Source of the DNA: a virus
IMG/VR virus record: IMGVR_UViG_3300045988_115788
Direction: 5' to 3' (one strand)
DNA length: 64,000 nucleotides
Part shown: one piece after another, positions 1 to 64,000 of the stretch
Layout: each line of letters begins with the position of its first letter
How positions within the stretch are numbered: position 1 is the stretch's first letter
Notes under the pieces: generated by a model
The model's input: the letters and a program-made list of their open reading frames with translations, nothing else
The model's database searches: none
What the model was told of the DNA's origin: nothing
Program-made: the position numbers and the translations under genes

Positions 1-66
1 TCTGATGTATCGCAAGCAGGATGCAACACTTTTGGCCGACCTTTTTGCACAGACCCTATTTACTAT

Positions 67-288
67 ATGACTGACGGAGAGGCAATAAGAACTAGGTTTG
101 AAGACATCATATCAAAGCTAGTTGATGTTGGCATCATTGGTGAACAGTATGAATATAATGAATTAAAAGTAGTTAACGATGTATTAGTAAATATTTGGCT
201 AGCTAATGCTATTACAACTTTTAATCCCGTACCTTCAGATAAAGAATGGTTTTGGCGTTTTAAATGTGAGTCAAAAGAGGTACATTGA
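67..288 (+). CDS. hypothetical protein
   Basis: 73-aa ORF co-oriented with the early-region genes. No recognisable motif. Confidence 0.4.
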   Translation: MTDGEAIRTRFEDIISKLVDVGIIGEQYEYNELKVVNDVLVNIWLANAITTFNPVPSDKEWFWRFKCESKEVH

Positions 289-332
289 TAGGAAGTGTTG
301 TTAATAGATTATTGAGGCAAAGGCGGAAGTAA

Positions 333-761
333 ATGAGACTCAAAGAGTTATTTCTTTTTTGGTTTGGCGGCAGTTTTTATGTAACTTTAGAAGTTTTTTA
401 TCGAGGCTATAGTCATATTTCAATGTTTATTCTTGCTGGCGTTGTTTTTAGTCTTGTCGGCCTTTTGAACGAAGTTTTTCCCTGGGAGTTTGATTTAGTT
501 TGGCAGGATATAATCGGTACTGGCGTTGCTTTGATTGGCGAATACTTTACTGGCATGTTAGTTAATGTCAAATTAGGACTAAATGTTTGGGACTATTCCA
601 ATGAATTTCTAAATTTAAATGGACAAATATGTTTGAAATTTGGTTTAATTTGGATTCCTTTGATTCTGTTAGCTATTGTAATAGATGATATTATTCGATG
701 GCGTTTTTATGGAGAAGAGCGGCCCAGATATTATTTATTTGGTAAAATGATAAAAATCTAA
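333..761 (+). CDS. multi-pass membrane protein (resembles the 'putative ABC-transporter type IV' small membrane family)
   Basis: 142-aa ORF with about 4 hydrophobic segments. Family assignment is from memory only. Confidence 0.5.
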   Translation: MRLKELFLFWFGGSFYVTLEVFYRGYSHISMFILAGVVFSLVGLLNEVFPWEFDLVWQDIIGTGVALIGEYFTGMLVNVKLGLNVWDYSNEFLNLNGQICLKFGLIWIPLILLAIVIDDIIRWRFYGEERPRYYLFGKMIKI

Positions 762-768
762 ATAAAAC

Positions 769-797
769 TTGACAAACCTCCTGTCTTGTGGTACAAT
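769..797 (+). promoter_or_regulatory. sigma-70/SigA-type promoter with extended -10
   Basis: TTGACA (769-774), 17-nt spacer, TGgTACAAT (789-797). Lies upstream of RBS AGGAGG and ATG 826. Confidence 0.6.
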
Positions 798-825
798 AAA
801 TGTATCGAAGATAGGAGGTTTTGTT

Positions 826-1068
826 ATGCTGTGTTATGTTAGAAACAATATTTTTAAAAGATTATTACAAAAGTGTGATAGATGTAGAATGAGTTCTGCT
901 AAATATGGATTTGATTACAGAAGCGATTACGAATCAGGTTATATTTGGACAAATCTTTGTGCTGATTGTATAAGAGAATTAAAGAAACGCGACCCTATTA
1001 CTCCTGAAGCAAAAAGTCTTTCCGCAATAGCTAAACGACTTGAACCAAAAACAATTACGATTTTTTAA
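826..1068 (+). CDS. small Cys-rich (zinc-ribbon-like) protein
   Basis: ATG 826 follows AGGAGG. The tool start at 769 (TTG) lies inside the promoter. Contains CDRC...CADC cysteine pairs. Confidence 0.5.
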   Translation: MLCYVRNNIFKRLLQKCDRCRMSSAKYGFDYRSDYESGYIWTNLCADCIRELKKRDPITPEAKSLSAIAKRLEPKTITIF

Positions 1069-1077
1069 GGTGATATA

Positions 1078-1548
1078 ATGAGTGAATTTATTGAATTTAA
1101 CACTTATCAAGAAGAATTAAAGCAATGTGTCAAATGCAATAGACGGCTTGCTAGATTCAAGGATGTGAATGGTAAATACTATTGTTCGCAATGCGTAGGT
1201 AAAGACCCTACATTATTTGGAAAATGTTATTATAGTAACAATAGAGAAGATTTATATACTATTGCGCGACATGAGTGTAGAGACAATACGATAGAAGATG
1301 GAGAATTATTAGATTATGAGCAACAAATAAGGTTCTGCGACCCTAAGAAATTCTATTATCGACATGAATCACCAAAGAGAAAGTGGTGGATAGTGACCCA
1401 TGAATTTGATTGGGATTGGGACTCTGAGTGGGACGAAGGTAAAATGATTGTGGAATATTGTCCTTTCTGTGGCAAGAAATTGGAGGCTCCTGATGGAAAC
1501 GAAGATGGCAAAAGAGATGCTGAGAATAGTTCAAACAAGATTGGATAA
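1078..1548 (+). CDS. zinc-ribbon protein, function unknown
   Basis: 156-aa ORF with CVKC..CSQC and CPFCG cysteine pairs. Confidence 0.5.
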   Translation: MSEFIEFNTYQEELKQCVKCNRRLARFKDVNGKYYCSQCVGKDPTLFGKCYYSNNREDLYTIARHECRDNTIEDGELLDYEQQIRFCDPKKFYYRHESPKRKWWIVTHEFDWDWDSEWDEGKMIVEYCPFCGKKLEAPDGNEDGKRDAENSSNKIG

Positions 1549-1693
1549 TCGCGGAGTATTAAAACCTATTGAATACAAGACGCTAGAAATTTGTTGTGGA
1601 GTTTTGAACGGTTATGCTATTATGGAAGAGTGTGATGGGTTAGTTAGACAAGGAGAAAATGATGATTGGTGGGACAAGGAGGATGTGTGTTAG
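1505..1693 (+). CDS. hypothetical protein
   Basis: In-frame ATG 1505 within tool ORF 1448-1693. Overlaps the end of the preceding gene. Confidence 0.3.
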   Translation: MAKEMLRIVQTRLDNRGVLKPIEYKTLEICCGVLNGYAIMEECDGLVRQGENDDWWDKEDVC

Positions 1694-1720
1694 TTAAAAA
1701 TAAGTTATAAAAAGTTGTAA

Positions 1721-2338
1721 ATAATTAATGAAGGTATCGGAATTGATTTAGGTATTAAAGATTTAGCAATATGCTCTGATAAGAATAAGTATCAGAACAT
1801 AAACAAAACACAAAAAGTAAAGAAAATAGAAAAAAGAAAACGTAGGTTGCAACGTTCCGTATCAAGAAGATATGAGAAAAATAAGAAAGGAGCAAGTTAC
1901 TGTAAAACAAGTAACATTATAAAAAGAGAAAAAGAACTTTTAAAATTGAATCACAGACTAACAAATATTCGTCAAAATTATTTACATCAAACAACATCTG
2001 AGATAGTGAAACGAGAACCAAGTTTCATTTGTATTGAAGATTTGAATGTAAGTGGAATGATGAAAAATAAACATTTATCCAAAGTAGTGCAACAGCAAGG
2101 GTTTTATGAATTTAAACGACAGATTGAATACAAGTCAACATGGAACAATATACCAGTTGTTATAGCAGATAGATTTTTTCCAAGTTCTAAATTATGTAGT
2201 TGTTGCGGTAATGTTAAAAAAGATTTAAAGCTATCAGACCGTGTTTACAAATGTAAATGTGGAAATGTAATTGATAGAGATTTTCAGGCAAGTTTAAATC
2301 TAAAACAGTATGGAGAAAATGTTTTAAATAATCTGTAG
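1721..2338 (+). pseudogene. tnpB: 5'-truncated TnpB (IS200/IS605-family RuvC-like nuclease), C-terminal half only
   Basis: The frame is open from 1721 with no canonical start at its head (the tool start is an internal TTG at 1847). It encodes GIDLGIK (RuvC-I), CIEDLNV (RuvC-II), the CSCCG..CKCG zinc finger and DRDFQAS (RuvC-III). By eye it aligns with the C-terminal ~200 aa of the intact TnpB at 39486-40598. Confidence 0.75.
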
Positions 2339-2510
2339 CATAACACTTTCAAGTTATTACAGATATGTACTGATATGTTAGTCAGGAATTTACGCCTATG
2401 GAGAGCACAAGAACTTGTGAGTAGTGATTGGCTTGTCAACACAAAAACATACTCGTTGAAGTAGGAATGGAACATAAAAGTTTATAACTTTTTATAAGTT
2501 TTCAGTAACG
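2339..2510 (+). ncRNA. possible remnant TnpB omega/reRNA scaffold and right end
   Basis: About 170-nt non-coding tail directly 3' of the truncated tnpB, where TnpB guide-RNA scaffolds are encoded. It shares only short blocks with the 3' flank of the intact tnpB. Unverified. Confidence 0.25.
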
Positions 2511-2518
2511 GATGAAGA

Positions 2519-5500
2519 ATGGTAGATACTTATTTTTCATTACACAACCATAGTGATTATAGTAATCCAAGTTTAGGTTTTAGTGATTCTATTTGTAAAG
2601 TGAGTGGCTTGATTCAAAGAGCTTATGATATTGGTTTACAAGGTGTTACTATCACTGACCATGAATCACTTTCTTCTTTTGTTGAAGCATTAAATTATTA
2701 TGAATCAATGGAGCAAACTAGACCTTTTACTCTAGCTTTAGGCAATGAAATTTATCTTTTAACTGAAGAAGAATATGAAGAAAATCGTTATAACAATGGT
2801 ACGATTCCCTATTTTCATTTCATTCTTATCGCAAAAGACGATGAAGGTTATCGACAACTTTGTAAATTATCCACAAGAGCTTGGGAACGAGCTTATATGA
2901 AAGGTTGTTGGCGTAGACCAACTTTAATGGAAGATTTGGTTGAAATTATTCAGCCAAATCAAGGACATGTGTTTGGATTGAGCGCTTGTTTAGGTTCTCG
3001 TATCGACAAAATGCTTCTTGAAAGAAACAAAGCACTGTTTGAAAAAACTGGACACCTAACACAGATTCAACAGATTTTTGGCAAAGATAATTTCTATTTA
3101 GAAGTGCAACCTTCGGAAATAAAAGGAAACGAACAAAGCACTGTCAATACAATGCTTATGAAGGTAGCCAAACAACTGAAGCTCCCTATTGTTGTCAGTA
3201 CAGATAGTCACTATTTAAAAAAAGATGATGCTATTATTCACGAAGTTTTTTTAAAAAGTCAAGATGGCGAAAGAGAAGTAAGTGATTTTTATGCTACTGC
3301 TTACATGATGGAACCATCTGATTTACGAGAACATTTACGACATGAATTTAATGATGAAGAAATTGACTTTTTGATGTCAAATACAGTGGAATTAGGCCAA
3401 CGTATAGGTAAATATAGTTTTAAGCATAAACCAATCATTCCTGAAATTCCTGAAGAAAAAATTCCTGATTTTAAAACCCAACATACTTTTAAACAATATT
3501 ATTCTGAATATGAGTATTTTGGCTATTATGCTAAAGAAGATTTAGATATACATGAGCGTTATTTCTTTTATCAAATTGAGCAAGGACTAAAGCAAAAAGT
3601 TGTATTGAAACATAAGGATGTAAAAACCTATGTTGACCGGCTTAACACTGAATGGAGAGAACTAAAGTTAATTAGTGATGAATTAAATGGTTTCATGGTG
3701 GCATATTATTCAACTATGAGTAAAATAGTAGACCTTATGTGGGAAGCTAATAGTATAGTAGGCCCAGGAAGAGGCTCTTCTTCTGCTTTTTTAACTTGTT
3801 ATTTGTTGGACATTACAGCTATAGACCCTGTTCCGCTAGGTGACTATATGCCTTATTGGAGACATCTTAGCGCAGAAAGAAAGGCGGAGCTTCCTGATAT
3901 TGATACTGACTCAGAACCCAGTAAAAAATACGCTATCATAGAAGAAGTTAAAAAGTTTTTTGGAGAAGATAAAGTATTAAATGTTGCTACATTTTCTTCA
4001 ATTTCATCGAAAATAGCTATTGAAAAGGCTTGCCGTGGTTTAGGGATTGATGATACAACTGCGGCATATTTAAAATCTTTGATTCCTATTAATAGAGGCA
4101 AAATTGCTAAACTTAAAGATTGTTTATACGGTAGTGATAAAACACCTGTAGTTCATGCTCTTGTTGAAGAAATGAAAAAATACCCTAATCTTGAAAAGTG
4201 CGCTTTAGGGTTGTGCGACATTATTTCTCAAAAGGGACTTCATGCTGCGGGCCTTACGATTAGTAATAAGCCATATACAGAATATTGTAGTATGATGAGA
4301 GCGCCTAACGGCACTCCTTGTACTTGCTACAATCTTTGGGACGCAGAAGAAGTAAGTTTAGTTAAATTTGATTTGTTGACAGTTGATGCTCTACAAAAAG
4401 TTCATGGTGCATTAGACGCCATGGTAAATGATGGAACCATTGAATGGCAGGGCAATCTTCGAGACACATACAACAAATATATTCACCCAGACGTTATTGA
4501 TTATGACACTCCTGAGATGTGGGATTGTATCAATAAAATGTATTCTATATTTCAGTGGGCCACACCTTTTTCTGTTGCGGCACTAAAGCAAATTCAGCCA
4601 ACAACTTTATCAGAACTTTCAGCAGGAAATAGCCTAATTAGACTTATGCCAGACGGAGACGGTGAAACACCTCTTGATACCTATGTTCGATATAAAAATC
4701 ATCCTGAACAATGGAGTGTAGAAGCTTCTGCGTATGGGCTTAATGAAGAAGAAAAATCAATCATAGCCAAATACACCAAAGACGCTCATTATCTTGCAGA
4801 TTGTCAAGAAAAGATTATGCGACTTTCTATGGATGAACATATTGCTGGTTATACTCTAAAAGAAAGCAACCAACTTCGCAAAAGCGTAGCTAAAAAAGAC
4901 GAAGCTTTGCAAGAAAAAGCCAAGCAACAATTTTATGAATACGGAAAAAAGCAAGGCACTAGACAAGTGATGCTTGATTATGTTTGGAATGTACTGTTTA
5001 GTAAATCATTTGGATATTCTTTTTCAAGCATCCACAGTTGGGCTTATTCAATGATTGCTCTTCAGGAACTAAACATTTTTTATCATTACGGTGCTATATA
5101 TTGGAACATTGGTTGTTTACTTACAGAAACAAGTGACGAAGGGTCTGGTTCTGGTGCAGATTACGGTAAGATAGCAAAAGCAATTTATAAAATGCTTGCA
5201 TTTGGTGTAAATATTGTATCTCCTAATGTTAATGAATCTAAAGACAACTTTACTCCAAACGCAAAAGAGAACACTATTTATTACGGATTAGCTACAATTT
5301 CTGGAATTAACTCTCAGATAGCGAATCAAATCATTTCTATGCGGCCTTATAATTCATTTTTAGATTTTTATCGCAAAAATACATTTCCTGGTTCTCTCGT
5401 TACAAAGTCTAAAATTATTCAACTAATCAAAGCTGGATGTTTTGATTGTTTTAATACAAATAGAATTAAGGTGATGCAAGAATATTTCTGTTTATCTACG

Positions 5501-6403
5501 CCACAAAAAACAAAGCTTACAACATCTAATTTGCCTGAAATGATTAAAATTGGTGTTGAAATTCCAGAAGAACTTATCAAACCTTATAATTTTAAAAAGT
5601 ATGTTTGTCAAAAGCAATTCTTTTACAGTGTACATCCTTTGTCTAAATCTAAAAAATTATATAAAGTAGATACTACTGTAATGTCATATTGTGAGGAATA
5701 CTTTATTTCCGTAATGAAAGAAGGGGCAGATTATTGGTTTGTTGATAGCGAGGTCGTTATTTGCGACAAATCTATTGATAAATGCTTTAAGCCTGTTTTT
5801 AATGAGTTAAAGTCTTGGCTACAAAGACCTGAAACAATTAAAGAATATAACAAAAAAGCTATTATTGCCGCGTACAACACACTAGATTGTGTAGATGTCG
5901 ATAGATGGGCAATGCAATCTACGAGTTATTACCATAACAACGGACATGAATTAAAGAATTTAGATTTTAAGCGTTACGGCATTAGTAGATTTTCCGACCT
6001 TCCAGAAGAACCAGTATTTGTTGAAAAAAACTTTGGACAGCGTTCTTGGCGGCAATACGAAATCAGCGCCATAGCTGGAACATTGATTGCTAAAGACGAT
6101 ACTAAGCATATAATTACTTTGCTAACTACTGATTATGATGTAGTAAACTGTAAGCTTACTAGAGAAGCCTATGCTCATTATAAACGAGTGATTAGTTCTG
6201 GTAGTGGGAAAGATAAAGTAGTGTATGATGATGCTTGGATTCAAAGAGGGTCTTTGCTGATTGTTTGTGGCTATCGAAACGGTGACGATTTTAGATGTAA
6301 AAAATACAAAAACAGTGTATATGACCATCAAATGATATTGATTAAACATGTATATGAAGATGGGAGTGCAGACTTGCAGACGGAAAGGGTGTTGATGGAA
6401 TAA
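2519..6403 (+). CDS. dnaE: DNA polymerase III alpha subunit (DnaE-type, PHP domain)
   Basis: 1294-aa ORF with N-terminal PHP motif LHNHSDYS, GPGRGSSSAF..AIDP palm motif and PDIDTD catalytic aspartates. Confidence 0.9.
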   Translation: MVDTYFSLHNHSDYSNPSLGFSDSICKVSGLIQRAYDIGLQGVTITDHESLSSFVEALNYYESMEQTRPFTLALGNEIYLLTEEEYEENRYNNGTIPYFHFILIAKDDEGYRQLCKLSTRAWERAYMKGCWRRPTLMEDLVEIIQPNQGHVFGLSACLGSRIDKMLLERNKALFEKTGHLTQIQQIFGKDNFYLEVQPSEIKGNEQSTVNTMLMKVAKQLKLPIVVSTDSHYLKKDDAIIHEVFLKSQDGEREVSDFYATAYMMEPSDLREHLRHEFNDEEIDFLMSNTVELGQRIGKYSFKHKPIIPEIPEEKIPDFKTQHTFKQYYSEYEYFGYYAKEDLDIHERYFFYQIEQGLKQKVVLKHKDVKTYVDRLNTEWRELKLISDELNGFMVAYYSTMSKIVDLMWEANSIVGPGRGSSSAFLTCYLLDITAIDPVPLGDYMPYWRHLSAERKAELPDIDTDSEPSKKYAIIEEVKKFFGEDKVLNVATFSSISSKIAIEKACRGLGIDDTTAAYLKSLIPINRGKIAKLKDCLYGSDKTPVVHALVEEMKKYPNLEKCALGLCDIISQKGLHAAGLTISNKPYTEYCSMMRAPNGTPCTCYNLWDAEEVSLVKFDLLTVDALQKVHGALDAMVNDGTIEWQGNLRDTYNKYIHPDVIDYDTPEMWDCINKMYSIFQWATPFSVAALKQIQPTTLSELSAGNSLIRLMPDGDGETPLDTYVRYKNHPEQWSVEASAYGLNEEEKSIIAKYTKDAHYLADCQEKIMRLSMDEHIAGYTLKESNQLRKSVAKKDEALQEKAKQQFYEYGKKQGTRQVMLDYVWNVLFSKSFGYSFSSIHSWAYSMIALQELNIFYHYGAIYWNIGCLLTETSDEGSGSGADYGKIAKAIYKMLAFGVNIVSPNVNESKDNFTPNAKENTIYYGLATISGINSQIANQIISMRPYNSFLDFYRKNTFPGSLVTKSKIIQLIKAGCFDCFNTNRIKVMQEYFCLSTPQKTKLTTSNLPEMIKIGVEIPEELIKPYNFKKYVCQKQFFYSVHPLSKSKKLYKVDTTVMSYCEEYFISVMKEGADYWFVDSEVVICDKSIDKCFKPVFNELKSWLQRPETIKEYNKKAIIAAYNTLDCVDVDRWAMQSTSYYHNNGHELKNLDFKRYGISRFSDLPEEPVFVEKNFGQRSWRQYEISAIAGTLIAKDDTKHIITLLTTDYDVVNCKLTREAYAHYKRVISSGSGKDKVVYDDAWIQRGSLLIVCGYRNGDDFRCKKYKNSVYDHQMILIKHVYEDGSADLQTERVLME

Positions 6404-6600
6404 TGAAATGTATTTGGTGTGGAAAGGAAGCTATAAGGATGCCCCTGGTTATGTTTGGGCAAAGGGTAGGTGACACTTACGTTTGTGCATCTTGCGGCTA
6501 TCATTGGGATAACTATGGAAAGAGCTATTCTTCGGACTGGAAACCTGATAAAGAATCGCTATGGAATAAAATAAAGAAATTTTTTAGAAAATTAAAATAA
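6403..6600 (+). CDS. small zinc-ribbon protein
   Basis: 65-aa ORF whose ATG overlaps the dnaE stop (ATGA). Contains CIWCG...CASCG. Confidence 0.5.
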   Translation: MKCIWCGKEAIRMPLVMFGQRVGDTYVCASCGYHWDNYGKSYSSDWKPDKESLWNKIKKFFRKLK

Positions 6601-6603
6601 TAC

Positions 6604-6632
6604 TTGACAACCCCTTCTTCGTGTGATATGAT
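6604..6632 (+). promoter_or_regulatory. sigma-70/SigA-type promoter with extended -10
   Basis: TTGACA (6604-6609), 17-nt spacer, TGaTATGAT (6624-6632). Confidence 0.55.
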
Positions 6633-6654
6633 TAGGTCACAGCAAAAGAAGGGG
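6611..6654 (+). terminator. hairpin overlapping the promoter (possible terminator of the dnaE operon)
   Basis: CCCCTTCTT (6611-6619) pairs with AAGAAGGGG (6646-6654) and is followed by TTATTTTTA. The 26-nt loop is large for a canonical terminator. Confidence 0.35.
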
Positions 6655-6662
6655 TTATTTTT

Positions 6663-6839
6663 ATGGAACATGAATTTTTAATCGCATGGGTAAAGGCGGT
6701 TTTTACAACGATTGGCATTGGAGCGCTGCTAACCGCTTATCTTGCTTTCAAACAGAAAACAATGTGTGACACAATAATTGGAGCAGGGCTTCTGGTTGCA
6801 ACAATTCTTTTGTTTGTAGTAATTAGTATGGTACAATAA
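6663..6839 (+). CDS. small membrane protein (2 predicted TM segments)
   Basis: 58-aa ORF below the tool cutoff (MEHEFLIAWVKAVFTTIGIGALLTAYLAF...). ATG follows a GAAGGGG RBS-like sequence. Confidence 0.45.
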   Translation: MEHEFLIAWVKAVFTTIGIGALLTAYLAFKQKTMCDTIIGAGLLVATILLFVVISMVQ

Positions 6840-6852
6840 AGGGGGACTTAAA

Positions 6853-7242
6853 ATGTTTCGTATTTTTACAATTTGCGTATGTGTTTGTGCGCTTATTCTT
6901 ATGATAATTGTTGCTTTTATTTTTATTTTTCATGTAATTCTTGAAAGAAAAGTAAAAAAGTCAGAGCATCCTAAAATTAAATTTAAAGATTTTAAAGCAT
7001 GGTTTTTGCTTTGTCCAGAAGCTTACGCTTTGAAAGAAGACAGTATATACCGTTTCGGTCTTGGGGATTTTTACTTTAATATCATTGATATTATTCGATA
7101 CAAGTTTTGGAGAAAAAGAGAATACTGCCGTCAGACTGAAGAAAAAAATACGAAACAGATTCACATGCTCTTGTCATACGTCAAGCATGATATTGAAGCG
7201 TATGAAAACAAAACAAGAAAGGAGATTGAGCGACTTGGATGA
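6853..7242 (+). CDS. membrane-anchored protein, unknown function
   Basis: 129-aa ORF with an N-terminal hydrophobic segment (ICVCVCALILMIIVAFIFIF). RBS GGGGGA lies upstream. Confidence 0.5.
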   Translation: MFRIFTICVCVCALILMIIVAFIFIFHVILERKVKKSEHPKIKFKDFKAWFLLCPEAYALKEDSIYRFGLGDFYFNIIDIIRYKFWRKREYCRQTEEKNTKQIHMLLSYVKHDIEAYENKTRKEIERLG

Positions 7243-7252
7243 TTTTTTTGAT

Positions 7253-9505
7253 ATGGTTGCCACAACGGAGCCAGAAAAAATTGAAGTAAAGTGTAAACCA
7301 TGTAAGGAACTTTATTTTGATGCCACTACTGGATACAGAGTTATGGCATGTATCCCTGTTGGCCCCCCTCCAAATGGTCTTGAGCTTAATAAATATGGAA
7401 ATTTTAGCGTTTCTGGAAATGGATTAAATCTTCTAAAAGAAGGTGTTCCTATCAATCTCAAATTAACAGAAGCTAAAAGCAAATATTCAGCGTCTTATAA
7501 TTTTGCTGGACTTCCTGATTTAAGCATGGAAACAGATAAGGTACACGTCAATAGAGATGGCACGATGAGTATCTTATGTAGCTTTGCAACAAAAACACAA
7601 GCTCAACACGTCATGGACGCTTATCCTAACTTTGTAGACATGGTTTTGAATGGCGAAGAAGACCAGTTAGATTATAAGAAAATTTATAACGTAGGAAAGA
7701 AACGACTTGAAGAATACATTTACAAAGTAAGAGAGAATAGCGGTGCAGTTCCTTTCCTACCTTTCTTGTTGAGTATTGGTGTTGCCGACTATGATAAAGC
7801 TGTTGAGATAACAAAAGATTATTCCAACCCTGATAATATGATTTATGCTTACAATCGCGACCCCTATAGTTTTATGATTGAAAGCATTAAATATTCTTTT
7901 GAAACTTCTGATAAAATCATTATTGAGCATAATGAGAAAATGGCAGAATCAAGAGAGCGTTGCGGCTGGGCTTTGTCTACTATTTTAAAACAAAATGAAA
8001 CTGAAACTGGTGACACTAGAATTGCAAAAGAAATAGTTGAACAAGCCTTAAAAATTATGATTCCAGAGGCCGCACAGTGGTATGAAGTTGGCAAAACTTT
8101 AAGCAACACAGTAGAGCATGAAGGTTGGCTTTCTCGTTCTGAAACATATTACGCAGAAAAAAGCATCGCTGATTTCATTAAAAATAGAATTGACAATTCT
8201 GAACATGTTGATTTTGAATGGCAAAATTTTGTACAAAGAGAAGAAGGCAATCTCACAGAAGAACAGAGTAAAATTCTTCAACTAATGTGCGATAACGATG
8301 TTGTTATCCTTACTGGTTGTGCAGGAAGTGGTAAATCGTTCACCACTAAAACTATCATTGATTTGTTAGAATCTAAGAATTTTACTTATCAATTATTGGC
8401 TCCTACAGGAATAGCTTCTAAAGTGCTTTCTACTGCAACGGGTAGACCAGCTTCTACAATTCATCGCTGGGCTGGTGCTGGCGACCCTAGAGATGTTGAT
8501 TACGTTGTTGTTGATGAGCTTGGTATGGTTAGTGCGGAAGTATTAAAAATGCTAATCGAAGTTATTCCACCTACTTGTAAGATGATTTTGGTGTTTGACC
8601 CCGCTCAGTTAATTAGTATTGGCGCAGGGAACGTTGCTAAAGATTTGGTAATGAGTCGGAGAGTTCCTATAGCTATGCTCACAAAAGTCTTTAGATATGG
8701 TATCGGTGGCATAGCAACAATAGCCACAGACTTCCGTAAAGGCATTGTAAGCAACTTAGAAGAAGAGTTTGATGATTTTAAGTATTACAATACTAATAAT
8801 GTAAAGGAACAATTTGAAGGCGTTTTAGAAGCTTATCAGGGGTATTTAAATGATGGTTACACAAGAGAAAACATTCTAATCATCTCCCCTTTTAACGTAG
8901 GGGAAGTAGGCACAAAAGCTATCAATTTGGCGATTCAAGAAAAATATTCTCTTGGACAAGAACTTGAATATAAGACCAACTTTGATGGAAAATTTAGAAT
9001 TGGCGACAAGGTTATTTGCAACAAAAATACTTATGATGCTAAAGTAGCAGAACAAACAAGTAGCGGATATGGATTTTCATTAAATGGTTCAGGCAAGTGC
9101 GAAACTACTTGGGTTTTCAACGGCAACCAGGGTATTGTACTTGGCGATTTTTACGATGATACAAGCAGAAGTAATTGTATTGTTGTAGAATTTGATTGTG
9201 GCATGGTCGCTTTCAGTCAAAAAGAATTTCAAAAACTATCCCTAGCTTATGCTTTGAGTTGTCATAGAGTACAAGGTTGTGAGTCACCTGCTGTTATTTT
9301 TGTAGCCAACAGTCAGCACAAAAAGCTTTTGACCAACAATCTTTGTTATGTTGCCGTGACAAGAGCGAAAAAACACTTGACAATTATTGCAGACTATGAT
9401 ACAATAGAAGAAGCATTAAGAAAGCATGAAGAAACGACTCGCAACACTTGGTTACAAGAAATGATGCAGAAAGGCTGGAAAGAACATGACAAAAAGTCAA
9501 CTTAA
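7253..9505 (+). CDS. RecD/Dda-like SF1 DNA helicase
   Basis: Walker A GCAGSGKS, Walker B VVVDELGMV, and C-terminal SCHRVQGCES and YVAVTRAKKHL motifs. The start is set to the first in-frame ATG after the upstream stop, because the tool start (7061) overlaps the previous gene. No clear RBS, so the start is uncertain. Confidence 0.8.
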   Translation: MVATTEPEKIEVKCKPCKELYFDATTGYRVMACIPVGPPPNGLELNKYGNFSVSGNGLNLLKEGVPINLKLTEAKSKYSASYNFAGLPDLSMETDKVHVNRDGTMSILCSFATKTQAQHVMDAYPNFVDMVLNGEEDQLDYKKIYNVGKKRLEEYIYKVRENSGAVPFLPFLLSIGVADYDKAVEITKDYSNPDNMIYAYNRDPYSFMIESIKYSFETSDKIIIEHNEKMAESRERCGWALSTILKQNETETGDTRIAKEIVEQALKIMIPEAAQWYEVGKTLSNTVEHEGWLSRSETYYAEKSIADFIKNRIDNSEHVDFEWQNFVQREEGNLTEEQSKILQLMCDNDVVILTGCAGSGKSFTTKTIIDLLESKNFTYQLLAPTGIASKVLSTATGRPASTIHRWAGAGDPRDVDYVVVDELGMVSAEVLKMLIEVIPPTCKMILVFDPAQLISIGAGNVAKDLVMSRRVPIAMLTKVFRYGIGGIATIATDFRKGIVSNLEEEFDDFKYYNTNNVKEQFEGVLEAYQGYLNDGYTRENILIISPFNVGEVGTKAINLAIQEKYSLGQELEYKTNFDGKFRIGDKVICNKNTYDAKVAEQTSSGYGFSLNGSGKCETTWVFNGNQGIVLGDFYDDTSRSNCIVVEFDCGMVAFSQKEFQKLSLAYALSCHRVQGCESPAVIFVANSQHKKLLTNNLCYVAVTRAKKHLTIIADYDTIEEALRKHEETTRNTWLQEMMQKGWKEHDKKST

Positions 9506-9731
9506 TAAATTGCTTCTAAAAAGTAATGATATTTGTGGTTTTAATGACATCTTTGGTTATAGTCGAGTGGTGTCACATTATGATAAAAATGAAGACAGAA
9601 CAGCGTTGTATTGTGTTCATTACGAAGACCAAGGGGACGGGTATAGACCAGAAACTATTGAAACTTTAGTAAAATTTCAAGGCAGAAGAATATTGACATT
9701 TGCACCAATAGAGCGAATCAAGGAGGACTAA
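9486..9731 (+). CDS. hypothetical protein
   Basis: 81-aa ORF overlapping the helicase stop. Confidence 0.45.
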   Translation: MTKSQLNKLLLKSNDICGFNDIFGYSRVVSHYDKNEDRTALYCVHYEDQGDGYRPETIETLVKFQGRRILTFAPIERIKED

Positions 9732-9733
9732 TA

Positions 9734-9934
9734 ATGAAAATTTTGGTGGATGAAATGCCCAAGACGCCCAACGATTGTATCTTCTGTGAAGGGTATGTAC
9801 CAGGAGAGTATCATTCTGAAACAAAAGAATATGATAAAGGGTATTATCGTTGTTTGTTGAATCCTTTTGAAGAGTGTAAAGAGGTTTGTACTATGCAATT
9901 CATTAAAAAAGGCAAAGGGTGTTATGATGGCTGA
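9734..9934 (+). CDS. small Cys-rich protein
   Basis: 66-aa ORF. RBS AGGAGG lies upstream. Confidence 0.45.
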   Translation: MKILVDEMPKTPNDCIFCEGYVPGEYHSETKEYDKGYYRCLLNPFEECKEVCTMQFIKKGKGCYDG

Positions 9935-10232
9935 GTATTTTAAGCGTGACTCGCTAATAAAAGCAATCTGTAAAATTAGCGACGATTCAAAGGGTTCGTG
10001 GAGTACATCAAGCATTGTTGACTTTTTACTTAACCAGCCTGTCGCTAATGTGGAAGAGGTTATTTGGGGACATTGGGAACGTAATGGAAAGATTATTCAA
10101 TGTTCTTATTGCGGCTGCGTAATACCCCCAATTTTGTATGTCTCTGAGGGACGTACTTACAAATGGCCGAACAGTGTTCCGAGACGTTGCCCTAATTGTG
10201 AAGCCAAGATGAGGCTAGGAATATACACTTAA
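9924..10232 (+). CDS. zinc-ribbon protein, paralog of 10256-10525
   Basis: ATG 9924 gives MMAEYFKRDSLIKAI..., matching MDEYIEREALINAI... of the next gene. C-terminal CSYCG..CPNC. Confidence 0.5.
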   Translation: MMAEYFKRDSLIKAICKISDDSKGSWSTSSIVDFLLNQPVANVEEVIWGHWERNGKIIQCSYCGCVIPPILYVSEGRTYKWPNSVPRRCPNCEAKMRLGIYT

Positions 10233-10255
10233 TATAAGAAGGAGTATTAAAAAAT

Positions 10256-10525
10256 ATGGATGAATACATTGAGCGAGAAGCGCTAATAAACGCTATTGCT
10301 ACAAGCACGGAACCATTTACTACGGGACTTGTGTTTAGAGCAATCAACAACCAACCTGCCGCCGATGTGGCCTCGGTGAAAATTGGGTTTTGGAAAATTA
10401 GCGGCGTAAATCCAGCCAACAACGTAATAGGTAATTTTAAATGCTCATTATGTGCGAGAACTAGCCTGGAAGATAGTGATTATTGCCCGAACTGTGGAGC
10501 AAAGATGGAGGTGCAAAATGGTTGA
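10256..10525 (+). CDS. zinc-ribbon protein, paralog of 9924-10232
   Basis: Shares the N-terminal EY(I/F)xR(E/D)xLIxAI motif. C-terminal CSLC..CPNCG. Confidence 0.5.
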   Translation: MDEYIEREALINAIATSTEPFTTGLVFRAINNQPAADVASVKIGFWKISGVNPANNVIGNFKCSLCARTSLEDSDYCPNCGAKMEVQNG

Positions 10526-10712
10526 TATAAAGAAAAGAACGGAAGAGTTGCATGTAATCCTAGCCGAACTGGAGCGAGATATCGAAACGTTACAGGCAAA
10601 CATCTCAAAACTCCGTGAGGATATGGATAGCGTGAACGCGGAAACGGACCTAGCCGCGTTTGACAAAGCCCACAATTTAGAACGTGGCCTCAAGCATATT
10701 GAACTGTACTGA
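10518..10712 (+). CDS. small coiled-coil protein
   Basis: ATG 10518 lies 6 nt after GGAGGTG. The tool start at 10452 overlaps the previous gene. Confidence 0.4.
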   Translation: MVDIKKRTEELHVILAELERDIETLQANISKLREDMDSVNAETDLAAFDKAHNLERGLKHIELY

Positions 10713-10725
10713 GGGAGGGAATCGT

Positions 10726-11142
10726 ATGACGATTGAACAAGCTAGAGAGTGGCTCCAACGCCACGCCGACAATACGCCCATGCCTGAAGCGAGGGAGGTG
10801 TACAAGACGATTCTGGAGGCACTGCGATGGACTAGGTGGGTTCCGGTGGAGGAACGATTGCCAAAACCTGAAACCGAAGTGATGATTGTTTGCAATAGAA
10901 ATGGTAAGCGGTTTATTGCAACAGCAATCTATGAAGATGGAACACTGTTTGAAGAGGACAGCGATTGGTGCTGGAATGATATCTGGGAGTATGACCGTTA
11001 TGATGAAGAGCGTGACGATTACATCATTCCGGAGGGCTGGTGGGAAAGCAGATGCTTCACGCCGGACGATGTTTATAGCTGTTGGGTTGACTGCAAAGTA
11101 ACCCACTGGAGGCCGATGCCGGAACCGCCGTGGGTAGAATGA
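10726..11142 (+). CDS. DUF551-like protein
   Basis: ATG 10726 follows GAGGGAGGG. The W(V/I)PVEERLPKPE motif is typical of DUF551 phage proteins (from memory). Confidence 0.5.
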   Translation: MTIEQAREWLQRHADNTPMPEAREVYKTILEALRWTRWVPVEERLPKPETEVMIVCNRNGKRFIATAIYEDGTLFEEDSDWCWNDIWEYDRYDEERDDYIIPEGWWESRCFTPDDVYSCWVDCKVTHWRPMPEPPWVE

Positions 11143-11193
11143 TAACTAACACGTAACCGTGTTGGAATCGACACGGTTAGAAAGGAGAACAAA

Positions 11194-11406
11194 ATGAAAA
11201 AAATCGAACTTTTTCAGTGCGATATTTGCGGAACGCAATTCAAGGAAAAAGCTGATTGCGTGAAGTGTGAGAAAAACCATGAAAGTGGGAAAGATTTGTG
11301 CATAGCTAACGCTAGATTCCTCCCTTTCACACAAGATGCAAGCGGAATGCCTATCACTATCACGCTGATGGGCAAAAATGGTAATACGTATAAATATCGG
11401 CGATGA
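11194..11406 (+). CDS. hypothetical Cys-rich protein
   Basis: 70-aa ORF with RBS AAGGAG. Contains CDICG..CVKC. Confidence 0.45.
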   Translation: MKKIELFQCDICGTQFKEKADCVKCEKNHESGKDLCIANARFLPFTQDASGMPITITLMGKNGNTYKYRR

Positions 11407-11711
11407 AAGGGGATAAAATGAAATGCTGGGGAGATTTCCCAGCCATGGTAGCCTATGCTGCCTGCTATGAAGCCCTAGCGGAAGAGTGCATGGAGTTGGC
11501 CCACTGTGCCCTGAAACTCGCCAGAGTTTTGCGGGGAGATAACCCTGTTAAAGAGGGCGGAAGGAACTACCTGGATAAGTTGGACGAAGAATATACTGAT
11601 GTTATTTCCTGTGCTATTGCCCTGGAACTGAAACCCAATGCGGATATATCCGTTTGGAAGTGGGAGCGACACAAGAAGCGGTTGGAAGAAATGGAGAAAG
11701 ATAATTTTTGA
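11403..11711 (+). CDS. possible MazG-like nucleotide pyrophosphohydrolase
   Basis: Helical about 100-aa protein with EExxE and EEYxD acidic motifs. An alternative start is ATG 11418. Weak assignment. Confidence 0.35.
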   Translation: MKGDKMKCWGDFPAMVAYAACYEALAEECMELAHCALKLARVLRGDNPVKEGGRNYLDKLDEEYTDVISCAIALELKPNADISVWKWERHKKRLEEMEKDNF

Positions 11712-11736
11712 CATATCGTGAATAGAGGAGAATAAT

Positions 11737-11955
11737 ATTATAACAATTAAAGACATTATAAAAATATTATCTGCGTATATACCAGAAACAGAAGTAAAGA
11801 TAACTAGCGGCCCTTTTATCAGTGAAATTGTTGATATACGACCAATCACGGATATAGATACTAATAAGACCTATATGTGTATCTATGGAGACAAAGATGT
11901 TTTCACCAAGTATGAAAACATGGGGGTCTTTTACAATAAGAGAACACGAGATTAA
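11737..11955 (+). CDS. possible small ORF lacking a canonical start codon (ATT/ATA after GGAG)
   Basis: The frame is open from 11722 to the TAA at 11953-11955 in a 360-nt gap otherwise covered only by antisense ORFs. GGAG lies 6 nt upstream of ATT 11737. There is no ATG/GTG/TTG near the head. Confidence 0.25.
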   Translation: MITIKDIIKILSAYIPETEVKITSGPFISEIVDIRPITDIDTNKTYMCIYGDKDVFTKYENMGVFYNKRTRD

Positions 11956-11996
11956 CAATAATTTACATCTTTGTTCATATTGAGTTCATATTTATG

Positions 11997-12005
11997 TGAT
12001 ATAAT
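11997..12005 (+). promoter_or_regulatory. extended -10 promoter element upstream of nrdD
   Basis: TGaTATAAT at 11997-12005. The -35 is poor (TTGAGT with a 14-nt spacer). Confidence 0.4.
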
Positions 12006-12071
12006 GCAATAAAAATAAAAAGGTTGTCGGCGTAGGAATGACAACTTATTTTGTATAAGGAGTGATATTTA

Positions 12072-13256
12072 TTGGTACAAGTAATCAAACGTAACGGAGA
12101 TGTTGTTGATTTTCAACGAGACAAAATTTCTGTTGCAATCCAAAAGGCAATGAAAGAAGTTAGAGATGAAATCAATACTTATGAAGTCAGAGCAATAACT
12201 GATAAAGTAATTGACTCTATTGAACAACGAAAAGAAAATATTAATGTAGAAGAAATTCAAGATATTGTAGAACGTGCGCTTATGACTAGCGGCATGAAGG
12301 ATGTGGCGAAGAGTTACATTACTTATCGCTATTTGCATGGTCTTATTCGAGAATCAAACACTACTGATAGGACTATTAAAGAACTTATCAATGGTGAAAG
12401 CGAATATTGGAACAGTGAAAACAGCAATAAAAATCCAACACTTGTTACTACTCAAAGAGATTATATCGCAGGAATCACAAGTACAGATATTGCTAGACGT
12501 TTTTTACTACCCAAAGATGTTGTTGAAGCACATGATAAGGGCATTATTCATTTCCATGATATTGACTATTTTGCGCAAAAAAGTTTGACGAACTGTGAAT
12601 TAGTAAATCTTGAGGACATGTTGCAAAACGGAACGGTAGTCAATGGAGTTGGCATTGATAAGCCCCATAAGTTGCTTACTGCCGCTACAATCGCTACACA
12701 GATTATTGCAGCAGTAACAAGTTCTACTTATGGTGGGTGTACTATTAACCTTTCTCATTTGGCTCCATTCGTAAGAGATAGTTACAATATTTATTACAAA
12801 AAGTATGAGCAACGAGGTTTTAGTCCAAGTGAATGCCAAAAGTGGGCAGAGCAAGATACTAAGAAGGAAATTGAAGACGCAGTTCAAACCTTTAATTATC
12901 AAACTAATTCCATGACTAATACCAATGGCCAAGCTCCATTCTTGTCTGTGTTCATGTATCTCAATGACAATCCAGAATATATCAAAGAGACAGCAGCATT
13001 GATTAAGGAATTCTTTAATCAACGTATTCTAGGATTTAAGAACGAAGTTGGCCAATATATCACACCAGCCTTTCCAAAGCTATTGTATGTTTTGGATGAC
13101 AATAACATTACCGAGGATTCTGAATATTGGTATCTTACCCAACTTGCAGCAAAATGTACTGCTAAAAGAATGGTACCAGATTATATCTCTGCAAAAATTA
13201 TGCGAAGAGATAAAGTTGATAAGAATGGTAATGGTAATGTCTATGGCTGCATGGGT
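12072..13256 (+). CDS. nrdD: anaerobic ribonucleoside-triphosphate reductase NrdD, exon 1
   Basis: TTG start after AGGAG. ATP-cone-like N-terminus. The coding sense stops matching NrdD after ..NVYGCMG (13256), and an in-frame stop follows soon after. Confidence 0.85.
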
Positions 13257-13570
13257 CAGCGTAAACTACAGCTCATGTAAAATCCTTTGAACCGTGCTAA
13301 CGGGTGTCTATATGATATTTATTATATAGGCTAACGGTTAGGTCTTAATAACCCATTACACTATTAAGATGAGACCGTGGGAAGTTTAATCTTGCCACTT
13401 TATGACAAAGATTGAAAACCTGTATCGACCATCCCTGATGAATGTATGGGAGTAGGGCTGGAGATAAGCACCAGCAGTGTTTTAGGAAACGAAGCACTTG
13501 AAAACCAAAGCGGAGGACTATCGAAAGATAGAAGATATGGTCAGTGCCAATGGTGACATTGGATAACATG
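13257..13570 (+). mobile_element. group I intron (ORF-less) in nrdD
   Basis: 314 nt split the conserved GCMG|CRSFL. The 5' exon ends in U. An internal guide GCUCAUG (13271-13277) can pair with exon CAUGGGU, giving a U.G pair at the splice site. R-like GAGGACUAUCG (13513-13523) and S-like AAGAUAUGGUC (13532-13542) are present. The last nucleotide is G. Confidence 0.8.
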
Positions 13571-14467
13571 TGTAGAAGTTTTTTGACACCTTATGTAGAT
13601 GAGAATAACAAACCGAAATATTGGGGTCGATATAATCAGGGCGTCGTAACAATAAATCTTGTAGACGTTGCATTGTCTTCTGGCGGAGACTTTGATAAGT
13701 TTTGGCATTTGTTTGAAGAACGGACAGAATTATGTCACAAAGCATTACAGTGTAGACATGAACGAATTGCATTAGCTACATCTGATGTAGCTCCTATTTT
13801 ATGGCAACATGGCGCATTAGCAAGATTGCCAAAAGGAGCGCCAATTCACCCATTACTTCATAATGGCTATTCTACGCTCTCCCTCGGCTACGCTGGATTG
13901 TATGAGTGCGTTAAATATATGACCGGCGAATCTCATTCCCATGGAAAAGGATTTGATTTTGGCATTAAAGTTATGCAAGCACTCAATGATAAGTGTGCTA
14001 AATGGAAAGAGGCAGAAAAGATTGACTACTCGCTTTACGGCTCCCCCATTGAAAGCACTACCTACAAGTTTGCAAAATGCTTAAAAACAAGATTCGGCGA
14101 AATTAAAGACATTACAGACCATGATTACGTCACAAACAGCTATCATATTAATGTTCGTGAAGTAATTGACCCATTTGACAAACTTGCTATTGAGGCCAAA
14201 TATCAAAAATTAAGCCCTGGCGGAGCAATTAGCTATATTGAATGTGCCGATTTGACCAATAATATTCCTGCGGTTCTTGAAGTAATTAAATTCATTTATG
14301 ACAATATCATGTATGCAGAACTTAACACAAAAAGCGATTATTGCCAAGTATGCGGTTACGAACATGAAATTGAAATTATTGATGAAGATGGAGAACTTAA
14401 ATGGCGTTGTCCAAATTGCGGCAATGAAGACCAAAACAAGATGAATGTCGCTCGGAGGACTTGCGGT
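13571..14467 (+). CDS. nrdD: NrdD, exon 2
   Basis: Begins CRSFLTPY.., contains the C-terminal zinc ribbon CQVCG..CPNCG, and ends ..ARRTCG at a U (14467). Confidence 0.85.
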
Positions 14468-15348
14468 AAAGATATTGCCGCAGTAAAATGACTTAAATTC
14501 AGAGGAAACCTAAATCTTATATAGACATGGCAATTCTGAGCCAAGCTGATTTATATTATTTTATTATAGAAAGAGGTGATAATGGTGTTAGAACACAAAT
14601 GCGAAGTATGTGGTAGATTATATAGAAAAAAACTAAAAGCAGATGGGAAAATTGTATGTAATAAACATTATAAACAATTTAAAAAATATGGCAAATTTAC
14701 AGACCATTCCCCAAGAATACAAACGGACAAAAATAATATTACAATCGTTGGAGATTTAGCGTATATTGATTTATACGATAAACATTATGAAGTTATTGCA
14801 CAGGCAATAATTGACGCAGAAGATGTTAATCTTGTTAAGAATATTAAATGGAGATTGAATGGCAACGGATATGTTATGAACAATTCCTCAAAGCATACGA
14901 CATTTTTACATTCTTTGATAATGCATACTAAAGAATTAGTAGACCACAAAGATACTAATACACTAAACAACACAAAAGAAAATTTAAGAATCGCAACTAA
15001 AAGTCAAAACCAAATGAATGTAAATTATAAAGGATATTATCTGGTTAACAATAAATGGATTGTGCATATTAAGTTACATCAAAAGCAATTACATCTTGGA
15101 GTGTATTATATAGAAGAAGAGGCGCAATATGCAAGATGGTATGCGGAAAGAATTGTGTTCAAGGAATTTGCTTATCCAAAAGAAGAGCCATACATCCCAG
15201 AACATAGAAAAGCTCAAATACAAGAATATATAAATCAGAAGGTGCAGAGACTATAATAGTCACTATTGTCCTAACAATTAAAATGTATGGGAAATAGAAG
15301 GTATAGTCCACTCCCCTAATAAATATCGGGAAACCGAGGGTACAAAGG
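14468..15348 (+). mobile_element. group I intron with HNH homing-endonuclease ORF, in the nrdD glycyl-radical motif
   Basis: Splits RRTCG|YIGS. A guide GCCGCA (14477-14482) pairs with exon UUGCGGU (U.G at the splice site). R-like GCAGAGACUAUA (15244-15255) and S-like AAGGUAUAGUCC (15298-15309) are present. Ends in G (15348). Confidence 0.8.
14582..15256 (+). CDS. HNH homing endonuclease with AP2-like DNA-binding domain (intron-encoded)
   Basis: ATG 14582 follows AAGAGGTG. Motif HKDTNTLNNTKENLRIATKSQN (HNH_3 type) and an AP2-like YKGYYL..KWIVHI..LHLGVY segment. Confidence 0.75.
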   Translation: MVLEHKCEVCGRLYRKKLKADGKIVCNKHYKQFKKYGKFTDHSPRIQTDKNNITIVGDLAYIDLYDKHYEVIAQAIIDAEDVNLVKNIKWRLNGNGYVMNNSSKHTTFLHSLIMHTKELVDHKDTNTLNNTKENLRIATKSQNQMNVNYKGYYLVNNKWIVHIKLHQKQLHLGVYYIEEEAQYARWYAERIVFKEFAYPKEEPYIPEHRKAQIQEYINQKVQRL

Positions 15349-15438
15349 TATATTGGTTCTCAATTTTGGAATCAAGGACGCACAGAAGAAATCAAGGACA
15401 GATATGTTCATTTAGATAACCACTCTTTGGAGGAATAA
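15349..15438 (+). CDS. nrdD: NrdD, exon 3 (glycyl-radical C-terminus)
   Basis: Hand translation gives YIGSQFWNQGRTEEIKDRYVHLDNHSLEE*. Joined to exon 2 it restores RRTCGYIGS, matching the RVCGY glycyl-radical consensus. Confidence 0.8.
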   Translation, partial: YIGSQFWNQGRTEEIKDRYVHLDNHSLEE

Positions 15439-15439
15439 A

Positions 15440-15988
15440 ATGAATTATTCTTTAATTAACAAAGTAGATATAGTAAATGGCCCAGGAATCAGAATTTCCC
15501 TTTTTGTTTCTGGCTGTAATAGACATTGTAAAAACTGTTACAACAAAGAAGCGCAAAATTTTGATAACGGAGAACCTTTTACTCAAGAAACATATAAAAC
15601 AATCTTAGAACATGTAGCAAAGACTCATTGTTCTGGACTATCCATTTTAGGCGGCGAACCATTAGACCAAGACGCAAATGGGTTAATCGCTTTATTTGAA
15701 CTTGTGCAAGACGTACACAAGCTAGGTAAAACTGTGTGGCTATGGACAGGATATACTTGGCAAGAAGTGTTTGATAAAATTGTAACAGACCCCAAAGCTT
15801 GTAATATGCGCCCTTATCTTCAACAAACTTTACTGTCTGAAGTTGATGTTGTAGTCGATGGGCCTTTTGTTGAAGATAGTAAAGACTTGTCTTTAGCTTT
15901 TAGAGGTAGCTCAAATCAAGGCATCATTGACGTGAAAAAGACTTTAGCAAACGAATACATTACTTTAGTTGAATATATGATTAGATAA
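15440..15988 (+). CDS. nrdG: anaerobic RNR activating protein NrdG (radical SAM)
   Basis: CNRHCKNCYN (CxxxCxxC) cluster and GGEPL motif. Lies immediately downstream of nrdD. Confidence 0.9.
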   Translation: MNYSLINKVDIVNGPGIRISLFVSGCNRHCKNCYNKEAQNFDNGEPFTQETYKTILEHVAKTHCSGLSILGGEPLDQDANGLIALFELVQDVHKLGKTVWLWTGYTWQEVFDKIVTDPKACNMRPYLQQTLLSEVDVVVDGPFVEDSKDLSLAFRGSSNQGIIDVKKTLANEYITLVEYMIR

Positions 15989-15997
15989 TTTATACAA

Positions 15998-16034
15998 GGA
16001 GCTGGGAGAAATCCTGGCTCCTTTTGTTTATTTT
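15998..16034 (+). terminator. rho-independent terminator
   Basis: 10-bp stem GGAGCTGGGA/TCCTGGCTCC (two G.U pairs), GAAA loop, followed by TTTTGTTTATTTT. Confidence 0.7.
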
Positions 16035-16039
16035 GACGA

Positions 16040-16068
16040 TTGACTTTTATGAGATGAGATGATATTAT
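16040..16068 (+). promoter_or_regulatory. sigma-70/SigA-type promoter with extended -10
   Basis: TTGACT (16040-16045), 17-nt spacer, TGaTATTAT (16060-16068). Confidence 0.55.
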
Positions 16069-16100
16069 ATAATCAAGCTAAACAAAGGAGGAAACAATCA

Positions 16101-16664
16101 ATGATTGAAATTAGAAAGGGTGGCACTTTAAGAACAACATGGGAAGAATTGAAAATCAACATTAAAAACAACACCAGTTCACTAAATGTTGGAGATGAGC
16201 TTGACATCGTATTAAAGACTGGTGAGAATGTCACGCTAGTATGTGAGTATGTGGGATATAAATATACGACATTTTTTACAAAGAATCTACTCGAAGACAC
16301 TCATTGCATGAATGAAAACTGGGGCGCAGACAATGAAAAGTGTCTTAGTACGATGGGGTCTTATCTTAGCAAACTATTCTATTTATTGCCAGACGATTTA
16401 CAAAAAGTTGTAACTGGGCCACTTCGTCTATTACACGAGAGAGAAGTTTTTGGAAAAGATGAATATGGAGAGAAGGAAGGGTATGAAACACTTCCTCGTT
16501 ACCTCAAAAAGGAAAATAGGATTAAGACATTGAGCGGTATTCCGTTTCCATATTGGGTGACATCAACAAACTCAGAAATTTTTCCTATTGTGAGTAAAGA
16601 CGGCGATAAAAGTGAGCTCAGTGCCAGTGATGGTTGTGGCGTGTGCTTCGGCTTTGATATCTAA
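16101..16664 (+). CDS. hypothetical protein
   Basis: ATG 16101 lies 8 nt after AGGAGG. The tool start at 16059 lies within the promoter. Confidence 0.5.
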   Translation: MIEIRKGGTLRTTWEELKINIKNNTSSLNVGDELDIVLKTGENVTLVCEYVGYKYTTFFTKNLLEDTHCMNENWGADNEKCLSTMGSYLSKLFYLLPDDLQKVVTGPLRLLHEREVFGKDEYGEKEGYETLPRYLKKENRIKTLSGIPFPYWVTSTNSEIFPIVSKDGDKSELSASDGCGVCFGFDI

Positions 16665-16713
16665 TCTAACAATCGTGTGACCTTGTAGCCCAAATAGGAG
16701 GAATACATTTGAA

Positions 16714-18030
16714 ATGAAAACAATGAAATTAGGTAGCTTGTTTGATGGTTCTGGTGGGTTTCCACTTACCGCCTGCTTGTGTGGAATAATACCAGTCTGG
16801 GCCAGCGAAGTTGAGCCGTATCCGATAGCTGTCACACGGAATAGATTTCCAGAGATGAAACATTTAGGAAATGTTAGTACAGTAAACGGTGCTGACATCG
16901 AACCCGTGGACATCATCACCTTCGGCAGCCCGTGCCAGGACATGAGCATGGCTGGTCGGAGAGACGGCTTGGATGGAAAGCGTTCTAGTCTTTTTTATGA
17001 AGCTGTCCGAATTATTAAAGAAATGAGGTGTGCCACTAATGGCAAATATCCAAGATACATCGTATGGGAAAATGTTCCTGGAGCTTTCTCCTCAAACAGA
17101 GGAGAGGATTTCAAAGCCGTCCTCGAAGCGGTCATTGGAATTGTCGAACCGAACACCCAGGTGCCTATGCCTGAAAAAGCACGATGGCCCTACGCCGACC
17201 TTTACATGGGAGACGGATGGAGTCTTGCGTACCGAACTCTTGACGCTCAATACTGGGGAGTCCCCCAACGCCGTCGTAGAATCTACCTTGTCGCAGATTT
17301 TACAGGCAGAGGTGCCGGAAAAATACTATTTGAGCGCGAGGGCCTGCAAGGGTATTTTACAGAGGGCAGAACGCCGTGGGAAACCGTTTCCAGAAGTTTT
17401 GCGCCTCGCACTGGAGTGGCAAGCAACCTCTGCCTAAACGACCAAGGCGGGAACCGCATGGAATGTTCCGAAGGAGTGGCACCTACACTCCGTGCGGAAG
17501 CTCATGGTCACCAGCCCTGTGTCCTACGGTCGGCAGGATTTTGCCCTGAAGTCTCTGCCAAAACCAGAGGCATTGGTTGGGGAGTTGAGCGTTCACCCAC
17601 GCTTCGTGCAGGTGCTGTTCCCGCCGTTAATGTACAAGAAAATCATTCAACTGTCTTTGCTCAGAGCCACAAAGACCCTCCGACCGTGACGGAAGGGCCA
17701 CAGTACATTGTCCGCAGACTTACTCCAACAGAATGTGCAAGGCTACAGGGATTCCCCGATGAGTGGGGAGAAGTTGGTATGATGAGTGATTTCTCCGACA
17801 CGGACTATCAGTTTTGGCTTGGTGTGCGTAATACATACGCTACTATTAACGGCAAGGCAATCAAAGACTATACTAAACCACAAATGTTAACATGGTATAA
17901 CAAACTACACACAGACGGTGCGGAATACAAAATGTGGGGAAATGGTATTGCCCTTCCTACCGCCCTATATGTGATGCAGGGAATTGCGGATTACTCAAAA
18001 GGCAAAAAGGAGGCAGATTATGAAGCGTGA
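16714..18030 (+). CDS. dcm: DNA (cytosine-5) methyltransferase
   Basis: Motif I LFDGSGG, motif IV GSPCQDMS, motif VI ENVPG, motif VIII QRRRRIYLV, motif X GNGIALP. The gene is noticeably more GC-rich than its surroundings. Confidence 0.9.
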   Translation: MKTMKLGSLFDGSGGFPLTACLCGIIPVWASEVEPYPIAVTRNRFPEMKHLGNVSTVNGADIEPVDIITFGSPCQDMSMAGRRDGLDGKRSSLFYEAVRIIKEMRCATNGKYPRYIVWENVPGAFSSNRGEDFKAVLEAVIGIVEPNTQVPMPEKARWPYADLYMGDGWSLAYRTLDAQYWGVPQRRRRIYLVADFTGRGAGKILFEREGLQGYFTEGRTPWETVSRSFAPRTGVASNLCLNDQGGNRMECSEGVAPTLRAEAHGHQPCVLRSAGFCPEVSAKTRGIGWGVERSPTLRAGAVPAVNVQENHSTVFAQSHKDPPTVTEGPQYIVRRLTPTECARLQGFPDEWGEVGMMSDFSDTDYQFWLGVRNTYATINGKAIKDYTKPQMLTWYNKLHTDGAEYKMWGNGIALPTALYVMQGIADYSKGKKEADYEA

Positions 18031-18241
18031 GGATATGGAGCAACTTCCAGAATTGGAAATCAACAGGATAGCCATGAAGAAAAATGCCAACGGAGTAGCA
18101 ACAAAAGACGCTAAAATGGCCCAGCGAATCATGTACGAACGCTTGCATTGGCCCTGTCCAACCGCACCAAGCCAGCACTGCGATGGGCATGGAAATAAAT
18201 ACACAAAAACTGGTGTGCGTTATGGGGACACTTACGATTAA
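18020..18241 (+). CDS. hypothetical protein
   Basis: ATG 18020 follows AGGAGG and overlaps the dcm end. GC-rich like dcm. Confidence 0.4.
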   Translation: MKREDMEQLPELEINRIAMKKNANGVATKDAKMAQRIMYERLHWPCPTAPSQHCDGHGNKYTKTGVRYGDTYD

Positions 18242-18256
18242 AGGAGGTAAAAAACA

Positions 18257-18484
18257 ATGACCGAAACAAAAAAATTAGAATGGGCGGTTAATCATCCAAA
18301 ATGGGTAGTGGAACACGGCACATTCCTTGACAATTATCCAGGTAGTGATGATTACAATATCTATCAAGTTTACGAAGAAGAAACAAATGTTACAACACTT
18401 TTTGTTGTAGCTTTTGAGGATTCTTTCATGGAAGAACCAGTAAATTGTTATCCCTTGACTCAAATTGGAGATAGACCTTTATGA
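18257..18484 (+). CDS. hypothetical protein
   Basis: 75-aa ORF after AGGAGG. Confidence 0.45.
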   Translation: MTETKKLEWAVNHPKWVVEHGTFLDNYPGSDDYNIYQVYEEETNVTTLFVVAFEDSFMEEPVNCYPLTQIGDRPL

Positions 18485-18975
18485 AGAAAATGAACAATAA
18501 GTATGAAGCAAGAATTTTTCCAAACGGAAGAGTTGTGTGTTATGAAAGAAAAGACCTAGACGATGCCATCAACGCAGGAAAGGAATTGTTAATTGTTTGT
18601 AATTGTCATACAGGCGGGTTTACTGAAGCGATTGGAGCTACTGAAGAACCTGAAAGAATAAGATATAGCGATTATATTCATGAACAGGTATTTACAGGAG
18701 AGGAAATGGCCAAATTCCATAAAATTATTTTTACCGAAGGAGAAAAGATTTTTGATGCCGACTTTGATTATGCCACCCAATATGACTCTATTTACCATTG
18801 TTTTTATGATGGCGATAGGAAAATGCAAATAGACGAAAAAACAACTGCGCGTTGTCTTTACAAAGAACAAGTAAAAGCAATGATTGAAATTGGCCTCCTC
18901 ACTGAAAAAGCATTAGATTACTGTATTCAAACTCCTGTTCCCGTCAAAAGTTCAGTGGATTATTGCTCTGGTTAA
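18481..18975 (+). CDS. hypothetical protein
   Basis: 164-aa ORF with an ATGA overlap with the upstream gene. Confidence 0.5.
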   Translation: MKKMNNKYEARIFPNGRVVCYERKDLDDAINAGKELLIVCNCHTGGFTEAIGATEEPERIRYSDYIHEQVFTGEEMAKFHKIIFTEGEKIFDADFDYATQYDSIYHCFYDGDRKMQIDEKTTARCLYKEQVKAMIEIGLLTEKALDYCIQTPVPVKSSVDYCSG

Positions 18976-18987
18976 AAGAAGGCAAAT

Positions 18988-19209
18988 ATGCTACAAGAAC
19001 TTACACCTGAATCAATTCGTAAACAAGGCGATTTAATATATGAAAATGTTTTCACAACTTATGGGGAAGGCGAACCATTAGTATGCAGTGAGTGCAACTT
19101 TGCTATGGCTTCTACCATCGGCGAAGAAATTTGGCTGTTAAAAAATAGTCTATATATTATTACTTATGCCAATAATCCAGACAATATTATTGATATTGTA
19201 GAATTGTAA
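18988..19209 (+). CDS. hypothetical protein
   Basis: 73-aa ORF. Confidence 0.4.
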   Translation: MLQELTPESIRKQGDLIYENVFTTYGEGEPLVCSECNFAMASTIGEEIWLLKNSLYIITYANNPDNIIDIVEL

Positions 19210-19274
19210 AATTCATTAAAAAATCATTGGCAAAATATAAAAATGTAGCACACTAAAAACGAAAGGAGAATAAG

Positions 19275-19736
19275 ATGCTACGAAAGTTGCTTACTTATGA
19301 AGAAGCAAAAGCAAGACAATGGCATTATGAAGATAAAATTGAGCAAGACAAGGTATATGGCTTGCCTAAAGATTGGTATGGTTGGGACGAACCAATCAAT
19401 GTGACGTTGCTTAAAGAACCTCACATTAAAAATATGCCGGTTTATGTATTTAGAAGCTACTATCTTCCTGCTTGGCTTTTTGAAGGCGAAACTTATGAAA
19501 TGTTTGTACCTTCTTTTGAAGTAGCAAAAGAACTCGAAAGAAGATATGAACCAGAGTCTAGCAAAGATAGTAGCACTTGTCTTGGCGTTCCGATTAGTTG
19601 GGAAGGCTGGAACAGTTATTGCAAATGGACAGAATACGATTCATTTAACAACTGCTATTTAATCGAGGGTTCTTGGTGGATGCCGTATTGGTTACTCTGT
19701 CCTCATAAAACTATTAACTACGAGGTGTGGAAATGA
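19275..19736 (+). CDS. hypothetical protein
   Basis: 153-aa Trp-rich ORF after AAGGAG. Confidence 0.5.
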   Translation: MLRKLLTYEEAKARQWHYEDKIEQDKVYGLPKDWYGWDEPINVTLLKEPHIKNMPVYVFRSYYLPAWLFEGETYEMFVPSFEVAKELERRYEPESSKDSSTCLGVPISWEGWNSYCKWTEYDSFNNCYLIEGSWWMPYWLLCPHKTINYEVWK

Positions 19737-19945
19737 AACTAATTACATTTTATAAGATGGGGCCGAATGGTAGAGAATTTGTTAAGGAATTTAATAAGGA
19801 TATTACTTTGCCACTCAAAAATGAGGAAATTAAATTTGAGGGAGACGAGACTGTTTATAACGTCGTAAGAGCTGTTAATATTTATGACGAAGAAGGTAAC
19901 TGTCGTCTTGAATATGAGCTTGTCGAAAGTGGAGAAATTCTATGA
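19733..19945 (+). CDS. hypothetical protein
   Basis: ATG 19733 overlaps the upstream stop (ATGA). Confidence 0.45.
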   Translation: MKLITFYKMGPNGREFVKEFNKDITLPLKNEEIKFEGDETVYNVVRAVNIYDEEGNCRLEYELVESGEIL

Positions 19946-20148
19946 AATTCTACACTATTCAGGACAGAACAAACACTTTTCGACTAAGAGAATACGATGA
20001 TAGAAAAGGTTGCTCACTTGCTAATGACACGACACATGCCCTTAAATTTGAGTCTCGCGTCTTAGCGGCACAATGGATGGCTGAAAACATGCCAGATGCA
20101 GTAGCAAATAACTGGCTTATCGTAGTGGAGGAATATAATGAAAACTAA
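19942..20148 (+). CDS. small protein, member of a repeated small-protein family
   Basis: KFYTIQD...ALKFESRVLAAQWM pattern shared with 20389, 21874, 26478 and 27310. Confidence 0.45.
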   Translation: MKFYTIQDRTNTFRLREYDDRKGCSLANDTTHALKFESRVLAAQWMAENMPDAVANNWLIVVEEYNEN

Positions 20149-20389
20149 ATATATGAGAATGAGTGCAGGAAAAGATTATCAGGTAAAAGCAGACCAACTG
20201 GTAAACATTGTTCAAGATATTGCCGAAACTGCAATTCAGTATGGCATGAGTATTGAAACTGACAAGGAAGCAGAAGATATTGCGGAAAAGAATCTTGATG
20301 AAGCCATGAGCGCTTTTCTGAAACTAACTGGGCTTAATGAATTATACACTATTCTTGAAGGTTATTATGTTAGAAAGGATGAGCTGTAA
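20138..20389 (+). CDS. hypothetical protein
   Basis: 83-aa acidic helical ORF. Confidence 0.45.
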   Translation: MKTKYMRMSAGKDYQVKADQLVNIVQDIAETAIQYGMSIETDKEAEDIAEKNLDEAMSAFLKLTGLNELYTILEGYYVRKDEL

Positions 20390-20721
20390 TGGAAAAGCTA
20401 ATTAACGCAAAAGTTCACGTTGCTGACCTTGGACAAAAAGTTGTTTCTTTTATTTATAATCCAGATTCACCTTTGTCCGAAGAAGAACAAATTTATAGCA
20501 ATCTTGGTATGACTGTATCTAGCACCGAAGAATATGTTAGAAAAGTTTATGTTCTTCGGACTATTGACGGCAAATATATTGGCGAAAGCTTTGACCTCTT
20601 TGAAACTTTTTGTAACAGAGTAAAGCAATTCGCCACTCGCGTTGACGCCATCAAGTGGTGTGAGGCAACTATGTCAGAAGCGCAAATTAGAGAACTAACC
20701 ATTCACGAAGAACAAGTATAA
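20389..20721 (+). CDS. small protein, member of a repeated small-protein family
   Basis: VYVLRTIDGKYI...VKQFATRVDAIKWCE pattern. Confidence 0.45.
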   Translation: MEKLINAKVHVADLGQKVVSFIYNPDSPLSEEEQIYSNLGMTVSSTEEYVRKVYVLRTIDGKYIGESFDLFETFCNRVKQFATRVDAIKWCEATMSEAQIRELTIHEEQV

Positions 20722-20732
20722 AAGGAGAATGA

Positions 20733-21293
20733 ATGGAAGTAGAACTATTACGTTATCCAACTTACGAAGATTGGACAGAAGTAAAGCGCAGAGCGTTGGT
20801 TACTATTGGGCTAAAGCCTGTCAATCCACCAACAAGCGATTGGTGCCACGACATTCTTGAAGCTAGACATAGCCCCATTCGTTACTTACAATTTTCATTT
20901 TATTTGCATAACATTCCTACTTGGGTGGCTACTCATCTTGTAAGACATGTCCACGCACAACCTTATGTAAAATCTCAGAGAAACGACAGACAGGAAGGAT
21001 ATGATAGAAACAAAGCTCCACAAGATGCTCCTGTCGATATGATTCTTGATATGAACGCAGAAGAACTTATGAATATTATGAATAAGAGACTTTGTTTTCA
21101 AGCGTCTCCTGAGACAAGAGAAGTAGTATCCAAGATGCAGACTGCGGTATTAACTGAGTGTCCTGAATTTCAAGGCCTGCTTGTTCCTATGTGCGTCTAT
21201 CATGGCGGCAAGTGTCACGAAATGAAACCATGTAAGGAAATGGCAGCATATAGAAAGGTTTACTCAGAAAGGATGGAAAAACACCCTTTTTAA
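20733..21293 (+). CDS. ThyX-like (flavin-dependent thymidylate synthase family) protein, short and divergent
   Basis: LVRHVHAQPYVKSQRNDRQ resembles the ThyX RHRxxSxxxxSxR signature. At 186 aa it is shorter than canonical ThyX. It lies next to dut. Confidence 0.45.
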   Translation: MEVELLRYPTYEDWTEVKRRALVTIGLKPVNPPTSDWCHDILEARHSPIRYLQFSFYLHNIPTWVATHLVRHVHAQPYVKSQRNDRQEGYDRNKAPQDAPVDMILDMNAEELMNIMNKRLCFQASPETREVVSKMQTAVLTECPEFQGLLVPMCVYHGGKCHEMKPCKEMAAYRKVYSERMEKHPF

Positions 21294-21331
21294 GTAAAAT
21301 AAGCAACTAAAATAAGGAGGAAAATAAAACA

Positions 21332-21877
21332 ATGAATGATATTATGATTACTAAAGGCGGAGTACTTGTAAAGCAACTAATCCAGTTTGCGAAGCTGACG
21401 CCAAAAGCAATTATTCCTAATAAAAAGGACGAAGATGCAGGTTACGATATTTGGGCCTGTATTGAAGAAGATTTCATTAAGATTGACCCTCTTGAATCTG
21501 TTTTGATTCATACTGGTATTTGTACACATTTTCCAGAAGGCTATGTTATGGTTTTAAAGGAACGCAGTAGCACGGGGCTAAAGGGTATCTCTCTACGGTC
21601 AGGCATCATCGACCAAAGTTACGAAGGGGAAATTGGTGTAATTTGGACTAATTGTTCCAATAAGAGTATTTATCTTTCTAATTTGCCAGAAGAAGAGTTA
21701 TACAAGGCCGCACACAGAGAACCTGACTCTTGTACTTACTATAGCACTCAGAAAGCTATCTGTCAGGCTCTACTTTTGCCTGTGGCGAACTTCACTGTAG
21801 ATGAAGTATCCAAGGATGCAATTCAATGCAATGCGTCTGAGCGTGGCTCTAAGGGCTATGGGAGTACCAACAAGTGA
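21332..21877 (+). CDS. dut: dUTP diphosphatase (trimeric dUTPase)
   Basis: Motifs AGYDIWA, KERSSTG and GIIDQSYEGEIGVIW. Confidence 0.85.
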   Translation: MNDIMITKGGVLVKQLIQFAKLTPKAIIPNKKDEDAGYDIWACIEEDFIKIDPLESVLIHTGICTHFPEGYVMVLKERSSTGLKGISLRSGIIDQSYEGEIGVIWTNCSNKSIYLSNLPEEELYKAAHREPDSCTYYSTQKAICQALLLPVANFTVDEVSKDAIQCNASERGSKGYGSTNK

Positions 21878-22068
21878 TGCAAAGATTTTATGCTATCTAT
21901 GATATAAATCGTCGAAAATATTTTACCGAAAACCCTTTTCGTGCGAATAAATTAACCGATTCGGCGCTTGAAGCAAAATGGTTTTGTTCGAGACTTGCGG
22001 CAAGCATGTTTATCAAGCAGCACAAAGAACTACAACATAAAAGCATTCTTTGTATCAGAATTATCTGA
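21874..22068 (+). CDS. small protein, member of a repeated small-protein family
   Basis: RFYAIYDINRRKYF...ALEAKWFCSRLAASMF pattern. Confidence 0.4.
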   Translation: MMQRFYAIYDINRRKYFTENPFRANKLTDSALEAKWFCSRLAASMFIKQHKELQHKSILCIRII

Positions 22069-22091
22069 TTATTGACTTCTTGTGATTAAAA

Positions 22092-22130
22092 AATACCCCT
22101 CTTGGTTAATTCCAGGAAGGGTATTTTTTC
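22092..22130 (+). terminator. rho-independent terminator
   Basis: Imperfect hairpin AATACCCCTCTTGG...CCAGGAAGGGTAT followed by TTTTTT. Confidence 0.6.
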
Positions 22131-22151
22131 AAAAATTCTTAAAGAAAAAGC

Positions 22152-22180
22152 TTGACAAGAATGGTTCTCTATGTTATCAT
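22152..22180 (+). promoter_or_regulatory. sigma-70/SigA-type promoter with extended -10
   Basis: TTGACA (22152-22157), 17-nt spacer, TGtTATCAT (22172-22180). Confidence 0.6.
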
Positions 22181-22215
22181 AACATCAGAAAACAAAAGCA
22201 AAGGAGATGAACTTT

Positions 22216-22593
22216 ATGAAGTTCACTAGAGAAGCCTATCTAAAGTATGTGGAGCAAGTAGAAGAAGAATACGCCGCTCTCTCTGACTGTGAAAGCAGTT
22301 TAGCCAAAGACATACTCAACAAACCTGTACCGAGCTTTGACGGAAGTGTTTGCGTTTGGGGGCTTGATTATGTGGCATATTTCGATTGCGTGCTTTCTGG
22401 TTGTGGACAAGACAATGCAACCTGGACAACCTATATTGGTTTACAAAGTGACGATAGCAACGACTACAGGACATGGGAAGTAAATTGTTGCACGATGGAA
22501 ACGTTCAAAGCATTGATTTACGCTATCTGCAAGTGTAAAAATTTTACACAAGCTGTTGAGGTACTGAAGGGAAGTGATTGGTGTGAAGGTTGA
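22216..22593 (+). CDS. hypothetical protein (first gene of a promoter-defined unit)
   Basis: ATG 22216 has better spacing from AAGGAG than ATG 22207. Confidence 0.45.
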   Translation: MKFTREAYLKYVEQVEEEYAALSDCESSLAKDILNKPVPSFDGSVCVWGLDYVAYFDCVLSGCGQDNATWTTYIGLQSDDSNDYRTWEVNCCTMETFKALIYAICKCKNFTQAVEVLKGSDWCEG

Positions 22594-23032
22594 CGGTGTG
22601 AGAATCCAAACTATAGGACATAGACCCTGGAATATTCCTAATCTGGAAAAAGACGAACAAGGCTCTTATGCTTTGAACGAACCGAACAATAACAGAGCCA
22701 TTGAACGGCCTGAGTTGGTTCAGCTATGCCTCAACTGCACAAAAGAGAATTGCACAGGTCATTGCGAAGAAATCCGCAAACTTGGTGGAACCAGAAACGC
22801 AACCAAAGGAACTGTACAAGGAAGAAAAATTCCTTTGCCCAAAAATTTCAAACAAGTCTTTGAAAGACTTAATAGCCAAAAAGACACAGCCGCTGTGTAC
22901 AAAGTAAGTATCAGCACAGTACGTCGCTGGATGAAAGACTGTAACATCCCGTATCAAAAGGATAGAAAAACAGCACAAAACTACAAAAAGCAAGTACGCG
23001 CAGACGGAAAATTCGGGGGTGTCAAAAAATGA
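22574..23032 (+). CDS. putative DNA-binding protein (C-terminal helix-turn-helix)
   Basis: Contains CLNCTKENCTGHC, then AAVYKVSISTVRRWMKD (HTH-like). The start codon is uncertain. Confidence 0.4.
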   Translation: MIGVKVDGVRIQTIGHRPWNIPNLEKDEQGSYALNEPNNNRAIERPELVQLCLNCTKENCTGHCEEIRKLGGTRNATKGTVQGRKIPLPKNFKQVFERLNSQKDTAAVYKVSISTVRRWMKDCNIPYQKDRKTAQNYKKQVRADGKFGGVKK

Positions 23033-23256
23033 GGCAAAGACGGCATTATATGAAGCCCGTCTGTAAAGACTGTACAGAACGACATACGGCTTGTCACGAC
23101 ACTTGTGAAAAATATTTGGCGGCAAAACAAGAACTCTTCGAGGCCAAATTAAAAGAAACAAAAGATAGTGACATAGATAGATACATTGAAAAAGGTCGAT
23201 ATCAACGCGCCCATTATCGTTTTGAAATGCAAAGAAGGGGCAGAAAAATTTATTGA
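23029..23256 (+). CDS. small Cys/His-rich protein
   Basis: Contains CKDCTERHTACHDTCEKY. Confidence 0.45.
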   Translation: MRQRRHYMKPVCKDCTERHTACHDTCEKYLAAKQELFEAKLKETKDSDIDRYIEKGRYQRAHYRFEMQRRGRKIY

Positions 23257-23263
23257 AGAACTC

Positions 23264-23292
23264 TTGACAAAACAGCAAGAGTGCGATATAAT
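23264..23292 (+). promoter_or_regulatory. sigma-70/SigA-type promoter
   Basis: TTGACA (23264-23269), 17-nt spacer, TATAAT (23287-23292). Confidence 0.6.
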
Positions 23293-23321
23293 AATTCTAT
23301 CAAATTAAGGAGGAATTAAAA

Positions 23322-23573
23322 ATGCCTGAAACATTTGAGTATTGGAACGACCTTGCCCTGAGTGACAACTACAAAGACAGATTCCGAAGCGAGTACAATA
23401 TTCTACTTATTCGGACAAGAAAACTTTCTAATATGCTAAAGAAGTGGGAAGATGGTGAACTTGATTTCACCCCTGACTGCCCTTACCAGCTACTAGAGGA
23501 GCAATGTGTCGTAATGGCTCAATATCTTAGCATCCTTCAAAAACGTGCTAAGTTAGAAAATATTCTACTATAA
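23322..23573 (+). CDS. hypothetical protein
   Basis: 83-aa ORF after AAGGAGG. Confidence 0.5.
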   Translation: MPETFEYWNDLALSDNYKDRFRSEYNILLIRTRKLSNMLKKWEDGELDFTPDCPYQLLEEQCVVMAQYLSILQKRAKLENILL

Positions 23574-23585
23574 GGAGAAACGAAG

Positions 23586-23753
23586 ATGAAGCTAACTATT
23601 GAATTTTCCAAGGATGAAATTCTGAATCTACAGGAAGGCGCAGACGCAGAATATCCTAAGTATCTGCTAGAAGTTGCAACCAATATGCTAACTACAGTTA
23701 TTGGCAACAATACTAATGGTAGTCTGAAGAAGGTCACTATCGAGGAGGCATGA
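23586..23753 (+). CDS. small hypothetical protein (55 aa, below tool cutoff)
   Basis: ATG 23586 follows AAGGAG. Fills the gap between 23573 and 23750. Confidence 0.35.
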   Translation: MKLTIEFSKDEILNLQEGADAEYPKYLLEVATNMLTTVIGNNTNGSLKKVTIEEA

Positions 23754-24127
23754 TAATGAAGTTTGATTTTACTGAACTAAGAGACATGATTGATGATATA
23801 CTAGAAGAGTATGTAAATTCTCGCGAAAATGCTGTGGATATTACAGCGGAGAAGGCGCACGAAGCTAGAATGAAGAGTGTAGGAACCGAAGTGCCTTTCT
23901 TTTCTTACGGCGTATATCATTATCGCCTTTTTTCCGATGATTGCGATTTCTGTTTCTACCAGTGGAGAACAGAGCAGTATTTTAATTTCTCTGTAGGGGA
24001 TTACATTGAATCCGACATCATTGGAGAAAGAAGCGAAGGAAGATGGTTGATTAAGTTAATTAGCTATAATATTGAACCTGACGAAGATATTATGATTGAT
24101 ATTAACGTAGAATTTGAACCATACTAA
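23750..24127 (+). CDS. hypothetical acidic protein
   Basis: 125-aa ORF after GAGGAGG. An alternative start is ATG 23756. Confidence 0.5.
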   Translation: MIMKFDFTELRDMIDDILEEYVNSRENAVDITAEKAHEARMKSVGTEVPFFSYGVYHYRLFSDDCDFCFYQWRTEQYFNFSVGDYIESDIIGERSEGRWLIKLISYNIEPDEDIMIDINVEFEPY

Positions 24128-24139
24128 AGGAGGAAAAAT

Positions 24140-24487
24140 ATGTCTGCCGTAACCTATCGTCACCCTACTGTTGACCCTGAAGTTCTAGCTATTATTGGTG
24201 ATAACTACATGATTGATGCTCATCATCTTGTTGTATTATCCAGGGAAGAACATTATTTTCATCAAAATGCTTCCCTGACTTATCTTGTGGAAGGATACGT
24301 TGAGTGCGACGTTACTGCACGTCCGTTAATTTTTTGGTATCAGATGATGCACTTTCCTTGCTCCGAGCAGGAATGGAGAGTAGATATTGTTCCTTATACC
24401 TGCGATGGTACCAAGATGAAAGAACTTCGTGATGTTAGTGTCAATCTAGTATACGGAGAACCTATGCCTAGAGTAACAAATCAGTAA
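24140..24487 (+). CDS. hypothetical protein
   Basis: 115-aa ORF after AAGGAGG. Confidence 0.5.
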   Translation: MSAVTYRHPTVDPEVLAIIGDNYMIDAHHLVVLSREEHYFHQNASLTYLVEGYVECDVTARPLIFWYQMMHFPCSEQEWRVDIVPYTCDGTKMKELRDVSVNLVYGEPMPRVTNQ

Positions 24488-24490
24488 TAA

Positions 24491-24530
24491 AAATACCCTC
24501 TTGAACAATATCAAGAGGGTATTTTCTTTA
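24491..24530 (+). terminator. rho-independent terminator
   Basis: Perfect 14-bp stem AAATACCCTCTTGA/TCAAGAGGGTATTT with a 6-nt loop, followed by a T-rich tract. Confidence 0.8.
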
Positions 24531-24547
24531 ATTTTTTTAAAAAAGAC

Positions 24548-24576
24548 TTGACAAGCTGAAATTTTAATGATACAAT
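24548..24576 (+). promoter_or_regulatory. sigma-70/SigA-type promoter with extended -10
   Basis: TTGACA (24548-24553), 17-nt spacer, TGaTACAAT (24568-24576). Confidence 0.6.
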
Positions 24577-24624
24577 AAAGACACAAATAAAGGAGGTAAC
24601 ACGCATTGAAGAAGGTGAATAAAA

Positions 24625-25215
24625 ATGGCTTGGTATCTTGATGTAGGTGACAACTGTTGTTACGCAGACCACGAAGTAAAGGCATGGCGTTGGTGGAAAA
24701 ATGGAATCATTGCTTTTGACAAATGGGCCAAAGAGCATAACATTCATTGCGAGCATAAACAGGACGAAGATTTTGGCGAGGGTTTTGATGAAATCATATT
24801 CTATGACCACTACGCCGATACTCGCAATGATGAAATTGTTATCTTCAAAGCAATGGATGAAGACCTTGTTCTTATCTATAATCCACGCATCGAAGAAACT
24901 GGATGTTTCCCCTTTGATGTAGAAAGTATTGAAGATTTCCATAAAAACTATCTCTGGTATGAAGGATATGATGAAGAATGGGAATGGAATGAAGAAGGTT
25001 TCAAGAGTTTCAGTCTTTGGGCGAAAGAACACGACATTCAGTTTGCTAGAGCCACATGGGACAAAGAAAAACATGAAGACCTTTTAAAGTTCCCTATTTA
25101 TACAGACAGGCACAACATAGTAATACAACTTATCTTGCGGCCTGGAGATATTCTTCATTATTCTCATGATAAAAGAGCAAATGGGGAATTTCCGTTTAGT
25201 ATAGGAGGAGAGTGA
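24625..25215 (+). CDS. highly acidic protein with internal duplication
   Basis: 196 aa, D/E/W-rich. The segment (A/S)F(D/S)xWAKEH(N/D)I occurs twice. First gene after the promoter at 24548. Confidence 0.5.
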   Translation: MAWYLDVGDNCCYADHEVKAWRWWKNGIIAFDKWAKEHNIHCEHKQDEDFGEGFDEIIFYDHYADTRNDEIVIFKAMDEDLVLIYNPRIEETGCFPFDVESIEDFHKNYLWYEGYDEEWEWNEEGFKSFSLWAKEHDIQFARATWDKEKHEDLLKFPIYTDRHNIVIQLILRPGDILHYSHDKRANGEFPFSIGGE

Positions 25216-25511
25216 TGAAACATTCCGTAATGACAAATTCATGTGTTTACATTTATCGCAATTATGATGATGATGGTTTAGTGCCAGAATATCTTGATGT
25301 AAGAGAATATTATGGAACTATTCTATGTCGTTGGTGTACTTATGTACATGATGCAACAGCCTTTAATAGTCTAAAAGAAACAAAACATTATATTGCCAAG
25401 TATATTGAGAAATTTGGCAATATAAAATATCACTTTGCTTTCATGGAGCCTGTTATTGTAATGAAAGATTATTATAGCCATGAAATTTTAGAAGAAGTAG
25501 AAGGTGGATAA
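25212..25511 (+). CDS. hypothetical protein
   Basis: 99-aa ORF with an ATGA overlap. Confidence 0.45.
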   Translation: MMKHSVMTNSCVYIYRNYDDDGLVPEYLDVREYYGTILCRWCTYVHDATAFNSLKETKHYIAKYIEKFGNIKYHFAFMEPVIVMKDYYSHEILEEVEGG

Positions 25512-25513
25512 AA

Positions 25514-26240
25514 ATGAGATATTTAGGTTCAAAAACAAAAATCGCTAAAGATATTGTACCAATTATTCAATCCTATATTGACAATAATAGTATTGAACAA
25601 TATTGGGAGCCATTTGTTGGTGGCGCTAACATTATTGATAAAATCAACTGTAAAGTTAGAGTAGGTACAGACATTCATCCACAGTTAATTGCTTTACTTC
25701 AACAAGCACAAACTGATATTTCTGTATTTCCCGATACAATCAGCGAAGAAGAATATAAAGAAGTCAAGAATAACAAAGATAAATACCCAGATTGGTATGT
25801 TGGTCTTGTAGGATTTTGTAGTTTTGGTTCTAAATACTGGGGGGGGGTATAGAAGAAGCTATGACAAAGAAGGCAGAGCCAAAGATGAAACGAAAGGTGT
25901 AATCAGCAATATCAAAAAGCAAGCTCTTAATTTAAAAGATATTAGCTTTAATTGTCTTGATTATAGTTTATGTACACCATACAATCTTCATCGAAGAACA
26001 TTGATTTATTGCGACCCTCCATATAAAGACACAACAAAATACTCTGGCACAAAACTTTTTGATTATGATAAATTTTATAATTGGTGTAAAATGATGTCAG
26101 ATGCAGGACATATTGTGATTGTAAGTGAATATGATATGCCAAAAGAATTTACATGTATCTGGCAGAAGGAAATTAAGTGTATGGTTGACAAAAATGGAAG
26201 CAATAGAACAGAAAGGATTGAAAAACTTTGGCTACTTTAA
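25514..26240 (+). CDS. dam: N6-adenine DNA methyltransferase (Dam-like), reading frame broken at a G9 tract
   Basis: N-terminal part has RYLGSK and EPFVGGANI (AdoMet binding). C-terminal part has CDPPYKDT (DPPY catalytic motif). The two tool ORFs (25514-25852 and 25824-26240) overlap at GGGGGGGGG 25839-25847. Removing one G fuses them into ...KYWGGYRRSYDKEG.... Confidence 0.8.
25839..25847 (+). repeat. G9 homopolymer inside dam (candidate slipped-strand switch or assembly error)
   Basis: Counted directly: ctGGGGGGGGGtat. Confidence 0.9.
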
Positions 26241-26461
26241 AATGCACAGCACAAATAAAATATGTGGTACGAATCACTTTTTCAGATAAAAAAGAGTATT
26301 ATCTTGCGCCTAGTGTATATAAAGCAAAAAGACTTGAGGAAAATCCTTATAGAGGGTTTCAATATAGCTTACCAGAAGCTCAGAGCATCTGTGAAGAATA
26401 TAAAGAAAAGTATCCTGACTGTATTGTTGAAGCTGTTAAAATTTTGGCGCATGAGGCATAA
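26228..26461 (+). CDS. small protein, paralog of 27586-27801
   Basis: KYVVRITFSDKKEYY...LPEAQSICEEYKEKYPD compares with KYLVKVTLFDGNEYY...LKEANAVSQEFKKYYPE. Confidence 0.5.
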   Translation: MATLKCTAQIKYVVRITFSDKKEYYLAPSVYKAKRLEENPYRGFQYSLPEAQSICEEYKEKYPDCIVEAVKILAHEA

Positions 26462-26477
26462 CGGAAAATAAAGCAAC

Positions 26478-26963
26478 ATGAAAAATTCTCAAGGAAAAGG
26501 CGAATGGATTAGTATTCCTATGCTAGAGCCGCCATATAATATTGAAGATTTTGAATACAGTGATGAACCTGCTTGGTCAGACCCAGAGGAGTTGGCTATG
26601 AAAACATATTTTGTACTAAAAGACCCATACGGAAATTGTTGGTTCAAAGACACACGAAATGGCGAATCGAAATACTTTTCAGATGGAGGAAATACATATT
26701 ATCATCCAAATATGTGTCTAAGATTCAAGACACTAGAAGAAGCTGAATTAGAAGCTATGAATATTATAAATCAAGAAACTTATGTCAACATGCCAGGAAA
26801 TATCAATAAAGTATTTATTGAAATTATGGTAGTTGATGAGGAAAAAGAACAAGAATATGCAGACTCAGTATTTGTTGATACAATGTTTAATAAAGCAAAA
26901 GAAGAAGCACATAAAGATTATGAAGAAATGAAAAACGAAAAATTAAAAAACAAGCAAAAATAA
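26478..26963 (+). CDS. hypothetical protein containing the repeated small-protein domain
   Basis: KTYFVLKDPYGNCWF...LRFKTLEEAELEAMNI matches 27310-27483. Confidence 0.5.
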   Translation: MKNSQGKGEWISIPMLEPPYNIEDFEYSDEPAWSDPEELAMKTYFVLKDPYGNCWFKDTRNGESKYFSDGGNTYYHPNMCLRFKTLEEAELEAMNIINQETYVNMPGNINKVFIEIMVVDEEKEQEYADSVFVDTMFNKAKEEAHKDYEEMKNEKLKNKQK

Positions 26964-27061
26964 TAAAGTGGTTTAGAGGACACTAATAAAACATACATAT
27001 TACTCAAAGAAAGAAGTAAAAAAGAAAAATTAGCATTAGACCCATAAAGGAAACTATTTAA

Positions 27062-27313
27062 ATGGAAAAATTAAAATATAAAAGAAAATACACTTACAAA
27101 TCTTGTGATGCTACATTTTATTATGGCAAAAGAGGATTGAAATTAGTCATTATTCAAGATAGCAAAACCAAAAAGATAGTTGAGATATTAATAGAAGAAG
27201 AATTTGACAAGTGTTATGAAAGAGATTATGAAGTGTATGATAAAGTGATAGATGATATTAAAAGTGGGAAAGGATTGAAAAAACGTAAACATAGAAAGGA
27301 TGAAGGCACATGA
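27062..27313 (+). CDS. hypothetical basic protein
   Basis: 83-aa ORF. Confidence 0.45.
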   Translation: MEKLKYKRKYTYKSCDATFYYGKRGLKLVIIQDSKTKKIVEILIEEEFDKCYERDYEVYDKVIDDIKSGKGLKKRKHRKDEGT

Positions 27314-27483
27314 ACATCAAAACTTACTATGTATTAAAGTCAGAAAATGGAGGGTACTGGACTTACGACAATTACTTCAAGGAGTACAAACGATTTCTTT
27401 TAGGCCCTATGAATCGACAGAAGCTACTCAAATTTTCATCCTTAGAAGACGCACAGAAAGAAGCAATCAAAATCATGGAATAA
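27310..27483 (+). CDS. small protein (57 aa), member of the repeated family
   Basis: Hand translation gives MNIKTYYVLKSENGGYWTY...LKFSSLEDAQKEAIKIME. ATG overlaps the upstream stop (ATGA). Preferred over tool ORF 27300-27491, which is in another frame. Confidence 0.45.
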   Translation: MNIKTYYVLKSENGGYWTYDNYFKEYKRFLLGPMNRQKLLKFSSLEDAQKEAIKIME

Positions 27484-27585
27484 AAATATGAAATGATATT
27501 TGTTGAAACAGTATTTGATAATTGGTAAGTATAACTAACGAAATGTTATAAAAAACTACGAAGCGATAGAAAAGGATGAAACAAC

Positions 27586-27801
27586 ATGGAAAAATATCTA
27601 GTAAAAGTAACTCTTTTTGACGGAAATGAATACTACGTTTGTAAAGGATTTTTTACAAAATATACTCTTGATTCAAATATTTCTAATGGGATTCATTTTG
27701 ATTTAAAAGAGGCTAACGCAGTTAGTCAAGAATTTAAAAAATATTATCCTGAATACGAAGTGCGACTAAGTAAAGTAGATTACGAGAAAGAAGAATTTTA
27801 G
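27586..27801 (+). CDS. small protein, paralog of 26228-26461
   Basis: See 26228-26461. Confidence 0.5.
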   Translation: MEKYLVKVTLFDGNEYYVCKGFFTKYTLDSNISNGIHFDLKEANAVSQEFKKYYPEYEVRLSKVDYEKEEF

Positions 27802-27822
27802 CATTGGGACACAATTTGGGAT

Positions 27823-28038
27823 ATGGAAAGGGCCGCAAATGACTTATTCAATTTTTTAAATTATAAAATCAAATATTTTCCAGATGAAACATTTTATACA
27901 TGGTATGTATATACTGATTGCAGATGTCGTTGTTTGCTAGTAGAACAAAAAGTAGAAGGAATTTCAAAAGGCTTTTATCATGTATATGAAAATGATGTTG
28001 TTAGTGTGACAAGCAAAAAAATAACAAAAGAATTATGA
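27823..28038 (+). CDS. hypothetical protein
   Basis: 71-aa ORF. Last + strand gene before the convergence point. Confidence 0.4.
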   Translation: MERAANDLFNFLNYKIKYFPDETFYTWYVYTDCRCRCLLVEQKVEGISKGFYHVYENDVVSVTSKKITKEL

Positions 28039-28103
28039 TTTACTCTAAAAATGGAACGATTCTAAGAGTGTTTAATGGATAAATAATAATATAGCGTAAA
28101 AAA

Positions 28104-28131
28104 TACCCCTAGAGAATTATCTCTAGGGGTA
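28104..28131 (-). terminator. rho-independent terminator at the convergence point (U-tract on the - strand)
   Basis: Stem TACCCCTAGAG/CTCTAGGGGTA with a 6-nt loop. A-run on the + side gives TTTTTT downstream on the - strand. It lies 19 nt past the stop of the 28150-29205 gene. Confidence 0.7.
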
Positions 28132-28149
28132 AAATTATATTATGTTTTA

Positions 28150-29205
28150 TTAAACATAGAAGCAGGGGGCCACCGCATTGCAATAACGCGAGAAGTAGCC
28201 GTCCGCCGAACCATCAGCGTACACATAGCAAAAGGTGTTGGAGTCGCCGAAACACGGACTTCTGTTCCACCACCATACAGCACTGTTAGTGTTATTATAT
28301 TTATACCTAACCTTACTATTTCCATTTTTATAATAATCATACTGCTTCTGCTTATTCTGCTCTGCTGAATTAGCGTAATCTCTAGTACCATGAACTTCAA
28401 ATTCCGCTTCTAAGCAGATAGTTTCAGTTGTTGCAGTTACGTTAGAAGAATTATTAGTACCGCCACCTGTATTATCGGTATATTTTGTAACAGTTTTCAA
28501 TACGTTCTGAAGGCCAGTAGGTAGAGCATTTTTAATTGCAGACATGATTGTAGAACGCATATAACAACCTTCCCAACCACCGCTATTTGTATTACTGTCC
28601 CCATAAGACATGGAGAAATAACCAGAAGAAGTCATGGGGTATCGGCGATATTGGGAATCAACCAATCCAACAGTTTCGTTATTTACTTTACCGATGCAGA
28701 AATGAATACGATTATTCCCTTCGATTTCTGCGTTGTGATTGATGCCTAAGATATAAGCATCAATCTTTACATTACTAAAAGTAGTATTGCCTACTGTGCC
28801 ATTCAATACAATACTTTTAGTATCGCCAACACTGAATAAATTAGCCGCATCACCACTTGCGCTAACAGCACTAATCTCGGCCCAAGAATAATCGTTCAAA
28901 GTACGAAAAACTTTGTATTGCTTAAATTCTCTTACTTCAATAGTTGCCGTATTACTTCCCGCCGTAACAGTCCAAGTACCATATCCTACGTTGCCAATAG
29001 TCGCAATACCATCTTTACTTGTTGCAGATAAGGTCTTACCGCCGCTAACAGCTTGTGCAACAGTTCCCGTAGTACAGTATACTATAAATTGCGCTCCACT
29101 TGGTTCATAATCAATAATATTATCTAAAAGAATTTCAGGATACAGAATATCATACTGATTCTGTTCATTTAGATTTCTCATCGTAAATTTATATTTTCCC
29201 ATCAT
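28150..29205 (-). CDS. receptor-binding/tail-fibre protein with C-terminal DGR variable region (remote target)
   Basis: Paralog of 37627-38724, sharing long identical stretches such as IDAYILGINHNAEIEGNNRIHFCIGKVNNETVGL. The C-terminus ..WWWNRSPCFGDSNTFCYVYADGSADGYFSRYCNAVAPCFYV aligns with the TR. Confidence 0.8.
   Translation of the reverse strand: MMGKYKFTMRNLNEQNQYDILYPEILLDNIIDYEPSGAQFIVYCTTGTVAQAVSGGKTLSATSKDGIATIGNVGYGTWTVTAGSNTATIEVREFKQYKVFRTLNDYSWAEISAVSASGDAANLFSVGDTKSIVLNGTVGNTTFSNVKIDAYILGINHNAEIEGNNRIHFCIGKVNNETVGLVDSQYRRYPMTSSGYFSMSYGDSNTNSGGWEGCYMRSTIMSAIKNALPTGLQNVLKTVTKYTDNTGGGTNNSSNVTATTETICLEAEFEVHGTRDYANSAEQNKQKQYDYYKNGNSKVRYKYNNTNSAVWWWNRSPCFGDSNTFCYVYADGSADGYFSRYCNAVAPCFYV
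28165..28258 (-). repeat. DGR variable repeat VR2
   Basis: Aligns with TR 36972-37065 (offset -8807). By hand count there are 14 mismatches at TR adenines (T on the + strand) and 3 at non-adenine positions. Confidence 0.75.
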
Positions 29206-29477
29206 TTTTCCCCTTCAAGATAAGCTTTGAATTTATCAATAATAGCCTTATCAACATATTGCTTATTAGTCAAATGATTACTGTCAGTAGGAGCGCCACC
29301 AGAAATATCGTCACAAGTAAGAGTGATAACAGGGTCAGGTTTACCATTAACTACGACAGGAACATCTACAACTCCTTCTACGGCATTTACAACGGGCCTA
29401 CCTAGCACATCCTTAGTTACATGGAATTGTTCTGCATTAAACAGATAACCGCCATCTGGAGCCTTAAATTCTGCCAT
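29202..29477 (-). CDS. small fibre-associated protein, paralog of 32428-32628
   Basis: MAEFKAPDGGYLFNAEQFHVTKDVLGRPVVNAV compares with MAEVKAPGGNFFLNSEQFYITKNRYGQPVLNSI. Confidence 0.5.
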   Translation of the reverse strand: MAEFKAPDGGYLFNAEQFHVTKDVLGRPVVNAVEGVVDVPVVVNGKPDPVITLTCDDISGGAPTDSNHLTNKQYVDKAIIDKFKAYLEGEK

Positions 29478-29490
29478 GTATCATCCCTCC

Positions 29491-29934
29491 TTAAACTGTG
29501 CCAGTGACTTGATACCAGAAGTCGCCAGCTTTTTGATTGGTGGGCTGAGTTTCAGAAACTTTGATATCAATAGAACTTAGAGCAACAGCAGTAGGAACGC
29601 CACTTTCATTAAATCCTACATATTGACCGCTGGTACCAGTTAGTGCGACAGCTTTACCGTTAGTATCACTAACAATCACACTATTTTTAGTAACAGTATT
29701 ACCTCCAGTAGTCTGCATATAATCAGCTTGAATATCTGCAATATCACTTGCTTGGGTATTAACTTCGTTAGTTAATGTAGTTAAATCGCTCTTGTTAGCA
29801 AGTTCAATTTCACCTTCGGTAATAGCTTTGTCGCCAACAAACACCTGCTTAGTGTCTTTGGCTAGGTACATCTGACCATCTTCAAGATTAGGCTTTTTCG
29901 CAAAAGTGCCTCGAAGTATTTGAATTTTTTTCAT
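29491..29934 (-). CDS. tail-fibre protein with Mtd_N-like N-terminus
   Basis: N-terminus MKKIQILRGTFAKKPNLEDGQMYLAKDTKQVFVGD resembles the major-tropism-determinant/hyaluronidase-type N-terminal fibre domain. C-terminus has GDFWYQV. Confidence 0.5.
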   Translation of the reverse strand: MKKIQILRGTFAKKPNLEDGQMYLAKDTKQVFVGDKAITEGEIELANKSDLTTLTNEVNTQASDIADIQADYMQTTGGNTVTKNSVIVSDTNGKAVALTGTSGQYVGFNESGVPTAVALSSIDIKVSETQPTNQKAGDFWYQVTGTV

Positions 29935-29949
29935 ATTTACACATCCTCC

Positions 29950-30627
29950 TTAAAGAAATAGTACATTAGTTGCAATAGTATCGTCTGACATATCTAAATC
30001 GCCGCCATCAATATCTCCAATGGTAAGCTGTTTATCTTTATCAAAGATAATACTTTTTTTATCTGTTTTTATAGATAATACATTGTTTGTAAAATCCAAT
30101 CCATCCCCTGTTGCAAGCGTAGTTTCACTTGAAACTGGTATATCGCTAATTTCATACTCTTTCTTTTTGCTATCCCATAGCTTCCAGTATCCTGAACTAT
30201 CTGGAATAGGTGGATGTTGATATAATTCATCCAAATTACTTTCAATTTGATAAAATTCAGAAGGGAGAGGCCCTTTCTCTTGATAAGCAGAACAATAACC
30301 TAATACAGGTTTTTTAATCCATGCTTCAAATTTATCGCTTAAAAAAACTTTATCATCATTGATTCGTCTTAGTTGAAACAAGCATTTGCCAACAGGGAGT
30401 TGACCGGCAGTGAATATATAATAATATTCGCCTAATTCATCATTGTAATTTAAACTTATAGTGTTATGATAAATACACCCGTCTTGCTTTGATTCAACGT
30501 CCAATTTATAGTTACCAGGAACATCAACAACGCAAGAAAAAGTATCTACCAAATTATCAGTCTCAAAACCAATTACTCTATCATTAAAAAGGTAAGTGAT
30601 TTTGCGACCTTTAAGCTCAACTCGCAT
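29950..30627 (-). CDS. tail-fibre-associated structural protein
   Basis: 225-aa ORF within the fibre cluster. Contains an IGDIDGGDLD motif near the C-terminus. Confidence 0.4.
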   Translation of the reverse strand: MRVELKGRKITYLFNDRVIGFETDNLVDTFSCVVDVPGNYKLDVESKQDGCIYHNTISLNYNDELGEYYYIFTAGQLPVGKCLFQLRRINDDKVFLSDKFEAWIKKPVLGYCSAYQEKGPLPSEFYQIESNLDELYQHPPIPDSSGYWKLWDSKKKEYEISDIPVSSETTLATGDGLDFTNNVLSIKTDKKSIIFDKDKQLTIGDIDGGDLDMSDDTIATNVLFL

Positions 30628-30654
30628 CTTCGTTCCGCCTCCTTTTATGAAGAA

Positions 30655-30690
30655 GTTAAAAAATAAGGGGAGAATGTTTATCCTCCCCTT
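30655..30690 (-). terminator. rho-independent terminator (- strand)
   Basis: Stem AAGGGGAG/CTCCCCTT with a 10-nt loop, followed on the - strand by ATTTTTT. Confidence 0.65.
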
Positions 30691-30728
30691 AAAGTTATTT
30701 TATATTAAATTGTATATTAAGTTTTCAA

Positions 30729-32348
30729 TTAAGCAATTTCACCAGCATCAATATCGCCAACAGAAATAACACCTGCGGCAACAGTGATAGAAGTACCATC
30801 GGGCTTAACAGCACCAGCAACAGCAGTAGAAGCAACATCCATAGTAATTCCGTTAGTAGAATTTAGACTTAGACCGTTGCCAGCAACAACCTTGGTAGAA
30901 ACAACACGCTCATCAGAAATAGCAATGCCGTCACCAGCAGTATAAGCCTTTTCGGTAGCAACGAATAGACCATCAGTACCTAGAGATAGAGCATTACCAG
31001 AAGCGGCAGAGATAGCAACCTTTACGGTAGGAGCAGTAGCTTCACCGGCGACAGTAATAGACTTATCTGCGGCAGTTACGGAAGCAACCTTACCATCTGC
31101 GGCAGTCTGAACCTTTGCAATTTCTTCCTGGGCATACTTCTTAACACCGTAAACAGTAGCCTTATCGGCAGCATCAGCGGTAGTACCTAGAACAGCGGCA
31201 GCGGCACCAGCTTCATCAAAAGCGCTCTTGGGCTGATAAGCGGCAGTGTCTAGGCCCTTAACAGCAACGTCAGTACCTTCAACAGCGATAGTGCCATTAG
31301 TAGCACCAGTTGCAATGTCGCTATTCTGTAGGGCAGAATCAGCTAGACCTAGAGAAGCCTTAACACCAGCGGCAAGCTTTTCTAGGGTGATAGAACCATC
31401 GGTAATAGTGGCAGTAACCTTGTGGTCTTCAGAAACAGCAATAACGACCATATCATCTGCCTGAGAGCCAGAAGTAACATACTCAATTAGGTCAGCAACA
31501 TTGATATAAATCTTATCAGAAGTCTTGTTAGCAATGGTTAGCTCAATGTAAGTACCAGGGGTCTGACCTTCAGGATTGACAACAACCTTACCAGACTCAA
31601 CAACCATGTCTTTAGGAATGTTGATGGAGGCGCCAACATTAGCGCCATCCTTCTGTAGGTTATAGACTGCGGCAAAATCACCAGAATCTTCAGCCTTAAC
31701 AATGGTATAAGTAGAGGCGGCAGGAATGGTTACGGATAGACCGGCGGCACCAAGAGTTAGAGCATTGCCTACGGCAGGGTCTACCTTAACAGCAACAGTA
31801 GGTTCAGTGACAGAGCCACCAACAGTTACAGAAGTGTCGCCAGCCTTAACAGCATTTACAACTTCCTTCTTTAGATTTGCGGCGGCTTCAGTGGCGGCAC
31901 CAGCAACATCAAAGTATTCAACATCCTTTGCGGAAGCAGTGCCAAGGCCAGTAATCTTGGAAGCAGGAATGTCGAACTTTAGGTCTTCTAGGGCTAGGTC
32001 AGCACCTTCAGTGACGCGGCCCTTTGCATCAACAGTAACCTTACCATAAGTACCAGCAGTAACGCCAGAAGCGGCTAGTTCTAGTACAAGATTAACTGCG
32101 GCAGTGCCATCAAAATCTACGGCAGGAGCAGTAGCATCGCCAGAAATGGAGAAAGCACGAGCAACAGCTAGCTTTGCGGCTTGGTCAGCAGTGCCACCAT
32201 CGGGGTTAATGATTACATTACCAGCAGTAGTACCATTAGTACCAATGTATAGCTTGCCAGTGTCACGGGCAAAAGCAAATTCACCAGCCTTTAGAGCGGT
32301 TGCGAGTACAGCGGCGGATAGACCTCTTTTAATTTGAATAGTCTGCAT
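30729..32348 (-). CDS. Ala/Gly/Thr/Val-rich tail fibre protein
   Basis: ATG 32348 gives MQTIQIKRGLSAAV..GEFAFARDTGKLYIGTNG (Mtd_N-like). Contains AGTYGKVTVDAKGRVTEG, a phage tail-fibre repeat-like motif. The gene is markedly GC-richer than its flanks. Confidence 0.7.
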   Translation of the reverse strand: MQTIQIKRGLSAAVLATALKAGEFAFARDTGKLYIGTNGTTAGNVIINPDGGTADQAAKLAVARAFSISGDATAPAVDFDGTAAVNLVLELAASGVTAGTYGKVTVDAKGRVTEGADLALEDLKFDIPASKITGLGTASAKDVEYFDVAGAATEAAANLKKEVVNAVKAGDTSVTVGGSVTEPTVAVKVDPAVGNALTLGAAGLSVTIPAASTYTIVKAEDSGDFAAVYNLQKDGANVGASINIPKDMVVESGKVVVNPEGQTPGTYIELTIANKTSDKIYINVADLIEYVTSGSQADDMVVIAVSEDHKVTATITDGSITLEKLAAGVKASLGLADSALQNSDIATGATNGTIAVEGTDVAVKGLDTAAYQPKSAFDEAGAAAAVLGTTADAADKATVYGVKKYAQEEIAKVQTAADGKVASVTAADKSITVAGEATAPTVKVAISAASGNALSLGTDGLFVATEKAYTAGDGIAISDERVVSTKVVAGNGLSLNSTNGITMDVASTAVAGAVKPDGTSITVAAGVISVGDIDAGEIA

Positions 32349-32427
32349 AATATCAAACTCTTTTATAAAAATATTTTTATAATTAGCTTTAAGTGAAATC
32401 TTAATCACAAAAAGCTATTTTTTAATT

Positions 32428-32628
32428 TTAAACAATCTCACCAGCATCTAGTTCAATGTTTTGGTGAGCTTTTTTATCATCATTGTGTTTATTTATAGCC
32501 ACGACAATACTGCCGCCACCACCAGAATCAATAGAATTTAATACTGGTTGACCATATCTGTTTTTAGTAATATAAAATTGCTCACTGTTCAAGAAAAAGT
32601 TACCGCCAGGAGCTTTTACTTCGGCCAT
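32428..32628 (-). CDS. small fibre-associated protein, paralog of 29202-29477
   Basis: ATG 32628 follows AAAGGTGG. Ends in ELDAGEIV. Confidence 0.5.
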   Translation of the reverse strand: MAEVKAPGGNFFLNSEQFYITKNRYGQPVLNSIDSGGGGSIVVAINKHNDDKKAHQNIELDAGEIV

Positions 32629-32718
32629 TAAAACGACCACCTTTCTTAACTCTGTACAAAGTTTTTATAGATTCTATATAAACTTAGCAAGCGGTACCTC
32701 TCGCCAAGATAATTTTCT

Positions 32719-33030
32719 TTATTCTTCTGGCGCATTTACTTTTTTAGACATAGAGCATAGGTCATCAATTAGTTTAGACACTGCCTCCATGTCAATATCA
32801 TAATTAACTTCATTAGCAGAAGCCTTAATCATAGCAAGAACATACTGTTTCTTTTCTGCACCAGATTCGTATTGCTTTTCGGCCTCTTCCATGTATTTCA
32901 TCACAAGATTCAGCACAATAGACCAATTCTTTTCTTTTACTGCTTTCTGAATATATCTTACAAGAGCAATAATAAGAGGAATAGTCGTTGCAATGCCGCT
33001 AAGAATAGAAATTACAATGTTAATATCCAT
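32719..33030 (-). CDS. holin-like membrane protein
   Basis: N-terminal TM segment (INIVISILSGIATTIPLIIALV) and a charged C-terminus. Lies adjacent to the amidase. Confidence 0.45.
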   Translation of the reverse strand: MDINIVISILSGIATTIPLIIALVRYIQKAVKEKNWSIVLNLVMKYMEEAEKQYESGAEKKQYVLAMIKASANEVNYDIDMEAVSKLIDDLCSMSKKVNAPEE

Positions 33031-33044
33031 ATATATTACCTCTT

Positions 33045-33374
33045 TTAAATAGTAGGTTCATTATAATCATTTATTTTAAACTCATTTGCTTTAGCTAAAG
33101 CATAAGAAATGCCATCGCCGTCTGCGCTTGTATTTTCATCTCTGTTTTTATCTACAATACGACTTAAAACAATACTACAAGCAGTTCCAATAGGTGTAAA
33201 TACAATAGTCCAACAATAAAGGCTACCCGTATAATCCATACCAATACACTTAATAGCTAAATAAAAGCCGCCAGCTAAACCAAATGCTAAAAATAAAAGA
33301 ATATAAACAGCTAGTCGATTTGTAAACCCTAACCGCTTAAAATGATTTCTTATTCTATGTTTTCTTTTAGCCAA
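33045..33374 (-). CDS. holin-like membrane protein (2 TM)
   Basis: Two hydrophobic segments. Lies immediately downstream of the amidase. Confidence 0.5.
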   Translation of the reverse strand: MAKRKHRIRNHFKRLGFTNRLAVYILLFLAFGLAGGFYLAIKCIGMDYTGSLYCWTIVFTPIGTACSIVLSRIVDKNRDENTSADGDGISYALAKANEFKINDYNEPTI

Positions 33375-33375
33375 C

Positions 33376-34170
33376 TTAAATCAGCCCTTTTCTCCCCATA
33401 ACCGCAATAAATTCATCACGCTTTAAGAATCCTTCAGGCGCTTCACCATTAACTAGCTTCTGTTGAGTTGCTTTATTCCAATGCCCTTCTTGCTTAGACC
33501 AATCAGGTTCAGGCTTAGAAGCAACGTATTGAGAAGCCTTTTGTAACAGTGTATATGCCTGTTCAGGAGTCATTTCTTTAATGAAAGTATTTATATCCAT
33601 GTCTTCTTCAACCTCCTCTACGGGCTTTGTAGTGGCCTGTAAACGCTTATTTACTTCTGCCGCAATCTCACCATATTTACTGAACAAATAATTACCAGGA
33701 CAAGACTTGTCTGGCCTAGTGTATCTATGTGGCACCATATTGCATGCCGCCCAATTACCTGTAAAAGCTGGACAATATTGCTTTCCTTCTTTCCAAATAA
33801 GCTTCTTGATGCCATTACGTTTACAAATATCCACACATAAATTGATTAGAGCAACGTATGCTTTTTTAGTACATTCATAAGGTTCTTTATAACTTTGAAT
33901 ACTAGATACTTCAATAGTAACTACTTCATGGTCTACTTTATGGCTTGTACACCAAGCACGATTTTCTTCAAGAACATATTGACCAATTCTACCATCTGGC
34001 CCAATACCATAATGAGAAGAAGCTTTTCTTTGTTGAAAAACTTGTCCACAACCTTCAACAGAACCAGGCCCCGCCATAGTATGAATACTGATGCCCTTAA
34101 TCCGGCCTTGTCTAGGCTTTGTACAATGAGGTGATAGTTTAGTATAATTTACTAATTTACTTTGAGACAT
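33376..34170 (-). CDS. N-acetylmuramoyl-L-alanine amidase (endolysin, Amidase_2/PGRP type)
   Basis: GISIHTMAG...SSHYGIGPDGRIGQYVLEENRAWC...VVTIEVS motif pattern. ATG 34170 preferred (MSQSKLVNY). Confidence 0.7.
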   Translation of the reverse strand: MSQSKLVNYTKLSPHCTKPRQGRIKGISIHTMAGPGSVEGCGQVFQQRKASSHYGIGPDGRIGQYVLEENRAWCTSHKVDHEVVTIEVSSIQSYKEPYECTKKAYVALINLCVDICKRNGIKKLIWKEGKQYCPAFTGNWAACNMVPHRYTRPDKSCPGNYLFSKYGEIAAEVNKRLQATTKPVEEVEEDMDINTFIKEMTPEQAYTLLQKASQYVASKPEPDWSKQEGHWNKATQQKLVNGEAPEGFLKRDEFIAVMGRKGLI

Positions 34171-34840
34171 TAAAAGCACCATCCAACTTATTAACAATAT
34201 TATTCATTTGTTCTTGTGCGGCAGTAAGCATCTCATTCATTTTAGCCTTAAAAGTATCATTTAGTTCTTCGCCATATTGTACACCATACACCTTATTAGG
34301 TTCAGTATAAGTTTTCATTTGAGCTTTTAACATGTTGAAATAAGTGGTATGATAAGTAACGTGTGTCTTATAAGCCATATATAGTTCAGTAATAGATTTT
34401 GCATCCATTACAGCACATTCTTCACCATCTGCATGATAAGGGAAAGAATTTGCACCAAGAACAATGGAATTAAACATAGAATCAATATTAGTTTGGTCGG
34501 CGGCAGTTAGAGAATAATGCTTGCCATTATAATCAATACCATCAATAATAGTTTTATTGCAAATGGCAGAAAGTTCAACACATTTCTTATCCATTGCTTC
34601 ACCCAAATAGTCAAATTTAGGCAGTTGTTTAAGAGTTTCTTCATCTACTTCTCGAATTTCTACACTTTCAGGACAGCCAATTCCGTTAGTACCTAAAATA
34701 TTATAAGCAACAGACATAAACGCAACGCCCTTTGGATTGCTGGATTTATCTTGCCCATAACATCCATTGTCTTGTAGCTTAATATAATTTAGTTCATCAG
34801 TAGTACCTATTACCAAATTATTTCGGATAATTGCATACAT
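34157..34840 (-). CDS. DUF4376-like fibre partner protein (possible fibre chaperone), paralog of 38743-39363 and 41585-42181
   Basis: Shared block ...GKHYSLTAADQTNIDSMFNSIVLGANSFPYHADGEECAVMDAKSI..Y..THVTYHTTYFN. Confidence 0.55.
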   Translation of the reverse strand: MYAIIRNNLVIGTTDELNYIKLQDNGCYGQDKSSNPKGVAFMSVAYNILGTNGIGCPESVEIREVDEETLKQLPKFDYLGEAMDKKCVELSAICNKTIIDGIDYNGKHYSLTAADQTNIDSMFNSIVLGANSFPYHADGEECAVMDAKSITELYMAYKTHVTYHTTYFNMLKAQMKTYTEPNKVYGVQYGEELNDTFKAKMNEMLTAAQEQMNNIVNKLDGAFNVSK

Positions 34841-34862
34841 TAAATAAACCAGTCCTTTCCGA

Positions 34863-35300
34863 TTAAATTTTTTGACAAATTGTCAAAATACGTTCTAGTT
34901 CTTCGATAGGTGCTTCATAAAAATCTTTACTCCACACCCAAAAGTCACTATGTTCTGCGCGGCGATATTTAGTTAAAGATTCATCTTCCCATAGTAAATT
35001 CCAACGCTCTTGATGCTTCTTTTGATTAAAGGCCCTGTCTTTGTTAAGACGTTTTAGAATCTTGTCAATTAGTTCGCCACGAAGAAGTCCTTTGTTGTCG
35101 TTATTGATTGCAAAATAATCATAAGCATTTTGAGATGTATTGTAACATAGCGGCCCATTTTCGTTTGAAATAAGACCATTAGTTTCTGTACAAAGCGTTG
35201 CATAAGGCAGATTAACCATGCCTTGAAGTGCTTTTTGATTAAATCTCTTTTTTACAATATAATTATTTTTCATTTTATTCCTTTCTAATTTGCGGCTCAT
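34863..35300 (-). CDS. hypothetical protein immediately downstream of the DGR RT
   Basis: 145-aa ORF overlapping the RT stop by 26 nt (alternative ATG at 35273). No recognisable motif. Confidence 0.45.
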   Translation of the reverse strand: MSRKLERNKMKNNYIVKKRFNQKALQGMVNLPYATLCTETNGLISNENGPLCYNTSQNAYDYFAINNDNKGLLRGELIDKILKRLNKDRAFNQKKHQERWNLLWEDESLTKYRRAEHSDFWVWSKDFYEAPIEELERILTICQKI

Positions 35301-36681
35301 TTAAAATATCGTGTATTTTATCAAAGATGTCCATAGGCTTAGATTTCATTTTAGCAAGATAATCTTTTCGTTCGCAAAGAGGTATGAATCCATTATACAT
35401 CATCGACTCAATTTTCTTTGATTGAAGGTCAAGAAAAATCTTTAATTGTTTTTTAGAACAATAATAGACCCAACCACAATAATCATTCCAAACATATTTG
35501 ATATAACATTTAAAAGGTTTATTTTGTTGACTCAAATATTGAATGAAAGTAGATACAAACTTTTTATCCATATTATATATGGTTCGATAGCAACCAAAAT
35601 GTTTTGCATAGCCTCTCCAACATTGGTATGTTACACAAATATCATCTATTGACATTTTTCCCTCGTCAGCCCATTTCTTGAAAATTTTTAATTTTCTTCT
35701 AATTCTTTTAAGACTATCTTTATTCAATTTTGTTACGATTTTTCCACTATCTGTCAAAGTAAATCTAATTTTCAAAAAAGTAAAACTATGGTGCTTAAAA
35801 GGAGTTATGCGATTTTTCTTTTCGTTTATTTTTATGCCAACAGAATTGGCTAATATTTCAACAAAATTTTTTATCTCTTTTAGTTCTTCAAAAGAATTGC
35901 TGATTACATAACCATCATCCATATATCTGCCATAACCTTTTATGCGAAAAACATCTTTAATGTAATGGTCTATAAGATTAGCATAATCTAAAGCAATATT
36001 TTGTGATATTGGACTGCCTAATCCAACTCCAAATGGCCCCTTAGAATCATGTAAAGTAAGAAATTCATCAATAAATTTATCTCCAAGAACAATCAACTGT
36101 CTATCTTTTATATATTTTCTTAATTCCATTTTTGCACCTTCATGCGGAATTGAAGCAAAATATTTAGAAAAATCATATTGATAAATGCCTCCTTTATAAC
36201 CATACTTTCTATAATGATGCCGCAGTTGCTTTTTTAGCATCTGTATGGCAAAGTGGATACCTTTATTTTTCAACGAAGCTGAATTAGTTGAAACAAAACT
36301 TTTAGAATAAGCTTCTGTCATTATTTCGTTGCAAAAACACTTTTGAACCGCTCTATCTTCAATATTCAAAGCATGTATGTCTCTTATTTTTCCATGCTCA
36401 TTTGTTTTAAAGAAGCAAAAGCCATGAAATTTATAGGCATTAGCATCCATCTTTTTCTTTAATTCAAAAGACCTTATTAACAATTCATTTTCAAAATTTT
36501 GTACTGAAGTTTTCCATCTAACTCCTTTACAACATTCTTTTGATGCTCTATATAAATTTTCAAAAGAATAAACTTCATCATAACTTTTATTTACTATATT
36601 TCTTTTCTTTAAATCTCTTTTTGCTTTACGCCTTAAATATCTTTTCTCATGGCGCTCTTTACTTGTCAGAATTTTCACCAC
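35275..36681 (-). CDS. DGR reverse transcriptase
   Basis: 468 aa. RT motifs YQYDFSKYFASIPH (A), GVGLGSPISQNIA (the [I/L]GxxxSQ hallmark of DGR RTs) and GRYMDDGYVIS (YxDD). Lies adjacent to the TR and avd. Confidence 0.9.
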   Translation of the reverse strand: MVKILTSKERHEKRYLRRKAKRDLKKRNIVNKSYDEVYSFENLYRASKECCKGVRWKTSVQNFENELLIRSFELKKKMDANAYKFHGFCFFKTNEHGKIRDIHALNIEDRAVQKCFCNEIMTEAYSKSFVSTNSASLKNKGIHFAIQMLKKQLRHHYRKYGYKGGIYQYDFSKYFASIPHEGAKMELRKYIKDRQLIVLGDKFIDEFLTLHDSKGPFGVGLGSPISQNIALDYANLIDHYIKDVFRIKGYGRYMDDGYVISNSFEELKEIKNFVEILANSVGIKINEKKNRITPFKHHSFTFLKIRFTLTDSGKIVTKLNKDSLKRIRRKLKIFKKWADEGKMSIDDICVTYQCWRGYAKHFGCYRTIYNMDKKFVSTFIQYLSQQNKPFKCYIKYVWNDYCGWVYYCSKKQLKIFLDLQSKKIESMMYNGFIPLCERKDYLAKMKSKPMDIFDKIHDILNEPQIRKE

Positions 36682-36971
36682 TTTTTATTTTAATTTTTTC
36701 GTATAATTTTTAGTTTTGTTAAAAACTAAGATAATTTGCTAATTACATAACTGGTACCTATGAAATTTGTCTAAAATTATCAAACAACAAACCATGCAAG
36801 AAGCGTCCAGGACACAGTATCGAAAAAATAATTTAGGATGCCAAAGCAGAGCCAAGGATATTTCCCCCTTCTATGAAAAGATTATTTTCACCTAGCAAAA
36901 ACTAGGTTACTTCTCAATCCCAGTAGCCATCTATAACCAAAAAATGGCGGCTACTATTGGCATAGAATCAG

Positions 36972-37065
36972 GGGGGCCACCGCATTGCAATTCCGCGAGT
37001 TGTTGTTGTTCGCCGAACCATCAGTGTTCACATTGCAGAAGTTGTTGGAGTTGTCGGAATACGGA
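36972..37065 (-). repeat. DGR template repeat (TR)
   Basis: About 94 nt between avd and the RT. The - strand sense is AAC-rich (..AACAACAACAAC..). By hand count it has 26 adenines. It aligns with VR1 and VR2. Confidence 0.85.
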
Positions 37066-37092
37066 AACGGGAAATACCCTATTTTTTATTTA

Positions 37093-37551
37093 TTATTCTT
37101 TTAATTCATTTTGATACTTTTTATATCTTTTCTTTGTGTCTTGTATTACACCCGAAATCAATTTCCTTTCGGTTGTTATTAAATCTACCCAATCTTGAAA
37201 AATATTATTTGCCTGCTCTTTCGTCCCAAGAAAATTATTTCCTTCTCTTATATATTCATATACGGTTGAAACCATAAAAGTTAAAGCATAAATTTTAGAC
37301 CTTGCAATATATAAATGAGATAATCTTTTTTCATACTCTTCTTGAGACATGGTTTTACTTATATAATAAGAATTTGCTTGAAAAACACTAAGACTAATAT
37401 CTCGTGTCAAATTATATAAATCTTGATACATATTAAATTTATAAGATTTTGGAAACTTTTTAGATAATTTTATAGTAAAAATAAAAAGTTTCTTTGCTGT
37501 AGTTAAAAACTCCGCTTTAGAAGGATTTCTTTGTGCTTTATATACAGACAT
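37093..37551 (-). CDS. avd: DGR accessory variability determinant (Avd-like four-helix-bundle protein)
   Basis: 152-aa basic helical protein located between the target gene and the TR, which is the canonical avd position. Confidence 0.7.
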   Translation of the reverse strand: MSVYKAQRNPSKAEFLTTAKKLFIFTIKLSKKFPKSYKFNMYQDLYNLTRDISLSVFQANSYYISKTMSQEEYEKRLSHLYIARSKIYALTFMVSTVYEYIREGNNFLGTKEQANNIFQDWVDLITTERKLISGVIQDTKKRYKKYQNELKE

Positions 37552-37583
37552 ATTTTATTAAATTCCTTTTCTTCTTGATGTAT

Positions 37584-37611
37584 GCCCTGCCACGCTTGCG
37601 CGAAGCAGGGC
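37584..37611 (-). promoter_or_regulatory. GC-rich hairpin 15 nt downstream of the VR1 gene stop (candidate DGR retrohoming hairpin)
   Basis: GCCCTGC (37584-37590) pairs with GCAGGGC (37605-37611). No U-tract follows on the - strand. Confidence 0.4.
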
Positions 37612-37626
37612 TTTGGATTTTACAGA

Positions 37627-38724
37627 TTAAACATAGAAGCAGGGGGCCACCGCATCGCAATACCGCGAGTTGGTGCCGGACGCCGAACCACCAGTGTGCA
37701 CAAAGCAGAAGTAGCCGGAGTTGCCGGAATACGGACTCCTGTTCCACCAATATACAGCACTGTTAGTGTTATTATATTCATATCTAACTTTACTATTCCC
37801 GTTTTTATAATAGTCATACTGTTGTTGTTTGTTTTGTTCATAACTATTAGCGTATTTTCTAGTACCATGAACCTCAAATTCTGCTTCAAGACAAATTGTT
37901 TCAGTTGTTGCAGTTACATAAGAAGAGTTGCTACCACCGCCGCCACCTGTATTATCAGTATACTTCGTAACTGTCTTTAACACATTTTGAAGGTCAGTAG
38001 GTAAAACATCTTTAATTGCAGGAATAATTGTAGAACGCATATAACAACCTTCCCAACCTCCAACATTTGTATCGCTATCACCATAAGACATAGAGAAATA
38101 ACCAGAAGAAGTTATTGGATATTGTTCATATTTGGAATCAATTAGTCCAACAGTTTCGTTATTAACCTTGCCAATACAAAAGTGAATACGATTATTCCCT
38201 TCGATTTCTGCATTGTGGTTAATACCTAAGATATAAGCATCAATAGATAAATTAGAAAACGTAGTATTACCTACTTGCCCGTTAATAATAATCGTTTTTG
38301 TATCCCCTACATTCCAATAATTAGAAGCTTCTCCACTTGCGCTAATTTCACTAATAATGTTCCACGAATTATCATTAAGTGTAGCACTAACAACAGTAAA
38401 AGATATTTCATAAATCTTTAAAGCGTCTATTGTTATGTTTTGCGTTTTAGTAGTCCCTGAGATATTAGTAGAAACTAAATATTCTCCATATTGAAGATTA
38501 TCAAAAGTAGCAATGCCAGTTGTGTTAGTTACAGCTGTTGCGGTTTTAGCCCCACTTAAATTTACAACCTGTCCTGCTGCTCCACCGACAATAGCTACAT
38601 CAATTCTTGCTCCTCCTAAATTTTCCAAGTCTTTTATATTTTCTTTCACCGTGTTGGGATACAGTATATCATAACTATTAGAAGCTTCATTATACTCTCG
38701 CATAGTGATTAGATATTCTGCCAT
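37627..38724 (-). CDS. receptor-binding/tail-fibre protein, primary DGR target
   Basis: 365 aa. The C-terminus ..VYWWNRSPYSGNSGYFCFVHTGGSASGTNSRYCDAVAPCFYV corresponds to TR-encoded PYSDNSNNFCNVNTDGSANNNNSRNCNAVAP. Shares the N-terminal MAEY..T..N....YD.LYP motif with the other RBPs. Confidence 0.85.
   Translation of the reverse strand: MAEYLITMREYNEASNSYDILYPNTVKENIKDLENLGGARIDVAIVGGAAGQVVNLSGAKTATAVTNTTGIATFDNLQYGEYLVSTNISGTTKTQNITIDALKIYEISFTVVSATLNDNSWNIISEISASGEASNYWNVGDTKTIIINGQVGNTTFSNLSIDAYILGINHNAEIEGNNRIHFCIGKVNNETVGLIDSKYEQYPITSSGYFSMSYGDSDTNVGGWEGCYMRSTIIPAIKDVLPTDLQNVLKTVTKYTDNTGGGGGSNSSYVTATTETICLEAEFEVHGTRKYANSYEQNKQQQYDYYKNGNSKVRYEYNNTNSAVYWWNRSPYSGNSGYFCFVHTGGSASGTNSRYCDAVAPCFYV
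37642..37735 (-). repeat. DGR variable repeat VR1
   Basis: Aligns with the TR at offset +670. All 15 hand-counted mismatches are at TR adenine positions. Confidence 0.85.
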
Positions 38725-38742
38725 TGCACAACCTCCTTATTG

Positions 38743-39363
38743 TTATTTTTCTTCCATTTTTATTTTCAAAATTTTTTCCATATTTTCTTTTAAATCATCA
38801 GGAAGTTCAATCCCATAATAAATTGACTTTAATTCTTTCATCTTGTTACATCTTTTAATCCAAGACATAAGATGATTGCAATAAGTCAAATGATAAAGTT
38901 TATGTTGAACAAAAGCATTACTAATTAACTTGATATTATTAGCACTATATAGTTCGCATAATTCACCATCAGCATGATAAGGATATTCTTTCATTCCATT
39001 ATTAACAGCATCTAATGCAGTTGCAATATTGATTTGGTCTGTTTCTTCCATAGAAAAATGTTTAACAGTTTCATTTTCTAATGTTACGTCGCAACCAGTA
39101 ACAATAGCTTTACTACATTTATCAGAAACTTCTTCTAATTTTTGATTTCTTAAAGGAGAAATATCAATATTAAATACTGAAACAGGAATTAGTTTTTTAA
39201 CAATATTATTTTCATCTAGTTCAATATTGACGAAAGGAAAAGTAGAAGGAATTTCAATTTCATCTGGGATTAAAGCATAACCTTCTGGCGGCGATATTTC
39301 TATTTCAGTTACAAAATTCTCATGCGCCCCATTGATATATTCTTCTATTTTAATGTATCTCAT
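38743..39363 (-). CDS. DUF4376-like fibre partner protein (paralog)
   Basis: ATG 39363 gives MRYIKIEEY.... Shared block ...HFSMEETDQINIATALDAVNNGMKEYPYHADGELCELYSANNI. The tool start at 39447 lies in the tnpB 3' flank. Confidence 0.55.
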   Translation of the reverse strand: MRYIKIEEYINGAHENFVTEIEISPPEGYALIPDEIEIPSTFPFVNIELDENNIVKKLIPVSVFNIDISPLRNQKLEEVSDKCSKAIVTGCDVTLENETVKHFSMEETDQINIATALDAVNNGMKEYPYHADGELCELYSANNIKLISNAFVQHKLYHLTYCNHLMSWIKRCNKMKELKSIYYGIELPDDLKENMEKILKIKMEEK

Positions 39364-40752
39364 AACAAAACACCCCTTATTGAACCTCACATAGTTAAAG
39401 TCACATGATTCTTGAGAACTCTTTTCCATTGAAAAGATATTTATCAAGCTATCCCGACCGTTCCTGCCGTTCTTTTTTGTATTTGCTAGACTACTTCAAG
39501 TATCCGTATTCCTTCGTTTAAAATATTTATTGCCGCATTTATGTCTCTATCAAGATGAGTATTACAACAAGGACAAACCCATTCTCTAACTTTGAGATTT
39601 TTTGTTTCTTTATTGACATATCCACACACATTGCAAATTTGAGAGCTTGCAAAAAACTTACCTACTTTGACAACTTGTTTACCATACCAATTAGCTTTAT
39701 ATTCCAATTCTCTAACAAACTCAGACCATGATGCATCTGCTATAGACATCGCAAGTTTGTGATTTTTAATCATATTTGACACTTGTAAATCCTCTAAACA
39801 GATTATATCATTATTTCTAATAATTTTAGTAGACAACTTTTGTAAGAAGTCTTTTCTCTGATTCGCAATATGCTCTTGAAGTCTTGCCACTTTAATTCTT
39901 GCTTTATTGCAATTTGAGCCGCCTTTTGATTTTCGAGACAGTTCTTTTTGTAACTTAACAAGTTTATCTAAAGACTTTTTGAAATATTTAGGATTTGCAA
40001 TCATTTCTCCATTAGACATTATACAAAATTCTTTAATTCCTAAATCAATACCAACCGATTTTTCAGTCTTTTCTAATGGTTCCATATTAACATCAGTACA
40101 ACAAAGTGACACATAATATTTTCCACTGGGTACTTGTGACACAGTTGCGTTAAGTATCCTACCTTGTGGTACCAACTTATTTTTCGTTTTTACCATTCCA
40201 AGTTTAGGTAATTTAATGTGCTTATTACAGTATTGAATATTTCCATTAGTGCATTTTGACTTATAAGAATATCTATGAATTTTCTTTGACTTGAATTTTG
40301 GATACCCACTGCGTTCCTTAAAAAAATTCTGATATGCAGAATCCAAATCTTTGAGTGAAGACTGAAGAGCAGTGGAGTCAACCTCTTTAAGCCATTGTAA
40401 TTCTGTTTTAAGATTTTTCATATCGTTTGCACACTGCGCATACGAAAAAGATTTTTTTGATTCTTCATATATTTTAATTCTCTTTGCAAGGTATACATTG
40501 TATATAAATCTACAACATCCAAATGTCTTTGCTATTAACTCTTTTTGTTTCTTATTCGGATAAATCCTGTACTTATAGGCTTTTTCCACTATCTTCACCT
40601 CACTTTATTTGGCACACCAAACCACATGATATTGAATTGCATATAACATATCCTCGACCATGAGTTACTTCCATGATATGTCATCTCATGTGCGTATTTT
40701 CTGTTTTTGCGACGATTTATCTCACCACTGAAGTGACAAGTGTTCTCGCCTT
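39364..40752 (-). mobile_element. IS200/IS605-family TnpB-only element (approximate boundaries)
   Basis: Consists of tnpB, an about 155-nt 5' flank with the imperfect palindrome ACATATC (40646-40652)/GATATGT (40675-40681), and an about 120-nt 3' non-coding flank. No tnpA is present. It interrupts an RBP/partner gene pair. Confidence 0.6.
39486..40598 (-). CDS. tnpB: TnpB (RNA-guided RuvC-like nuclease, IS605 OrfB family)
   Basis: 370 aa. N-terminal [12 protein letters not shown] signature, VGIDLGIK (RuvC-I), CLEDLQV (RuvC-II), CNVCG..CPCC zinc finger and [10 protein letters not shown] (RuvC-III). Confidence 0.85.
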
Positions 40753-40753
40753 A

Positions 40754-41581
40754 TCAATAAAAGATAATGTACCAATAATCGCACAGGGAAGAATTGCATC
40801 TATCTCTAGTCAGATAATTACCTGTGGTTGAAAATTCGATAGATATGTTTGATGTGTTCCAAGTTATATCTGAAAAACTTGTGTTTACAGATTCAGAAGC
40901 ACCGTAAAATAGCTTAACTTCGCTTTGAAGAGAAGTGACAAAAAACAAACATTCACTCGTGCCGCCAGAATCACTGCCATAAATTAAAAACCTGGCTCGT
41001 GCAGAAGTAGGAATTTCTATAGCGTCAGAATTGGTGCCTTTTCTTGTACCTAATGCAGTAGTGCCTTTTAGCCCCTCCAAATCAGTATAGTCAACAGAAA
41101 CATAATCTGCCGCAATCCAAAAACTACCATTATACATCAATCTTAAAGGACGGTTTGCTGACATCCAACTAACATTTCTAAAATCTTTTATAGAAGTTAA
41201 AGATGTCCCTAAAGCTCGTTCAATATACTTATTACCCAAGCCATTAACATTAAGATATGGGTCAACCCTTTTACTTACTGTGTTAGGCATTATAGTAAGC
41301 ATTGCGCCCTTTGTTAAACTTGTGATATGAGAAGCGGTGCAAGTGTATGTTAATCCATCTGAACTTGTTGCTACAATCGGAGTAAGTTCAGGCGTGGTTC
41401 CACTACTGCCGCCACCATGCTCGTAAGCCGCTTTAAGAGCATCATTCACATTAACTGTGCCACTCAGTCCTAAATCTGTTGCAATTTCACTTACATCAAC
41501 TTGTTCACCTTTGGTTGCTGGATATAATTGGTCATATCCTGTATTTGTTTTATTTTCTATTGTAAAATTATATTCTGCCAT
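40754..41581 (-). CDS. receptor-binding protein paralog (non-DGR)
   Basis: N-terminus MAEYNFTIENKTNTGYDQLYPATKGEQVDVS is nearly identical to that of 42174-42980. The C-terminal domains differ. Confidence 0.55.
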   Translation of the reverse strand: MAEYNFTIENKTNTGYDQLYPATKGEQVDVSEIATDLGLSGTVNVNDALKAAYEHGGGSSGTTPELTPIVATSSDGLTYTCTASHITSLTKGAMLTIMPNTVSKRVDPYLNVNGLGNKYIERALGTSLTSIKDFRNVSWMSANRPLRLMYNGSFWIAADYVSVDYTDLEGLKGTTALGTRKGTNSDAIEIPTSARARFLIYGSDSGGTSECLFFVTSLQSEVKLFYGASESVNTSFSDITWNTSNISIEFSTTGNYLTRDRCNSSLCDYWYIIFY

Positions 41582-41584
41582 TTT

Positions 41585-42181
41585 TTAGCCTTTCAACTTT
41601 GCAATAATGTTTTGCATCTGTACATCTGCACTTGCCATCATATCCTCAAGTTGTTCCTGAAAAACACCCGTCAACTCTTGTCCAAAAAATACTTTTTCAA
41701 CATCTTTTTTATCAGTTAAAGTATCAATATACATTTTTAGTTGATTGTAATATGTCGTGTAATAAGTTACTGTTTTCTTATAAAGCACATAAAGATTAAG
41801 AATATCTTCTGCTTTCATGTTGCAACAGCTTTCACCATCAGCATGATAGGGGTATTCTTTCGCCCCAGCCAATATTGCATTAAACATTGAATCAATATTT
41901 ATTTGGTCATTTGGAGTTAAACTGTATACTTTTCCATTATATTGAACACCCTTTTGTATTATTTTAGAACATTCTTCTGACATTTGCTGAATTTTTTCTT
42001 GGCGAATCCCTTGCAAGATATATTCATCCGAAAAACTCGATATAGGATTATCAAAAGAATTGTTATATTCTTCTTCTGTTGCTTCAACACAACCTTTTGG
42101 AAGATAATCTATGCTATCAACAAGTCCAACCTGTACTATATTGTTTTTATCATCAAGTCGTTTAAAAAATATTTTATTCAT
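41585..42181 (-). CDS. DUF4376-like fibre partner protein (paralog)
   Basis: ATG 42181 gives MNKIFFKRL... Shared block ..GKVYSLTPNDQINIDSMFNAILAGAKEYPYHADGESCCNMKAEDI. Confidence 0.55.
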   Translation of the reverse strand: MNKIFFKRLDDKNNIVQVGLVDSIDYLPKGCVEATEEEYNNSFDNPISSFSDEYILQGIRQEKIQQMSEECSKIIQKGVQYNGKVYSLTPNDQINIDSMFNAILAGAKEYPYHADGESCCNMKAEDILNLYVLYKKTVTYYTTYYNQLKMYIDTLTDKKDVEKVFFGQELTGVFQEQLEDMMASADVQMQNIIAKLKG

Positions 42182-42980
42182 ATACAATACCTCTATATCG
42201 TACAAGATTATAATTAGTAGAACTGTTAAGATTTTGATACCAAATTTTAAAAGTTACTCCGCTTAAATCATATTTAAAAGCACCAATAGAATACAGAAAA
42301 CGGTTTGCGGTCGCGCTTGTAGGATATTGACAAAAAGCAGTTCCTCCTTGCATAGAAAATGTTGTTGCATTATTCCCATAATAAGTAAACTCAAAAGGTG
42401 CGTCACTGCTAAGTCTGGTAGGTTCTTTATCTATATTTACAAAATATTGCCATCCAAAATTAAACACACGCTTAGACATATCATAAGTTGTGGTTGAAGA
42501 ACTAGGCAAGAGAGGTGCGTTTGAAGCATAGCAATATCGTGCATAAGCATTAAAAGTACCATCATCTTGTCTAATTAAAAACATACGAACATCACCTACT
42601 GCTGAAGCACCGGTTTCTAAAACAGTAGAAAGTCTATTCCACTCTCTATCAACTCCCCGTCCAATTTCTAAATAAACCATAGTAGGAAGTTTTGTCAAAG
42701 TTTTGGCAAAAGGCAGTGTATAAGAATAATATTGGCTAGTGTCGCCCATCTCAGAATTGATACTGCCGTTGGCAATAGTAGTAACAATTTTAGGAAAACC
42801 TGTTTTATTGGTAGCTGTAGCGTAAAGACTTGTTAAAGCTTGTTCTACATTTAACGGGCCTGATTCTCCAATAGCCGAGGCAACAGAAGATACGTCAACT
42901 TGTTCGCCCTTAGTTGCCGGATATAATTGGTCATATCCAGAAGAAGTTTTATTTTCTATTGTAAAATTATATTCTGCCAT
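42174..42980 (-). CDS. receptor-binding protein paralog (non-DGR)
   Basis: N-terminus MAEYNFTIENKTSSGYDQLYPATKGEQVDVS. Confidence 0.55.
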   Translation of the reverse strand: MAEYNFTIENKTSSGYDQLYPATKGEQVDVSSVASAIGESGPLNVEQALTSLYATATNKTGFPKIVTTIANGSINSEMGDTSQYYSYTLPFAKTLTKLPTMVYLEIGRGVDREWNRLSTVLETGASAVGDVRMFLIRQDDGTFNAYARYCYASNAPLLPSSSTTTYDMSKRVFNFGWQYFVNIDKEPTRLSSDAPFEFTYYGNNATTFSMQGGTAFCQYPTSATANRFLYSIGAFKYDLSGVTFKIWYQNLNSSTNYNLVRYRGIVYE

Positions 42981-42992
42981 ATAATCACCTAA

Positions 42993-43958
42993 TTATAAAT
43001 TATTCGCACTTAAAGAATCAGAAGTAACACTTAAAGATGTATTTATATTGTTACCAACTACAATAGTTTTTTTTGTTAATAAGTTTTGATTAGAATCAAA
43101 GCTCATATCGTTTCCCACAATAGTGTAATTAAAAGTTGTTTTATCTCCTGCAACGGTTATAAAATTAGTAGCTTGTAACCTATTACCAAAGATTAAAACA
43201 TAATTCATATTGCCCCCATTTGCAGAAGGCGACACAATGCAAGAACCTTCAACAGAAGATTCCGCTATATTTCCTTGAATAGTTGCGTTGCCATTCTGTC
43301 CTTTTTGTTGTATTGAGTCCATGACAAAAATGTTAAAACTTTTTGCAACATTGTTTGTGATTACAAGGTCTGTTCTTCCAGAAACACAATTTGTTACCTC
43401 GCTAAAAAAACAATTATTTACTCTAACTGGCTGGTCGCCACAGACCCCATACTTGCCTCCTGTAAAATAACAATTCTCTATTTCTGCGCTTCCAAAAAAA
43501 GAAATTGCGCCTACTGAACTTGATGTTATTGCAAATTGCAAATTACCTACATAATTTCTCTTACTGCTATAATCAGACGTTTTAAATAAAAAGTCTCCCG
43601 TCCAATTTGTTTCATGCTGTTGTATAGAAGCATTTTCATTTCCAATTATCGTTTTTCCTTCAACAATAATTGGCTTACTAATATTATATACGCCACTTAA
43701 AAAACAAATACAATCATTCTCATTCATTGCTCTTTGTATAATGTTCGCATTTTCTTCTGGGTTTGCTCCACAATAATAATCACAATCATCTGAAGTGTAA
43801 ACTAAAGTAGTCTCATTAACAGATGTTCCAATCGTTGCAAATGCGCTCTTACCCGCAGAAAGCAACGCTACATTGATTTCATCAATTTTATTATTAAATG
43901 TAGTGGTGCTAAAAGCATCCGTACCAACAAATTTTGTAACTGCCGCCATATTCACCAT
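42993..43958 (-). CDS. tail structural protein, possibly beta-helix type
   Basis: 321 aa with repetitive N/G/V-rich segments (..ENCYFTGG..NNCFFSEVTNC..). Assigned mainly by position. Confidence 0.35.
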   Translation of the reverse strand: MVNMAAVTKFVGTDAFSTTTFNNKIDEINVALLSAGKSAFATIGTSVNETTLVYTSDDCDYYCGANPEENANIIQRAMNENDCICFLSGVYNISKPIIVEGKTIIGNENASIQQHETNWTGDFLFKTSDYSSKRNYVGNLQFAITSSSVGAISFFGSAEIENCYFTGGKYGVCGDQPVRVNNCFFSEVTNCVSGRTDLVITNNVAKSFNIFVMDSIQQKGQNGNATIQGNIAESSVEGSCIVSPSANGGNMNYVLIFGNRLQATNFITVAGDKTTFNYTIVGNDMSFDSNQNLLTKKTIVVGNNINTSLSVTSDSLSANNL

Positions 43959-43978
43959 CCTCCCTTATCCACTGTTTC

Positions 43979-44350
43979 CTAAGTAATATTTAGCGCTGTA
44001 ATTTGGGTAAAAGTCATATTCTTTTGAGTAACTTGAGCAAAAGTGTAAGGAATTGCCCTTTCTTTGTCTGTCTTAAACCAAATCTGCCCAATTTTTAAAC
44101 CTAGTGGTTCATTTTTGCTCACAGGAATTAAATCATTTTTAAAATCTTTATCATCATCATTTTGTACTTTTTCCAAATAATCTACGATTTCATTCAATGA
44201 ACTCGCTACAGACGCCTTTGTTTTTAGTTGAGAACTTTTTACCTCTTTAATAGCTTTGCTATAATTTTTTTGTTGCCAAGATTCTTTAATATTTTCCCAT
44301 AAAGGTCTGTCTTTTAAATGAATATCTTGTCTTCTTAGATTATATTTCAT
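43979..44350 (-). CDS. tail/baseplate-associated protein
   Basis: 123-aa ORF. Contains an IGQIWFKTD motif similar to GDFW(F/Y) in neighbouring proteins. Confidence 0.35.
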   Translation of the reverse strand: MKYNLRRQDIHLKDRPLWENIKESWQQKNYSKAIKEVKSSQLKTKASVASSLNEIVDYLEKVQNDDDKDFKNDLIPVSKNEPLGLKIGQIWFKTDKERAIPYTFAQVTQKNMTFTQITALNIT

Positions 44351-44358
44351 AAACTACC

Positions 44359-44679
44359 TCACAGTTTTTTTGTAATATGAAACCAAAAATCACCACTACT
44401 TTGACCGGATGGTTGGCTTTCAGAAACAACATAGCCAGGAGTGTATCTTTCTAAAAAGAACGCTTCAACTGCTTCAATAGTATCTGTCATATCATTTAAA
44501 AATTCTGCCGAAATAAGCTTCTTGTCGTGGTCAGGGATTTTTTCTAAAATACTTGCCGCCAAACTTAAATCACCATTTTGCATGGCTTCTTGATATTGCT
44601 TGACTAAAGGCGCATCAGTTTCTACTAAATCTAATCGCTTATCGAAAGTTTGAACGGTGCCAGGAAAACTTGTTGCCAT
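44359..44679 (-). CDS. tail/baseplate-associated protein
   Basis: 106-aa ORF ending ..GDFWFHITKKL. Confidence 0.35.
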   Translation of the reverse strand: MATSFPGTVQTFDKRLDLVETDAPLVKQYQEAMQNGDLSLAASILEKIPDHDKKLISAEFLNDMTDTIEAVEAFFLERYTPGYVVSESQPSGQSSGDFWFHITKKL

Positions 44680-44691
44680 ATATATCTCCTT

Positions 44692-46404
44692 TTAAACATA
44701 AATATCTGTCGTTCCTTTTTGATAAATACTTATATCCCTACTAATCGTTGAGCCATTTAAAGTTGCAACAATAGTATAAGTACCCATCCCTTTAACTTGT
44801 AAGTTCAAAACACCAGAAGCCCCTATTGTACCAATAGCTACACTTTCTAAATTCGCATCTTGAATTACAATTTCTGTGCCAGAAGAACCATGAATAGCCA
44901 AAACTATTTTTTCAACCGCCGCTGTTGCGTAATAAGGATAAAAAGTCATAGCAGTAATTTCAGAAGTTCCACCTTCGCTATAATCAACAGAATAAGACTT
45001 AACAATATATTTTTTCATTTCTTCATTGTCTCTAACTGCATGTTGCATTAAAATATTGACATCAAGCCAAGGGACAGGCAAGGTAGTTAATTTTACAGTA
45101 TCATTAAGTCTTGCCGCCCAATATAGTTCTATTGCCGCACGTTGCAAGGCCAAATCATCTGTTGTTATATTATCATATTCACCGCCATAGCAAACTTTAC
45201 GAATACTTCCTACAGAGCCGCCAATATAAAAAGGACTATTTATATCATTATCGCTTGCTTCTCCATAAGCTTGTTGTCTTCCGATATAAATAAAATATCC
45301 GCCACCAAGTTCTTTGTCTTTATATTGCAATACGGCATATTCTTTTTTAGGTAATTCATAAAGCCTAGAACCATTAGTGTCGTAAATTTCATAAAGCTCA
45401 GTGACTTCAATCTCCCCTTCCACCAAATCATACTCTGCAATAAAATATAAATTACCGCTGTAATTGGGGACAGTAAGACCAATTATAGTACCGTCCAATA
45501 AGGTTCCTTGAGGCGCATACTTTACTTCAATAGCACCTACATTAGCACCCTCATATCTGACTACTCCATAAATAGCATCACTATAATAATAACTTACGTC
45601 ATGTGTTCTACCGTATACTTCGATTACGTTTTTTACTGCTTGAAAGTCCGTATCAATATCTTCACCTATAAGAATCCATTTCAAAAAAGAATCATCTATT
45701 AAAACTGAATCATTATCATCATCTGGAATAGGTTCATAATGAAATACCCCATCTATATCAAAATAGATTTGATAATTTGGAAGTATATCTCTTAATTCGC
45801 TAAGAATATCATATATAGTGCCACCTTGGTCAATTTGAATATCATAAGGAACTTCTTGAATACTTCCATCTACATTTTGACATTCATTAACAATGTATTT
45901 GTTAAATCCCATAAGTTGAATCGCCGCAATAATAGCTCCTTTAACTGAGCTTCCTTGGGGAATAACAGTTGGGATACCAGGCAAATAACCGTTTCTTGTA
46001 CCAGTTAGTTTTGACATTAAATCTAAACCTTGAATGGATAAAGAATTTGTTGTCGCATCATATCGCCAAGAAGGTGCATCAACAAGATAAATCCCTTGAT
46101 TGTACCAATAAATTTCACCCGTTGCCCTATCTTCATATCCGACCTGCGGAGAAATATATTTATCCAGCCAAATATCACTACCAGGAGAAACTTCAAATTC
46201 CTTGTTTTCAACAACAAGTTCTATTGAACAACTACGTCGTAAGTCACTATCAGCATCTACATTTACAGAACAACTTAACATTTTCCCACTTATTTCATCA
46301 ACTTGTCTAAAATTACCAAATTTATTTAAAGATAGTACTTTTACTTTAAGATAACGAATGAAAGAAGTCTGTTTTAAAATATCAAAATCCTTTTCTGTAA
46401 ACAT
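44692..46404 (-). CDS. large tail-tip/baseplate structural protein
   Basis: 570-aa ORF downstream of the tape measure. Assigned by position. Confidence 0.4.
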   Translation of the reverse strand: MFTEKDFDILKQTSFIRYLKVKVLSLNKFGNFRQVDEISGKMLSCSVNVDADSDLRRSCSIELVVENKEFEVSPGSDIWLDKYISPQVGYEDRATGEIYWYNQGIYLVDAPSWRYDATTNSLSIQGLDLMSKLTGTRNGYLPGIPTVIPQGSSVKGAIIAAIQLMGFNKYIVNECQNVDGSIQEVPYDIQIDQGGTIYDILSELRDILPNYQIYFDIDGVFHYEPIPDDDNDSVLIDDSFLKWILIGEDIDTDFQAVKNVIEVYGRTHDVSYYYSDAIYGVVRYEGANVGAIEVKYAPQGTLLDGTIIGLTVPNYSGNLYFIAEYDLVEGEIEVTELYEIYDTNGSRLYELPKKEYAVLQYKDKELGGGYFIYIGRQQAYGEASDNDINSPFYIGGSVGSIRKVCYGGEYDNITTDDLALQRAAIELYWAARLNDTVKLTTLPVPWLDVNILMQHAVRDNEEMKKYIVKSYSVDYSEGGTSEITAMTFYPYYATAAVEKIVLAIHGSSGTEIVIQDANLESVAIGTIGASGVLNLQVKGMGTYTIVATLNGSTISRDISIYQKGTTDIYV

Positions 46405-46408
46405 AATT

Positions 46409-47332
46409 TTACTCCTTACTTGGAATTAAATTAGCATAGTACAAATCATCTCTACTGTCAACAGACCCCGCTTCGACCCAATCAGCAGAAGCGTTAATAA
46501 CGCCCATTCCATAATTAGAATCATAACTCAAAGAAGGGGTACCAGTAAATACAACCAAAAAAGAATTTCCATTCCAGTCCTTTATTACTTTTGGTTGCTT
46601 GTCCGTAACGAACTCTAAGAAACTATTTGCTTTGTCTACAATAGCTTTTCTATCAGGAACTCTTTCCTCTTCATCATAATTGTCTTGAAGAACCATTCCA
46701 GCAAGACTGCCTGTTTTGTAGTTTGTTGTTGCATTGCTAATCAAAGTAGGATATTTCTTATTCAAAGGTTCATAAATATCAACTTTTTGATTTTGTTGAG
46801 TATCTCCGTAAGATACTTGAGCATACATTTTAAAAGCCGTGTCAACGGTACAAATAAAAACACCTTTATATTGGCTTAGAACGCGGCGCGTAAAATATTG
46901 CCCTTCAATCGTATCTGTGTCCATTGGAACAATAGCATACTCATAAGTTACATTGCTTTTTACTGCTGAATAATCATCAAAAGTTATAACAGTATTTTTA
47001 TTTCTTAAATCAAATTCTTTTATAGTAAACCAATTTCCGGTTCCAACTTCTCTTCTTTTGATTCTTGCTTTATAAGCACGAGAAAAAGCATCAGGAAAAT
47101 ACCCTGCTTGTAAAGTCTTTTTATCAAAATGAGTTAAAAGCAAAGTGTCTTTATCCCAAATATTGCTAATGCTTTCAGTTTCTTCAAATTCTGTATTTTT
47201 TGAAAGTCTAATTTGTTCTATAACAAACCCACCAGCAGAAAGAGAATTTGTTTCAAAATTATAGACAGGCATAGGGTCTGCCGCATTTCCGTCCGCAAAA
47301 AAGTTGTATCCCAAAAAGCCTATCATCTTCAA
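46409..47332 (-). CDS. tail-tip/baseplate structural protein
   Basis: 307-aa ORF. Assigned by position. Confidence 0.4.
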   Translation of the reverse strand: MKMIGFLGYNFFADGNAADPMPVYNFETNSLSAGGFVIEQIRLSKNTEFEETESISNIWDKDTLLLTHFDKKTLQAGYFPDAFSRAYKARIKRREVGTGNWFTIKEFDLRNKNTVITFDDYSAVKSNVTYEYAIVPMDTDTIEGQYFTRRVLSQYKGVFICTVDTAFKMYAQVSYGDTQQNQKVDIYEPLNKKYPTLISNATTNYKTGSLAGMVLQDNYDEEERVPDRKAIVDKANSFLEFVTDKQPKVIKDWNGNSFLVVFTGTPSLSYDSNYGMGVINASADWVEAGSVDSRDDLYYANLIPSKE

Positions 47333-48549
47333 CCCTCCTTCTTGGTTAAAACTATGTCAAGCAAACCATTTACATATCTTACCCAAATATTCAAATCTTC
47401 AAAAGACAAAGGACGAGAAATTGAATTGCTATAAGCTATATAAGAATGTTTTTTGCTAGTTTCTCCATACGTTACATGGAAAATATCTAAACGACATTCT
47501 ATCCATGCAATGCCTTCGTTTATATCTTCTTTATAGTCTAATGTTAATTCAGGATAAGCCTCTGTTTCAGCGTCATATTTTCCTTGTAACTTTATGTTGT
47601 CATAATTTTTTCCAACCTGTTTAAAATCCCTTCCATCTACTTGCAAAGTAAAATCATCTTTAGAATTAAAACCGCTCCAAGTTGTAAAACCATACCTATT
47701 AGTTTCAGAATTGTATCCAGGATAATAACCATTATCAGAAGTAAATCCTGCGTCAGGAAAAGTGCTAATACTTGGCTGAATATTTTTTAATGGACTTTCA
47801 ACATGAATAAACCCTTGTTCACAATTATTTTCTAAAAACAATAAACTATCATCTTCGATTGGGTAACTAATAGTAATATCTTTTTGAGAGCGCTGAGAAA
47901 AAGTTAAGTTAAAGCTAGTGTTCCCTATTGCTTCAACTGAATATGTTCTTCCTTGTTCAAGACCAAAAAAGGTATATTCATAACTAACTTCCTCGTTAGG
48001 CTCCATATTAACAAGATAAGTGTATTGTATTCCAGAAGTGTCCACTATCTTATTTGCTTTTACGTCATATAAATTTAAAATATAACTATCAAGAATTTGT
48101 GTCTCTCCTGTTTGTTGAATTTCCGTCTGTCCTGTATCATAAACTAATCTTACTGTTTGTGTGGGGCCATTAAAGTCAGCTAAATCACTAGCGACAAAAG
48201 AAGGACGAAAATAAGGTTCCCTTCCAGTGTAAAAAGTCTTAGCAATAGACCACTCAGATGTTTCAGAACCATTAGATGTTCTTACTTGGCAAGACCAAAT
48301 GTCACTACGAACAGGAATTTTATCCTTTGCGTCAAAGCTTACTACTTGAGGACTTTGATTATAAGTTCCAGAATAAGTATATGAAGAAGAGGCGCTAGTT
48401 AGTGATGTTATCTTTACTTCATAATTTGTTGGCTTATTGCCGCCAGAAACAACAAATTCCATATAGAAAGGAAAAGTTGTGGGCTGAACATACAAACCAC
48501 TCACAACAATAGAATTTAATTTTACAATTACTGGTGTATACAGCGCCAA
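47329..48549 (-). CDS. tail-tip/baseplate structural protein
   Basis: 406-aa ORF. Assigned by position. Confidence 0.4.
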   Translation of the reverse strand: MALYTPVIVKLNSIVVSGLYVQPTTFPFYMEFVVSGGNKPTNYEVKITSLTSASSSYTYSGTYNQSPQVVSFDAKDKIPVRSDIWSCQVRTSNGSETSEWSIAKTFYTGREPYFRPSFVASDLADFNGPTQTVRLVYDTGQTEIQQTGETQILDSYILNLYDVKANKIVDTSGIQYTYLVNMEPNEEVSYEYTFFGLEQGRTYSVEAIGNTSFNLTFSQRSQKDITISYPIEDDSLLFLENNCEQGFIHVESPLKNIQPSISTFPDAGFTSDNGYYPGYNSETNRYGFTTWSGFNSKDDFTLQVDGRDFKQVGKNYDNIKLQGKYDAETEAYPELTLDYKEDINEGIAWIECRLDIFHVTYGETSKKHSYIAYSNSISRPLSFEDLNIWVRYVNGLLDIVLTKKEG

Positions 48550-48562
48550 GGAATCACCTCCT

Positions 48563-48805
48563 TCAAATTAGAATAAATGCTTGACTCATTTGCCCTTGTG
48601 GAACAAAAACTTTTACACTAATTCCTTCTTTAACATCGGATTTTTTACCACCGTACACAGGTAAATCATAAATTTTATTTTTCACCTTCACCTTCAAAGA
48701 TGTACCCTCTTTTACGATAATACCTGTATAAATTTGAGTATTGTTTTCTTCTACTCTTTTATTTACAATAACTTCAATAGCATCTAAAAAATTTTCAACA
48801 TTCAT
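48563..48805 (-). CDS. small tail-associated protein
   Basis: 80-aa ORF immediately after the tape measure. Confidence 0.4.
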   Translation of the reverse strand: MNVENFLDAIEVIVNKRVEENNTQIYTGIIVKEGTSLKVKVKNKIYDLPVYGGKKSDVKEGISVKVFVPQGQMSQAFILI

Positions 48806-48854
48806 AAGCTACCTCATTTTTCAAAGGGGAGCCATAAGACTCCCCTTTTTAAAC

Positions 48855-51800
48855 TTATCTTCTCTTATAAGCTCTTTGGTTCGCAATATTGATTACTGCT
48901 TTCACAAAATCTTCAGCGTCATTTCCATTTTTAACATTGGGGAAAGACATTTGAACTCCGTTCATACTTATTCCACTTTGAGTATTGTTTACCAAGCTTT
49001 TTAATACCGAATCAGGAGTTAAAGCGCCCCAAGCAAACAAATTGCGAGTTAAATCATTAGGTATGACGCCATCACCAGAACCTAATACACCCAATTCTGG
49101 GCCGTTTTCTCCTAGAAGACTTAATCCAGGATTGGTATTTTTTTCAGTTCCTTTTTCGTATTTTCCAACACCTGCAACAGTATAAATGTTACCATTTTGA
49201 TTAACTGTGACTGAACCATCATTGTTTTTAGTCCAATAAGAGCCATCGCCGCCAGTCAATGTAGCGTAAGCTTTAGCGTTCTCAATAAAGTCTATACCTT
49301 TTTGAGAGGTGATATTATACGCTCCGCCAGAAGAATTATAACCAGTATATCGTTTTGTTTGACTACCGCCAGTACTTTGACCTGGTTGACTTATTGGTTT
49401 CTCAATTAGTTCAGACTCATAAGTACCGTCAGACTTTACTTTAGTAATTTTATAAGTGCCGCCAGCAGTAGTAACCCTGTCGCCAACTTTAAGCCCTCTG
49501 GGAGCTTTACCGTCATTTCCTACAGAAACCGTAGTTCCTTTAGATTCAGACCAGCTCACATCGGAAGGCGCAGGGTCATATCTAGCACCAGTTCCTTCAT
49601 AATCTTTATTAGTAATGTTATTTACTAACTCAGACTCGTAAGTGCCGTCATTTTTAACCTTGGTTATTCTGTAAGTTCCACCGGCAGTAACAACATTGTC
49701 GCCAACCTTTAAGCCGCTAGGAGCATTACCATTTTTACCTACTTGATAAGTTCTTCCGCTAGATTCAGTTTTAGGTGTTTCTGTAGCGCTAGAAACTTTG
49801 TCGTAAGTGCCGCCACGAGAAGCGTATTCTTTTCGAGTTTCGCTACTGATTTTTTTGGATTCATAAGTTCCGTCTTCATTAACCTTAATGATTTGGAACG
49901 TCCCGCCATCAGTAACTACCTTGTCACCAATTTTAAGCCCCTTGGGAGCTTTCCCATCTTTGCCCGCTTCATAAGTGCCAGAACCAAAGATTTCACCCTT
50001 GTCAATACGCTCTTGCATATTTTGGGCATCTTTAAGCTGTCTCATATATTCTTTATACTCAGAAACAAAATTAGAAAGATTTCTAATACGAGTATCCCAA
50101 TTCATCTTTTCAGAATTTATACCAAATTCTTGTTCGATAATTAGACGATTCTGTTCTTCTTGATAATCATCAACAACATTTTCCCACTCGTTTTTATACT
50201 CTTCCCATTTATTTATCTGTTCTTCAATATTTTTGACAGCTTCATCTTTTAGCTTTTCAAGACGGTCTTTCTCATCTTCTAGTGCTTTTTCACGTTCATA
50301 GCTTTCAAGATTTTTCTGCGCTTCACTAATTTCATCTATATCATCCGCATATTGGAATCTACCATCTTTGTAGACATAAACTTTCTTTTGTCGCGCTTTC
50401 GCTAGTTCATCTTGAAGCTCTTGTAACTTGATATTGTCTTCAATTTTATCGTTCTCTTCTTCAAGAGCTTTTATTTTTTCGTCGTAATAATCTTCCCAAT
50501 AATCTTTTTCTTCATTGAGGTCATCAATACGACGCTGTGCATCTTTAGCTACTTGCTCAAAAAGAAGTTCATACTTTTCTGTTTTGTTTTGAAGACCTTC
50601 TTCAAGCTCTTCATAATAGTTTTGCCATTCTTCTTTAGCCTTTTCTGCCGCTTCCGTTGCGGCATCAGCAATAGATTGAAATAGGTCTTGTGCATCGCCC
50701 TCAAGACTCCACCAACTGCTTTGAATTTCCCGAATAATAGTATCATTTTCATTGATACCCAATTTACGATAATATTCAGCTTGTTTGTGAAGTTCGGCTT
50801 GCATCGCTCTAATCTGAGCAATCTGCTCTTCTTCTGTTGCGCCATTCTTTTGCATTAGGAACAATCTATGTTCCATAATGTCAATTTGTTCAGAATAGAG
50901 TTTGTTTTGCTCTTCTAATTGCTTAGTAAAAGCTTCTGTGCGCTTATTTTGTGCATCAATAACAGCTTGAGCTAAACCTGCTCCAGAGCCAATCTTTTTG
51001 CTGATTTCTTTCGCTTGCTTCTCAAGGTCAGACTTCTTTAAATCAGAATAAGACCCCTTGGCGGTTTCGTATTGTTTAGTAACAGATTTAGTCCAATCAG
51101 CATAAGCATTGTTTACTTTTGGCAATTCAGGCTGTTTATTTTTATCAAAATCGCCCCAATGAGTCTTTTCAGAAGTAGACAATTTGCTAAGTAACTGGCG
51201 TGTAGTATCATTGTTATATACCTCTGCACCAGAAGGAAGTTTAACAATTTCTGGGCCTTCTTCACCAACAAGAATAGTACCTTCTTTAGTAACCGTACCA
51301 CCCGTAGCCATGCCGTGGATTGTATCTATATATTGAGCATTAGAAAGAGCGCCACTCCCAGCAGAAGCCGCTCCAGACGCAGAAGCTTTTAGATTTCTTA
51401 ATGCTGCTGCCGCCGCATTAGCTTTACCAACAATAGCAGTCAGGCTAGAAGATAAACCACTTACATTTAAAGTAAGATTACCAACACTTCTTGCAGATGC
51501 CGCAAAGCTTCTTAGTGCCGCACTTGCACTATTCGCCGCAGTTGCTACTTTTCTTAAAGCGCCAGAAGTTCTATTTGCTGGCCCAGCAACTTTACCCACA
51601 GCAGAAGACGCTTTAGAAGCACTAGAAGAAATTCTACTTAAAGTAGCACCGCAGCTAGACGCAGAAGTAGCTAGACTAGCGACTCCTGCACTGGCAGAAC
51701 TTGCCGCGCCCGAAACAATACTGAGAGAGGTAGATAGTAATGCGCCACTCCCTGCCGCAGAAGACAGGTTACTTGCAATAGAACTAATATTGACAGACGC

Positions 51801-54800
51801 TTGAGACGCCGCCATACTAACGCTATTCATGCTGCCAGCAATAGTTAGCATACTAGATGCCGCATTGCTTAGAGAAGCTGTAGCGGTTGTTACATTAGCC
51901 GCAAAAGTACCTAATGCAGTCCCCGCATTTCCAGAAGCAGTCCCTAGACTATTCATGTGAGTGACAGATTGACTAGACTGCGTAGTAAGAGTGATTAGTG
52001 CGGATGCCGCATTGTGAGCGCCGTCAGTGATGCCAGACATAGCATTGGAGGCACTTGTTGCAATAGAAGATAGAGAAGTATCTACTGTTGTTGCGCTAGT
52101 GCTAAGATTGGTCATGCTTTCGCTTACTTGACTGACAAGAGTATTTACTTGGACAAGCGTTCCTTTGACTCCAATAAGAGAGCCACTAACAGCAGTCAAG
52201 CTACTTGACGCATTAGAAAAAGCTTGTGCTAATCTTTGTCCTGCGTCACCTGCCGCTTGACCAAAATCAGCGATACTACTTGCCATTTTACTTGCAACAG
52301 TATTGATACTATTGAAAGTTTCAGTAACGCCAGCAGTTTGAGATTTTAAATTTGCAAAACCGCTAGAAAGTCCTGTTGCGCTATCATGAGCACCATCTAA
52401 CGCCGCTTTAATATTGTCTCTTAATACTTGACACTGTTGAGCCACTTCTACAACAGCATCACCAACAGACCTTATATTATCAACAGTGGTTTGAATAGAC
52501 GTAGCCATACTAGAGAAATTGCTACTAACAGAAGTAGACATGTTTCCTAGTCCCTGATTCACAGTACCAATAGCAGTAGAAATTTCTACAATCCGTCCTG
52601 CAAAATCAGTAAAATTAGAAGAAAGAGTTGCGGCATCTCCTGCAAATTTGCTAAACGAATCTCCCAGCCCATCAATCAATCCTGAATATTTTTCAATACC
52701 AGAAGAAAATACGTCAAAAGATTCAGCAATATTGTTTAGGCCACTCGTATCAACTTGAGCAGATTCAACAATTCTTTGATTAGCTTCTTCAAACTTTTCT
52801 GCTGCTTTAATTGCTTCTTCACCTATTGTTTTATAAGCATCGGAAGCACCTGCAACATCTACAGTTTGAACACCTTCATCAACAGCATCATTTACCGCTT
52901 GTTGGGCTTCACCAACCTGCTTCGCACCCTCTTTAGCATTTTCGCCAAGTTGTTTGTAGCTGGTTCCAGCAGCTTCCATTCCTCCGACAGCGCCAGATAA
53001 CAATTCACTAGCACTGCCAAACATTTTGCCGCCCTTTTCTGCTGTTTTGCCGCCTTCTTCTACACCTTTGCCGCTTTCTTTTGCCGCTTCGCCAAAATTA
53101 AATCCTTCGCCTCTCATGCCTGGGCCAACAAGTTGTTTGTTATTGATAATATCAATCCACTCAACCCACATTTTGGCAACAGTATCGCCATCTTCAGCCG
53201 CTTTTCTTGCTTGGTCAACAAGACTCTTCATCGCGTCGGTTTCAAAAACCTTGGGGTCAATTTTGCCGCCTTCCATAATGGTTTTCATTACATCGACCCA
53301 TTGTTTTGCGGCTTCATCTCCCTCTGCGGCAGATTTTTGTAATTGTTCACTAAATTGAAGCGCGCCATCACCATTTATATCAAACTTGGCTTCGTTAAGC
53401 TTGTCAATAACAGAAAGAATTTTTTGTGCGTATTCGTCACCGTTATCTGCGGCTTTCCTAAGATTATCTATCCAAGGGCCAAAAGCATCATCTTTAAGAT
53501 TAACAAAATCTATTTCGCCAGACGCAATTCCTTTAATGATTTCCATTAACTTCTTTGCGCCTTCATCCGTTGATTCAGCAAGAGTTTTGCCAAATCCTTC
53601 TGCAAAATTGGAAGAATCAGTTAAGGTTTTTGCTAACTCTCTAGTTTTGTTATCTATTTTAGAAATTTCATCGGCACTTTTCTTGGTTTCTTCAGCTGTA
53701 TTTGCATACGCCTCTGCCAACAATTTTTCTGCTTGTTCTTTGGACTTCGTGACGCCTAAACTTTCTAGCAAAGTGGCTAGACGGTCTTTATCCATATTTG
53801 CAAGTTGCGCTTCATTCATTTGGGTCAGCAAATAATCTTTGGCAATTTGTGTCATTGCCTCATCATATTTTTCTGCTGTCACCGAACCATCTTCAAACAT
53901 TTGTTGAAGGTCTGTAAGCCCCTCAGAAACAAAACCAGAAGCAGATAGAGAATTAACAGTATTAAGAACAGTTGTTAGTTCTTCATCAGTAGATTTTCCT
54001 TTTTCGCCAACACCTTGCATAGCATCAGCGAACCCTTGCAAAGCATCTTTCGCTGAATTTACAGCAGTGACTTGTTGAGCGTTAGTAATCTCACCATAAG
54101 CTTGAAGTTCAAAATCTGGGTCAAGTTCTCGCAAATATTTATACATATCTGCGTGTTTTTGTGTCCACTCATCCCCAGAAGAAACGGCTTCTTGTAACTG
54201 TTCTTCGTATTTTAATAAGGTGGCACTTAAATCATCTACTTGTTTATTAACATCTTCAATATTCCACTGACCACCAAGCAAACCAGCTACGCCATCTTTT
54301 TTCATAGTGATTTGCCCTGTTTGTAACATTTGCTTTTGGACTTCTTGTAACTCTTTTAAATCTTTTAAATCTTCTTTGTAGCTAGGGGTAGAAACACTTT
54401 CTAGTGGCCCTTTGCCTGTGTTCGCACCTACATAGGTGTGAACTCTGCCTTCTTCATCTGTCCATTTTTGTGAAGTATCTTCGCCAGGTGTTTCATCACC
54501 AAACATTTCTACGTTACGAATTTTTTCTTGAACTTCGTCAAGCTGTCCTTCAAAGTCCTTTAAGCGCTGTTGCCAAATTTGAACAAATCTTGGGTCTGCA
54601 CCAGACTCTTGCAACCGTTGAATTTCTGATTGACAAGTAGATATATTATCTTCTAGTTCTTCAGCAGAAGCATTAAGCTTTCCTAAAGGAGACTCTGCTT
54701 TAGTTATGTCATAAGCTTGTTTAATAAGAACTATTAGAGCGGCAATAGCAATAGACAAAGGTAAAGCGGCTTCACCAAGGGAGGAAAAGAAGCCAGATAC

Positions 54801-55766
54801 TTTTTCTCCCATTGAACTACTAGCTTCTCCAACATCGTCCATAACATCGCCGACATCATCAATGTTGTCCTTAACTTCATCAGCAATGTCTCCCATGTCA
54901 CCGAGCAGATTTTCTGCATCGCTTATACCATCACTAAAGTTACCAAATTTATTGCCGACATCAAATAGTTCATCAAAAGAATCGCTTACATCATCAATAC
55001 CGTCGGTAATATTTTCAGTAATATCGCCAACTTCTTCAAGCCCATTTCCAAAATTGCCAAATTTATTGCCAACATCAAATAATTCGTCAAAAGAATCTCC
55101 TGTCTCTGTTACTGTGTCTTTGACATTGACTAATGTATTTTCAGCATTTTGAATACCGTTTCCAAAATTACCAAACTGATTACCAACATCAAACAATTCA
55201 TCAAAAGAAGATTCTACAATATTTACCGTATCCGCTGCACCGCTAAAAGCATTAGAAATTGTATTTCCTGCGTTACTTGCGGCATTAGCTATATTAGACA
55301 CTGTGTTTGCTGTATTAGAAGCAGCAGTTGTTACCGTGTTTATTGCGTTTGCCGCAGTTGTTGCTCCTGTACCAATATTAGCAAAAATATCACCAAAATT
55401 AGCAAACTGAGAAACCAGTTTACTAATAGTTGGAGCAAATTTGCCAATACCACCAGTAAGAACACCAGTAAGAACGCCAAACTGCGTTGCTACTCTGCTA
55501 ATATCGCCTAGGGGTCCTTCAGAAGTCAGTGTTGAAAACACACTATTAAGTACATCCAATGCAGACTTCATTGCATCAGAATTTAAAACAGAAGTTGCAA
55601 ACTCCTGAAATGTTGATTTGAGGTTTGAAAGTTTTCCTTCAAAACTCTCCATATATCTTTCATTCTCTTGAGCGGCTGACCCTTGAGAATTAAGTGCTGT
55701 TTCAGTCGCGGCAATAGCAGTATCGAAATTATCCATAATTGCCGCAAGATTCTGGCTCTGATTAGC
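48855..55766 (-). CDS. tail tape measure protein, exon 3
   Basis: Begins ANQSQNLAAIMDNFD... when joined to exon 2. Long helical and low-complexity protein with internal repeats. About 2303 aa in this exon. Confidence 0.85.
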   Translation of the reverse strand, partial: ANQSQNLAAIMDNFDTAIAATETALNSQGSAAQENERYMESFEGKLSNLKSTFQEFATSVLNSDAMKSALDVLNSVFSTLTSEGPLGDISRVATQFGVLTGVLTGGIGKFAPTISKLVSQFANFGDIFANIGTGATTAANAINTVTTAASNTANTVSNIANAASNAGNTISNAFSGAADTVNIVESSFDELFDVGNQFGNFGNGIQNAENTLVNVKDTVTETGDSFDELFDVGNKFGNFGNGLEEVGDITENITDGIDDVSDSFDELFDVGNKFGNFSDGISDAENLLGDMGDIADEVKDNIDDVGDVMDDVGEASSSMGEKVSGFFSSLGEAALPLSIAIAALIVLIKQAYDITKAESPLGKLNASAEELEDNISTCQSEIQRLQESGADPRFVQIWQQRLKDFEGQLDEVQEKIRNVEMFGDETPGEDTSQKWTDEEGRVHTYVGANTGKGPLESVSTPSYKEDLKDLKELQEVQKQMLQTGQITMKKDGVAGLLGGQWNIEDVNKQVDDLSATLLKYEEQLQEAVSSGDEWTQKHADMYKYLRELDPDFELQAYGEITNAQQVTAVNSAKDALQGFADAMQGVGEKGKSTDEELTTVLNTVNSLSASGFVSEGLTDLQQMFEDGSVTAEKYDEAMTQIAKDYLLTQMNEAQLANMDKDRLATLLESLGVTKSKEQAEKLLAEAYANTAEETKKSADEISKIDNKTRELAKTLTDSSNFAEGFGKTLAESTDEGAKKLMEIIKGIASGEIDFVNLKDDAFGPWIDNLRKAADNGDEYAQKILSVIDKLNEAKFDINGDGALQFSEQLQKSAAEGDEAAKQWVDVMKTIMEGGKIDPKVFETDAMKSLVDQARKAAEDGDTVAKMWVEWIDIINNKQLVGPGMRGEGFNFGEAAKESGKGVEEGGKTAEKGGKMFGSASELLSGAVGGMEAAGTSYKQLGENAKEGAKQVGEAQQAVNDAVDEGVQTVDVAGASDAYKTIGEEAIKAAEKFEEANQRIVESAQVDTSGLNNIAESFDVFSSGIEKYSGLIDGLGDSFSKFAGDAATLSSNFTDFAGRIVEISTAIGTVNQGLGNMSTSVSSNFSSMATSIQTTVDNIRSVGDAVVEVAQQCQVLRDNIKAALDGAHDSATGLSSGFANLKSQTAGVTETFNSINTVASKMASSIADFGQAAGDAGQRLAQAFSNASSSLTAVSGSLIGVKGTLVQVNTLVSQVSESMTNLSTSATTVDTSLSSIATSASNAMSGITDGAHNAASALITLTTQSSQSVTHMNSLGTASGNAGTALGTFAANVTTATASLSNAASSMLTIAGSMNSVSMAASQASVNISSIASNLSSAAGSGALLSTSLSIVSGAASSASAGVASLATSASSCGATLSRISSSASKASSAVGKVAGPANRTSGALRKVATAANSASAALRSFAASARSVGNLTLNVSGLSSSLTAIVGKANAAAAALRNLKASASGAASAGSGALSNAQYIDTIHGMATGGTVTKEGTILVGEEGPEIVKLPSGAEVYNNDTTRQLLSKLSTSEKTHWGDFDKNKQPELPKVNNAYADWTKSVTKQYETAKGSYSDLKKSDLEKQAKEISKKIGSGAGLAQAVIDAQNKRTEAFTKQLEEQNKLYSEQIDIMEHRLFLMQKNGATEEEQIAQIRAMQAELHKQAEYYRKLGINENDTIIREIQSSWWSLEGDAQDLFQSIADAATEAAEKAKEEWQNYYEELEEGLQNKTEKYELLFEQVAKDAQRRIDDLNEEKDYWEDYYDEKIKALEEENDKIEDNIKLQELQDELAKARQKKVYVYKDGRFQYADDIDEISEAQKNLESYEREKALEDEKDRLEKLKDEAVKNIEEQINKWEEYKNEWENVVDDYQEEQNRLIIEQEFGINSEKMNWDTRIRNLSNFVSEYKEYMRQLKDAQNMQERIDKGEIFGSGTYEAGKDGKAPKGLKIGDKVVTDGGTFQIIKVNEDGTYESKKISSETRKEYASRGGTYDKVSSATETPKTESSGRTYQVGKNGNAPSGLKVGDNVVTAGGTYRITKVKNDGTYESELVNNITNKDYEGTGARYDPAPSDVSWSESKGTTVSVGNDGKAPRGLKVGDRVTTAGGTYKITKVKSDGTYESELIEKPISQPGQSTGGSQTKRYTGYNSSGGAYNITSQKGIDFIENAKAYATLTGGDGSYWTKNNDGSVTVNQNGNIYTVAGVGKYEKGTEKNTNPGLSLLGENGPELGVLGSGDGVIPNDLTRNLFAWGALTPDSVLKSLVNNTQSGISMNGVQMSFPNVKNGNDAEDFVKAVINIANQRAYKRR
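49400..49975 (-). repeat. three tandem about 40-aa coding repeats in the tape measure C-terminal region
   Basis: GKDGKAPKGLKIGDKVVTDGGTFQIIKVNEDGTYESKKIS / GKNGNAPSGLKVGDNVVTAGGTYRITKVKNDGTYESELV / GNDGKAPRGLKVGDRVTTAGGTYKITKVKSDGTYESELI. Confidence 0.8.
54925..55215 (-). repeat. three tandem coding repeats (xSFDELFDVGNxFGNFxxG) in the tape measure
   Basis: Read directly from the translated ORF and its nucleotide repeats. Confidence 0.8.
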
Positions 55767-56146
55767 CATTATTAACTAAATTAAATGTTTTTCAACATTT
55801 CTAGTTTCTGACTATATCTTCACTATTTCGTTAAATAGTGTCAGTGCGCTTCGGATTGCTCCTACTCTACTCGCTTCGTCCGCTTATGCGTCTTATTCTG
55901 CCCATACTATAACACAGACAGTTACATTTATCAAGAATTTTTTCTTGATTGCTTTCGATAGTCGATGAAGGTTATACCGTATTTCAACGGCATCTTCCCT
56001 GCGGATTAACCATATATTTTTATCTCTTTTACAATCTCTTAGTTAATTACTCTAAGCCCCTATCTATGTTACCATGATAAGTTTGTGTATAAAACTTTAG
56101 GTTGTCCCCGTCAATTCACACTGAACAGGCGCTAACTTTAGAGTCC
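55767..56146 (-). mobile_element. group I intron (ORF-less) in the tape measure gene
   Basis: 380 nt lie between ..FLNVQAG and ANQSQNL... The 5' exon GCAGGU pairs with guide GCCUGU (+ 56125-56130), giving a U.G pair. Q AAUCCGCAGG (+ 55998-56009), R-like CACUGACACUAU (+ 55836-55847) and S AAGAUAUAGUC (+ 55810-55820) are present. Ends in G. Confidence 0.8.
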
Positions 56147-56704
56147 ACCTGCTTGAACGTTTAAGAAATACTTTTTTTGGTCTTCATCCAAAGTATTCCA
56201 TTTACCAGCCAAATCGCCTAGCGTATCATATAAAGAACGAAGATTGCCTTTTTCATCTTTAATTGCAATTCCGTGGTCTTTATAAAACGCAATTAGTTTT
56301 TGACCTGTACTTGAACTGTCATCAAGAATTTGATTATATCGAGACTGTACCGACACCAAAGCTCTCGATACTTTATTGCTGTTTCTAGTAATTTCTGTAC
56401 CTGCTGTTAGAAGACCTAGTGTTTCCTCGTAGGTAACGTTGCCAACAGCCATCGCAGAAGAAGCGTTACCGATAGATTGAGACAAATCACTAGAAGAAAC
56501 TGCAAAATTATTGCTAACAGAATTTAATGCGTCCACGACGTGCGTCGCTTCACTAGCAGGCTTATTAAATGCTTTTAATTGAGAAATAATAAAACTTGCC
56601 GCGTCACCAGCACTCATAGCATCATCTGCTACGTTTTGGAACATAGTTGCGGTTTTTGCTAAATTTGCACTTTCGGTATCTGAATATCCAGACTTTTTAA
56701 ATTC
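56147..56704 (-). CDS. tail tape measure protein, exon 2
   Basis: In-frame from EFKKSGYSDTESANLAKTATMFQNVADD... to ..FLNVQAG. Matches the TP901-type tape-measure core by eye. Confidence 0.8.
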
Positions 56705-57787
56705 CTATCTATTAAGCAGTGTCGTTAATACTGCTCAGAGTAAAAAGACAATATTTTTTCTTTGAATGTACCATCATCTATTTGCCAATAAGGTATTCTT
56801 AATAAAGGTACATGATGAGTTTTGCAATAATAATCTTTAATTTTATCATTTTTTTGAGTTTCTTTAAAATATTCTTGGAAATGCCTTCCTCCATCAACTT
56901 CTATTAACTTTTTGTTTTCTTTATTGAAATTCAAGCAAAAATCAAAAGGAAGACATCTTTTATTGCCCCTACAATCAGTTATTTTAAATTCTCGTTTAAA
57001 AGGAATATTTTGTTCATTTAAAAAATCAGCGACTATTTTTTTCAAACTGCTTAATTTTCTATGTCCAGAAGCATCATAATCACCTGTATTCAATGCTCTA
57101 AATTTTTCAATATCTCGCAAAAAATTATTTCTACAAACAAAATATTGCACACCAAAATCGTCTTCTATTAAAATATTAGTTTTATTAAAAGTCGGTTTAT
57201 TATATCCTTTTATTTTTCTTGGTTTTATATCTTTAATAGGGGTTATTACTTTAAAGCCTTCTTTTTCAAAATCTTCTATGATTTTTTCTAAATCAAGCCT
57301 ACGCTCTTTCCAACTAGCGGAATGGGCGCATTTTGTACAAAGTCCTGGGAAAACTTGCCGTTTTAAAGTATCCCACTTTACATCGTAACGAGAATTACAT
57401 TCTCTACAAAAAACACTCACGACAATTCTTGCTTTTCCTGATTTTTTTATATTTCTAAAAGAAATCAAATGAATTTTATTATCATCACAAAACTTATAAA
57501 TTTCTTGTTTTGTTTTTTCTTGCATTTTTTACTCCTTCTTATACTCTCGCATAAGTTTAGACTATATCTTCATCCTAAAAAAGGATGTGGGGCACTTCAA
57601 GTTCACTTGAACCTTACAGATATTATTTCAATCTTAGTCGTTGAACCATATTTTTAAATCAATAAAAACTGGATGCTGATTTGCCAATTCTTAGCGTTGT
57701 TACTCTTTGGTAGCTAAGACTCTAAGGTTTGTTTCAGCAATTCACCCCATTCACTTACTTATATTACTATAAGCTCAACCAAATCAT
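56705..57787 (-). mobile_element. group I intron with endonuclease ORF in the tape measure gene
   Basis: Lies between ..SEMIDAAT and EFKKSG... Exon GCAACU pairs with guide GGUUG (+ 57776-57780). P-like GAAUUGCUGAAAC, Q-like AAUCAGCA, R GUUCAACGACUAAGA (+ 57632-57647) and S GAAGAUAUAGUC (+ 57560-57571) are present. The ORF lies 3' of the core. Ends in G (AUAG|GAA). Confidence 0.8.
56725..57525 (-). CDS. intron-encoded putative homing endonuclease (Zn-ribbon N-terminus, Vsr/DUF559-like PD-(D/E)XK C-terminus)
   Basis: 266 aa with CRECN..CTKC and, C-terminally, LPFDFCL...LIEVDGGRHF, which resembles the DUF559/Vsr-type nuclease core. Family assignment is tentative. Confidence 0.5.
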   Translation of the reverse strand: MQEKTKQEIYKFCDDNKIHLISFRNIKKSGKARIVVSVFCRECNSRYDVKWDTLKRQVFPGLCTKCAHSASWKERRLDLEKIIEDFEKEGFKVITPIKDIKPRKIKGYNKPTFNKTNILIEDDFGVQYFVCRNNFLRDIEKFRALNTGDYDASGHRKLSSLKKIVADFLNEQNIPFKREFKITDCRGNKRCLPFDFCLNFNKENKKLIEVDGGRHFQEYFKETQKNDKIKDYYCKTHHVPLLRIPYWQIDDGTFKEKILSFYSEQY

Positions 57788-58165
57788 AGTTGCGGCATCA
57801 ATCATCTCAGAACCAGTTCGTCCAACTTCTCGTCCCATAACTTGAAGCTTCTTAACGTACTTATCGAGACTGTCACCCTGTAAATCTGATACCTTTTTAA
57901 ATTCTGTTAGTGATTTATCAACAGTTAAAATTTCGTTAGCAAAAGACTTGAGAACTCCAATACTAGAGTTCAATACCATGTTTGCTTCTTGCAAAGTTAG
58001 TCCAGATGCCGCCGCACTCTTGTTCATAGAATTTAAATTCTTTGTTGCCGCAGATGTATCAAGACTGACTTTGCTTCCTTTTCCTGTTACTTTTTCAAGT
58101 TGAGATTGTATATCAGAAGTATCAAGCTCAACCCCTACCAATATCTTCCAATCAGATGAAGCCAT
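57788..58165 (-). CDS. tail tape measure protein, exon 1
   Basis: MASSDWKILVGVELDTSDIQSQLEKV... to ..GSEMIDAAT. The tool ORF then runs into intron sequence (MIWLSL*). Confidence 0.8.
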
Positions 58166-58181
58166 AGAAACATCTCCCCTT

Positions 58182-58706
58182 TCAACTCTGGAAGCGTCTC
58201 TTTTTGATAGCCCCTACTCGCACCGCGCCAATCAGAATCGCTTCGGCTACATCATCTTGAGATTTTTTTGAGTTAGGCCCATTCCAGACAAGTTCAAGAT
58301 TAAATTTCTTATTTGCTAACTCTACAGCTTTTTGTTTAAGAACTTCTCTCTTTGTATCTTCTCGTCTTCCAGTAAATATTCCCAACTCGCTTCTCCATTG
58401 ATTCGGAAAATAATATTTCATACTCAATCCAAAAGAAGAAGCGAGTCCGAGAATATAACCCTGAACTGCTCCTAACATCATCAATGTTTTTGTCCCCTGC
58501 TTTTGCAAAGGAACATCTTCCATTACAAGTTCAGTAGGACTATATTTTTTTATAATTTCTGACAAGTATTGACCTTGCCAAACTAATCTTTCGTGCCATT
58601 CTAACTTACTAGGAGGTTGTAATGTAGTATAATACACAAGCTCTGTATTGTCAAATACCGCAACTCCTGTTGAAGTTGTACTGGCGTCTAAAGCAATTAT
58701 TTTCAT
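58182..58706 (-). CDS. ruvC: RuvC-like Holliday junction resolvase
   Basis: 174 aa. N-terminal IIALDASTTSTGVAVF (catalytic Asp), LVMEDVPLQ (Glu) and C-terminal SQDDVAEAILIG, typical of RuvC-fold resolvases. Confidence 0.6.
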   Translation of the reverse strand: MKIIALDASTTSTGVAVFDNTELVYYTTLQPPSKLEWHERLVWQGQYLSEIIKKYSPTELVMEDVPLQKQGTKTLMMLGAVQGYILGLASSFGLSMKYYFPNQWRSELGIFTGRREDTKREVLKQKAVELANKKFNLELVWNGPNSKKSQDDVAEAILIGAVRVGAIKKRRFQS

Positions 58707-58737
58707 TAATCTGTTTGGTGGAGACTCGTAACTTCAA

Positions 58738-60033
58738 TCATAGAGGAGCTAAATCATCTCTTGTATCCACCGTACACCTTTCAATTAAATAAGTTTTGTT
58801 TGTTTCTTTTAATTTTAATTTCTTAAAACTGACAGAGCCTTTGTTAACCTTTTGGCCATTTAAATTTCTAATATCAAAGAAACCTGATGCCCTTCTACCA
58901 AATATAAAATATTCGTAATTCTGATATTCTACTCTATCAAAGAGTCTAAAACCTTTGACTGTATACTCAGCTTGATTACGTTTTCGGATGCCACCTTTTA
59001 ACGTATTAGCTTTATATAGCTGACGATTATGACATCTGACCTTTTTATAGTAAAAATACTCTCCACTACTCTTAGCCTTTGGATTTCCACTAATACAACG
59101 TGCATCTAAATAATGTGTCTTTGGTAGATTGTTTTTTATACGAGTGTTTTTCGTAATATAACCATAAGTCATAGAAACATTTGCATAAATTTCCTTTAGC
59201 CGATTATAAAATACCCATCTCATAACATTCATAAAGGCCGCGTGTTTATAAGAGTTTGTTATTTTTGGCTCCCAACCCCAAAGCCTATTAGCTTCTTTTT
59301 TGTGATATTTACTATCATTGCAAGTGTTACAAAGTGTAATCAGACTTGAGGGTTTGTTTGTATGGTCGCCTTTCCAGTAGGCATGGTGGTGTGTTACAAG
59401 AATTGAATCTTTCGATTTACCTTTACACCATTGACAGGTATAATTATCTCGGTGGAAAATATATTCCCTGATATTCCAACCTGTAAGCTCACCTTTCTGA
59501 TAGTCCATCCCTTTTGGAATGGGTTCACCTTCCATTTGAGCTTTAAGCAGTTGCATATCAAACGATGCTGTTTCTACTACAATTTTTGTAATAGGCAACA
59601 TCTTGTGTACTTTTTCTACCATTGCAAAATGAGTCTGAATCTTATGTTCAATACTTGGAGTCAACCAACCTTTGTGTTTGCTGGATACTCGATTGTTAAA
59701 TCGTCTTTTTCTGTAACGGGTTTTACGATTTCGCCTTGAGTGACGAAATTTTCTTCGTGCCTCAAGTAATTTTGTTATATCGTTACGAAGTTCTACATCA
59801 GCTTCAAACAATACTTTATCTTTTGTAGTTGCAGATAATCCAATATGCTTAGAACCGGCATCTACACCTAATGTAATATTTTGTATGCAATTTGTTGTAT
59901 TATACAACAACTGTATCGTAAATGGACAACGCTTAATAACCTTGGCTTTGTTTATCTTTAAAAGCCTTCTTACCTTTCCGTGTCTGTTTGTTGGCATAAG
60001 TGGTTGTCCGTTTTTGTTAAGTACATATACCAT
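58738..60033 (-). CDS. iscB: IscB (OMEGA-family RNA-guided nuclease, Cas9 ancestor type)
   Basis: 431 aa from ATG 60033 (AAGGAG 9 nt upstream). PLMP motif NGQPLMPT, RuvC-I LGVDAGSKHIG, Arg-rich bridge helix RRKFRHSRRNRKTRYRKRRF, RuvC-II IVVETASFD, HNH HRDNYTCQWC...LITLCNTCN, and RuvC-III THYLDARC. Confidence 0.8.
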   Translation of the reverse strand: MVYVLNKNGQPLMPTNRHGKVRRLLKINKAKVIKRCPFTIQLLYNTTNCIQNITLGVDAGSKHIGLSATTKDKVLFEADVELRNDITKLLEARRKFRHSRRNRKTRYRKRRFNNRVSSKHKGWLTPSIEHKIQTHFAMVEKVHKMLPITKIVVETASFDMQLLKAQMEGEPIPKGMDYQKGELTGWNIREYIFHRDNYTCQWCKGKSKDSILVTHHHAYWKGDHTNKPSSLITLCNTCNDSKYHKKEANRLWGWEPKITNSYKHAAFMNVMRWVFYNRLKEIYANVSMTYGYITKNTRIKNNLPKTHYLDARCISGNPKAKSSGEYFYYKKVRCHNRQLYKANTLKGGIRKRNQAEYTVKGFRLFDRVEYQNYEYFIFGRRASGFFDIRNLNGQKVNKGSVSFKKLKLKETNKTYLIERCTVDTRDDLAPL

Positions 60034-60042
60034 AACAAACAC

Positions 60043-60310
60043 TCCTTTTCTTTAATAGTGATATGTTGTATGCTATAAGCCAGTACATATCAAACTGTAA
60101 GATACCTTCGCCTATGTTAATAAGAGGTTTTATATCGGCAACACTGTTCCTACCCATCAGAACTGTTTAACCACCGACCTTAGAGCAAAGGGCTAGGTAT
60201 AACACCCTTTGGTAACTATATATTCTCTTTTAACGTAGTGTTTGAAACACTTAGGCTAGTCAATAAAAGCTTTTGCAAGCCTGCGACTTTAGTCGTGGGT
60301 TATTGACTAT
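60043..60310 (-). ncRNA. candidate IscB omega-RNA
   Basis: About 265-nt ORF-free region directly 5' of iscB, the known location of IscB omega-RNAs. Hand-folded helices: TAGTCAATAA (60309-60300) pairs with TTATTGACTA (60266-60257), enclosing CGAC-UAAA-GUCG and GCUU-GCAA-AAGC hairpins. The ends are not determined. Confidence 0.55.
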
Positions 60311-60771
60311 ACTAAAGGCAAACCTGCTCCTCTTGCCGCAGAAGAAAACCAACCATCTAATTGTGACTCAATCATAGTTACCAACGGTTCCCAAGCGTCT
60401 CTTGCCGCTCTCCAATAGCCATCACCAAACAATGGGCCTGACTGTCCTTGATAGATAATGTCTGCCATATAAGATGCCGCAGAACCCCATTCAGGAGAAC
60501 CGTGACTATACTCGCCGTCATAAGAAATCGCACCTTCATCATATTTAAAAGTGGCACTAACGTCTCCGCTTCCGCCACCATCTTCTGATTTCCAAGCATT
60601 ATAAAATTGTTTAGTACGACTATAATACGAAGGACTTCCCGCAGAATATACATAAGATTCAATCATTTGTTTATTGGTTTCTTCTATTTTTTTCATAATA
60701 TCACTCACTGCTGTTTTCAGTGCTTTTAATGCTGCACTTCTAAGTGCCGCCTCCGATGTAAAAACAGGCAT
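60307..60771 (-). CDS. tail-module structural protein, unknown role
   Basis: 154-aa ORF whose ATG overlaps the upstream stop (TAATG). Confidence 0.45.
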   Translation of the reverse strand: MPVFTSEAALRSAALKALKTAVSDIMKKIEETNKQMIESYVYSAGSPSYYSRTKQFYNAWKSEDGGGSGDVSATFKYDEGAISYDGEYSHGSPEWGSAASYMADIIYQGQSGPLFGDGYWRAARDAWEPLVTMIESQLDGWFSSAARGAGLPLV

Positions 60772-61139
60772 TACTTTACTTCCTCTAGTTTCTCAGACAG
60801 CGCAGGAACCATTTCAAGAGCCTTGTTAATAGTTCTGCCTAGAGACTCATTAAAAGCAATAGCCTTATACACAAGTTTCAAATTCTTAATATGATTCTTT
60901 ACTGCATCAATAAAACCACAACAAAGTAACTCGTCGTGACCATATTCTTCAAATTCTTCCATACTAATATCTACAGCATAGCAAATTACCATTGCATCAA
61001 TAATGGTTTCTCTCTCTGCCCATTCTGTGAATTGATTTACAGTATTAACAATATTTTGGATTTGTGAATATGTAAGATAAGGCTTAACACTCACATCATA
61101 TTCTTTAAGCTCGACAGGAGTAATTTTTTTTATATTCAT
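60771..61139 (-). CDS. possible tail assembly chaperone
   Basis: 122-aa acidic protein between the major tail protein and the tape measure. Assigned by position only. No slippery frameshift site was identified. Confidence 0.35.
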   Translation of the reverse strand: MNIKKITPVELKEYDVSVKPYLTYSQIQNIVNTVNQFTEWAERETIIDAMVICYAVDISMEEFEEYGHDELLCCGFIDAVKNHIKNLKLVYKAIAFNESLGRTINKALEMVPALSEKLEEVK

Positions 61140-61155
61140 CCTTTTAATCCTTTCA

Positions 61156-61557
61156 TTAGAATTTTACAAATTGTGTAGCATATAAAATTCCAAGTCCAAG
61201 TAGCGCTACAATCCAGGGGAAGTTCTTCTTAAAGAATTGACTAATGTTAAATGAGTTATCATCTTCAATTTGTTTAATTCTTTTAGACACAGAGTCAAAA
61301 TGAGCATCTGTGATAGAAGAAACCTCCTCGACTTTATTTTCTAGCGCAACAATATCATCTGACTGCTGACTTAAATTATCGTTAATTTGAGTCATAGCAA
61401 TTCTAACATCCACCATAGTTTCTGTTAATTTTTGATAAGCGGCAGTATTTTGTTGAACCATTTCTTTAAGAAAAGGTTGCGTAGCTTCAAGTTCAGTAAC
61501 TCTGCCGTTAATTTTATTAACTTTATTTTCTAATTCATGTATTATCTCTTCTGGCAT
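61156..61557 (-). CDS. coiled-coil protein with C-terminal TM segment
   Basis: 133 aa. The C-terminus FPWIVALLGLGILYATQFVKF is hydrophobic. Confidence 0.45.
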   Translation of the reverse strand: MPEEIIHELENKVNKINGRVTELEATQPFLKEMVQQNTAAYQKLTETMVDVRIAMTQINDNLSQQSDDIVALENKVEEVSSITDAHFDSVSKRIKQIEDDNSFNISQFFKKNFPWIVALLGLGILYATQFVKF

Positions 61558-61569
61558 TATTAACCCTCC

Positions 61570-61872
61570 TTATATAACAAGAATCCATTCACCGTTAACT
61601 TTTTTAACATTAACAATCTTAGGAACCTCTTCATAAGGATTACGGAAAGAATAAATCTTTCCTTTAATGTCAACATTGATTGTTTTCTTATTGCTGGCAA
61701 CAACTACGCCTTGATTTCTCCCTACTTTAGGAATATAATTTTTGGCTTGCTTACACTGTATTGGCATGGAGTTATTCGGCCTCCATCCATGTGTTTTGTC
61801 GCACCAGTACATCCAAGGACAATTATTGCCAGTAATTTTACAAATATTTTGACTTACTACATATTCGCACAT
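61570..61872 (-). CDS. hypothetical Cys-rich protein
   Basis: ATG 61872 follows GAGGTGG. The tool start at 61905 lies inside the terminator hairpin. Confidence 0.45.
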   Translation of the reverse strand: MCEYVVSQNICKITGNNCPWMYWCDKTHGWRPNNSMPIQCKQAKNYIPKVGRNQGVVVASNKKTINVDIKGKIYSFRNPYEEVPKIVNVKKVNGEWILVI

Positions 61873-61894
61873 AGTAACCACCTCAATATTAAAA

Positions 61895-61920
61895 AAGGAG
61901 GGCATATTTCAGCCCTCCTT
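61895..61920 (-). terminator. rho-independent terminator after the major tail protein gene
   Basis: 9-bp stem AAGGAGGGC/GCCCTCCTT with an 8-nt loop, followed on the - strand by TTTTTT. Confidence 0.7.
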
Positions 61921-61930
61921 AAATAATTTA

Positions 61931-63007
61931 TTATTCTACAGTGATTCGTGCGTAAGCAGGGTCAAGATTAGGATGACTACCCTTTAGAGTTACACTAACA
62001 ATAGATTCACCCTTGTTGGTTTTAGCCGTAATTTGACCTTCCTTACCTGCTTCATTAGATACTTCAACAGAAGTACCAGTAACAACAGCAAAGGTAAAGT
62101 TATCATTGCTCTTAATCTGTGCGGCACTAGAACCAGAGAACACAGCACGAACAATTAGAGTGTCTACCGCATTAGAAGACATGGTTAGCTCTGCGTTCTG
62201 AACAGCTAGAGCAACAACATTATCTTCCCAAGACTCACCAAAAATCTCTTCGGTCATAGTTCCGTAATAAGGTTCATCTTCACAAGTATCAGTAGAGGTG
62301 ACAGCTAGGGCCATACCAGTTAGAGATACAGTTGCGGCAGAGGTGGAATTTAGAGATAGTTCTTGACTCCCGTCCATTTGAAGACGAGGAATATCAGTAA
62401 TTAGTCTACCAATCTTAGGAGTATCACTAGAAGCGCCAACATCACCACTAAATAGGTCGTTAATAATCACAACGTGTAGTTCAGCAGGAACATACTGAGT
62501 CTTAATGGTGATAGAACGTGCATTGGGGTTCTGCCAAAAATACTTAATACAATAAGTTTCGTTTTGCTTAGAAGCAGGAATATTCATATTGTACTTGTTA
62601 CCAGTACCCTTGACAATGGTACCGACAGTCCAGTTTTCTTCGGTGGGCTTCTTATACCAACCAATTAGGGTACCCTCAAAAGCTAGAGGAATTTCAGCTA
62701 GCTCAACAGTACCAGCAGTCTTAACAGCAACGTCAGACTCTTCGTTGATGGACAGACCACCTTGAGTAACAGTAGTGCCTAGTGCAGCAGCCATATATTC
62801 GAGGCTAAACATGGCGTCAGTAAGAGTAACACTTAGAGAAGAGTCATGGAAATACTTGCCCCAAAGAGCGTTACCAGCGCCAGCTCTAATTTCCTCGGAA
62901 GTAATATCAAAGCTGAACGTAGATTCGGTTAGGGTTTGAGCAACGGCAAATAGTTCGTTACCACGGAATAGCAGGGCCTTACCGACACCAGCAAGGAATT
63001 TCTTCAT
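61931..63007 (-). CDS. major tail protein with C-terminal Ig-like domain
   Basis: 358 aa. Position (upstream of the chaperone-like gene and tape measure, followed by a strong terminator) and a Big_2-like C-terminal segment. Family recalled from memory only. Confidence 0.5.
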   Translation of the reverse strand: MKKFLAGVGKALLFRGNELFAVAQTLTESTFSFDITSEEIRAGAGNALWGKYFHDSSLSVTLTDAMFSLEYMAAALGTTVTQGGLSINEESDVAVKTAGTVELAEIPLAFEGTLIGWYKKPTEENWTVGTIVKGTGNKYNMNIPASKQNETYCIKYFWQNPNARSITIKTQYVPAELHVVIINDLFSGDVGASSDTPKIGRLITDIPRLQMDGSQELSLNSTSAATVSLTGMALAVTSTDTCEDEPYYGTMTEEIFGESWEDNVVALAVQNAELTMSSNAVDTLIVRAVFSGSSAAQIKSNDNFTFAVVTGTSVEVSNEAGKEGQITAKTNKGESIVSVTLKGSHPNLDPAYARITVE

Positions 63008-63024
63008 CCTAACATCATCCTTTC

Positions 63025-63849
63025 TTATTCAAATTTATTTAACATATTAGTATAGTTGTCACCCATAGATGTATTAGAAGAAGTTTTCACTTTTCCGTCT
63101 CCACCCATAGATTTGCTATAATCACCAACATCTGTGATATATCCCTCAAATTTATCTTTCTTTTTCGGGAATATCCAATGGTCAGCTTTTTCAGCTTGAC
63201 CCGAATGCAATATCAAGGCACGCGTTGTCAGAAATTCGACCTCTCCAACAACTTCACTAAATAAAGCATCAAAGCTTCTTAATGTCATTTCTAAAAGGTC
63301 TTTTTTTGGAACGCCTGTGTGAGCAGTAACTATTGCCATTCTTCGTTCTAAATTAGGCGGTTCCTTTCCTTTTGCCTTTAGTTTGTCCATGTCTTGCATT
63401 GCTTTTTTTAGGTCTGGGTTAATATATTCATCATCATATCTAGCATCATTTTGATACAAAATTATTCGCATAATTTCTTCAAAATGGTTTGGTTTAATGA
63501 CAATATCGCCATCTTGCAAATAAGGTTTCCCCTTATCATCTCTTTGTAATATAGGGTTTGTCATTCCTAGACATAATAACAATATAGTACCAAGACTTGT
63601 TGCATATATAGCGTCACTAGGAATTAACACATCACTAATGAATTGCAAATAACTCATTTGAATAATTTTAACATCATTTATTGAGTTCTTATCCATTTTT
63701 AGAATTGGTTCACTAGCGCTATATAATGCAGAATCAATTAACTTTACCGGCTTAATTTCTATAATCTTGTCCCCTGCTTTATAAGGAACAGCTTTATCAA
63801 AAGGAAAGTATGCAGTCTTTAATAAATCAATATTAACGCTCACAAGCAC
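63025..63849 (-). CDS. hypothetical structural-module protein
   Basis: 274-aa ORF with a GTG start at 63849. The start is uncertain. Confidence 0.4.
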   Translation of the reverse strand: MLVSVNIDLLKTAYFPFDKAVPYKAGDKIIEIKPVKLIDSALYSASEPILKMDKNSINDVKIIQMSYLQFISDVLIPSDAIYATSLGTILLLCLGMTNPILQRDDKGKPYLQDGDIVIKPNHFEEIMRIILYQNDARYDDEYINPDLKKAMQDMDKLKAKGKEPPNLERRMAIVTAHTGVPKKDLLEMTLRSFDALFSEVVGEVEFLTTRALILHSGQAEKADHWIFPKKKDKFEGYITDVGDYSKSMGGDGKVKTSSNTSMGDNYTNMLNKFE

Positions 63850-64000
63850 CTTCCCTTCCAGAATCTCCCATAACAGTAGACAGATAAAGTGTTACACCAG
63901 CGAAAGTTTTCTGATTACCAACAACATTTCTAGCTAATGCGTATCGACTCATATCCTCGTGAAATACCAATTTACCAACGCCGCCAACTTCAACGCCATT
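63833..64000 (-). CDS. 3' end of a - strand gene truncated by the window edge
   Basis: Hand translation of the - strand gives ..NGVEVGGVGKLVFHEDMSRYALARNVVGNQKTFAGVTLYLSTVMGDSGREGACER*, open to the window end. Confidence 0.4.
   Translation of the reverse strand, partial: NGVEVGGVGKLVFHEDMSRYALARNVVGNQKTFAGVTLYLSTVMGDSGREGACER

Follow-up and report, generated by a model that had tools for sequence, protein, structure and literature searches.

A phage nrdD gene split at two catalytic codons by probable group I introns

Two kinds of described phage introns come close to the elements reported here. The first is the T4 nrdD (sunY) intron, listed in the T4 record as group IA with I-TevII as its encoded protein. 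The second comprises the introns of the Bastille/SPO1 type (I-BasI, I-HmuI) together with Twort-like, Listeria and Enterococcus phage introns, in which an HNH ORF lies inside the intron and about 90 nt of ribozyme follow 3' of this ORF, as is the case for the second intron described below. The Bastille and SPO1 introns are positive controls whose splicing was confirmed earlier (PMC11878797). It is well established that phage nrdD can contain introns and that introns occur at the catalytic sites of ribonucleotide reductase (RNR) genes (PMC3653736; PMC12880540), and the RNR genes of SPbeta (bnrdE/F), Twort (nrdE), Brochothrix A9, Lactococcus 949 (nrdD) and Jug (nrdD) are rich in introns and inteins (PMC3653736; PMC12880540). 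As at the present locus, multiple self-splicing elements occur in these genes at catalytic-residue codons of one gene, and in related genomes one site is used by both an intron and an intein. A limited literature search yielded nrdD introns for T4, Lactococcus phage 949 and Jug phages and no description of the two insertion sites reported here.

The nrdD locus and its joined product

Within the analyzed stretch of viral DNA (the window, 64,000 nt), open reading frames and their translation revealed nrdD as three in-frame pieces on the plus strand, which carries all features described here. Exon 1 (12072-13256; 1185 nt, 395 codons) starts with TTG 9 nt after AAGGAG, encodes the ATP-cone together with the N-terminal portion of the NrdD barrel, has GGC TGC ATG GGT (GCMG) as its last codons and aligns with residues 1-395 of homologues. 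Exon 2 (13571-14467; 897 nt, 299 codons) opens with TGT for Cys396, aligned with T4 Cys290, and closes with CGG AGG ACT TGC GGT (RRTCG), the last codon encoding Gly694, aligned with T4 Gly580. Exon 3 (15349-15438; 90 nt, 29 codons plus TAA) encodes the C-terminal part of the glycyl-radical loop (peptide YIGSQFWNQGRTEEIKDRYVHLDNHSLEE). The preliminary description of this DNA had stated that ORF calling misses it. Exon 3 has neither a start codon of its own nor a ribosome binding site, yet its peptide is conserved and keeps the frame of the C-termini in uninterrupted homologues.

All three exon lengths are divisible by 3. The inserts of 314 and 881 nt are not, and both contain in-frame stops, which rules out an intein or translational read-through for either of them. 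The 314-nt insert directly precedes the Cys396 codon (T4 Cys290), the 881-nt insert directly follows the Gly694 codon (T4 Gly580), and the junctions read GCMG/CRSFL and RRTCG/YIGS (slashes mark the insertion sites). The sites thus flank the codons of the thiyl Cys and the radical Gly, in agreement with the earlier claim that conserved catalytic segments are interrupted.

Joining the exons yielded a 723-aa NrdD that matched the whole Pfam NRDD profile (1-562 of 562, E 4.8e-174) as well as the ATP-cone and Gly_radical domains. No gap was obtained at either junction in alignments with PDB 9d3x (2e-128) and T4 NrdD 1h78 (5.6e-110; a mutant with A580 at the T4 Gly580 position), the protein was colinear without gaps with uninterrupted phage homologues of 720-727 aa, and two uninterrupted alleles (L003 and L005) matched the joined gene codon for codon. 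The exon boundaries and the junctions 13256/13571 and 14467/15349 given in the preliminary description were therefore exact, and the 723-aa product with an intact glycyl-radical site proposed there was recovered. The thiyl Cys loop MGCRSFL, the glycyl-radical motif RRTCGY and a C-terminal Zn-ribbon cysteine cluster (CxxC...CxxC) are all present, and by homology the spliced product would be a class III ribonucleotide reductase NrdD with full-length fold. A database protein identical to it was not found (closest match 81% identity), nor was a near-identical intron-less nrdD allele representing a recent empty site, the nearest uninterrupted homologue being 81% identical. Directly 3' of nrdD follows nrdG (15440-15988; Pfam Fer4_12, 3.9e-44), encoding the activating radical-SAM enzyme. 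This gene order is also found in intron-less relatives, with synteny in L003, L005 and L166.

Two other samples (L164 and L165) contain a two-intron nrdD with exons 97-99% identical to the present one. Runs ERR1302794 and ERR1302880 are the origin of near-identical contigs. The occurrence of the same arrangement in these independent samples and in many contigs rules out an assembly artefact, and the observation of an nrdD in three pieces was confirmed. It could nevertheless be argued that mobile DNA, with a free-standing HNH gene as part of it, has truly fragmented nrdD, so that the pieces are translated separately and assemble or the gene is dead. Gene callers report fragments of 402 and 313 aa and an HNH gene at the locus, an in-frame ATG (13568-70) directly precedes exon 2, and split functional RNR genes are documented, for instance the mobE-split nrdA of Aeromonas phage Aeh1 (PMC3653736). 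However, this ATG is unconserved and is ACG in many relatives, exon 3 lacks the signals for a start of its own, and the radical Gly would end a fragment, followed only by KDIAAVK and a stop. Moreover, all three pieces are conserved as protein (76-81% identical to intact homologues) and free of frameshifts.

Group I architecture and the relatives of intron 1

In both inserts the group I helix order P3-P4-P5-P6-P7-P3'-P8-P7' with pseudoknotted P3/P7 was found, and the R/S-like core elements noticed before form P7 in both. Each insert is preceded by an exon U (T13256 and T14467) and ends in G (G13570 and G15348), as had been described. The splice junctions were placed at these terminal G residues because they are fixed by the reading frame. 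A group II intron was set aside, since the inserts are too short and both the P1-P9 architecture and the G at the end are typical of group I. In our estimation, with a probability of roughly 0.93, nrdD is one gene with two group I introns, for which we infer self-splicing from sequence and structure.

Intron 1 (13257-13570; 314 nt) resembles group IA2 with P7.1 and P7.2 and, as stated before, contains no ORF. Its P1 guide (13271-77) pairs as GCUCAUG with the exon end CAUGGGU (13250-56), placing a U.G pair at the splice site as in the preliminary description, and the adjacent P10 strand (13266-70, CTACA) pairs with the first bases of exon 2 (13571-75, TGTAG). The core consists of P3 (13283-88 with 13512-17), P4 (13334-37 with 13375-78), P5 (13343-50 with 13362-69), P6 (13379-81 with 13419-21), P6a (13386-93 with 13408-15), P7 (13427-31 with 13538-42), P7.1 (13432-35 with 13448-51), P7.2 (13457-61 with 13471-75), P8 (13518-22 with 13527-31) and P9 (13547-52 with 13557-62). 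An extra hairpin at 13476-98 follows P7.2, and two more (13292-13303 and 13306-13331) lie between the 5' strand of P3 and J3/4-P4. We do not know this last arrangement from textbook group I structures. Folding independently predicted the same hairpins, with an MFE z-score of -4.3.

The exact pattern GAAGGTATAGTCCACTCCCCTAA had 0 matches in IMG/VR and was replaced by shorter core patterns. The P7.1 motif was found at 79 IMG/VR loci, and at least 32 complete relatives of intron 1 occupy the identical MG/C site in diverse NrdD clades of IMG/VR. Several more were found in genome assemblies of Clostridia, Bacilli and Oscillospiraceae. Clostridium phage CS266P1 also matches intron 1 (H31); this match lies between two hypothetical genes, outside any annotated nrdD, and adjoins an I-HmuI-like ORF. 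In close homologues an intein occupies the intron 1 site, and one phage NrdD clade shows at least three intron sites and two intein sites, with one site common to intron and intein.

Covariation was assessed in a sequence-based MAFFT alignment of 21 intron 1 sequences (A1). The proposed partners were paired in 96.9% of cells compared with 37-45% when partners were slid, 34 pairs had changed on both sides, and the observed value was reached in 0 of 500 shuffles. P3, P6, P7.2, P8 and P9 all covary, with 100% pairing and three pairs changed on both sides in P3 and three covarying pairs in P7.2, and the present copy itself carries compensatory changes in P3 and P7 (C-G for U-A). P7.1 is invariant (UCCC with GGGA), as is P4, which carries no covariation information. 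The P1 U.G pair is kept in 20 of the 21 members, and P10 is unpaired in 19% of cells.

The T4 nrdD intron resides in the same host gene and has a homologous core. It shares with intron 1 the P1 guide (GCUCAUG, then UAAAAUC; guide block GCUCAUGUAAAAUC), the nearly identical P7-P7.1 block CGACYAUCCCUGAUGAAUGUAWGGGAGUAGGG (93.8% identity over 32 nt), the element GAAGAUAURGUC at J8/7-P7' and a P9 hairpin with GGUGAC as its cap; P7.1 and P7.2 are present and P2 is absent in both. Intron 1 thus belongs to the T4 sunY-type (IA2-like) family. In contrast, the T4 intron is inserted at AYE/YEVN, about 215 codons upstream of MG/C, and lacks both the two P3-P4 hairpins and the hairpin after P7.2. Its GIY-YIG ORF lies 3' of the core, whereas intron 1 has none and relatives of intron 1 carry ORFs in the P6 loop. 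The P10-forming bases differ as well, each set matching its own 3' exon.

Intron 2, its endonuclease ORF and the Rfam search

Intron 2 (14468-15348; 881 nt) is a group I intron by the same helix order and carries an ORF in the P6a loop. Its P1 guide (14477-83, GCCGCAG) pairs with UUGCGGU (14461-67), again with U.G at the splice site as described before. P3 (14489-93 with 15258-62), P4 (14498-503 with 14535-40) and P5 (14509-10 with 14529-30, with a receptor-like CCUAAA...CAUGG motif) are followed by P6 (14541-42 with 15241-42) and an 11-bp P6a (14546-56 with 15228-38) that encloses the ORF; P7 (15249-54 with 15303-08), P8 (15269-76 with 15284-92) and P9 (15314-17 with 15337-40, with a GAAA-capped hairpin at 15327-36) complete the structure. 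For P10, only an offset AU-rich pairing was possible, which is unconserved (weak or variable in the family), and no P10 is claimed.

At least six other IMG/VR contigs and the cultured Enterocloster phage CB473P1 carry intron 2 at the same G/Y site, around which intron-less nrdD (e.g. L003 or L005) reads CGTACTTGTGGC/TATATTGGT. In a sequence-based alignment of seven sequences (A2), 89.7% of cells were paired compared with 36-40% for slid partners. Changes on both sides were seen for 24 pairs, including pairs of P1 (exon with guide), P3 (four of five pairs), P4 and P6a. The two strands of P6a lie about 680 nt apart, and the downstream (3') one is coding sequence. The P1 U.G pair is kept in 7 of 7 members, and P1 itself covaries, with C-G in four sequences and U-A in three. 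P7 is invariant and gives no covariation information, and the inner half of P8 is 55% paired and unaligned with most relatives.

The CB473P1 record (OP172755) has the same hidden 3' exon and a homologous HNH ORF, and the exon-guide pairing is compensated (UGUGGU with GCCACA, as against UGCGGU with GCCGCA here). Unlike the present phage, CB473P1 has no intron at MG/C. Its GenBank entry lists a truncated nrdD (ending RRTCGRPRLF and a stop) and then a hypothetical protein, leaving the intron unannotated. The 5' core (P4-P5-P6) of intron 2 is 84.6% identical over 52 nt to that of the Bastille DNA-polymerase intron (I-BasI), and the 3' core (P7'-P9) is 90-97% identical to segments in 258 phage records from phages of Gram-positive hosts (Staphylococcus, Enterococcus, Listeria, Bacillus), many of these segments being unannotated. 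Introns of the Bastille/SPO1/Twort type, however, are inserted in DNA polymerase, terminase or nrdE genes and not at the nrdD G/Y site.

The ORF (14582-15256) encodes 224 aa from ATG 14582, with a ribosome binding site AAAGAGG at 14570-76 and an in-frame GTG at 14576. Its last codons overlap the 3' strands of P6a and P6 and the 5' strand of P7, and its TAA stop falls within or just after P7. Matches were obtained to Pfam HNH_3 (4e-7, 30 bits, cut-off 24.8) and the PHROG 99 HNH endonuclease (1.7e-22), 276 homologues were found, and the motif VDHKDTNTLNNTKENLR aligned with I-HmuI (1u3e), to which the similarity around the HNH motif is only weak (E 0.48). The ORF is thereby placed, on profile matches, in the HNH endonuclease family. 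The preliminary label HNH-AP2 held for its first half, whereas no Pfam AP2 match to the ORF was obtained at E values of up to 10. AP2 did match 13 of 45 aligned homologues (best 2.1e-5), and an AF2 model of the ORF (pLDDT 91.6) had AP2 domains as its best PDB fold matches, 7et4 (E 2.7e-3, probability 1.00) and 7wq5 (7wq5_A, rmsd 1.7 A over 53 columns), which points indirectly to an AP2-like fold. The endonuclease would then differ from I-HmuI, which has a NUMOD-type DNA-binding domain, in having AP2-like domains.

A search with the Rfam group I covariance model had been suggested in the preliminary description, with the absence of a hit taken to indicate a genuinely fragmented gene. RF00028 gave no group I match in the whole window at gathering score and no match to either insert in 13100-15500 at E up to 10. 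In a control run the same model detected the T4 nrdD intron with 105 bits, whereas the intron 1 family was missed; the Bastille intron scored 47.5 bits (cut-off 50), and the family members L013 and L086 also remained unmatched. According to PMC11878797, phage introns can escape detection by the Rfam and GISSD models. Although the lack of an Rfam match favors fragmentation and formally gives the outcome named as refuting the introns, it was judged not to be decisive because of the control run, this published precedent and the independent homology and covariation evidence, and we regard it as a false negative that reflects a limit of the model. The covarying helices within the inserts, including the exon-guide pairing and the stem around the ORF, count against fragmentation because the insertion of a free-standing gene would not have them, and a truly fragmented nrdD is very improbable.

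Alternatively, one or both introns could be decayed relics, splicing-defective or dependent on a factor, with low or conditional NrdD output. Intron 1 has lost its endonuclease ORF and its extra hairpins are unusual, and splicing of T4 introns in vivo is reported by Sandegren and Sjoberg, as cited in PMC3653736, to depend on translation and growth state. Against decay, the core helices are all intact in both copies of this phage, with compensatory rather than disruptive changes, the two-intron arrangement recurs in L164 and L165 with its nearly identical exons, and the exons themselves show no decay. Such relics are scarcely probable at all, and we retain the reading of two intact group I introns.

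Proposed splicing, intron movement and significance

In the proposed mechanism, nrdD and nrdG would be transcribed together as one pre-mRNA, in which the internal guide of each intron pairs with the upstream exon end to form P1, the U.G pair lying at the cleavage site. The first attack, after U13256 or U14467, would come from free guanosine bound in P7, and the exon 3'-OH released in this way would next attack after the terminal G (13570 or 15348) and join the exons. From the ligated mRNA the 723-aa NrdD would be translated, and in it the thiyl residue Cys396 and the glycyl-radical residue Gly694 would have their usual neighbours. Intron 1, with neither an ORF nor an endonuclease of its own, belongs to a large family that is related to the T4 nrdD intron. 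For the intron 2 endonuclease we infer both activity and target: it presumably nicks or cuts the intron-less nrdD of co-infecting phages at the conserved RRTCG/YIG sequence, and repair would copy the intron in (homing).

The T4 intron and intron 1 use one and the same 7-nt guide, GCUCAUG, on 5' flanks (UAUGAGU and CAUGGGU) that differ in 2 of 7 paired bases. Tentatively, and at well below even odds, the MG/C family and the T4 intron may be sister lineages in which the site was switched by guide-directed reverse splicing and not by endonuclease homing. If true, nature would here have recorded how a group I intron shifts its site within one gene with only the P10-forming bases re-tuned, and the new site would be the inter-codon position of the intein in close homologues. 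The MG/C family also has a covarying two-hairpin insertion in J3/4 for which the Rfam group I model has no place.

The present case adds to a known kind, introns at RNR catalytic codons, and leaves the understanding of group I introns and homing unchanged. In the output of gene callers and in GenBank records (e.g. CB473P1), nrdD is cut short at the radical glycine and appears as fragments, and neither intron family is recognized by the standard Rfam model; because of this, phage and prophage NrdD genes of gut metagenomes are mis-annotated as broken. Alignments A1 and A2 could seed covariance models that recover both families. Two precisely mapped sites are added, one directly preceding the codon of the thiyl Cys and one directly following that of the radical Gly, and both fit the pattern that homing elements target the most constrained codons of RNR genes.

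Three in-frame pieces of nrdD

Positions 12072-15438 of the window hold one NrdD reading frame in three in-frame pieces on the plus strand, exon 1 (12072-13256, 1185 nt, with a TTG start 9 nt 3' of AAGGAG), exon 2 (13571-14467, 897 nt) and exon 3 (15349-15438, 90 nt), each of a length divisible by 3. nrdG (15440-15988, plus strand) follows directly downstream. The pieces are separated by inserts of 314 nt (intron 1, 13257-13570) and 881 nt (intron 2, 14468-15348), neither of which is divisible by 3 and both of which contain in-frame stop codons. Joining the exons yielded a 723-aa NrdD that matched the full Pfam NRDD profile (1-562 of 562, E 4.8e-174) and also contained ATP-cone and Gly_radical domains. 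In addition, the joined protein was aligned to the solved 9d3x (2e-128) and to T4 NrdD 1h78 (5.6e-110), and both alignments were gapless at both junctions. The preliminary description had proposed this alignment to NrdD references and had described nrdD as broken by two inserts, with splicing restoring a 723-aa protein; frame, Pfam and gapless alignments bear out the interrupted frame and the joined 723-aa product. The first junction lies directly 5' of the codon aligned with T4 Cys290 (counted along the T4 chain) and the second directly 3' of the codon aligned with T4 residue 580 (wild-type Gly, replaced by Ala in the 1h78 mutant). In class III RNR, Cys290 is the thiyl-radical cysteine and Gly580 the glycyl-radical glycine.

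Thousands of NrdD homologues are present in the protein database. The best 120 were 76-85% identical, mostly 720-727 aa long and mostly derived from metagenomic contigs, and the two with a source name were labelled Caudoviricetes sp. When the spliced CDS was aligned codon by codon at the DNA level with two uninterrupted alleles (L003 and L005), no gap fell at either junction, demonstrating that both inserts have entered an nrdD that is otherwise ordinary; the nrdD-nrdG arrangement is likewise kept in these alleles. An nrdD truly split into separate genes is unlikely, as exon 3 has neither a start codon nor an RBS, the radical glycine would be trailed by KDIAAVK and a stop, and the ATG preceding exon 2 is ACG in many relatives. 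An intein or read-through was ruled out by insert length and stop codons, and an assembly artefact by the recurrence of the arrangement in independent samples.

In the closest uninterrupted allele, L003 (3001-5166 of ENA ERZ27274161 contig k119_24037), an in-frame TAG stands at the position of a Gln in the database protein P0001 (RDGRQVEF), indicating that some relatives of this phage are read with TAG recoded to Gln. No in-frame TAG was present in the nrdD exons or the HNH ORF of the window, and no tRNA genes were found in the window by ARAGORN.

Intron 1 and the T4 nrdD intron

In a distant BLAST search against phage genomes, a 32-nt block of intron 1 was 93.8% identical to the T4 nrdD intron, the boundaries of which were taken from the annotated joined CDS. 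Both introns have the start including the guide in common (T4, UAACGUAAGUCAAGCUCAUGUAAAAUC; window, CAGCGUAAACUACAGCUCAUGUAAAAUC), and alignment revealed further common blocks at P7-P7.1, GAAGAUAURGUC and the P9 hairpin. However, the T4 intron occupies another site in nrdD, AYE↓YEVN (the arrow marks the insertion point), whereas intron 1 is located at MG↓C. The same guide pairs with UAUGAGU of the T4 5' exon and with CAUGGGU of the window 5' exon. Immediately 5' of the guide, five bases are not the same in the two introns; those of the window, CUACA, are the perfect complement of the exon 2 start UGUAG, giving P10.

Searching IMG/VR with the P7.1 block returned 79 loci, in 32 of which both ends could be located. 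All 32 delimited introns lie after ...AUGGGU and before UGY-AGR/CGN, corresponding to MG↓CR(S/T), and the NrdD proteins encoded on either side belong to two or more clades, all with an RR(T/V)(C/T)GY ending. Thirteen more copies were found in genome assemblies (Clostridia, Bacilli, Oscillospiraceae and others), at least six being complete and at the MG↓C site. Family members are 263 to 1135 nt long. In the long members the P6 loop contains GIY-YIG or HNH/NUMOD ORFs, whereas the intron 1 of the window has only a short P6a hairpin there.

A hand-drawn group I structure was scored on a MAFFT alignment of 21 distinct members, made on sequence alone with the P6 loop removed. Standard pairs accounted for 96.9% of the cells, compared to 37-45% when the 3' partners were slid by 1-3 columns. 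Covariation was extensive, with 34 pairs altered on both sides and the observed values reached in none of 500 shuffles. One position of P3, which is pseudoknotted with P7, is C-G in 11 and U-A in 10 sequences, and the P3 of the window carries its own compensatory C-G. In P7 a C-G of the window is U-A in all other members, several kinds of pair occur in each of P6, P7.2, P8 and P9, and P4 and P7.1 are invariant and hence uninformative on covariation. Folding intron 1 (314 nt) by MFE without constraints recovered the local hairpins (z-score -4.3). Two covarying hairpins (13292-13303 and 13306-13331; columns 48-112 of the alignment) lie between the P3 5' strand and J3/4-P4, whereas the T4 intron has only UAAAA at this position; we know of no peripheral hairpins with this placement in standard group I structures. 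A third, optional hairpin follows P7.2 in the family.

Intron 2 and its endonuclease ORF

The 5' core of intron 2 (14496-14547) matched the Bastille DNA-polymerase intron encoding I-BasI with 84.6% identity, the match falling within that intron. Short segments with 90-97% identity to the 3' end of intron 2 were found in 258 records of phages of Staphylococcus, Enterococcus, Listeria, Bacillus and related hosts, located in or beside DNA polymerase, terminase and endonuclease genes or in unannotated stretches. The cultured Enterocloster phage CB473P1 (OP172755; locus L086, 562-3740) has the same intron at the same nrdD position. There, the GenBank nrdD ends with ...RRTCGRPRLF and a stop and is followed by a 'hypothetical protein', which is the HNH ORF; an unannotated exon about 100 nt beyond this ORF encodes YIGTHYWNYGRTEEIRDRFVHLGDNED and a stop. 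Eight more IMG/VR loci contain intron 2 before UAYAUNGG (G↓YIG).

On a seven-sequence MAFFT alignment, 89.7% of the intron 2 structure was paired versus 36-40% in slid controls, and 24 pairs were altered on both sides. The P1 pairing between exon and guide covaries (C-G in four, U-A in three sequences), which is not expected of free-standing insertions and further argues against a split gene. Covarying pairs were also found in P3 (4 of 5), P6a (8 of 11) and P4. P6a encloses the ORF, and its 3' strand (15228-15238), about 680 nt downstream of its partner, codes for ...YINQ...; covariation within endonuclease coding sequence is hard to explain except by RNA constraint. P7 (GACUAU/AUAGUC) and P9 are invariant, and the inner half of P8 is found in the window and one relative only, the other members not aligning here. 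L9 is a GAAA loop, and P5 has CCUAAA...CAUGG, which presumably resembles the 11-nt tetraloop receptor.

The Rfam model RF00028, the check proposed in the preliminary description, matched neither insert: no match was obtained in the window at gathering score, nor in 13100-15500 at E up to 10. Four other loci were scanned as controls. The T4 nrdD intron scored 105 bits and the Bastille DNA-polymerase intron 47.5 bits, slightly under the cut-off, while neither L013, an intron 1 relative, nor the CB473P1 intron was matched. Thus, RF00028 misses both intron families as families and the negative result is uninformative on intron identity. For intron 1, the extra hairpin insertions may be the reason. 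According to a 2025 study of Bastillevirinae introns, phage introns can escape the Rfam and GISSD models (PMC11878797).

Taken together, sequence and covariation support the earlier interpretation, and both inserts are most probably group I introns capable of splicing, with a probability of roughly 0.93. Decay to non-splicing relics is very improbable, since every core helix is intact in the copies of the window.

Near-identical nrdD copies with both introns (exons 97-99% identical) occur in two Logan contigs (L164, ERR1302794; L165, ERR1302880), which stop about 80 nt past the HNH ORF within the intron 2 3' core; an assembly break at sequence common to many introns is suspected. The same R-element and P6' block (GGTGCAGAGACTATAAT) was found in dozens of other viral contigs of IMG/VR (L088-L145). 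Many of these blocks are followed by sequence resembling a tRNA 3' half (…GGTTCGAnnCC…), suggesting putative group I introns in phage tRNA genes, and others lie in DNA-polymerase-like exons.

For the intron 2 ORF, the most likely start codon is ATG 14582, downstream of the RBS AAAGAGG, which gives a product of 224 aa. This product matched Pfam HNH_3 (4e-7) and PHROG 99 'HNH endonuclease' (1.7e-22), and 276 homologues were found in the database, with up to 98% identity. Of the earlier 'HNH-AP2' designation, the HNH part was recovered directly, whereas Pfam AP2 had no match in this ORF and matched 13 of 45 aligned homologues. An AlphaFold model based on these 45 homologues (mean pLDDT 91.6) had plant AP2 domains as best PDB fold matches (7et4, and 7wq5_A with rmsd 1.7 Å over 53 columns). 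On this indirect evidence from the homologues and the predicted fold, the label appears reasonable.

Insertion sites and other elements of the phage genome

Phage RNR genes are well known to contain group I introns, often at catalytic residues, and the nrdD introns described here fit this biology. nrdD was the most frequently split RNR gene of phage genomes in a 2013 survey (PMC3653736), and codons of critical residues are typical homing endonuclease targets (PMC3984707). In Jug phages nrdD is fragmented in 95 of 104 genomes, and in three further Jug phage genomes with metatranscriptomes, 37 of 76 predicted introns had reads in support of splicing (PMC12880540). No description of the sites MG↓C and G↓Y was found in the partly covered literature.

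Two close NrdD homologues (P0077, P0092) have an intein exactly at the intron 1 site GCMG↓C, the insert between GCMG and CRSFL starting with CVAG... and ending with ...SHN, and two others (P0046, P0091) have one at SL↓(T/G)NCELV. A relative (L166, Logan SRR8316593 contig 5331) is without the MG↓C intron and has intron 2 at G↓Y. At 2229-3049 it contains another intron, about 821 nt long and with an ORF of 196 aa, which is located at GR(F)↓NQGVV, splits the codon before Asn and has its own matching guide (GCCGUCC, pairing with exon GGACGGU). Including that of T4, there are at least four nrdD intron sites, three of them in this phage NrdD clade, which also has two intein sites.

The window is a phage genome encoding DNA polymerase, a RecD-like helicase and tail proteins. 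On its minus strand, a 434-aa HNH-type ORF (58738-60042; PHROG 119/2214 HNH endonuclease) has a HEARO RNA (60097-60307; Rfam RF02033, 152 bits) directly upstream. IscB-type RNA-guided nuclease elements are expected to be arranged in this way, and the two would putatively form such an element in the phage genome. An RT-2 RNA motif (36674-36924, minus strand; RF03077, 93 bits) abuts a 468-aa reverse transcriptase ORF (35275-36681, minus strand; PHROG 1423), and a RAGATH-18 RNA motif (2395-2467, plus strand; RF03064, 67.6 bits) precedes the 1294-aa DNA polymerase ORF (2519-6403) by about 50 nt. A 370-aa ORF (39486-40598, minus strand; PHROG 506 'transposase', 1.6e-134) could represent a further mobile element, situated among structural genes.

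The main value of these results lies in the correction of the nrdD annotation and in the seeding of better intron models. A secondary, evolutionary point is that intron 1 and the T4 intron have one guide and different nrdD sites.

Follow-up and report, generated by a model that had tools for sequence, protein, structure and literature searches.

VR2, the variable repeat (VR) at the 3' end of the gene T2, is probably a stale copy. The resident DGR of the window (the whole 64-kb stretch of viral DNA analysed here) would detectably rewrite only VR1, the repeat that lies next to its cassette, and a TTT codon in VR2 would represent an old or foreign TR state. In near-clonal genomes, VR1 switches while VR2 stays fixed. 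In all five genomes that have an intact reverse transcriptase (RT) and could be tested (5/5), VR2 fails to track the resident TR.

The DGR cassette and the two target genes

The window holds one complete, active DGR on the minus strand (Table 1). On that strand, its elements are arranged as T1 with VR1, a hairpin, an avd-like ORF, the TR, an RT-2 RNA and the RT. The RT-2 RNA (RF03077) scored 93.4 bits (gathering score 40; E = 7e-21), and it presumably has a role in priming cDNA synthesis. The avd-like ORF sits in the canonical Avd position. Its match to phrog_3206 ('Avd protein of DGR') was weak (E = 2e-4), and Pfam, NCBIfam and PDB gave no match for it. The best PDB match of the RT was 8ub7_A (E = 3e-14), a 328-residue chain that we take to be the DGR RT of Bordetella phage BPP-1. 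LGSPISQ of the RT was aligned to IGSLTSQ of this chain; the [LIV]GxxxSQ motif defines DGR-clade RTs. Diversification is ongoing, as three VR1 alleles were found in genomes that are otherwise at least 99.99% identical, and the alleles differ at TR adenines except at one site.

T2 is the last gene of a series that follows the RT in the order DUF4376 fibre-like gene, endolysin, small ORFs, Mtd_N fibre, three small ORFs and T2. VR2 lies 8.8 kb from the TR, past fibre and lysis genes, which agrees with the first-pass annotation of this DNA. T2 matched Pfam DUF6273 (E = 4e-12) and also phrog_37900. T1 matched DUF6273 as well, and the two proteins share 67% amino acid identity overall, in keeping with the earlier claim that a second VR is carried by a paralog of the primary target. 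Their identity is 36-50% in the N-terminal 150 residues and 74-90% per 50-column block beyond them. Two papers describe DUF6273 as a domain of DGR targets that is C-type-lectin-like and carries the VR C-terminally (PMC10743442, PMC11792537). PDB sequence and profile searches gave no match for T2. In an AlphaFold2 model of T2, which was built with 45 close homologues, only the N-terminal beta-sandwich (residues about 40-100) was confident, and the pLDDT of the DUF6273 domain was below 50. The hairpin downstream of T2 is terminator-like on either strand.

Table 1. Features of the window that bear on the DGR and its two target genes.
Feature	Position	Strand	Description
Hairpin downstream of T2	28104-28131	.	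12-bp stem, 4-nt loop; z = -4.7; between convergent genes
T2, paralog of T1	28150-29205	-	351 aa; N-terminal beta-sandwich, C-terminal DUF6273
IMH-like 3' element of VR2	28155-28176	-	GCGGTGGCCCCCTGCTTCTATG on the coding strand; same as that of VR1; overlaps the AVAPCFYV codons
VR2	28165-28258	-	94 nt; 17 mismatches to TR (14 adenine, 3 non-adenine)
Genes between RT and T2	29202-35300	-	DUF4376 fibre-like gene, endolysin/amidase, small ORFs, Mtd_N-domain fibre, three small structural ORFs
Mtd_N-domain fibre	30729-32408	-	Between RT and T2
Endolysin/amidase	33376-34197	-	Between RT and T2
DGR reverse transcriptase (RT)	35275-36681	-	468 aa; RVT_1; phrog_1423 (E = 1e-72)
RNA between TR and RT	36674-36924	-	Rfam RT-2 RNA RF03077, full length
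IMH* of TR	36961-36983	-	Against the VR IMH: one extra C and one A/C difference
TR	36972-37065	-	94 nt; 26 adenines in 93 scored positions, mostly in AAC/AAT codons
avd-like accessory gene	37093-37551	-	152 aa; between VR1 and TR; assigned by position and a weak phrog_3206 match
Hairpin downstream of VR1	37584-37611	.	GC-rich; sequence unlike that of the hairpin after VR2
T1, primary cassette-adjacent target	37627-38724	-	365 aa; DUF6273
VR1	37642-37735	-	15 mismatches to TR, 15/15 at TR adenines (T on the plus strand is A on the coding strand)

VR2 was made by a DGR

The VRs were aligned with the TR without gaps, and the alignment was anchored on GGGGCCACCGCA. The three non-adenine mismatches of VR2 fall at TR positions C36993, G37038 and G37057. 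The codon changes at these sites, read on the coding strand, are TCC to TTC (Ser to Phe), TTC to TTT (synonymous) and CGG to CGT (synonymous). Both the counts (14 adenine and 3 non-adenine) and the three positions given in the first-pass annotation were reproduced to the base. VR2 is changed at 14 of the 26 adenine sites and at 3 of the 67 other sites (Fisher p = 2.8e-7). Throughout the family, variation in the VRs of T2 genes is confined to adenine-containing TR codons, as it is in the VRs of T1 genes. With this bias and this family-wide pattern, VR2 was clearly produced by a DGR and is a genuine VR that ends a T1 paralog on its 3' side.

When the criterion of a published DGR survey was applied (A-to-N differences only, minor exceptions allowed; Wu et al. 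2018, NAR, PMC5758913), VR2 passed the lenient threshold and failed the strict one. A low-stringency blastn search with the TR returned the three known copies, and neither a fourth TR-like copy nor a second RT was found within the 64-kb window. Across lineages, 44 unique VR alleles were counted among 52 T2 proteins. Such high between-lineage VR2 diversity implies that T2 was diversified many times in the past.

The 3' boundary is shared by VR1 and VR2

The 3' boundary ATTAAACATAGAAGCAGGGGGCCACCGCA (29 nt) is identical at 28149-28177 and 37626-37654 and runs through the stop codon; that VR1 and VR2 have the same 3' boundary had already been read from the sequence. A GC-rich element precedes the IMH in the VRs and the IMH* in the TR. 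In the VRs, GCGGTGGCCCCC is followed by TGCTTCTATG, and in the TR, GCGGTGGCCCCC is followed by an extra C and TGATTCTATG.

The boundary sequence encodes a conserved C-terminus, AVAPCFYV*. In three relatives without avd-TR-RT (L004, L020 and L021), GCGGTGGCCCCCTGCTTCTATGTTTAA is retained; in L021, a deletion scar joins the start of avd to the end of the RT. Because the boundary codes for a conserved C-terminus and is kept without the cassette, its identity in VR2 and VR1 is not evidence of a working IMH. We therefore rejected the identical IMH as proof of a live VR2: relatives without the cassette still carry it as part of the coding sequence. In L018, VR2 has changes inside the IMH.

As for the window itself, VR2 keeps both an IMH identical to that of VR1 and a downstream hairpin, and nothing in its sequence visibly disables it.

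Genomes used for comparison

In megablast searches, neither the T2 region nor the cassette matched any of 50,697 GenBank phage records. Scanning the GTDB species genomes with the IMH pattern gave no match either, and hence neither a prophage copy nor a clue to the host. Scans of IMG/VR and JGI metagenomes returned only a handful of related contigs, and the DNA of the relatives came mostly from exact-protein look-ups. A large protein collection contained T2 orthologues in about 39 clusters, together with numerous T1 orthologues; the contigs were 117-126 kb long and came from human and pig gut. The RT belongs to one tight 90%-identity cluster of 198 sequences, whose next relatives are ~53% identical. 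The exact T2 protein is present on 13 public contigs. Its DNA look-up returned one place; the contig there stops 2 kb upstream of T2 and so yielded no TR. All genomes compared are consensus assemblies, in which low-frequency VR2 variants of a population are invisible.

VR1 switches while VR2 is fixed in near-clonal genomes

The exact RT of the window was found on 24 contigs. Ten of these places were examined, and the TR was identical in all of them (10/10). VR1 occurred as three alleles. Allele A was found in the window, L026 and L030, and allele B in L024 and L028. The third, B', equals B with one non-adenine change (GCG to GTG) and was found in L025, L027 and L031-L033. VR2 was identical in the window, L017, L024 and L026, which are all the near-clonal contigs reaching VR2 (consensus assemblies). 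The contig L024 (21.4 kb; window 46681-25275) had 16 differences from the window. Fourteen of them were in VR1 (37662-37724), none was in VR2, and the other two were at 32357 and 40920.

The proteins gave the same picture. T1 was present as three variants with an identical body, on 7, 4 and 4 contigs, whereas T2 was present as one protein on 13 contigs. A second VR2 variant on the T2 body of the window was not found in a collection of about 15 billion proteins, and the only other member of the 90% cluster of T2 had a different body. Comparing the diversity of VR1 and VR2 in related genomes had been proposed as a check in the first-pass annotation; at the level of consensus assemblies, VR2 was invariant while VR1 varied, the outcome that was named there as a refutation (a fossil VR).

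On its own, the near-clonal series is weak statistical support for VR2 stasis, as the VR1 alleles are no more than one or two homing events apart. If the two sites had equal rates, VR2 would escape those one or two events by chance with a probability of 25-50%. The events are also too few to exclude a several-fold lower rate at VR2. VR2 may accordingly be a live target that is slow or selectively constrained, with homing being rare or with variants being purged because T2 binds a conserved receptor. Several findings agree with such a slow target. Its IMH is the same as that of VR1 and a hairpin follows, its adenine bias is strong and its between-lineage diversity is high, and DGRs commonly have non-adjacent targets inside prophages (PMC5758913). 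We nevertheless consider it unlikely in view of how VR2 compares with the resident TR in other genomes.

VR2 does not follow the resident TR

Each VR was scored against the TR of the same genome. In genomes with an intact RT, the cassette-adjacent VRs (alleles A, B and B'; L012; L037-L042; L044) had 0, 0, 1, 1, 0, 0, 0, 0, 0, 0 and 0 non-adenine mismatches, respectively. The remote VR2s had 3 in the window, 9 in L018, 10 in L037, 4 in L042 and 9 in L044. The totals were 2 of 737 sites for adjacent VRs versus 35 of 335 sites for remote ones (p = 2e-16; Mann-Whitney p = 4e-4), with the relatives sharing ancestry and so not being independent samples of one rate. The strong adenine bias persisted in all remote VR2s, and the VR2 of the window, with its 3 non-adenine sites, was the freshest of the five examined.

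These data speak against a slow but live target. Fixed homing would erase non-adenine differences, but all five RT-intact genomes (5/5) retain 3-10 of them. In L037 and L044, private non-adenine variants of the TR had already been copied by VR1 and were absent from VR2. The rate of a slow target must then be lower than the rate of TR change, so that it is practically the same as a relic. The earlier suggestion that one TR may serve both genes was not borne out, as VR1 had three alleles against one of VR2 in the near-clonal contigs and VR2 ignored the private TR variants.

L002, whose RT is deleted (residues 435-468 are left), was used to calibrate these counts. VR1 of L002 had 7 non-adenine mismatches, which is within the range of the remote VR2s. 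For VR2 of L002, a count of 9 non-adenine mismatches was discarded as an alignment artefact of a 3-nt deletion at the 5' end. By eye, this VR2 has one non-adenine site (TTT), the deletion and an extra C.

The three non-adenine differences might also have been made by the DGR itself, through non-canonical RT mutagenesis or cDNA integration errors, with VR2 being a current target. Non-A-to-N differences were reported for 23% of the surveyed DGRs and are often unequal between the targets of one DGR (PMC5758913), and VR1 allele B' has one non-adenine change, GCG to GTG. However, 9 of the 11 adjacent VRs made by the same RT had 0 non-adenine mismatches. The single site that separates B' from B fits a later point mutation, and TTT was templated, being common to differently diversified VR2 alleles and equal to a TR allele. 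This origin is very improbable.

Turnover was also compared between pairs of proteins with bodies at most 3 aa apart. At least 10 VR residue differences were found in 7 of 9 T1-type pairs versus 1 of 7 T2-type pairs (p = 0.04). The lone T2-type exception was P0132 versus P0143 (genes L034/L035 versus L036), which had 3 body differences and 18 VR differences, 17 of the 18 at TR adenines. A T2-type gene is followed by a VR1-type flank in L014, L035 and L036, and in L036 avd comes next as well. The contigs with T2-type/avd junctions are short (1.3-2.8 kb) and may be assembly joins through the shared repeat. Whether the junction is real or an assembly join, T2-type VR turnover is tied to the cassette-adjacent context. 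The T1::flank2, TR::VR2 and T2::avd junctions are explained equally well by rearrangements and by short-read repeat collapse.

Origin of the three non-adenine sites

The TTT codon at the G37038 site of the window is present in the TR of L039, L040 and L041 and was copied by VR1 of the same genomes. It is also common to VR2 of the window, L002, L013 and L037, to VR1 of L002 and to the VR of L034-L036. These TTT-bearing VR alleles differ from each other at many adenine sites. Such a set of alleles can arise only if the template itself had TTT, and a TR allele with TTT exists; the codon was therefore copied from a template and did not arise by error. TTC to TTT in VR2 thus appears to record another state of the TR, that of an ancestor or of a recombination donor, and not random decay. 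The other two changes, TCC to TTC and CGG to CGT, were seen only in VR2 of this strain. The third position of the CGG codon differs in L018 and L044 too, which fits ordinary drift.

A recombination donor would mean that the 3' part of T2 was imported from a sibling phage, one with a cassette-adjacent T2-type gene and a template of the TR(TTT) type, and has not been targeted by the resident DGR at any time since. Among relatives, T1 and T2 are mosaic in their C-terminal halves (71-96% nucleotide identity per 100-nt block), while the flanking genes are 97-99% identical at the protein level. T2-type genes with a VR1-type flank and avd do occur (L014, L035 and L036); the L034/L035 and L036 genes, which differ at 3 body versus 18 VR positions (17 of them TR adenines), all carry TTT, and the TR(TTT) allele does exist. 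Against this, the T2-type/avd junctions lie on 1.3-2.8 kb contigs from which the TR was not recovered and which may be assembly joins, and vertical descent from an ancestral TR(TTT) fits the same data. We regard an import as improbable; it is a variant of the relic explanation and does not contradict it.

It had been proposed from the sequence that VR2 is refreshed rarely, is decaying, or is served by a TR outside the window. Rare refreshment or decay fits the comparative data, whereas a second TR was not found in the window or in IMG/VR. A TR-core pattern tolerating TTC or TTT returned only known TRs in IMG/VR, and a hypothetical TR carrying CGT had no match in IMG/VR. The IMH/IMH* pattern on the 119.7-kb IMG/VR contig of a relative returned only VR1, the TR and VR2. 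The genome, of roughly 120 kb, is about twice as long as the window, and distant RTs (~50% identity) occur on contigs of similar size, which leaves room for a second TR that matches VR2 at the three non-adenine sites and serves it. Yet the window contains no further TR-like copy or RT, the IMG/VR pattern scans returned known copies only, and two of the three non-adenine sites are private to VR2 of this strain. A second TR is hardly credible.

Discussion

We favor the reading of VR2 as a stale copy. The C-terminal 94 nt of T2 would have been written by adenine-mutagenic retrohoming from this TR family, with T2 being a putative paralogous DUF6273 (C-type-lectin-like) fibre or adhesin gene 8.8 kb downstream of the cassette. 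No homing event would have been fixed in VR2 since the last TR change. TTC to TTT would keep an older or foreign TR state, extant as a TR allele in sibling phages, and TCC to TTC and CGG to CGT would be point substitutions gained afterwards. VR2 stasis would then reflect little or no retrohoming at the remote site and not selection purging variants. The stasis may come from the hairpin downstream of VR2 and its spacing, which differ from those at VR1, or from a DGR that prefers the adjacent site.

A broader proposal is that natural retrohoming is restricted to the VR directly upstream of avd despite an identical remote IMH. It is conceivable, though we lean against it. If true, target choice would have a cis or context requirement that is missed by IMH-based target calling, and the candidates would be the downstream hairpin and spacing, co-transcription, and local cDNA delivery. 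Remote 'targets' with few non-adenine mismatches would be datable fossils of earlier TR states.

The cassette resembles the BPP-1 DGR (mtd-avd-TR-brt) in its order of target, avd (here an avd-like gene), TR and RT. In both, the VR ends 3' in a GC-rich IMH and is followed by a hairpin, the TR has an IMH* that differs from the IMH, and the adenine-specific mismatches are concentrated in AAC/AAT codons. The RT aligns to 8ub7_A, taken here as the BPP-1 RT, with GxxxSQ conserved. Unlike in BPP-1, the target domain is DUF6273 and not Mtd, and Mtd_N occurs alone in a separate fibre gene of the window. The RT has 468 aa against the 328-residue chain, a second, remote VR is present, and the avd-like protein is too diverged for detection by Pfam or PDB.

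It is common for a phage DGR to have, within one prophage, a target beside the cassette and another away from it (Wu et al. 2018, NAR, PMC5758913). As in the DGRs of that survey, one RT/TR cassette is accompanied by an adjacent target and a second VR gene a few kb off in the same phage genome, both VRs are at the 3' end of their genes, and the targets are unequal in their non-A-to-N pattern. A difference is that the non-adjacent VR here ignores the resident TR and stays the same in genomes among which the adjacent VR switches. The survey also noted that the targets of one DGR often differ in non-A-to-N changes; here, the non-adenine differences are best read as staleness and not as an extra mutagenic capability.

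DGRs with two targets and DUF6273 domains have been described in gut phages (tentaclin paper, PMC10743442; Faecalibacterium prophages, PMC11792537). Like them, the DGR of the window has two targets, VRs that map to the C-terminal end of DUF6273, and an origin in the human gut. In those phages, both VRs were reported to be mutated across related genomes and the two targets are of different architecture, whereas here only the adjacent VR shows current turnover and the targets are close paralogs. The overall layout, a phage DGR with a non-adjacent second target, is thus already known and ordinary. What is added is evidence that the non-adjacent VR of this lineage is apparently a relic, with one non-adenine site apparently being a fossil of an earlier TR.

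DGR surveys count TR-like repeats with mostly A-to-N differences as targets and sometimes take non-adenine differences as an added mutagenic capacity. Near-clonal genomes together with sibling lineages provide a direct test of target status, and the remote VR fails it. Non-adenine mismatches can serve as a simple sign that a target has fallen out of use and can roughly date that disuse. Relics may inflate the number of phage DGRs that are counted as multi-target. In this gut phage, only one of the two lectin-type fibre proteins would now be diversified, which is relevant to the prediction or engineering of host range.

Variable positions in the template and variable repeats

The gap between the template repeat (TR) and the start codon of the reverse transcriptase (RT) was occupied by an RT-2 RNA match, which is presumably the structured portion of the DGR RNA. 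At the junction between TR and IMH*, the TR version of the boundary element at the VR 3' end, the length of the C-run was variable, as was seen at the equivalent sites of the related contigs L002, L018, and L037–L044. The TR run had six Cs in the window and in L006, five in most relatives, and four in L018. The VR2 of L002 carried six Cs rather than five, and this extra C would shift the reading frame of the last codons of T2, the remote target.

Among the near-clonal contigs with the window's exact RT, VR1 allele B' (L025, L027, and L031–L033) differed from another allele at one position, a non-adenine site. The change, GCG to GTG, replaced Ala with Val. Therefore, even the active VR can acquire a non-A difference between homing events.

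Features in the window
Feature	Position	Strand	Evidence or description
T2 C-terminal half outside VR	28600-29000		Mosaic
RT-2 RNA	36674-36924	-	Rfam RF03077, full-length match, 93.4 bits, E=7e-21
C-run at TR/IMH* junction	36972-36977	coding strand	Variable length
Single difference in VR1 allele B'	37682		Non-adenine
T1 C-terminal half outside VR	38050-38450		Mosaic
TnpB / IS605 OrfB-family gene	39486-40598	-	HTH_OrfB_IS605, OrfB_IS605, Cas12f1-like TNB domains

Variable gene content among relatives

The DGR cassette was lost repeatedly among close relatives. L002 (3720-4055) retained avd and TR together with only the last 34 codons of RT, and in L021 (2230-2520) the avd start was joined to the RT C-terminus. 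L004 and L020 were without the cassette. VR-like gene ends were kept in all four.

Two fibre-module genes flank the TnpB gene of the window, which lies immediately upstream of T1, the cassette-adjacent target. At this site, the gene was present in L003 and L024 and absent from L002, L012, and L039. L022 carried a further copy between the Mtd_N fibre gene and the next gene. On the basis of this second location and the variable presence upstream of T1, the TnpB gene appears to be mobile inside the fibre region.

The phage group was found in both pig and human gut metagenomes; L042 and L043, from pig gut, had a TR identical to that of the human gut contigs. An IMH pattern scan of GTDB species genomes gave no match.

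Possible exchange between T1 and T2

In several contigs, TR, VR1, and VR2 with their flanks were joined non-canonically. The 5' part of TR was fused with the 3' part of VR2 and its flank in L015:13200-13300 (NFYZ01004836.1), and the VR2 flank followed the T1 body in L003:10001-11100. In L014, L035, and L036, the VR1 flank and avd came after a T2-type gene. Protein P0130 combined a T1-type N-half with a T2-type C-half. These junctions reflect either real inter-repeat recombination or an artefact of short-read assembly in which the repeats were collapsed.

Relatives that were otherwise nearly identical showed unusual divergence and mosaicism in the C-terminal halves of both targets, VRs excluded: nucleotide identity there was 71-96% per 100-nt block, against 97-99% protein identity for flanking genes. 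This sequence pattern suggests that gene conversion or exchange is frequent, both between the paralogs T1 and T2 and between phages.

Follow-up and report, generated by a model that had tools for sequence, protein, structure and literature searches.

Diversity-generating retroelements (DGRs) are a well-known system and a very common class of element in gut phages. The prototype is found in Bordetella phage BPP-1, where the order is mtd-avd-TR-brt (TR, template repeat; brt, the reverse transcriptase gene). In BPP-1, Avd is bound by stem-loops just downstream of the TR (bioRxiv 10.1101/2023.10.23.563531). The reverse transcriptases (RTs) of DGRs form a clade defined by the motif [I/V/L]GxxxSQ (PMC3521204; bioRxiv 10.1101/2020.04.29.068544). 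A DUF6273 protein with a C-terminal variable region (VR) is a documented target architecture, and in the DGRs of Faecalibacterium and gut phages one TR serves pairs of target proteins (PMC10743442, PMC11792537). The RNA family RT-2 adjoins RT genes, lying directly upstream of them; a DGR assignment was made for RT-10 only, and the other RT motifs were speculated to belong to DGRs (Weinberg et al. 2017, PMC5737381).

The window analyzed here is a stretch of 64,000 nucleotides of viral DNA (IMG/VR record IMGVR_UViG_3300045988_115788). It very probably carries an intact, recently active DGR in the tail-fibre region of a gut phage of about 100-125 kb, as judged from comparative evidence: the anatomy of the locus, adenine-only differences, the RT motif, an RNA family with covariation, and allele variation restricted to A sites. 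A sequence-only reading had proposed a complete DGR comprising target with VR, avd, TR and RT, and the adenine-only mismatches, the RT motif and the relatives of the RT bear this out. ORF calls return the coordinates that it gave for the target, the small ORF and the RT, all on the minus strand, together with both RT motifs.

37627..38724, minus strand: target gene 1 (365 aa), an ORF with VR1 at the C-terminal end of DUF6273
37632..37735, minus strand: VR1, at the 3′ end of target 1, covering codons 331-361 and an invariant 3′ part
37584..37611, minus strand: GC-rich inverted repeat (GCCCTGC...GCAGGGC), about 20 nt downstream of VR1
37093..37551, minus strand: Avd-like accessory gene (152 aa), assigned by fold and weak HMM matches
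36961..37065, minus strand: TR, 94 nt ungapped or 105 nt with a 1-nt indel
35275..36681, minus strand: DGR RT (468 aa), with LGSPISQ (motif 4) and YMDD (motif 5)

TR and VR1 form a single 94-nt ungapped direct repeat (36972-37065 against 37642-37735) with a spacing of 670 and 84% identity. An automated repeat search and our own script thus reproduce an alignment previously made by hand, including its 15 mismatches. All 15 fall at TR adenines (15 of the 26 A in the TR), and realignment, suggested earlier as a check, finds none at other bases; the probability that 15 random positions would all hit A is 8e-11. The changes comprise 7 A>G, 5 A>T and 3 A>C, in every case at codon position 1 or 2. 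If one gap position is allowed opposite an additional C of the TR, the homology extends by 11 nt, to 36961/37632, and gains a 16th mismatch that is also A>C, bringing the count to 16/16 at adenines. In its GC-rich 3′ end the TR has one C more than the TRs of relatives L163 and L170. The TR is AAC-rich and non-coding, with the translation PYSDNSNNFCNVNTDGSANNNNSRNCNAVAP and an IMH*-like 3′ end (GGCCCCCCTGATTCTATG). At the 3′ boundary VR1 reads GGCCCCCTGCTT and the TR GGCCCCCCTGAT; the AAC-rich translation and this IMH/IMH*-type difference had both been described before and are reproduced. The inverted repeat downstream of VR1 (DNA fold -13.7 kcal/mol, z -2.3) may serve as a hairpin or cruciform at the target site and as a transcription terminator; its position matches that of the hairpin located downstream of the IMH in BPP-1.

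The RT translation contains GLGSPISQ and RYMDDG and matches Pfam RVT_1 (4e-14) and PHROG 1423 (1e-72). L221, G222, S223 and Q227 are invariant in an alignment of 33 homologues. The best match among solved structures is the 328-aa RT of 8ub7-8ube (E 3e-14), named simply 'Reverse transcriptase', which we take to be the Bordetella bRT in view of its length and of the motif IGSLTSQ. Relatives occur in Roseburia phage Shimadzu, Faecalibacterium phages Pioen, Roos and Taranis, nd12 and Bordetella phages, all of them known DGR phages. A-biased TR/VR pairs were found in 124 of the 162 RT-family sequences scanned (161 loci and the window), and 1971 of the 2050 mismatches pooled over these 124 lie at A. 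The top NCBIfam match is a group II intron RT/maturase (3e-22), followed by retron St85 and Drt3a, and a DGR RT model is absent from the NCBIfam matches. The locus might on these grounds be read as a group II intron, retron or defence RT beside an ordinary partial duplication of a tail-gene 3′ end, a reading whose probability is close to nil. The matches stay far below their cut-offs (79/300 bits for group II, 30/235 for retron St85 and 30/200 for Drt3a), so that the comparison with retron and group II RTs that the sequence-only reading had called for comes out in favour of a DGR. Motif 4 is LGxxxSQ, not QGxxxSP, and an ordinary duplication would not put 15/15 differences on one base of one strand. 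An Rfam scan of the locus for group II intron or retron RNA returned RT-2 only. Adenine-only mismatches, sub-threshold group II and retron matches and RT-2 as the sole Rfam hit together refute a non-DGR origin.

The small ORF encodes an Avd-like four-helix bundle according to its predicted fold and weak HMM matches. The earlier avd-like assignment is thus upheld in part, as no match reaches a curated threshold. The protein matches PHROG 3206 ('Avd protein of DGR') at 2e-4 and NCBIfam DivGenRetAVD at 0.039, under the cut-off (14 bits vs 80), and PF22296 bAvd gives weak matches in 13/20 members of the Avd-like family. A PDB sequence search returned no match for this protein. The AF2 model consists of four helices (pLDDT 87); a fold comparison with the PDB ranks 2gsc and 2rld highest, at target-normalized TM values of 0.76-0.79.

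The region between avd and RT holds several RNA elements. The sequence-only reading mentioned neither the RT-2 RNA nor the covarying 12-bp duplex that brackets the TR.

37069..37080, minus strand: 5′ arm (AGGGTATTTCCC) of the long-range RNA duplex bracketing the TR, from MFE and centroid folds
36922..36955, minus strand: hairpin (AGTAGCC...GGCTACT) immediately 3′ of the TR, from folds
36674..36924, minus strand: RT-2 RNA (Rfam RF03077), in the TR-RT spacer and running into the RT start codon
36855..36866, minus strand: 3′ arm (GGGAAATATCCT) of the duplex, in a stretch left unpaired in the Rfam RT-2 model

The RT-2 model is matched over its full length and scores 93.4 bits (E 3.5e-20), well clear of its gathering score of 40. 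In 19/21 sequences checked, namely the window and 18/20 relatives, RT-2 occupies the interval from a verified TR to a DGR RT. In the library searched, no paper was found that places RT-2 between a TR and a DGR RT or pairs a segment of it with the region upstream of the TR. The 12-bp duplex is predicted by MFE and centroid folds alike. In 56 RT-family loci the share of cells that pair is 88.5%, compared with 67.8% after shuffling and 38-54% after sliding; compensatory changes occur at 11/12 pairs, and the observed covariation score is reached by 0/500 shuffles. By analogy with BPP-1, we infer that the hairpin just 3′ of the TR may act like the Avd-binding stem-loops.

Target 1 begins with an adaptor of about 30 aa, continues with a prealbumin/CnaB-like beta-sandwich and ends in DUF6273. 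It matches Pfam DUF6273 (4e-9, residues 215-365), SpaA (5e-5) and PHROG 37900 (2e-85). AF2 models the N-terminal domain with confidence and it resembles CnaB/pilin folds; over residues 185-361 pLDDT is <50 and the model of the C-terminal domain is unreliable, so that the C-type-lectin-like fold suggested earlier for this domain and an exposed position of the VR are putative. The neighbours of the DGR encode tail-fibre-like proteins. Placement of the cassette in a receptor-binding module, as first suggested, holds in that tail-fibre-like genes lie on either side, but lysis genes directly adjoin it. About 13 codons are randomized per target, in the C-terminal DUF6273 (TR codons AAC, AAT, GAC, GAT, TAT, ACT), presumably retuning receptor binding.

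Where the sequence-only reading had recognized one target, a second was missed. A search of the window with the TR pattern, with N at adenines, finds 3 sites against 0 expected, and the third is VR2.

28150..29205, minus strand: target gene 2 (351 aa), a paralogue of target 1 with 67% aa identity
28155..28258, minus strand: VR2, the second variable region, with its 94-nt part at 28165-28258
28104..28131, minus strand: perfect 12-bp hairpin (CCCCTAGAGATA/TCTCTAGGGG) followed by a T-run, downstream of VR2

Target gene 2 lies at the far end of the tail-fibre/lysis block. The DGR therefore has two targets, both paralogous tail proteins. Over 94 nt VR2 differs from the TR at 17 positions, 14 of them at A (P 2e-7). 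The three non-adenine mismatches (C>T, C>T, G>T), as against 0 in VR1, suggest that VR2 may be refreshed rarely or no longer. They also favour the view that VR1 is the sole live target and that VR2 is a relic in a duplicated tail-protein gene, receiving no cDNA, as do the distance of 8,807 nt from the TR, beyond the lysis genes, and the presence of the non-A difference C28T in other alleles, consistent with ordinary drift. This is a minority possibility, about one chance in four. At non-A columns VR2 and VR1 differ at only 3/68 positions (4.4%), whereas in the adjoining 3′ half of the two genes each 60-column alignment block has 13-25% differing positions, which argues that the TR homogenized VR2 repeatedly after the genes had diverged. 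For 23 nt beyond the variable part VR2 and VR1 share the same 3′ end (GGCCCCCTGCTTCTATGTTTAAT), and in VR2 the strong hairpin (DNA fold -15.8 kcal/mol, z -7.5) comes after it. A remote second VR is found in 10 of the RT-family sequences with A-biased pairs; in the 9 loci other than this one, 6-10 kb separate it from the TR and adenines account for 15/19 to 21/21 of its mismatches.

Natural alleles point to diversification by the DGR. Among 40 target-1 alleles entropy is 2.6-3.3 bits at the 11 TR codons for asparagine (AAC/AAT), while 13/14 TR codons that lack A at both of their first two positions stay at <=0.5 bit, the exception being Ser347 (0.98 bit). The A-site-restricted variation proposed earlier as a check is thus present. 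Relative L001 matches the window at 98% identity over 5.3 kb, and the two TRs are the same, extra C included. Of its 102 differences from the window, 13 fall in 77 nt of VR1, all at TR-A sites; the genes neighbouring VR1 diverge by 0.65-3.2%. Since the two share this TR and yet differ at 13 sites, diversification has continued in this lineage, and recent activity is supported by the comparison. Loss of the RT or of the entire cassette is seen in some close relatives: L170 has no RT and a VR with 7/23 non-A mismatches, and L162 lacks avd-TR-RT. These losses indicate that the element is dispensable. They would also suit a once-active DGR that is now inactive, its adenine pattern being historical, as would the extra C in the 3′ GC run of the window TR. 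Such a fossil is very improbable given the full-length RT ORF with all invariant family residues kept, the lack of non-A mismatches in VR1 and the 13 differences of L001.

A recently active DGR could operate as follows. A transcript running from the end of avd through the TR and the RT-2 RNA would fold so that the 12-bp duplex (37080-37069 with 36866-36855) closes off the TR. The RT and the Avd-like four-helix-bundle protein would copy the TR into cDNA with misincorporation opposite template adenines, and this cDNA would be exchanged for the homologous VR with which a target gene ends. The direction of transfer would be set by the 3′ end specific to VRs (GGCCCCCTGCTTCTATG; the TR has GGCCCCCCTGATTCTATG), perhaps together with the hairpin after each VR. 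Cis-priming, an Avd-RT-RNA complex, the homing mechanism and the receptor-binding role are carried over by analogy from the BPP-1 model.

This locus shares with BPP-1 the gene order (target with 3′ VR, small four-helix accessory gene, non-coding TR, structured spacer RNA, RT), as well as adenine-only substitutions, an RT with [I/V/L]GxxxSQ, GC-rich 3′ ends that differ between VR and TR, and a hairpin after the VR. The duplex between regions upstream and downstream of the TR recalls the 'cPRT Stop' duplex (bioRxiv 10.1101/2023.10.23.563531). In contrast to BPP-1, the RT has 468 rather than 328 aa and is only distantly similar, the spacer RNA is Rfam RT-2 (~250 nt) rather than RT-10/Sp (140 nt), a DUF6273 protein takes the place of Mtd as target, one of two targets is remote, and the Avd-like protein is too divergent for curated thresholds. 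Features are also shared with the DUF6273 DGRs of Faecalibacterium and gut phages (Roos, Pioen, Lelie, CP11 and the metagenomic nd4 and nd12), which likewise belong to gut Clostridia phages and carry the VR at the DUF6273 C terminus. Relationship to the RTs of Pioen, Roos and nd12 can be detected at 32-34% identity. RT identity is low; the nearest RT from a cultured phage is that of Roseburia phage Shimadzu (39%). Unlike in that group, the targets are close paralogues with a prealbumin-like N-terminal domain rather than tentaclin and a small DUF6273 protein, and the second VR lies 8.8 kb off, across the lysis cassette. Compared with the Rfam RT-2 model, a segment unpaired there is predicted here to pair with the region upstream of the TR.

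The cassette runs on the minus strand from a target gene through a small ORF and a template repeat (TR) to a reverse transcriptase (RT), and all three ORFs named in the sequence-only reading exist. The parts of the element, with the second target described below, are as follows.

Parts of the retroelement and its targets (all on the minus strand)
37627-38724, target 1 ORF, 365 aa
37611-37584, candidate GC-rich hairpin downstream of the first variable region (VR1)
37093-37551, small (Avd-like) ORF, 152 aa
36961-37065, TR
36955-36922, extra hairpin immediately 3′ of the TR
36674-36924, RT-2 RNA (Rfam RF03077), 93.4 bits against a gathering score of 40, model positions 1-222 of 222
35275-36681, RT ORF, 468 aa, its translation carrying GLGSPISQ and RYMDDG
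28150-29205, target 2, a 351-aa ORF with 67% identity to target 1 and a third repeat site at its 3′ end
28131-28104, candidate GC-rich hairpin downstream of the second variable region (VR2)

The repeat that had been aligned by hand at an offset of 670 was recovered both by a repeat search and by an independent script as one 94-nt ungapped direct repeat, pairing 36972-37065 with 37642-37735. As claimed, all 15 mismatches fall at TR adenines on the transcribed strand (7 A>G, 5 A>T and 3 A>C, using 15 of the 26 A in the TR), and in the target frame every one is at the first or second codon position. For 15 randomly placed differences to fall on A alone, P = 8e-11. Allowing a 1-nt gap (an extra C in the TR) extends the homology to 36961/37632 and adds a sixteenth difference, A>C, giving 16/16 at A. 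VR1 comprises codons 331-361 of the 365 in target 1. The TR is intergenic and non-coding, lies 280 nt upstream of the RT and, translated in the target frame, reads PYSDNSNNFCNVNTDGSANNNNSRNCNAVAP, just as the earlier translation had it. Of the features that define a DGR, the element carries all that lend themselves to computational testing, the Avd-like protein being supported by fold and weak HMM matches and the lectin fold of the target being a candidate.

When the window was searched with the TR adenines replaced by N, the matches were the TR itself, VR1 and a third one at 28204-28258, with 0 expected by chance. This site belongs to VR2 (28165-28258), which occupies a position in target 2 equivalent to that of VR1 in target 1. 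VR2 differs from the TR at 17 positions, 14 of them at A and three elsewhere (C>T, C>T and G>T; P 2e-7). Over the 3′ half of the target-gene alignment 13-25% of positions differ per 60-column block, and in the non-adenine columns of VR1 and VR2 the figure is 3/68. The two variable regions also share an identical 3′ end, GGCCCCCTGCTTCTATGTTTAAT, and the TR ends in GGCCCCCCTGATTCTATGCC, the asymmetry of an IMH/IMH* pair. The scarcity of non-adenine differences and the identical 3′ ends speak for repeated rewriting of VR2 from the TR and against a paralogue that drifts. This second, remote target is an addition to the first reading and makes the locus a clean natural example of a single TR with two paralogous tail proteins, 8.8 kb from each other, as its targets.

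The codon that holds the A/C difference at the 3′ boundary, Cys362 (TGC), is invariant in 40 natural alleles of target 1 though the TR has A there; the position thus acts as a VR-specific boundary (IMH versus IMH*) and not as a mutable site. The neighbouring GC run of the TR (36966-36971) has six C, in GGCCCCCC, in the window and in its close relative L001, and five in the TRs of the related loci L163 and L170, as in the VRs. In the five-C version the next target-frame codon is TGA.

Comparison with related loci supports the view that the DGR has probably been active recently. L001 (IMGVR_UViG_3300039378_000062) is 98% identical to window positions 32409-37718 and its TR is identical, with 0 differences. 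Of the 102 differences between the two, 13 fall within the 77 nt of VR1 covered (16.9%), with 0.65-3.2% in other genes. Variation confined to TR-adenine sites, which the sequence-only reading had proposed to look for, is seen in natural alleles: they vary at codons with a TR adenine, and the VR1 differences of L001 are at TR-adenine positions in 13/13 cases. The 40 target-1 alleles (83-90% identity) were gathered by protein similarity, so the set is free of bias towards the pattern. Their entropy is 2.6-3.3 bits at the 11 TR asparagine codons (AAC/AAT), 1.8-2.1 bits at the TR Asp, Tyr and Thr codons, and at most 0.5 bit in 13 of the 14 TR codons with no A in the first two positions, the exception being Ser347 at 0.98. 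The mean is 1.44 bits in the VR versus 0.27 elsewhere. Across the RT family (161 loci and the window), a self-BLAST scan found adenine-biased TR/VR pairs in 124/162 sequences and a second VR 6-10 kb from the TR in 10/162. In these pairs 96% of 2,050 mismatches are at A, a proportion that partly reflects the filter because pairs were preselected for at least 75% of mismatches at A.

Some relatives have lost parts of the element. In L162 (an ERZ1026882 contig) the VR1 downstream flank is joined to the last ~50 nt of the RT gene, with avd-TR-RT deleted (window 35329-37610), and the VR is heavily diverged at non-A sites. L170 (IMGVR_UViG_3300045988_133080) is without the RT (window 35380-36841) and keeps avd and the TR; 7/23 of its VR mismatches are non-adenine. 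Such close relatives without the RT or the whole cassette offer a ready means of comparing how the VR evolves in the presence and in the absence of the element, which is useful but incremental. A further related locus, L166 (NFYZ01004836.1), has a hybrid repeat at 13259-13368. Its 5′ 58 nt match the TR exactly, with zero adenine changes, and have avd upstream; A>N changes appear in the 3′ part, together with a VR-type end and the downstream flank of VR2. Either a TR x VR2 recombination deleted 8.8 kb here, or the repeat is an assembly chimera. As a chimera through the 58-nt identical stretch is at least as likely, L166 is not taken as proof of DGR-driven recombination and no recombination claim is made from it.

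The RT matches Pfam RVT_1 and PHROG 1423, and among solved structures its best match is a 328-aa RT with the motif IGSLTSQ (entries 8ub7-8ube). This is presumably the Bordetella bRT, judging from size, motif and entry series. Besides YMDD, the protein has LGSPISQ as its motif 4. This is the [I/V/L]GxxxSQ form by which DGR RTs are told from group II and retroviral RTs, where the motif is QGxxxSP (PMC3521204; bioRxiv 10.1101/2020.04.29.068544). L221, G222, S223 and Q227 are invariant in 33 homologues. A megablast-level search of 34800-39500 against 50,697 GenBank phage records gave no relatives; a protein-mode search did, the nearest being the RT of Roseburia phage Shimadzu (39%), followed by those of Faecalibacterium phages Pioen, Roos and Taranis and phage nd12 and, more distantly, of Bacteroides, crAss-like and Bordetella phages. 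Pioen, Roos, Taranis, nd12, Shimadzu and the Bordetella phages are known DGR phages, and the RT relatives are mostly from Oscillospiraceae and other gut Clostridia. Motif, 8ub7 match and DGR-phage relatives together indicate an RT of the DGR clade.

Retron and group II RTs had been named as the affiliations that would speak against a DGR, and the best NCBIfam matches of the RT, among which a DGR RT model is absent, are far below their cut-offs. A group II intron RT/maturase is matched at 79 bits (TIGR04416, cut-off 300) and is rejected, the motif being LGxxxSQ and not QGxxxSP; Rfam gave no match to group II intron RNA domains flanking the RT. The retron (St85) model NF038233 scores 30.5 bits against a cut-off of 235, and no Rfam family for a retron RNA (msr/msd) was found beside the RT. 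A defence RT is likewise rejected, the Drt3a match being far below its NCBIfam cut-off.

The small ORF between target 1 and the TR had been called avd. Its size, its position, a four-helix fold and weak HMM matches support the call; a family match at a curated threshold does not accompany them. NCBIfam DivGenRetAVD is weakly matched at 14.3 bits against a cut-off of 80 (E-value 0.039), PHROG 3206 (Avd) is weakly matched at 2e-4, and PF22296 bAvd is weakly matched by 13/20 homologues. Searches of PDB sequences with the single sequence and with a profile gave chance matches only. The AlphaFold2 (AF2) model of the 152-aa protein is four-helix with a pLDDT of 87, and its best PDB matches in a fold search are 2gsc and 2rld (target-normalised TM 0.76-0.79). 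These are four-helix-bundle proteins of the 23S-rRNA-IVP/S23 family and structural relatives of Avd (bAvd). The predicted fold and the weak HMM matches together support an Avd-like protein.

The spacer between TR and RT is taken up by RT-2, which reaches as far as the start codon of the RT. Of the RT motifs of Weinberg et al., only RT-10 was assigned to a DGR, that of BPP-1, and other motifs were speculated to be DGR-associated (PMC5737381); no link between RT-2 and DGRs was found in the literature searched. When avd-3′/TR/RT-2 is folded, AGGGTATTTCCC (37080-37069, just 5′ of the TR) pairs with GGGAAATATCCT (36866-36855), an arm within a stretch that is unpaired in the Rfam RT-2 model. The whole-region fold is no more stable than shuffled sequence, and with a z of only -1.2 thermodynamic stability alone is no evidence here. 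Cognate duplexes of the TR-bracketing helix are significantly, if weakly, more stable than non-cognate ones (-26.0 versus -23.0 kcal/mol), and since whole 170-nt GC-rich partners give strong spurious duplexes this test was replaced by an aligned covariation count. The alignment covers 56 RT-family loci, with 34 nt upstream of the TR and 36 nt around a conserved AAGGAG box, and was anchored independently of pairing. In the 12-pair helix 88.5% of cells are paired, against 67.8% when shuffled and 38-54% when slid, and compensatory changes occur in 11/12 pairs against 8.3/12 in shuffles. The covariation score is 0.62 against a control of 0.24, and 0/500 shuffles reach 0.62. A priming site was not identifiable in the cis RNA. 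The chances are about even that the orphan family RT-2 is the template-flanking RNA of a whole Clostridia-phage DGR lineage, larger than the BPP-1 spacer (RT-10) and unrelated to it in sequence. Its conserved purine box and variable segment would reach over the TR to pair with the sequence immediately 5′ of the TR, and its 3′ end runs into the RT start codon. If so, the ribonucleoproteins of DGRs are built on more than one kind of RNA scaffold, and translation of the RT may be linked to the folding of its template RNA.

Target 1 matches Pfam DUF6273 at residues 215-365 (36.9 bits, cut-off 23.5), with the VR at its C-terminus, and 62/62 target homologues match this family as well. DUF6273 with a C-terminal VR is a described DGR target type with a reported C-type-lectin fold (PMC10743442, PMC11792537). 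Pfam, AF2 and a fold search all give a prealbumin/CnaB-like N-terminal domain. In the AF2 model, built from a 62-sequence alignment, this domain is usable, residues 185-361 have a pLDDT below 50, too unreliable to bear out the lectin fold, and Foldseek matched the N-terminal domain only. Sequence and profile searches of the C-terminal part against the PDB gave no match, and a relaxed Pfam scan nothing beyond DUF6273. The locus lends further weight to the idea that, in phages infecting Oscillospiraceae and other Clostridia, DUF6273 proteins form receptor-binding tips. A 275-aa ORF at 40754-41581 (minus strand) has in common with both DGR targets its first ~28 residues (MAEY..T....N...YD.LYP; 13/30 identical, E 0.004) and nothing else; this start may be a common N-terminal virion-attachment adaptor.

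The genes around the element are ordered on the minus strand from a tape-measure gene through tail proteins, three DUF4376 tail-fibre-like genes, the DGR, endolysin and holin-like ORFs and a 559-aa tail-fibre-like gene to target 2; related contigs are viral, of 75-130 kb. By this gene order the description of the element as embedded in the receptor-binding module is fair, with the caveat that lysis genes lie inside the same block. Being flanked by tail-fibre-like genes, the lysis cassette is nested in the tail-fibre/DGR block instead of closing the structural module.

Genes of the wider region
48855-55769, minus strand, tape-measure gene, first in order
33376-34197, minus strand, endolysin, in 32719-34197 with two small holin-like membrane ORFs, between tail-fibre-like genes
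12072-13280, plus strand, nrdD part 1, profile positions 1-264
13544-14491, plus strand, nrdD part 2, profile positions 264-541 and the glycyl-radical domain

A 145-aa ORF at 34863-35300 (minus strand; PHROG 29409 at 1.7e-34, function unknown) has a 26-nt overlap with the RT stop and probably lies outside the DGR, because it is retained in relatives that lost the RT. On the other side a TnpB/OrfB_IS605 gene (ORF 39486-40598, minus strand; Pfam OrfB_IS605, Cas12f1-like TNB and HTH_OrfB) lies in a block, 39380-40757, that is missing from L163 and L170, whose flanks join 39379 to 40758. The block has the appearance of a recent insertion, of IS200/605 type, between tail-fibre genes and adjoining the DGR target. 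At 58738-60307, within the phage structural region, is an IscB/omega-RNA element, with an IscB-like protein (58738-60042, minus strand; Pfam RRXRR 7e-61) directly downstream of a full-length HEARO RNA (60097-60307, 152 bits). A DNA polymerase III alpha-like gene (2519-6403) is closely preceded by a RAGATH-18 RNA (2395-2467, plus strand; 67.6 bits). The anaerobic ribonucleotide reductase gene nrdD (12072-14491, plus strand) is split in two ORFs by a 263-nt gap, in which no Rfam family, group I introns included, was found at E<=1.

Among the known means of targeted protein hypervariation in phages DGRs are the chief one, and gut viromes contain them in abundance; for this reason one more example changes little. 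The element belongs to a well-known kind, and its additions are the second target, the RT-2 spacer with the covarying TR-bracketing helix, and the comparative evidence of activity. The locus ties RT-2, an uncharacterised family of Rfam, to DGR function and provides a TR-enclosing helix with covariation support, both of which support the idea that the architecture of the BPP-1 ribonucleoprotein (RNP) generalises. In the BPP-1 RNP the counterpart of the 12-pair helix is the TR-enclosing 'cPRT Stop' duplex, which the authors of that work predicted in Bacillota DGRs too (bioRxiv 10.1101/2023.10.23.563531). In target type the Faecalibacterium and nd4/nd12 DGRs are closest to this element, and in mechanism the closest is the prototype, the BPP-1 DGR.
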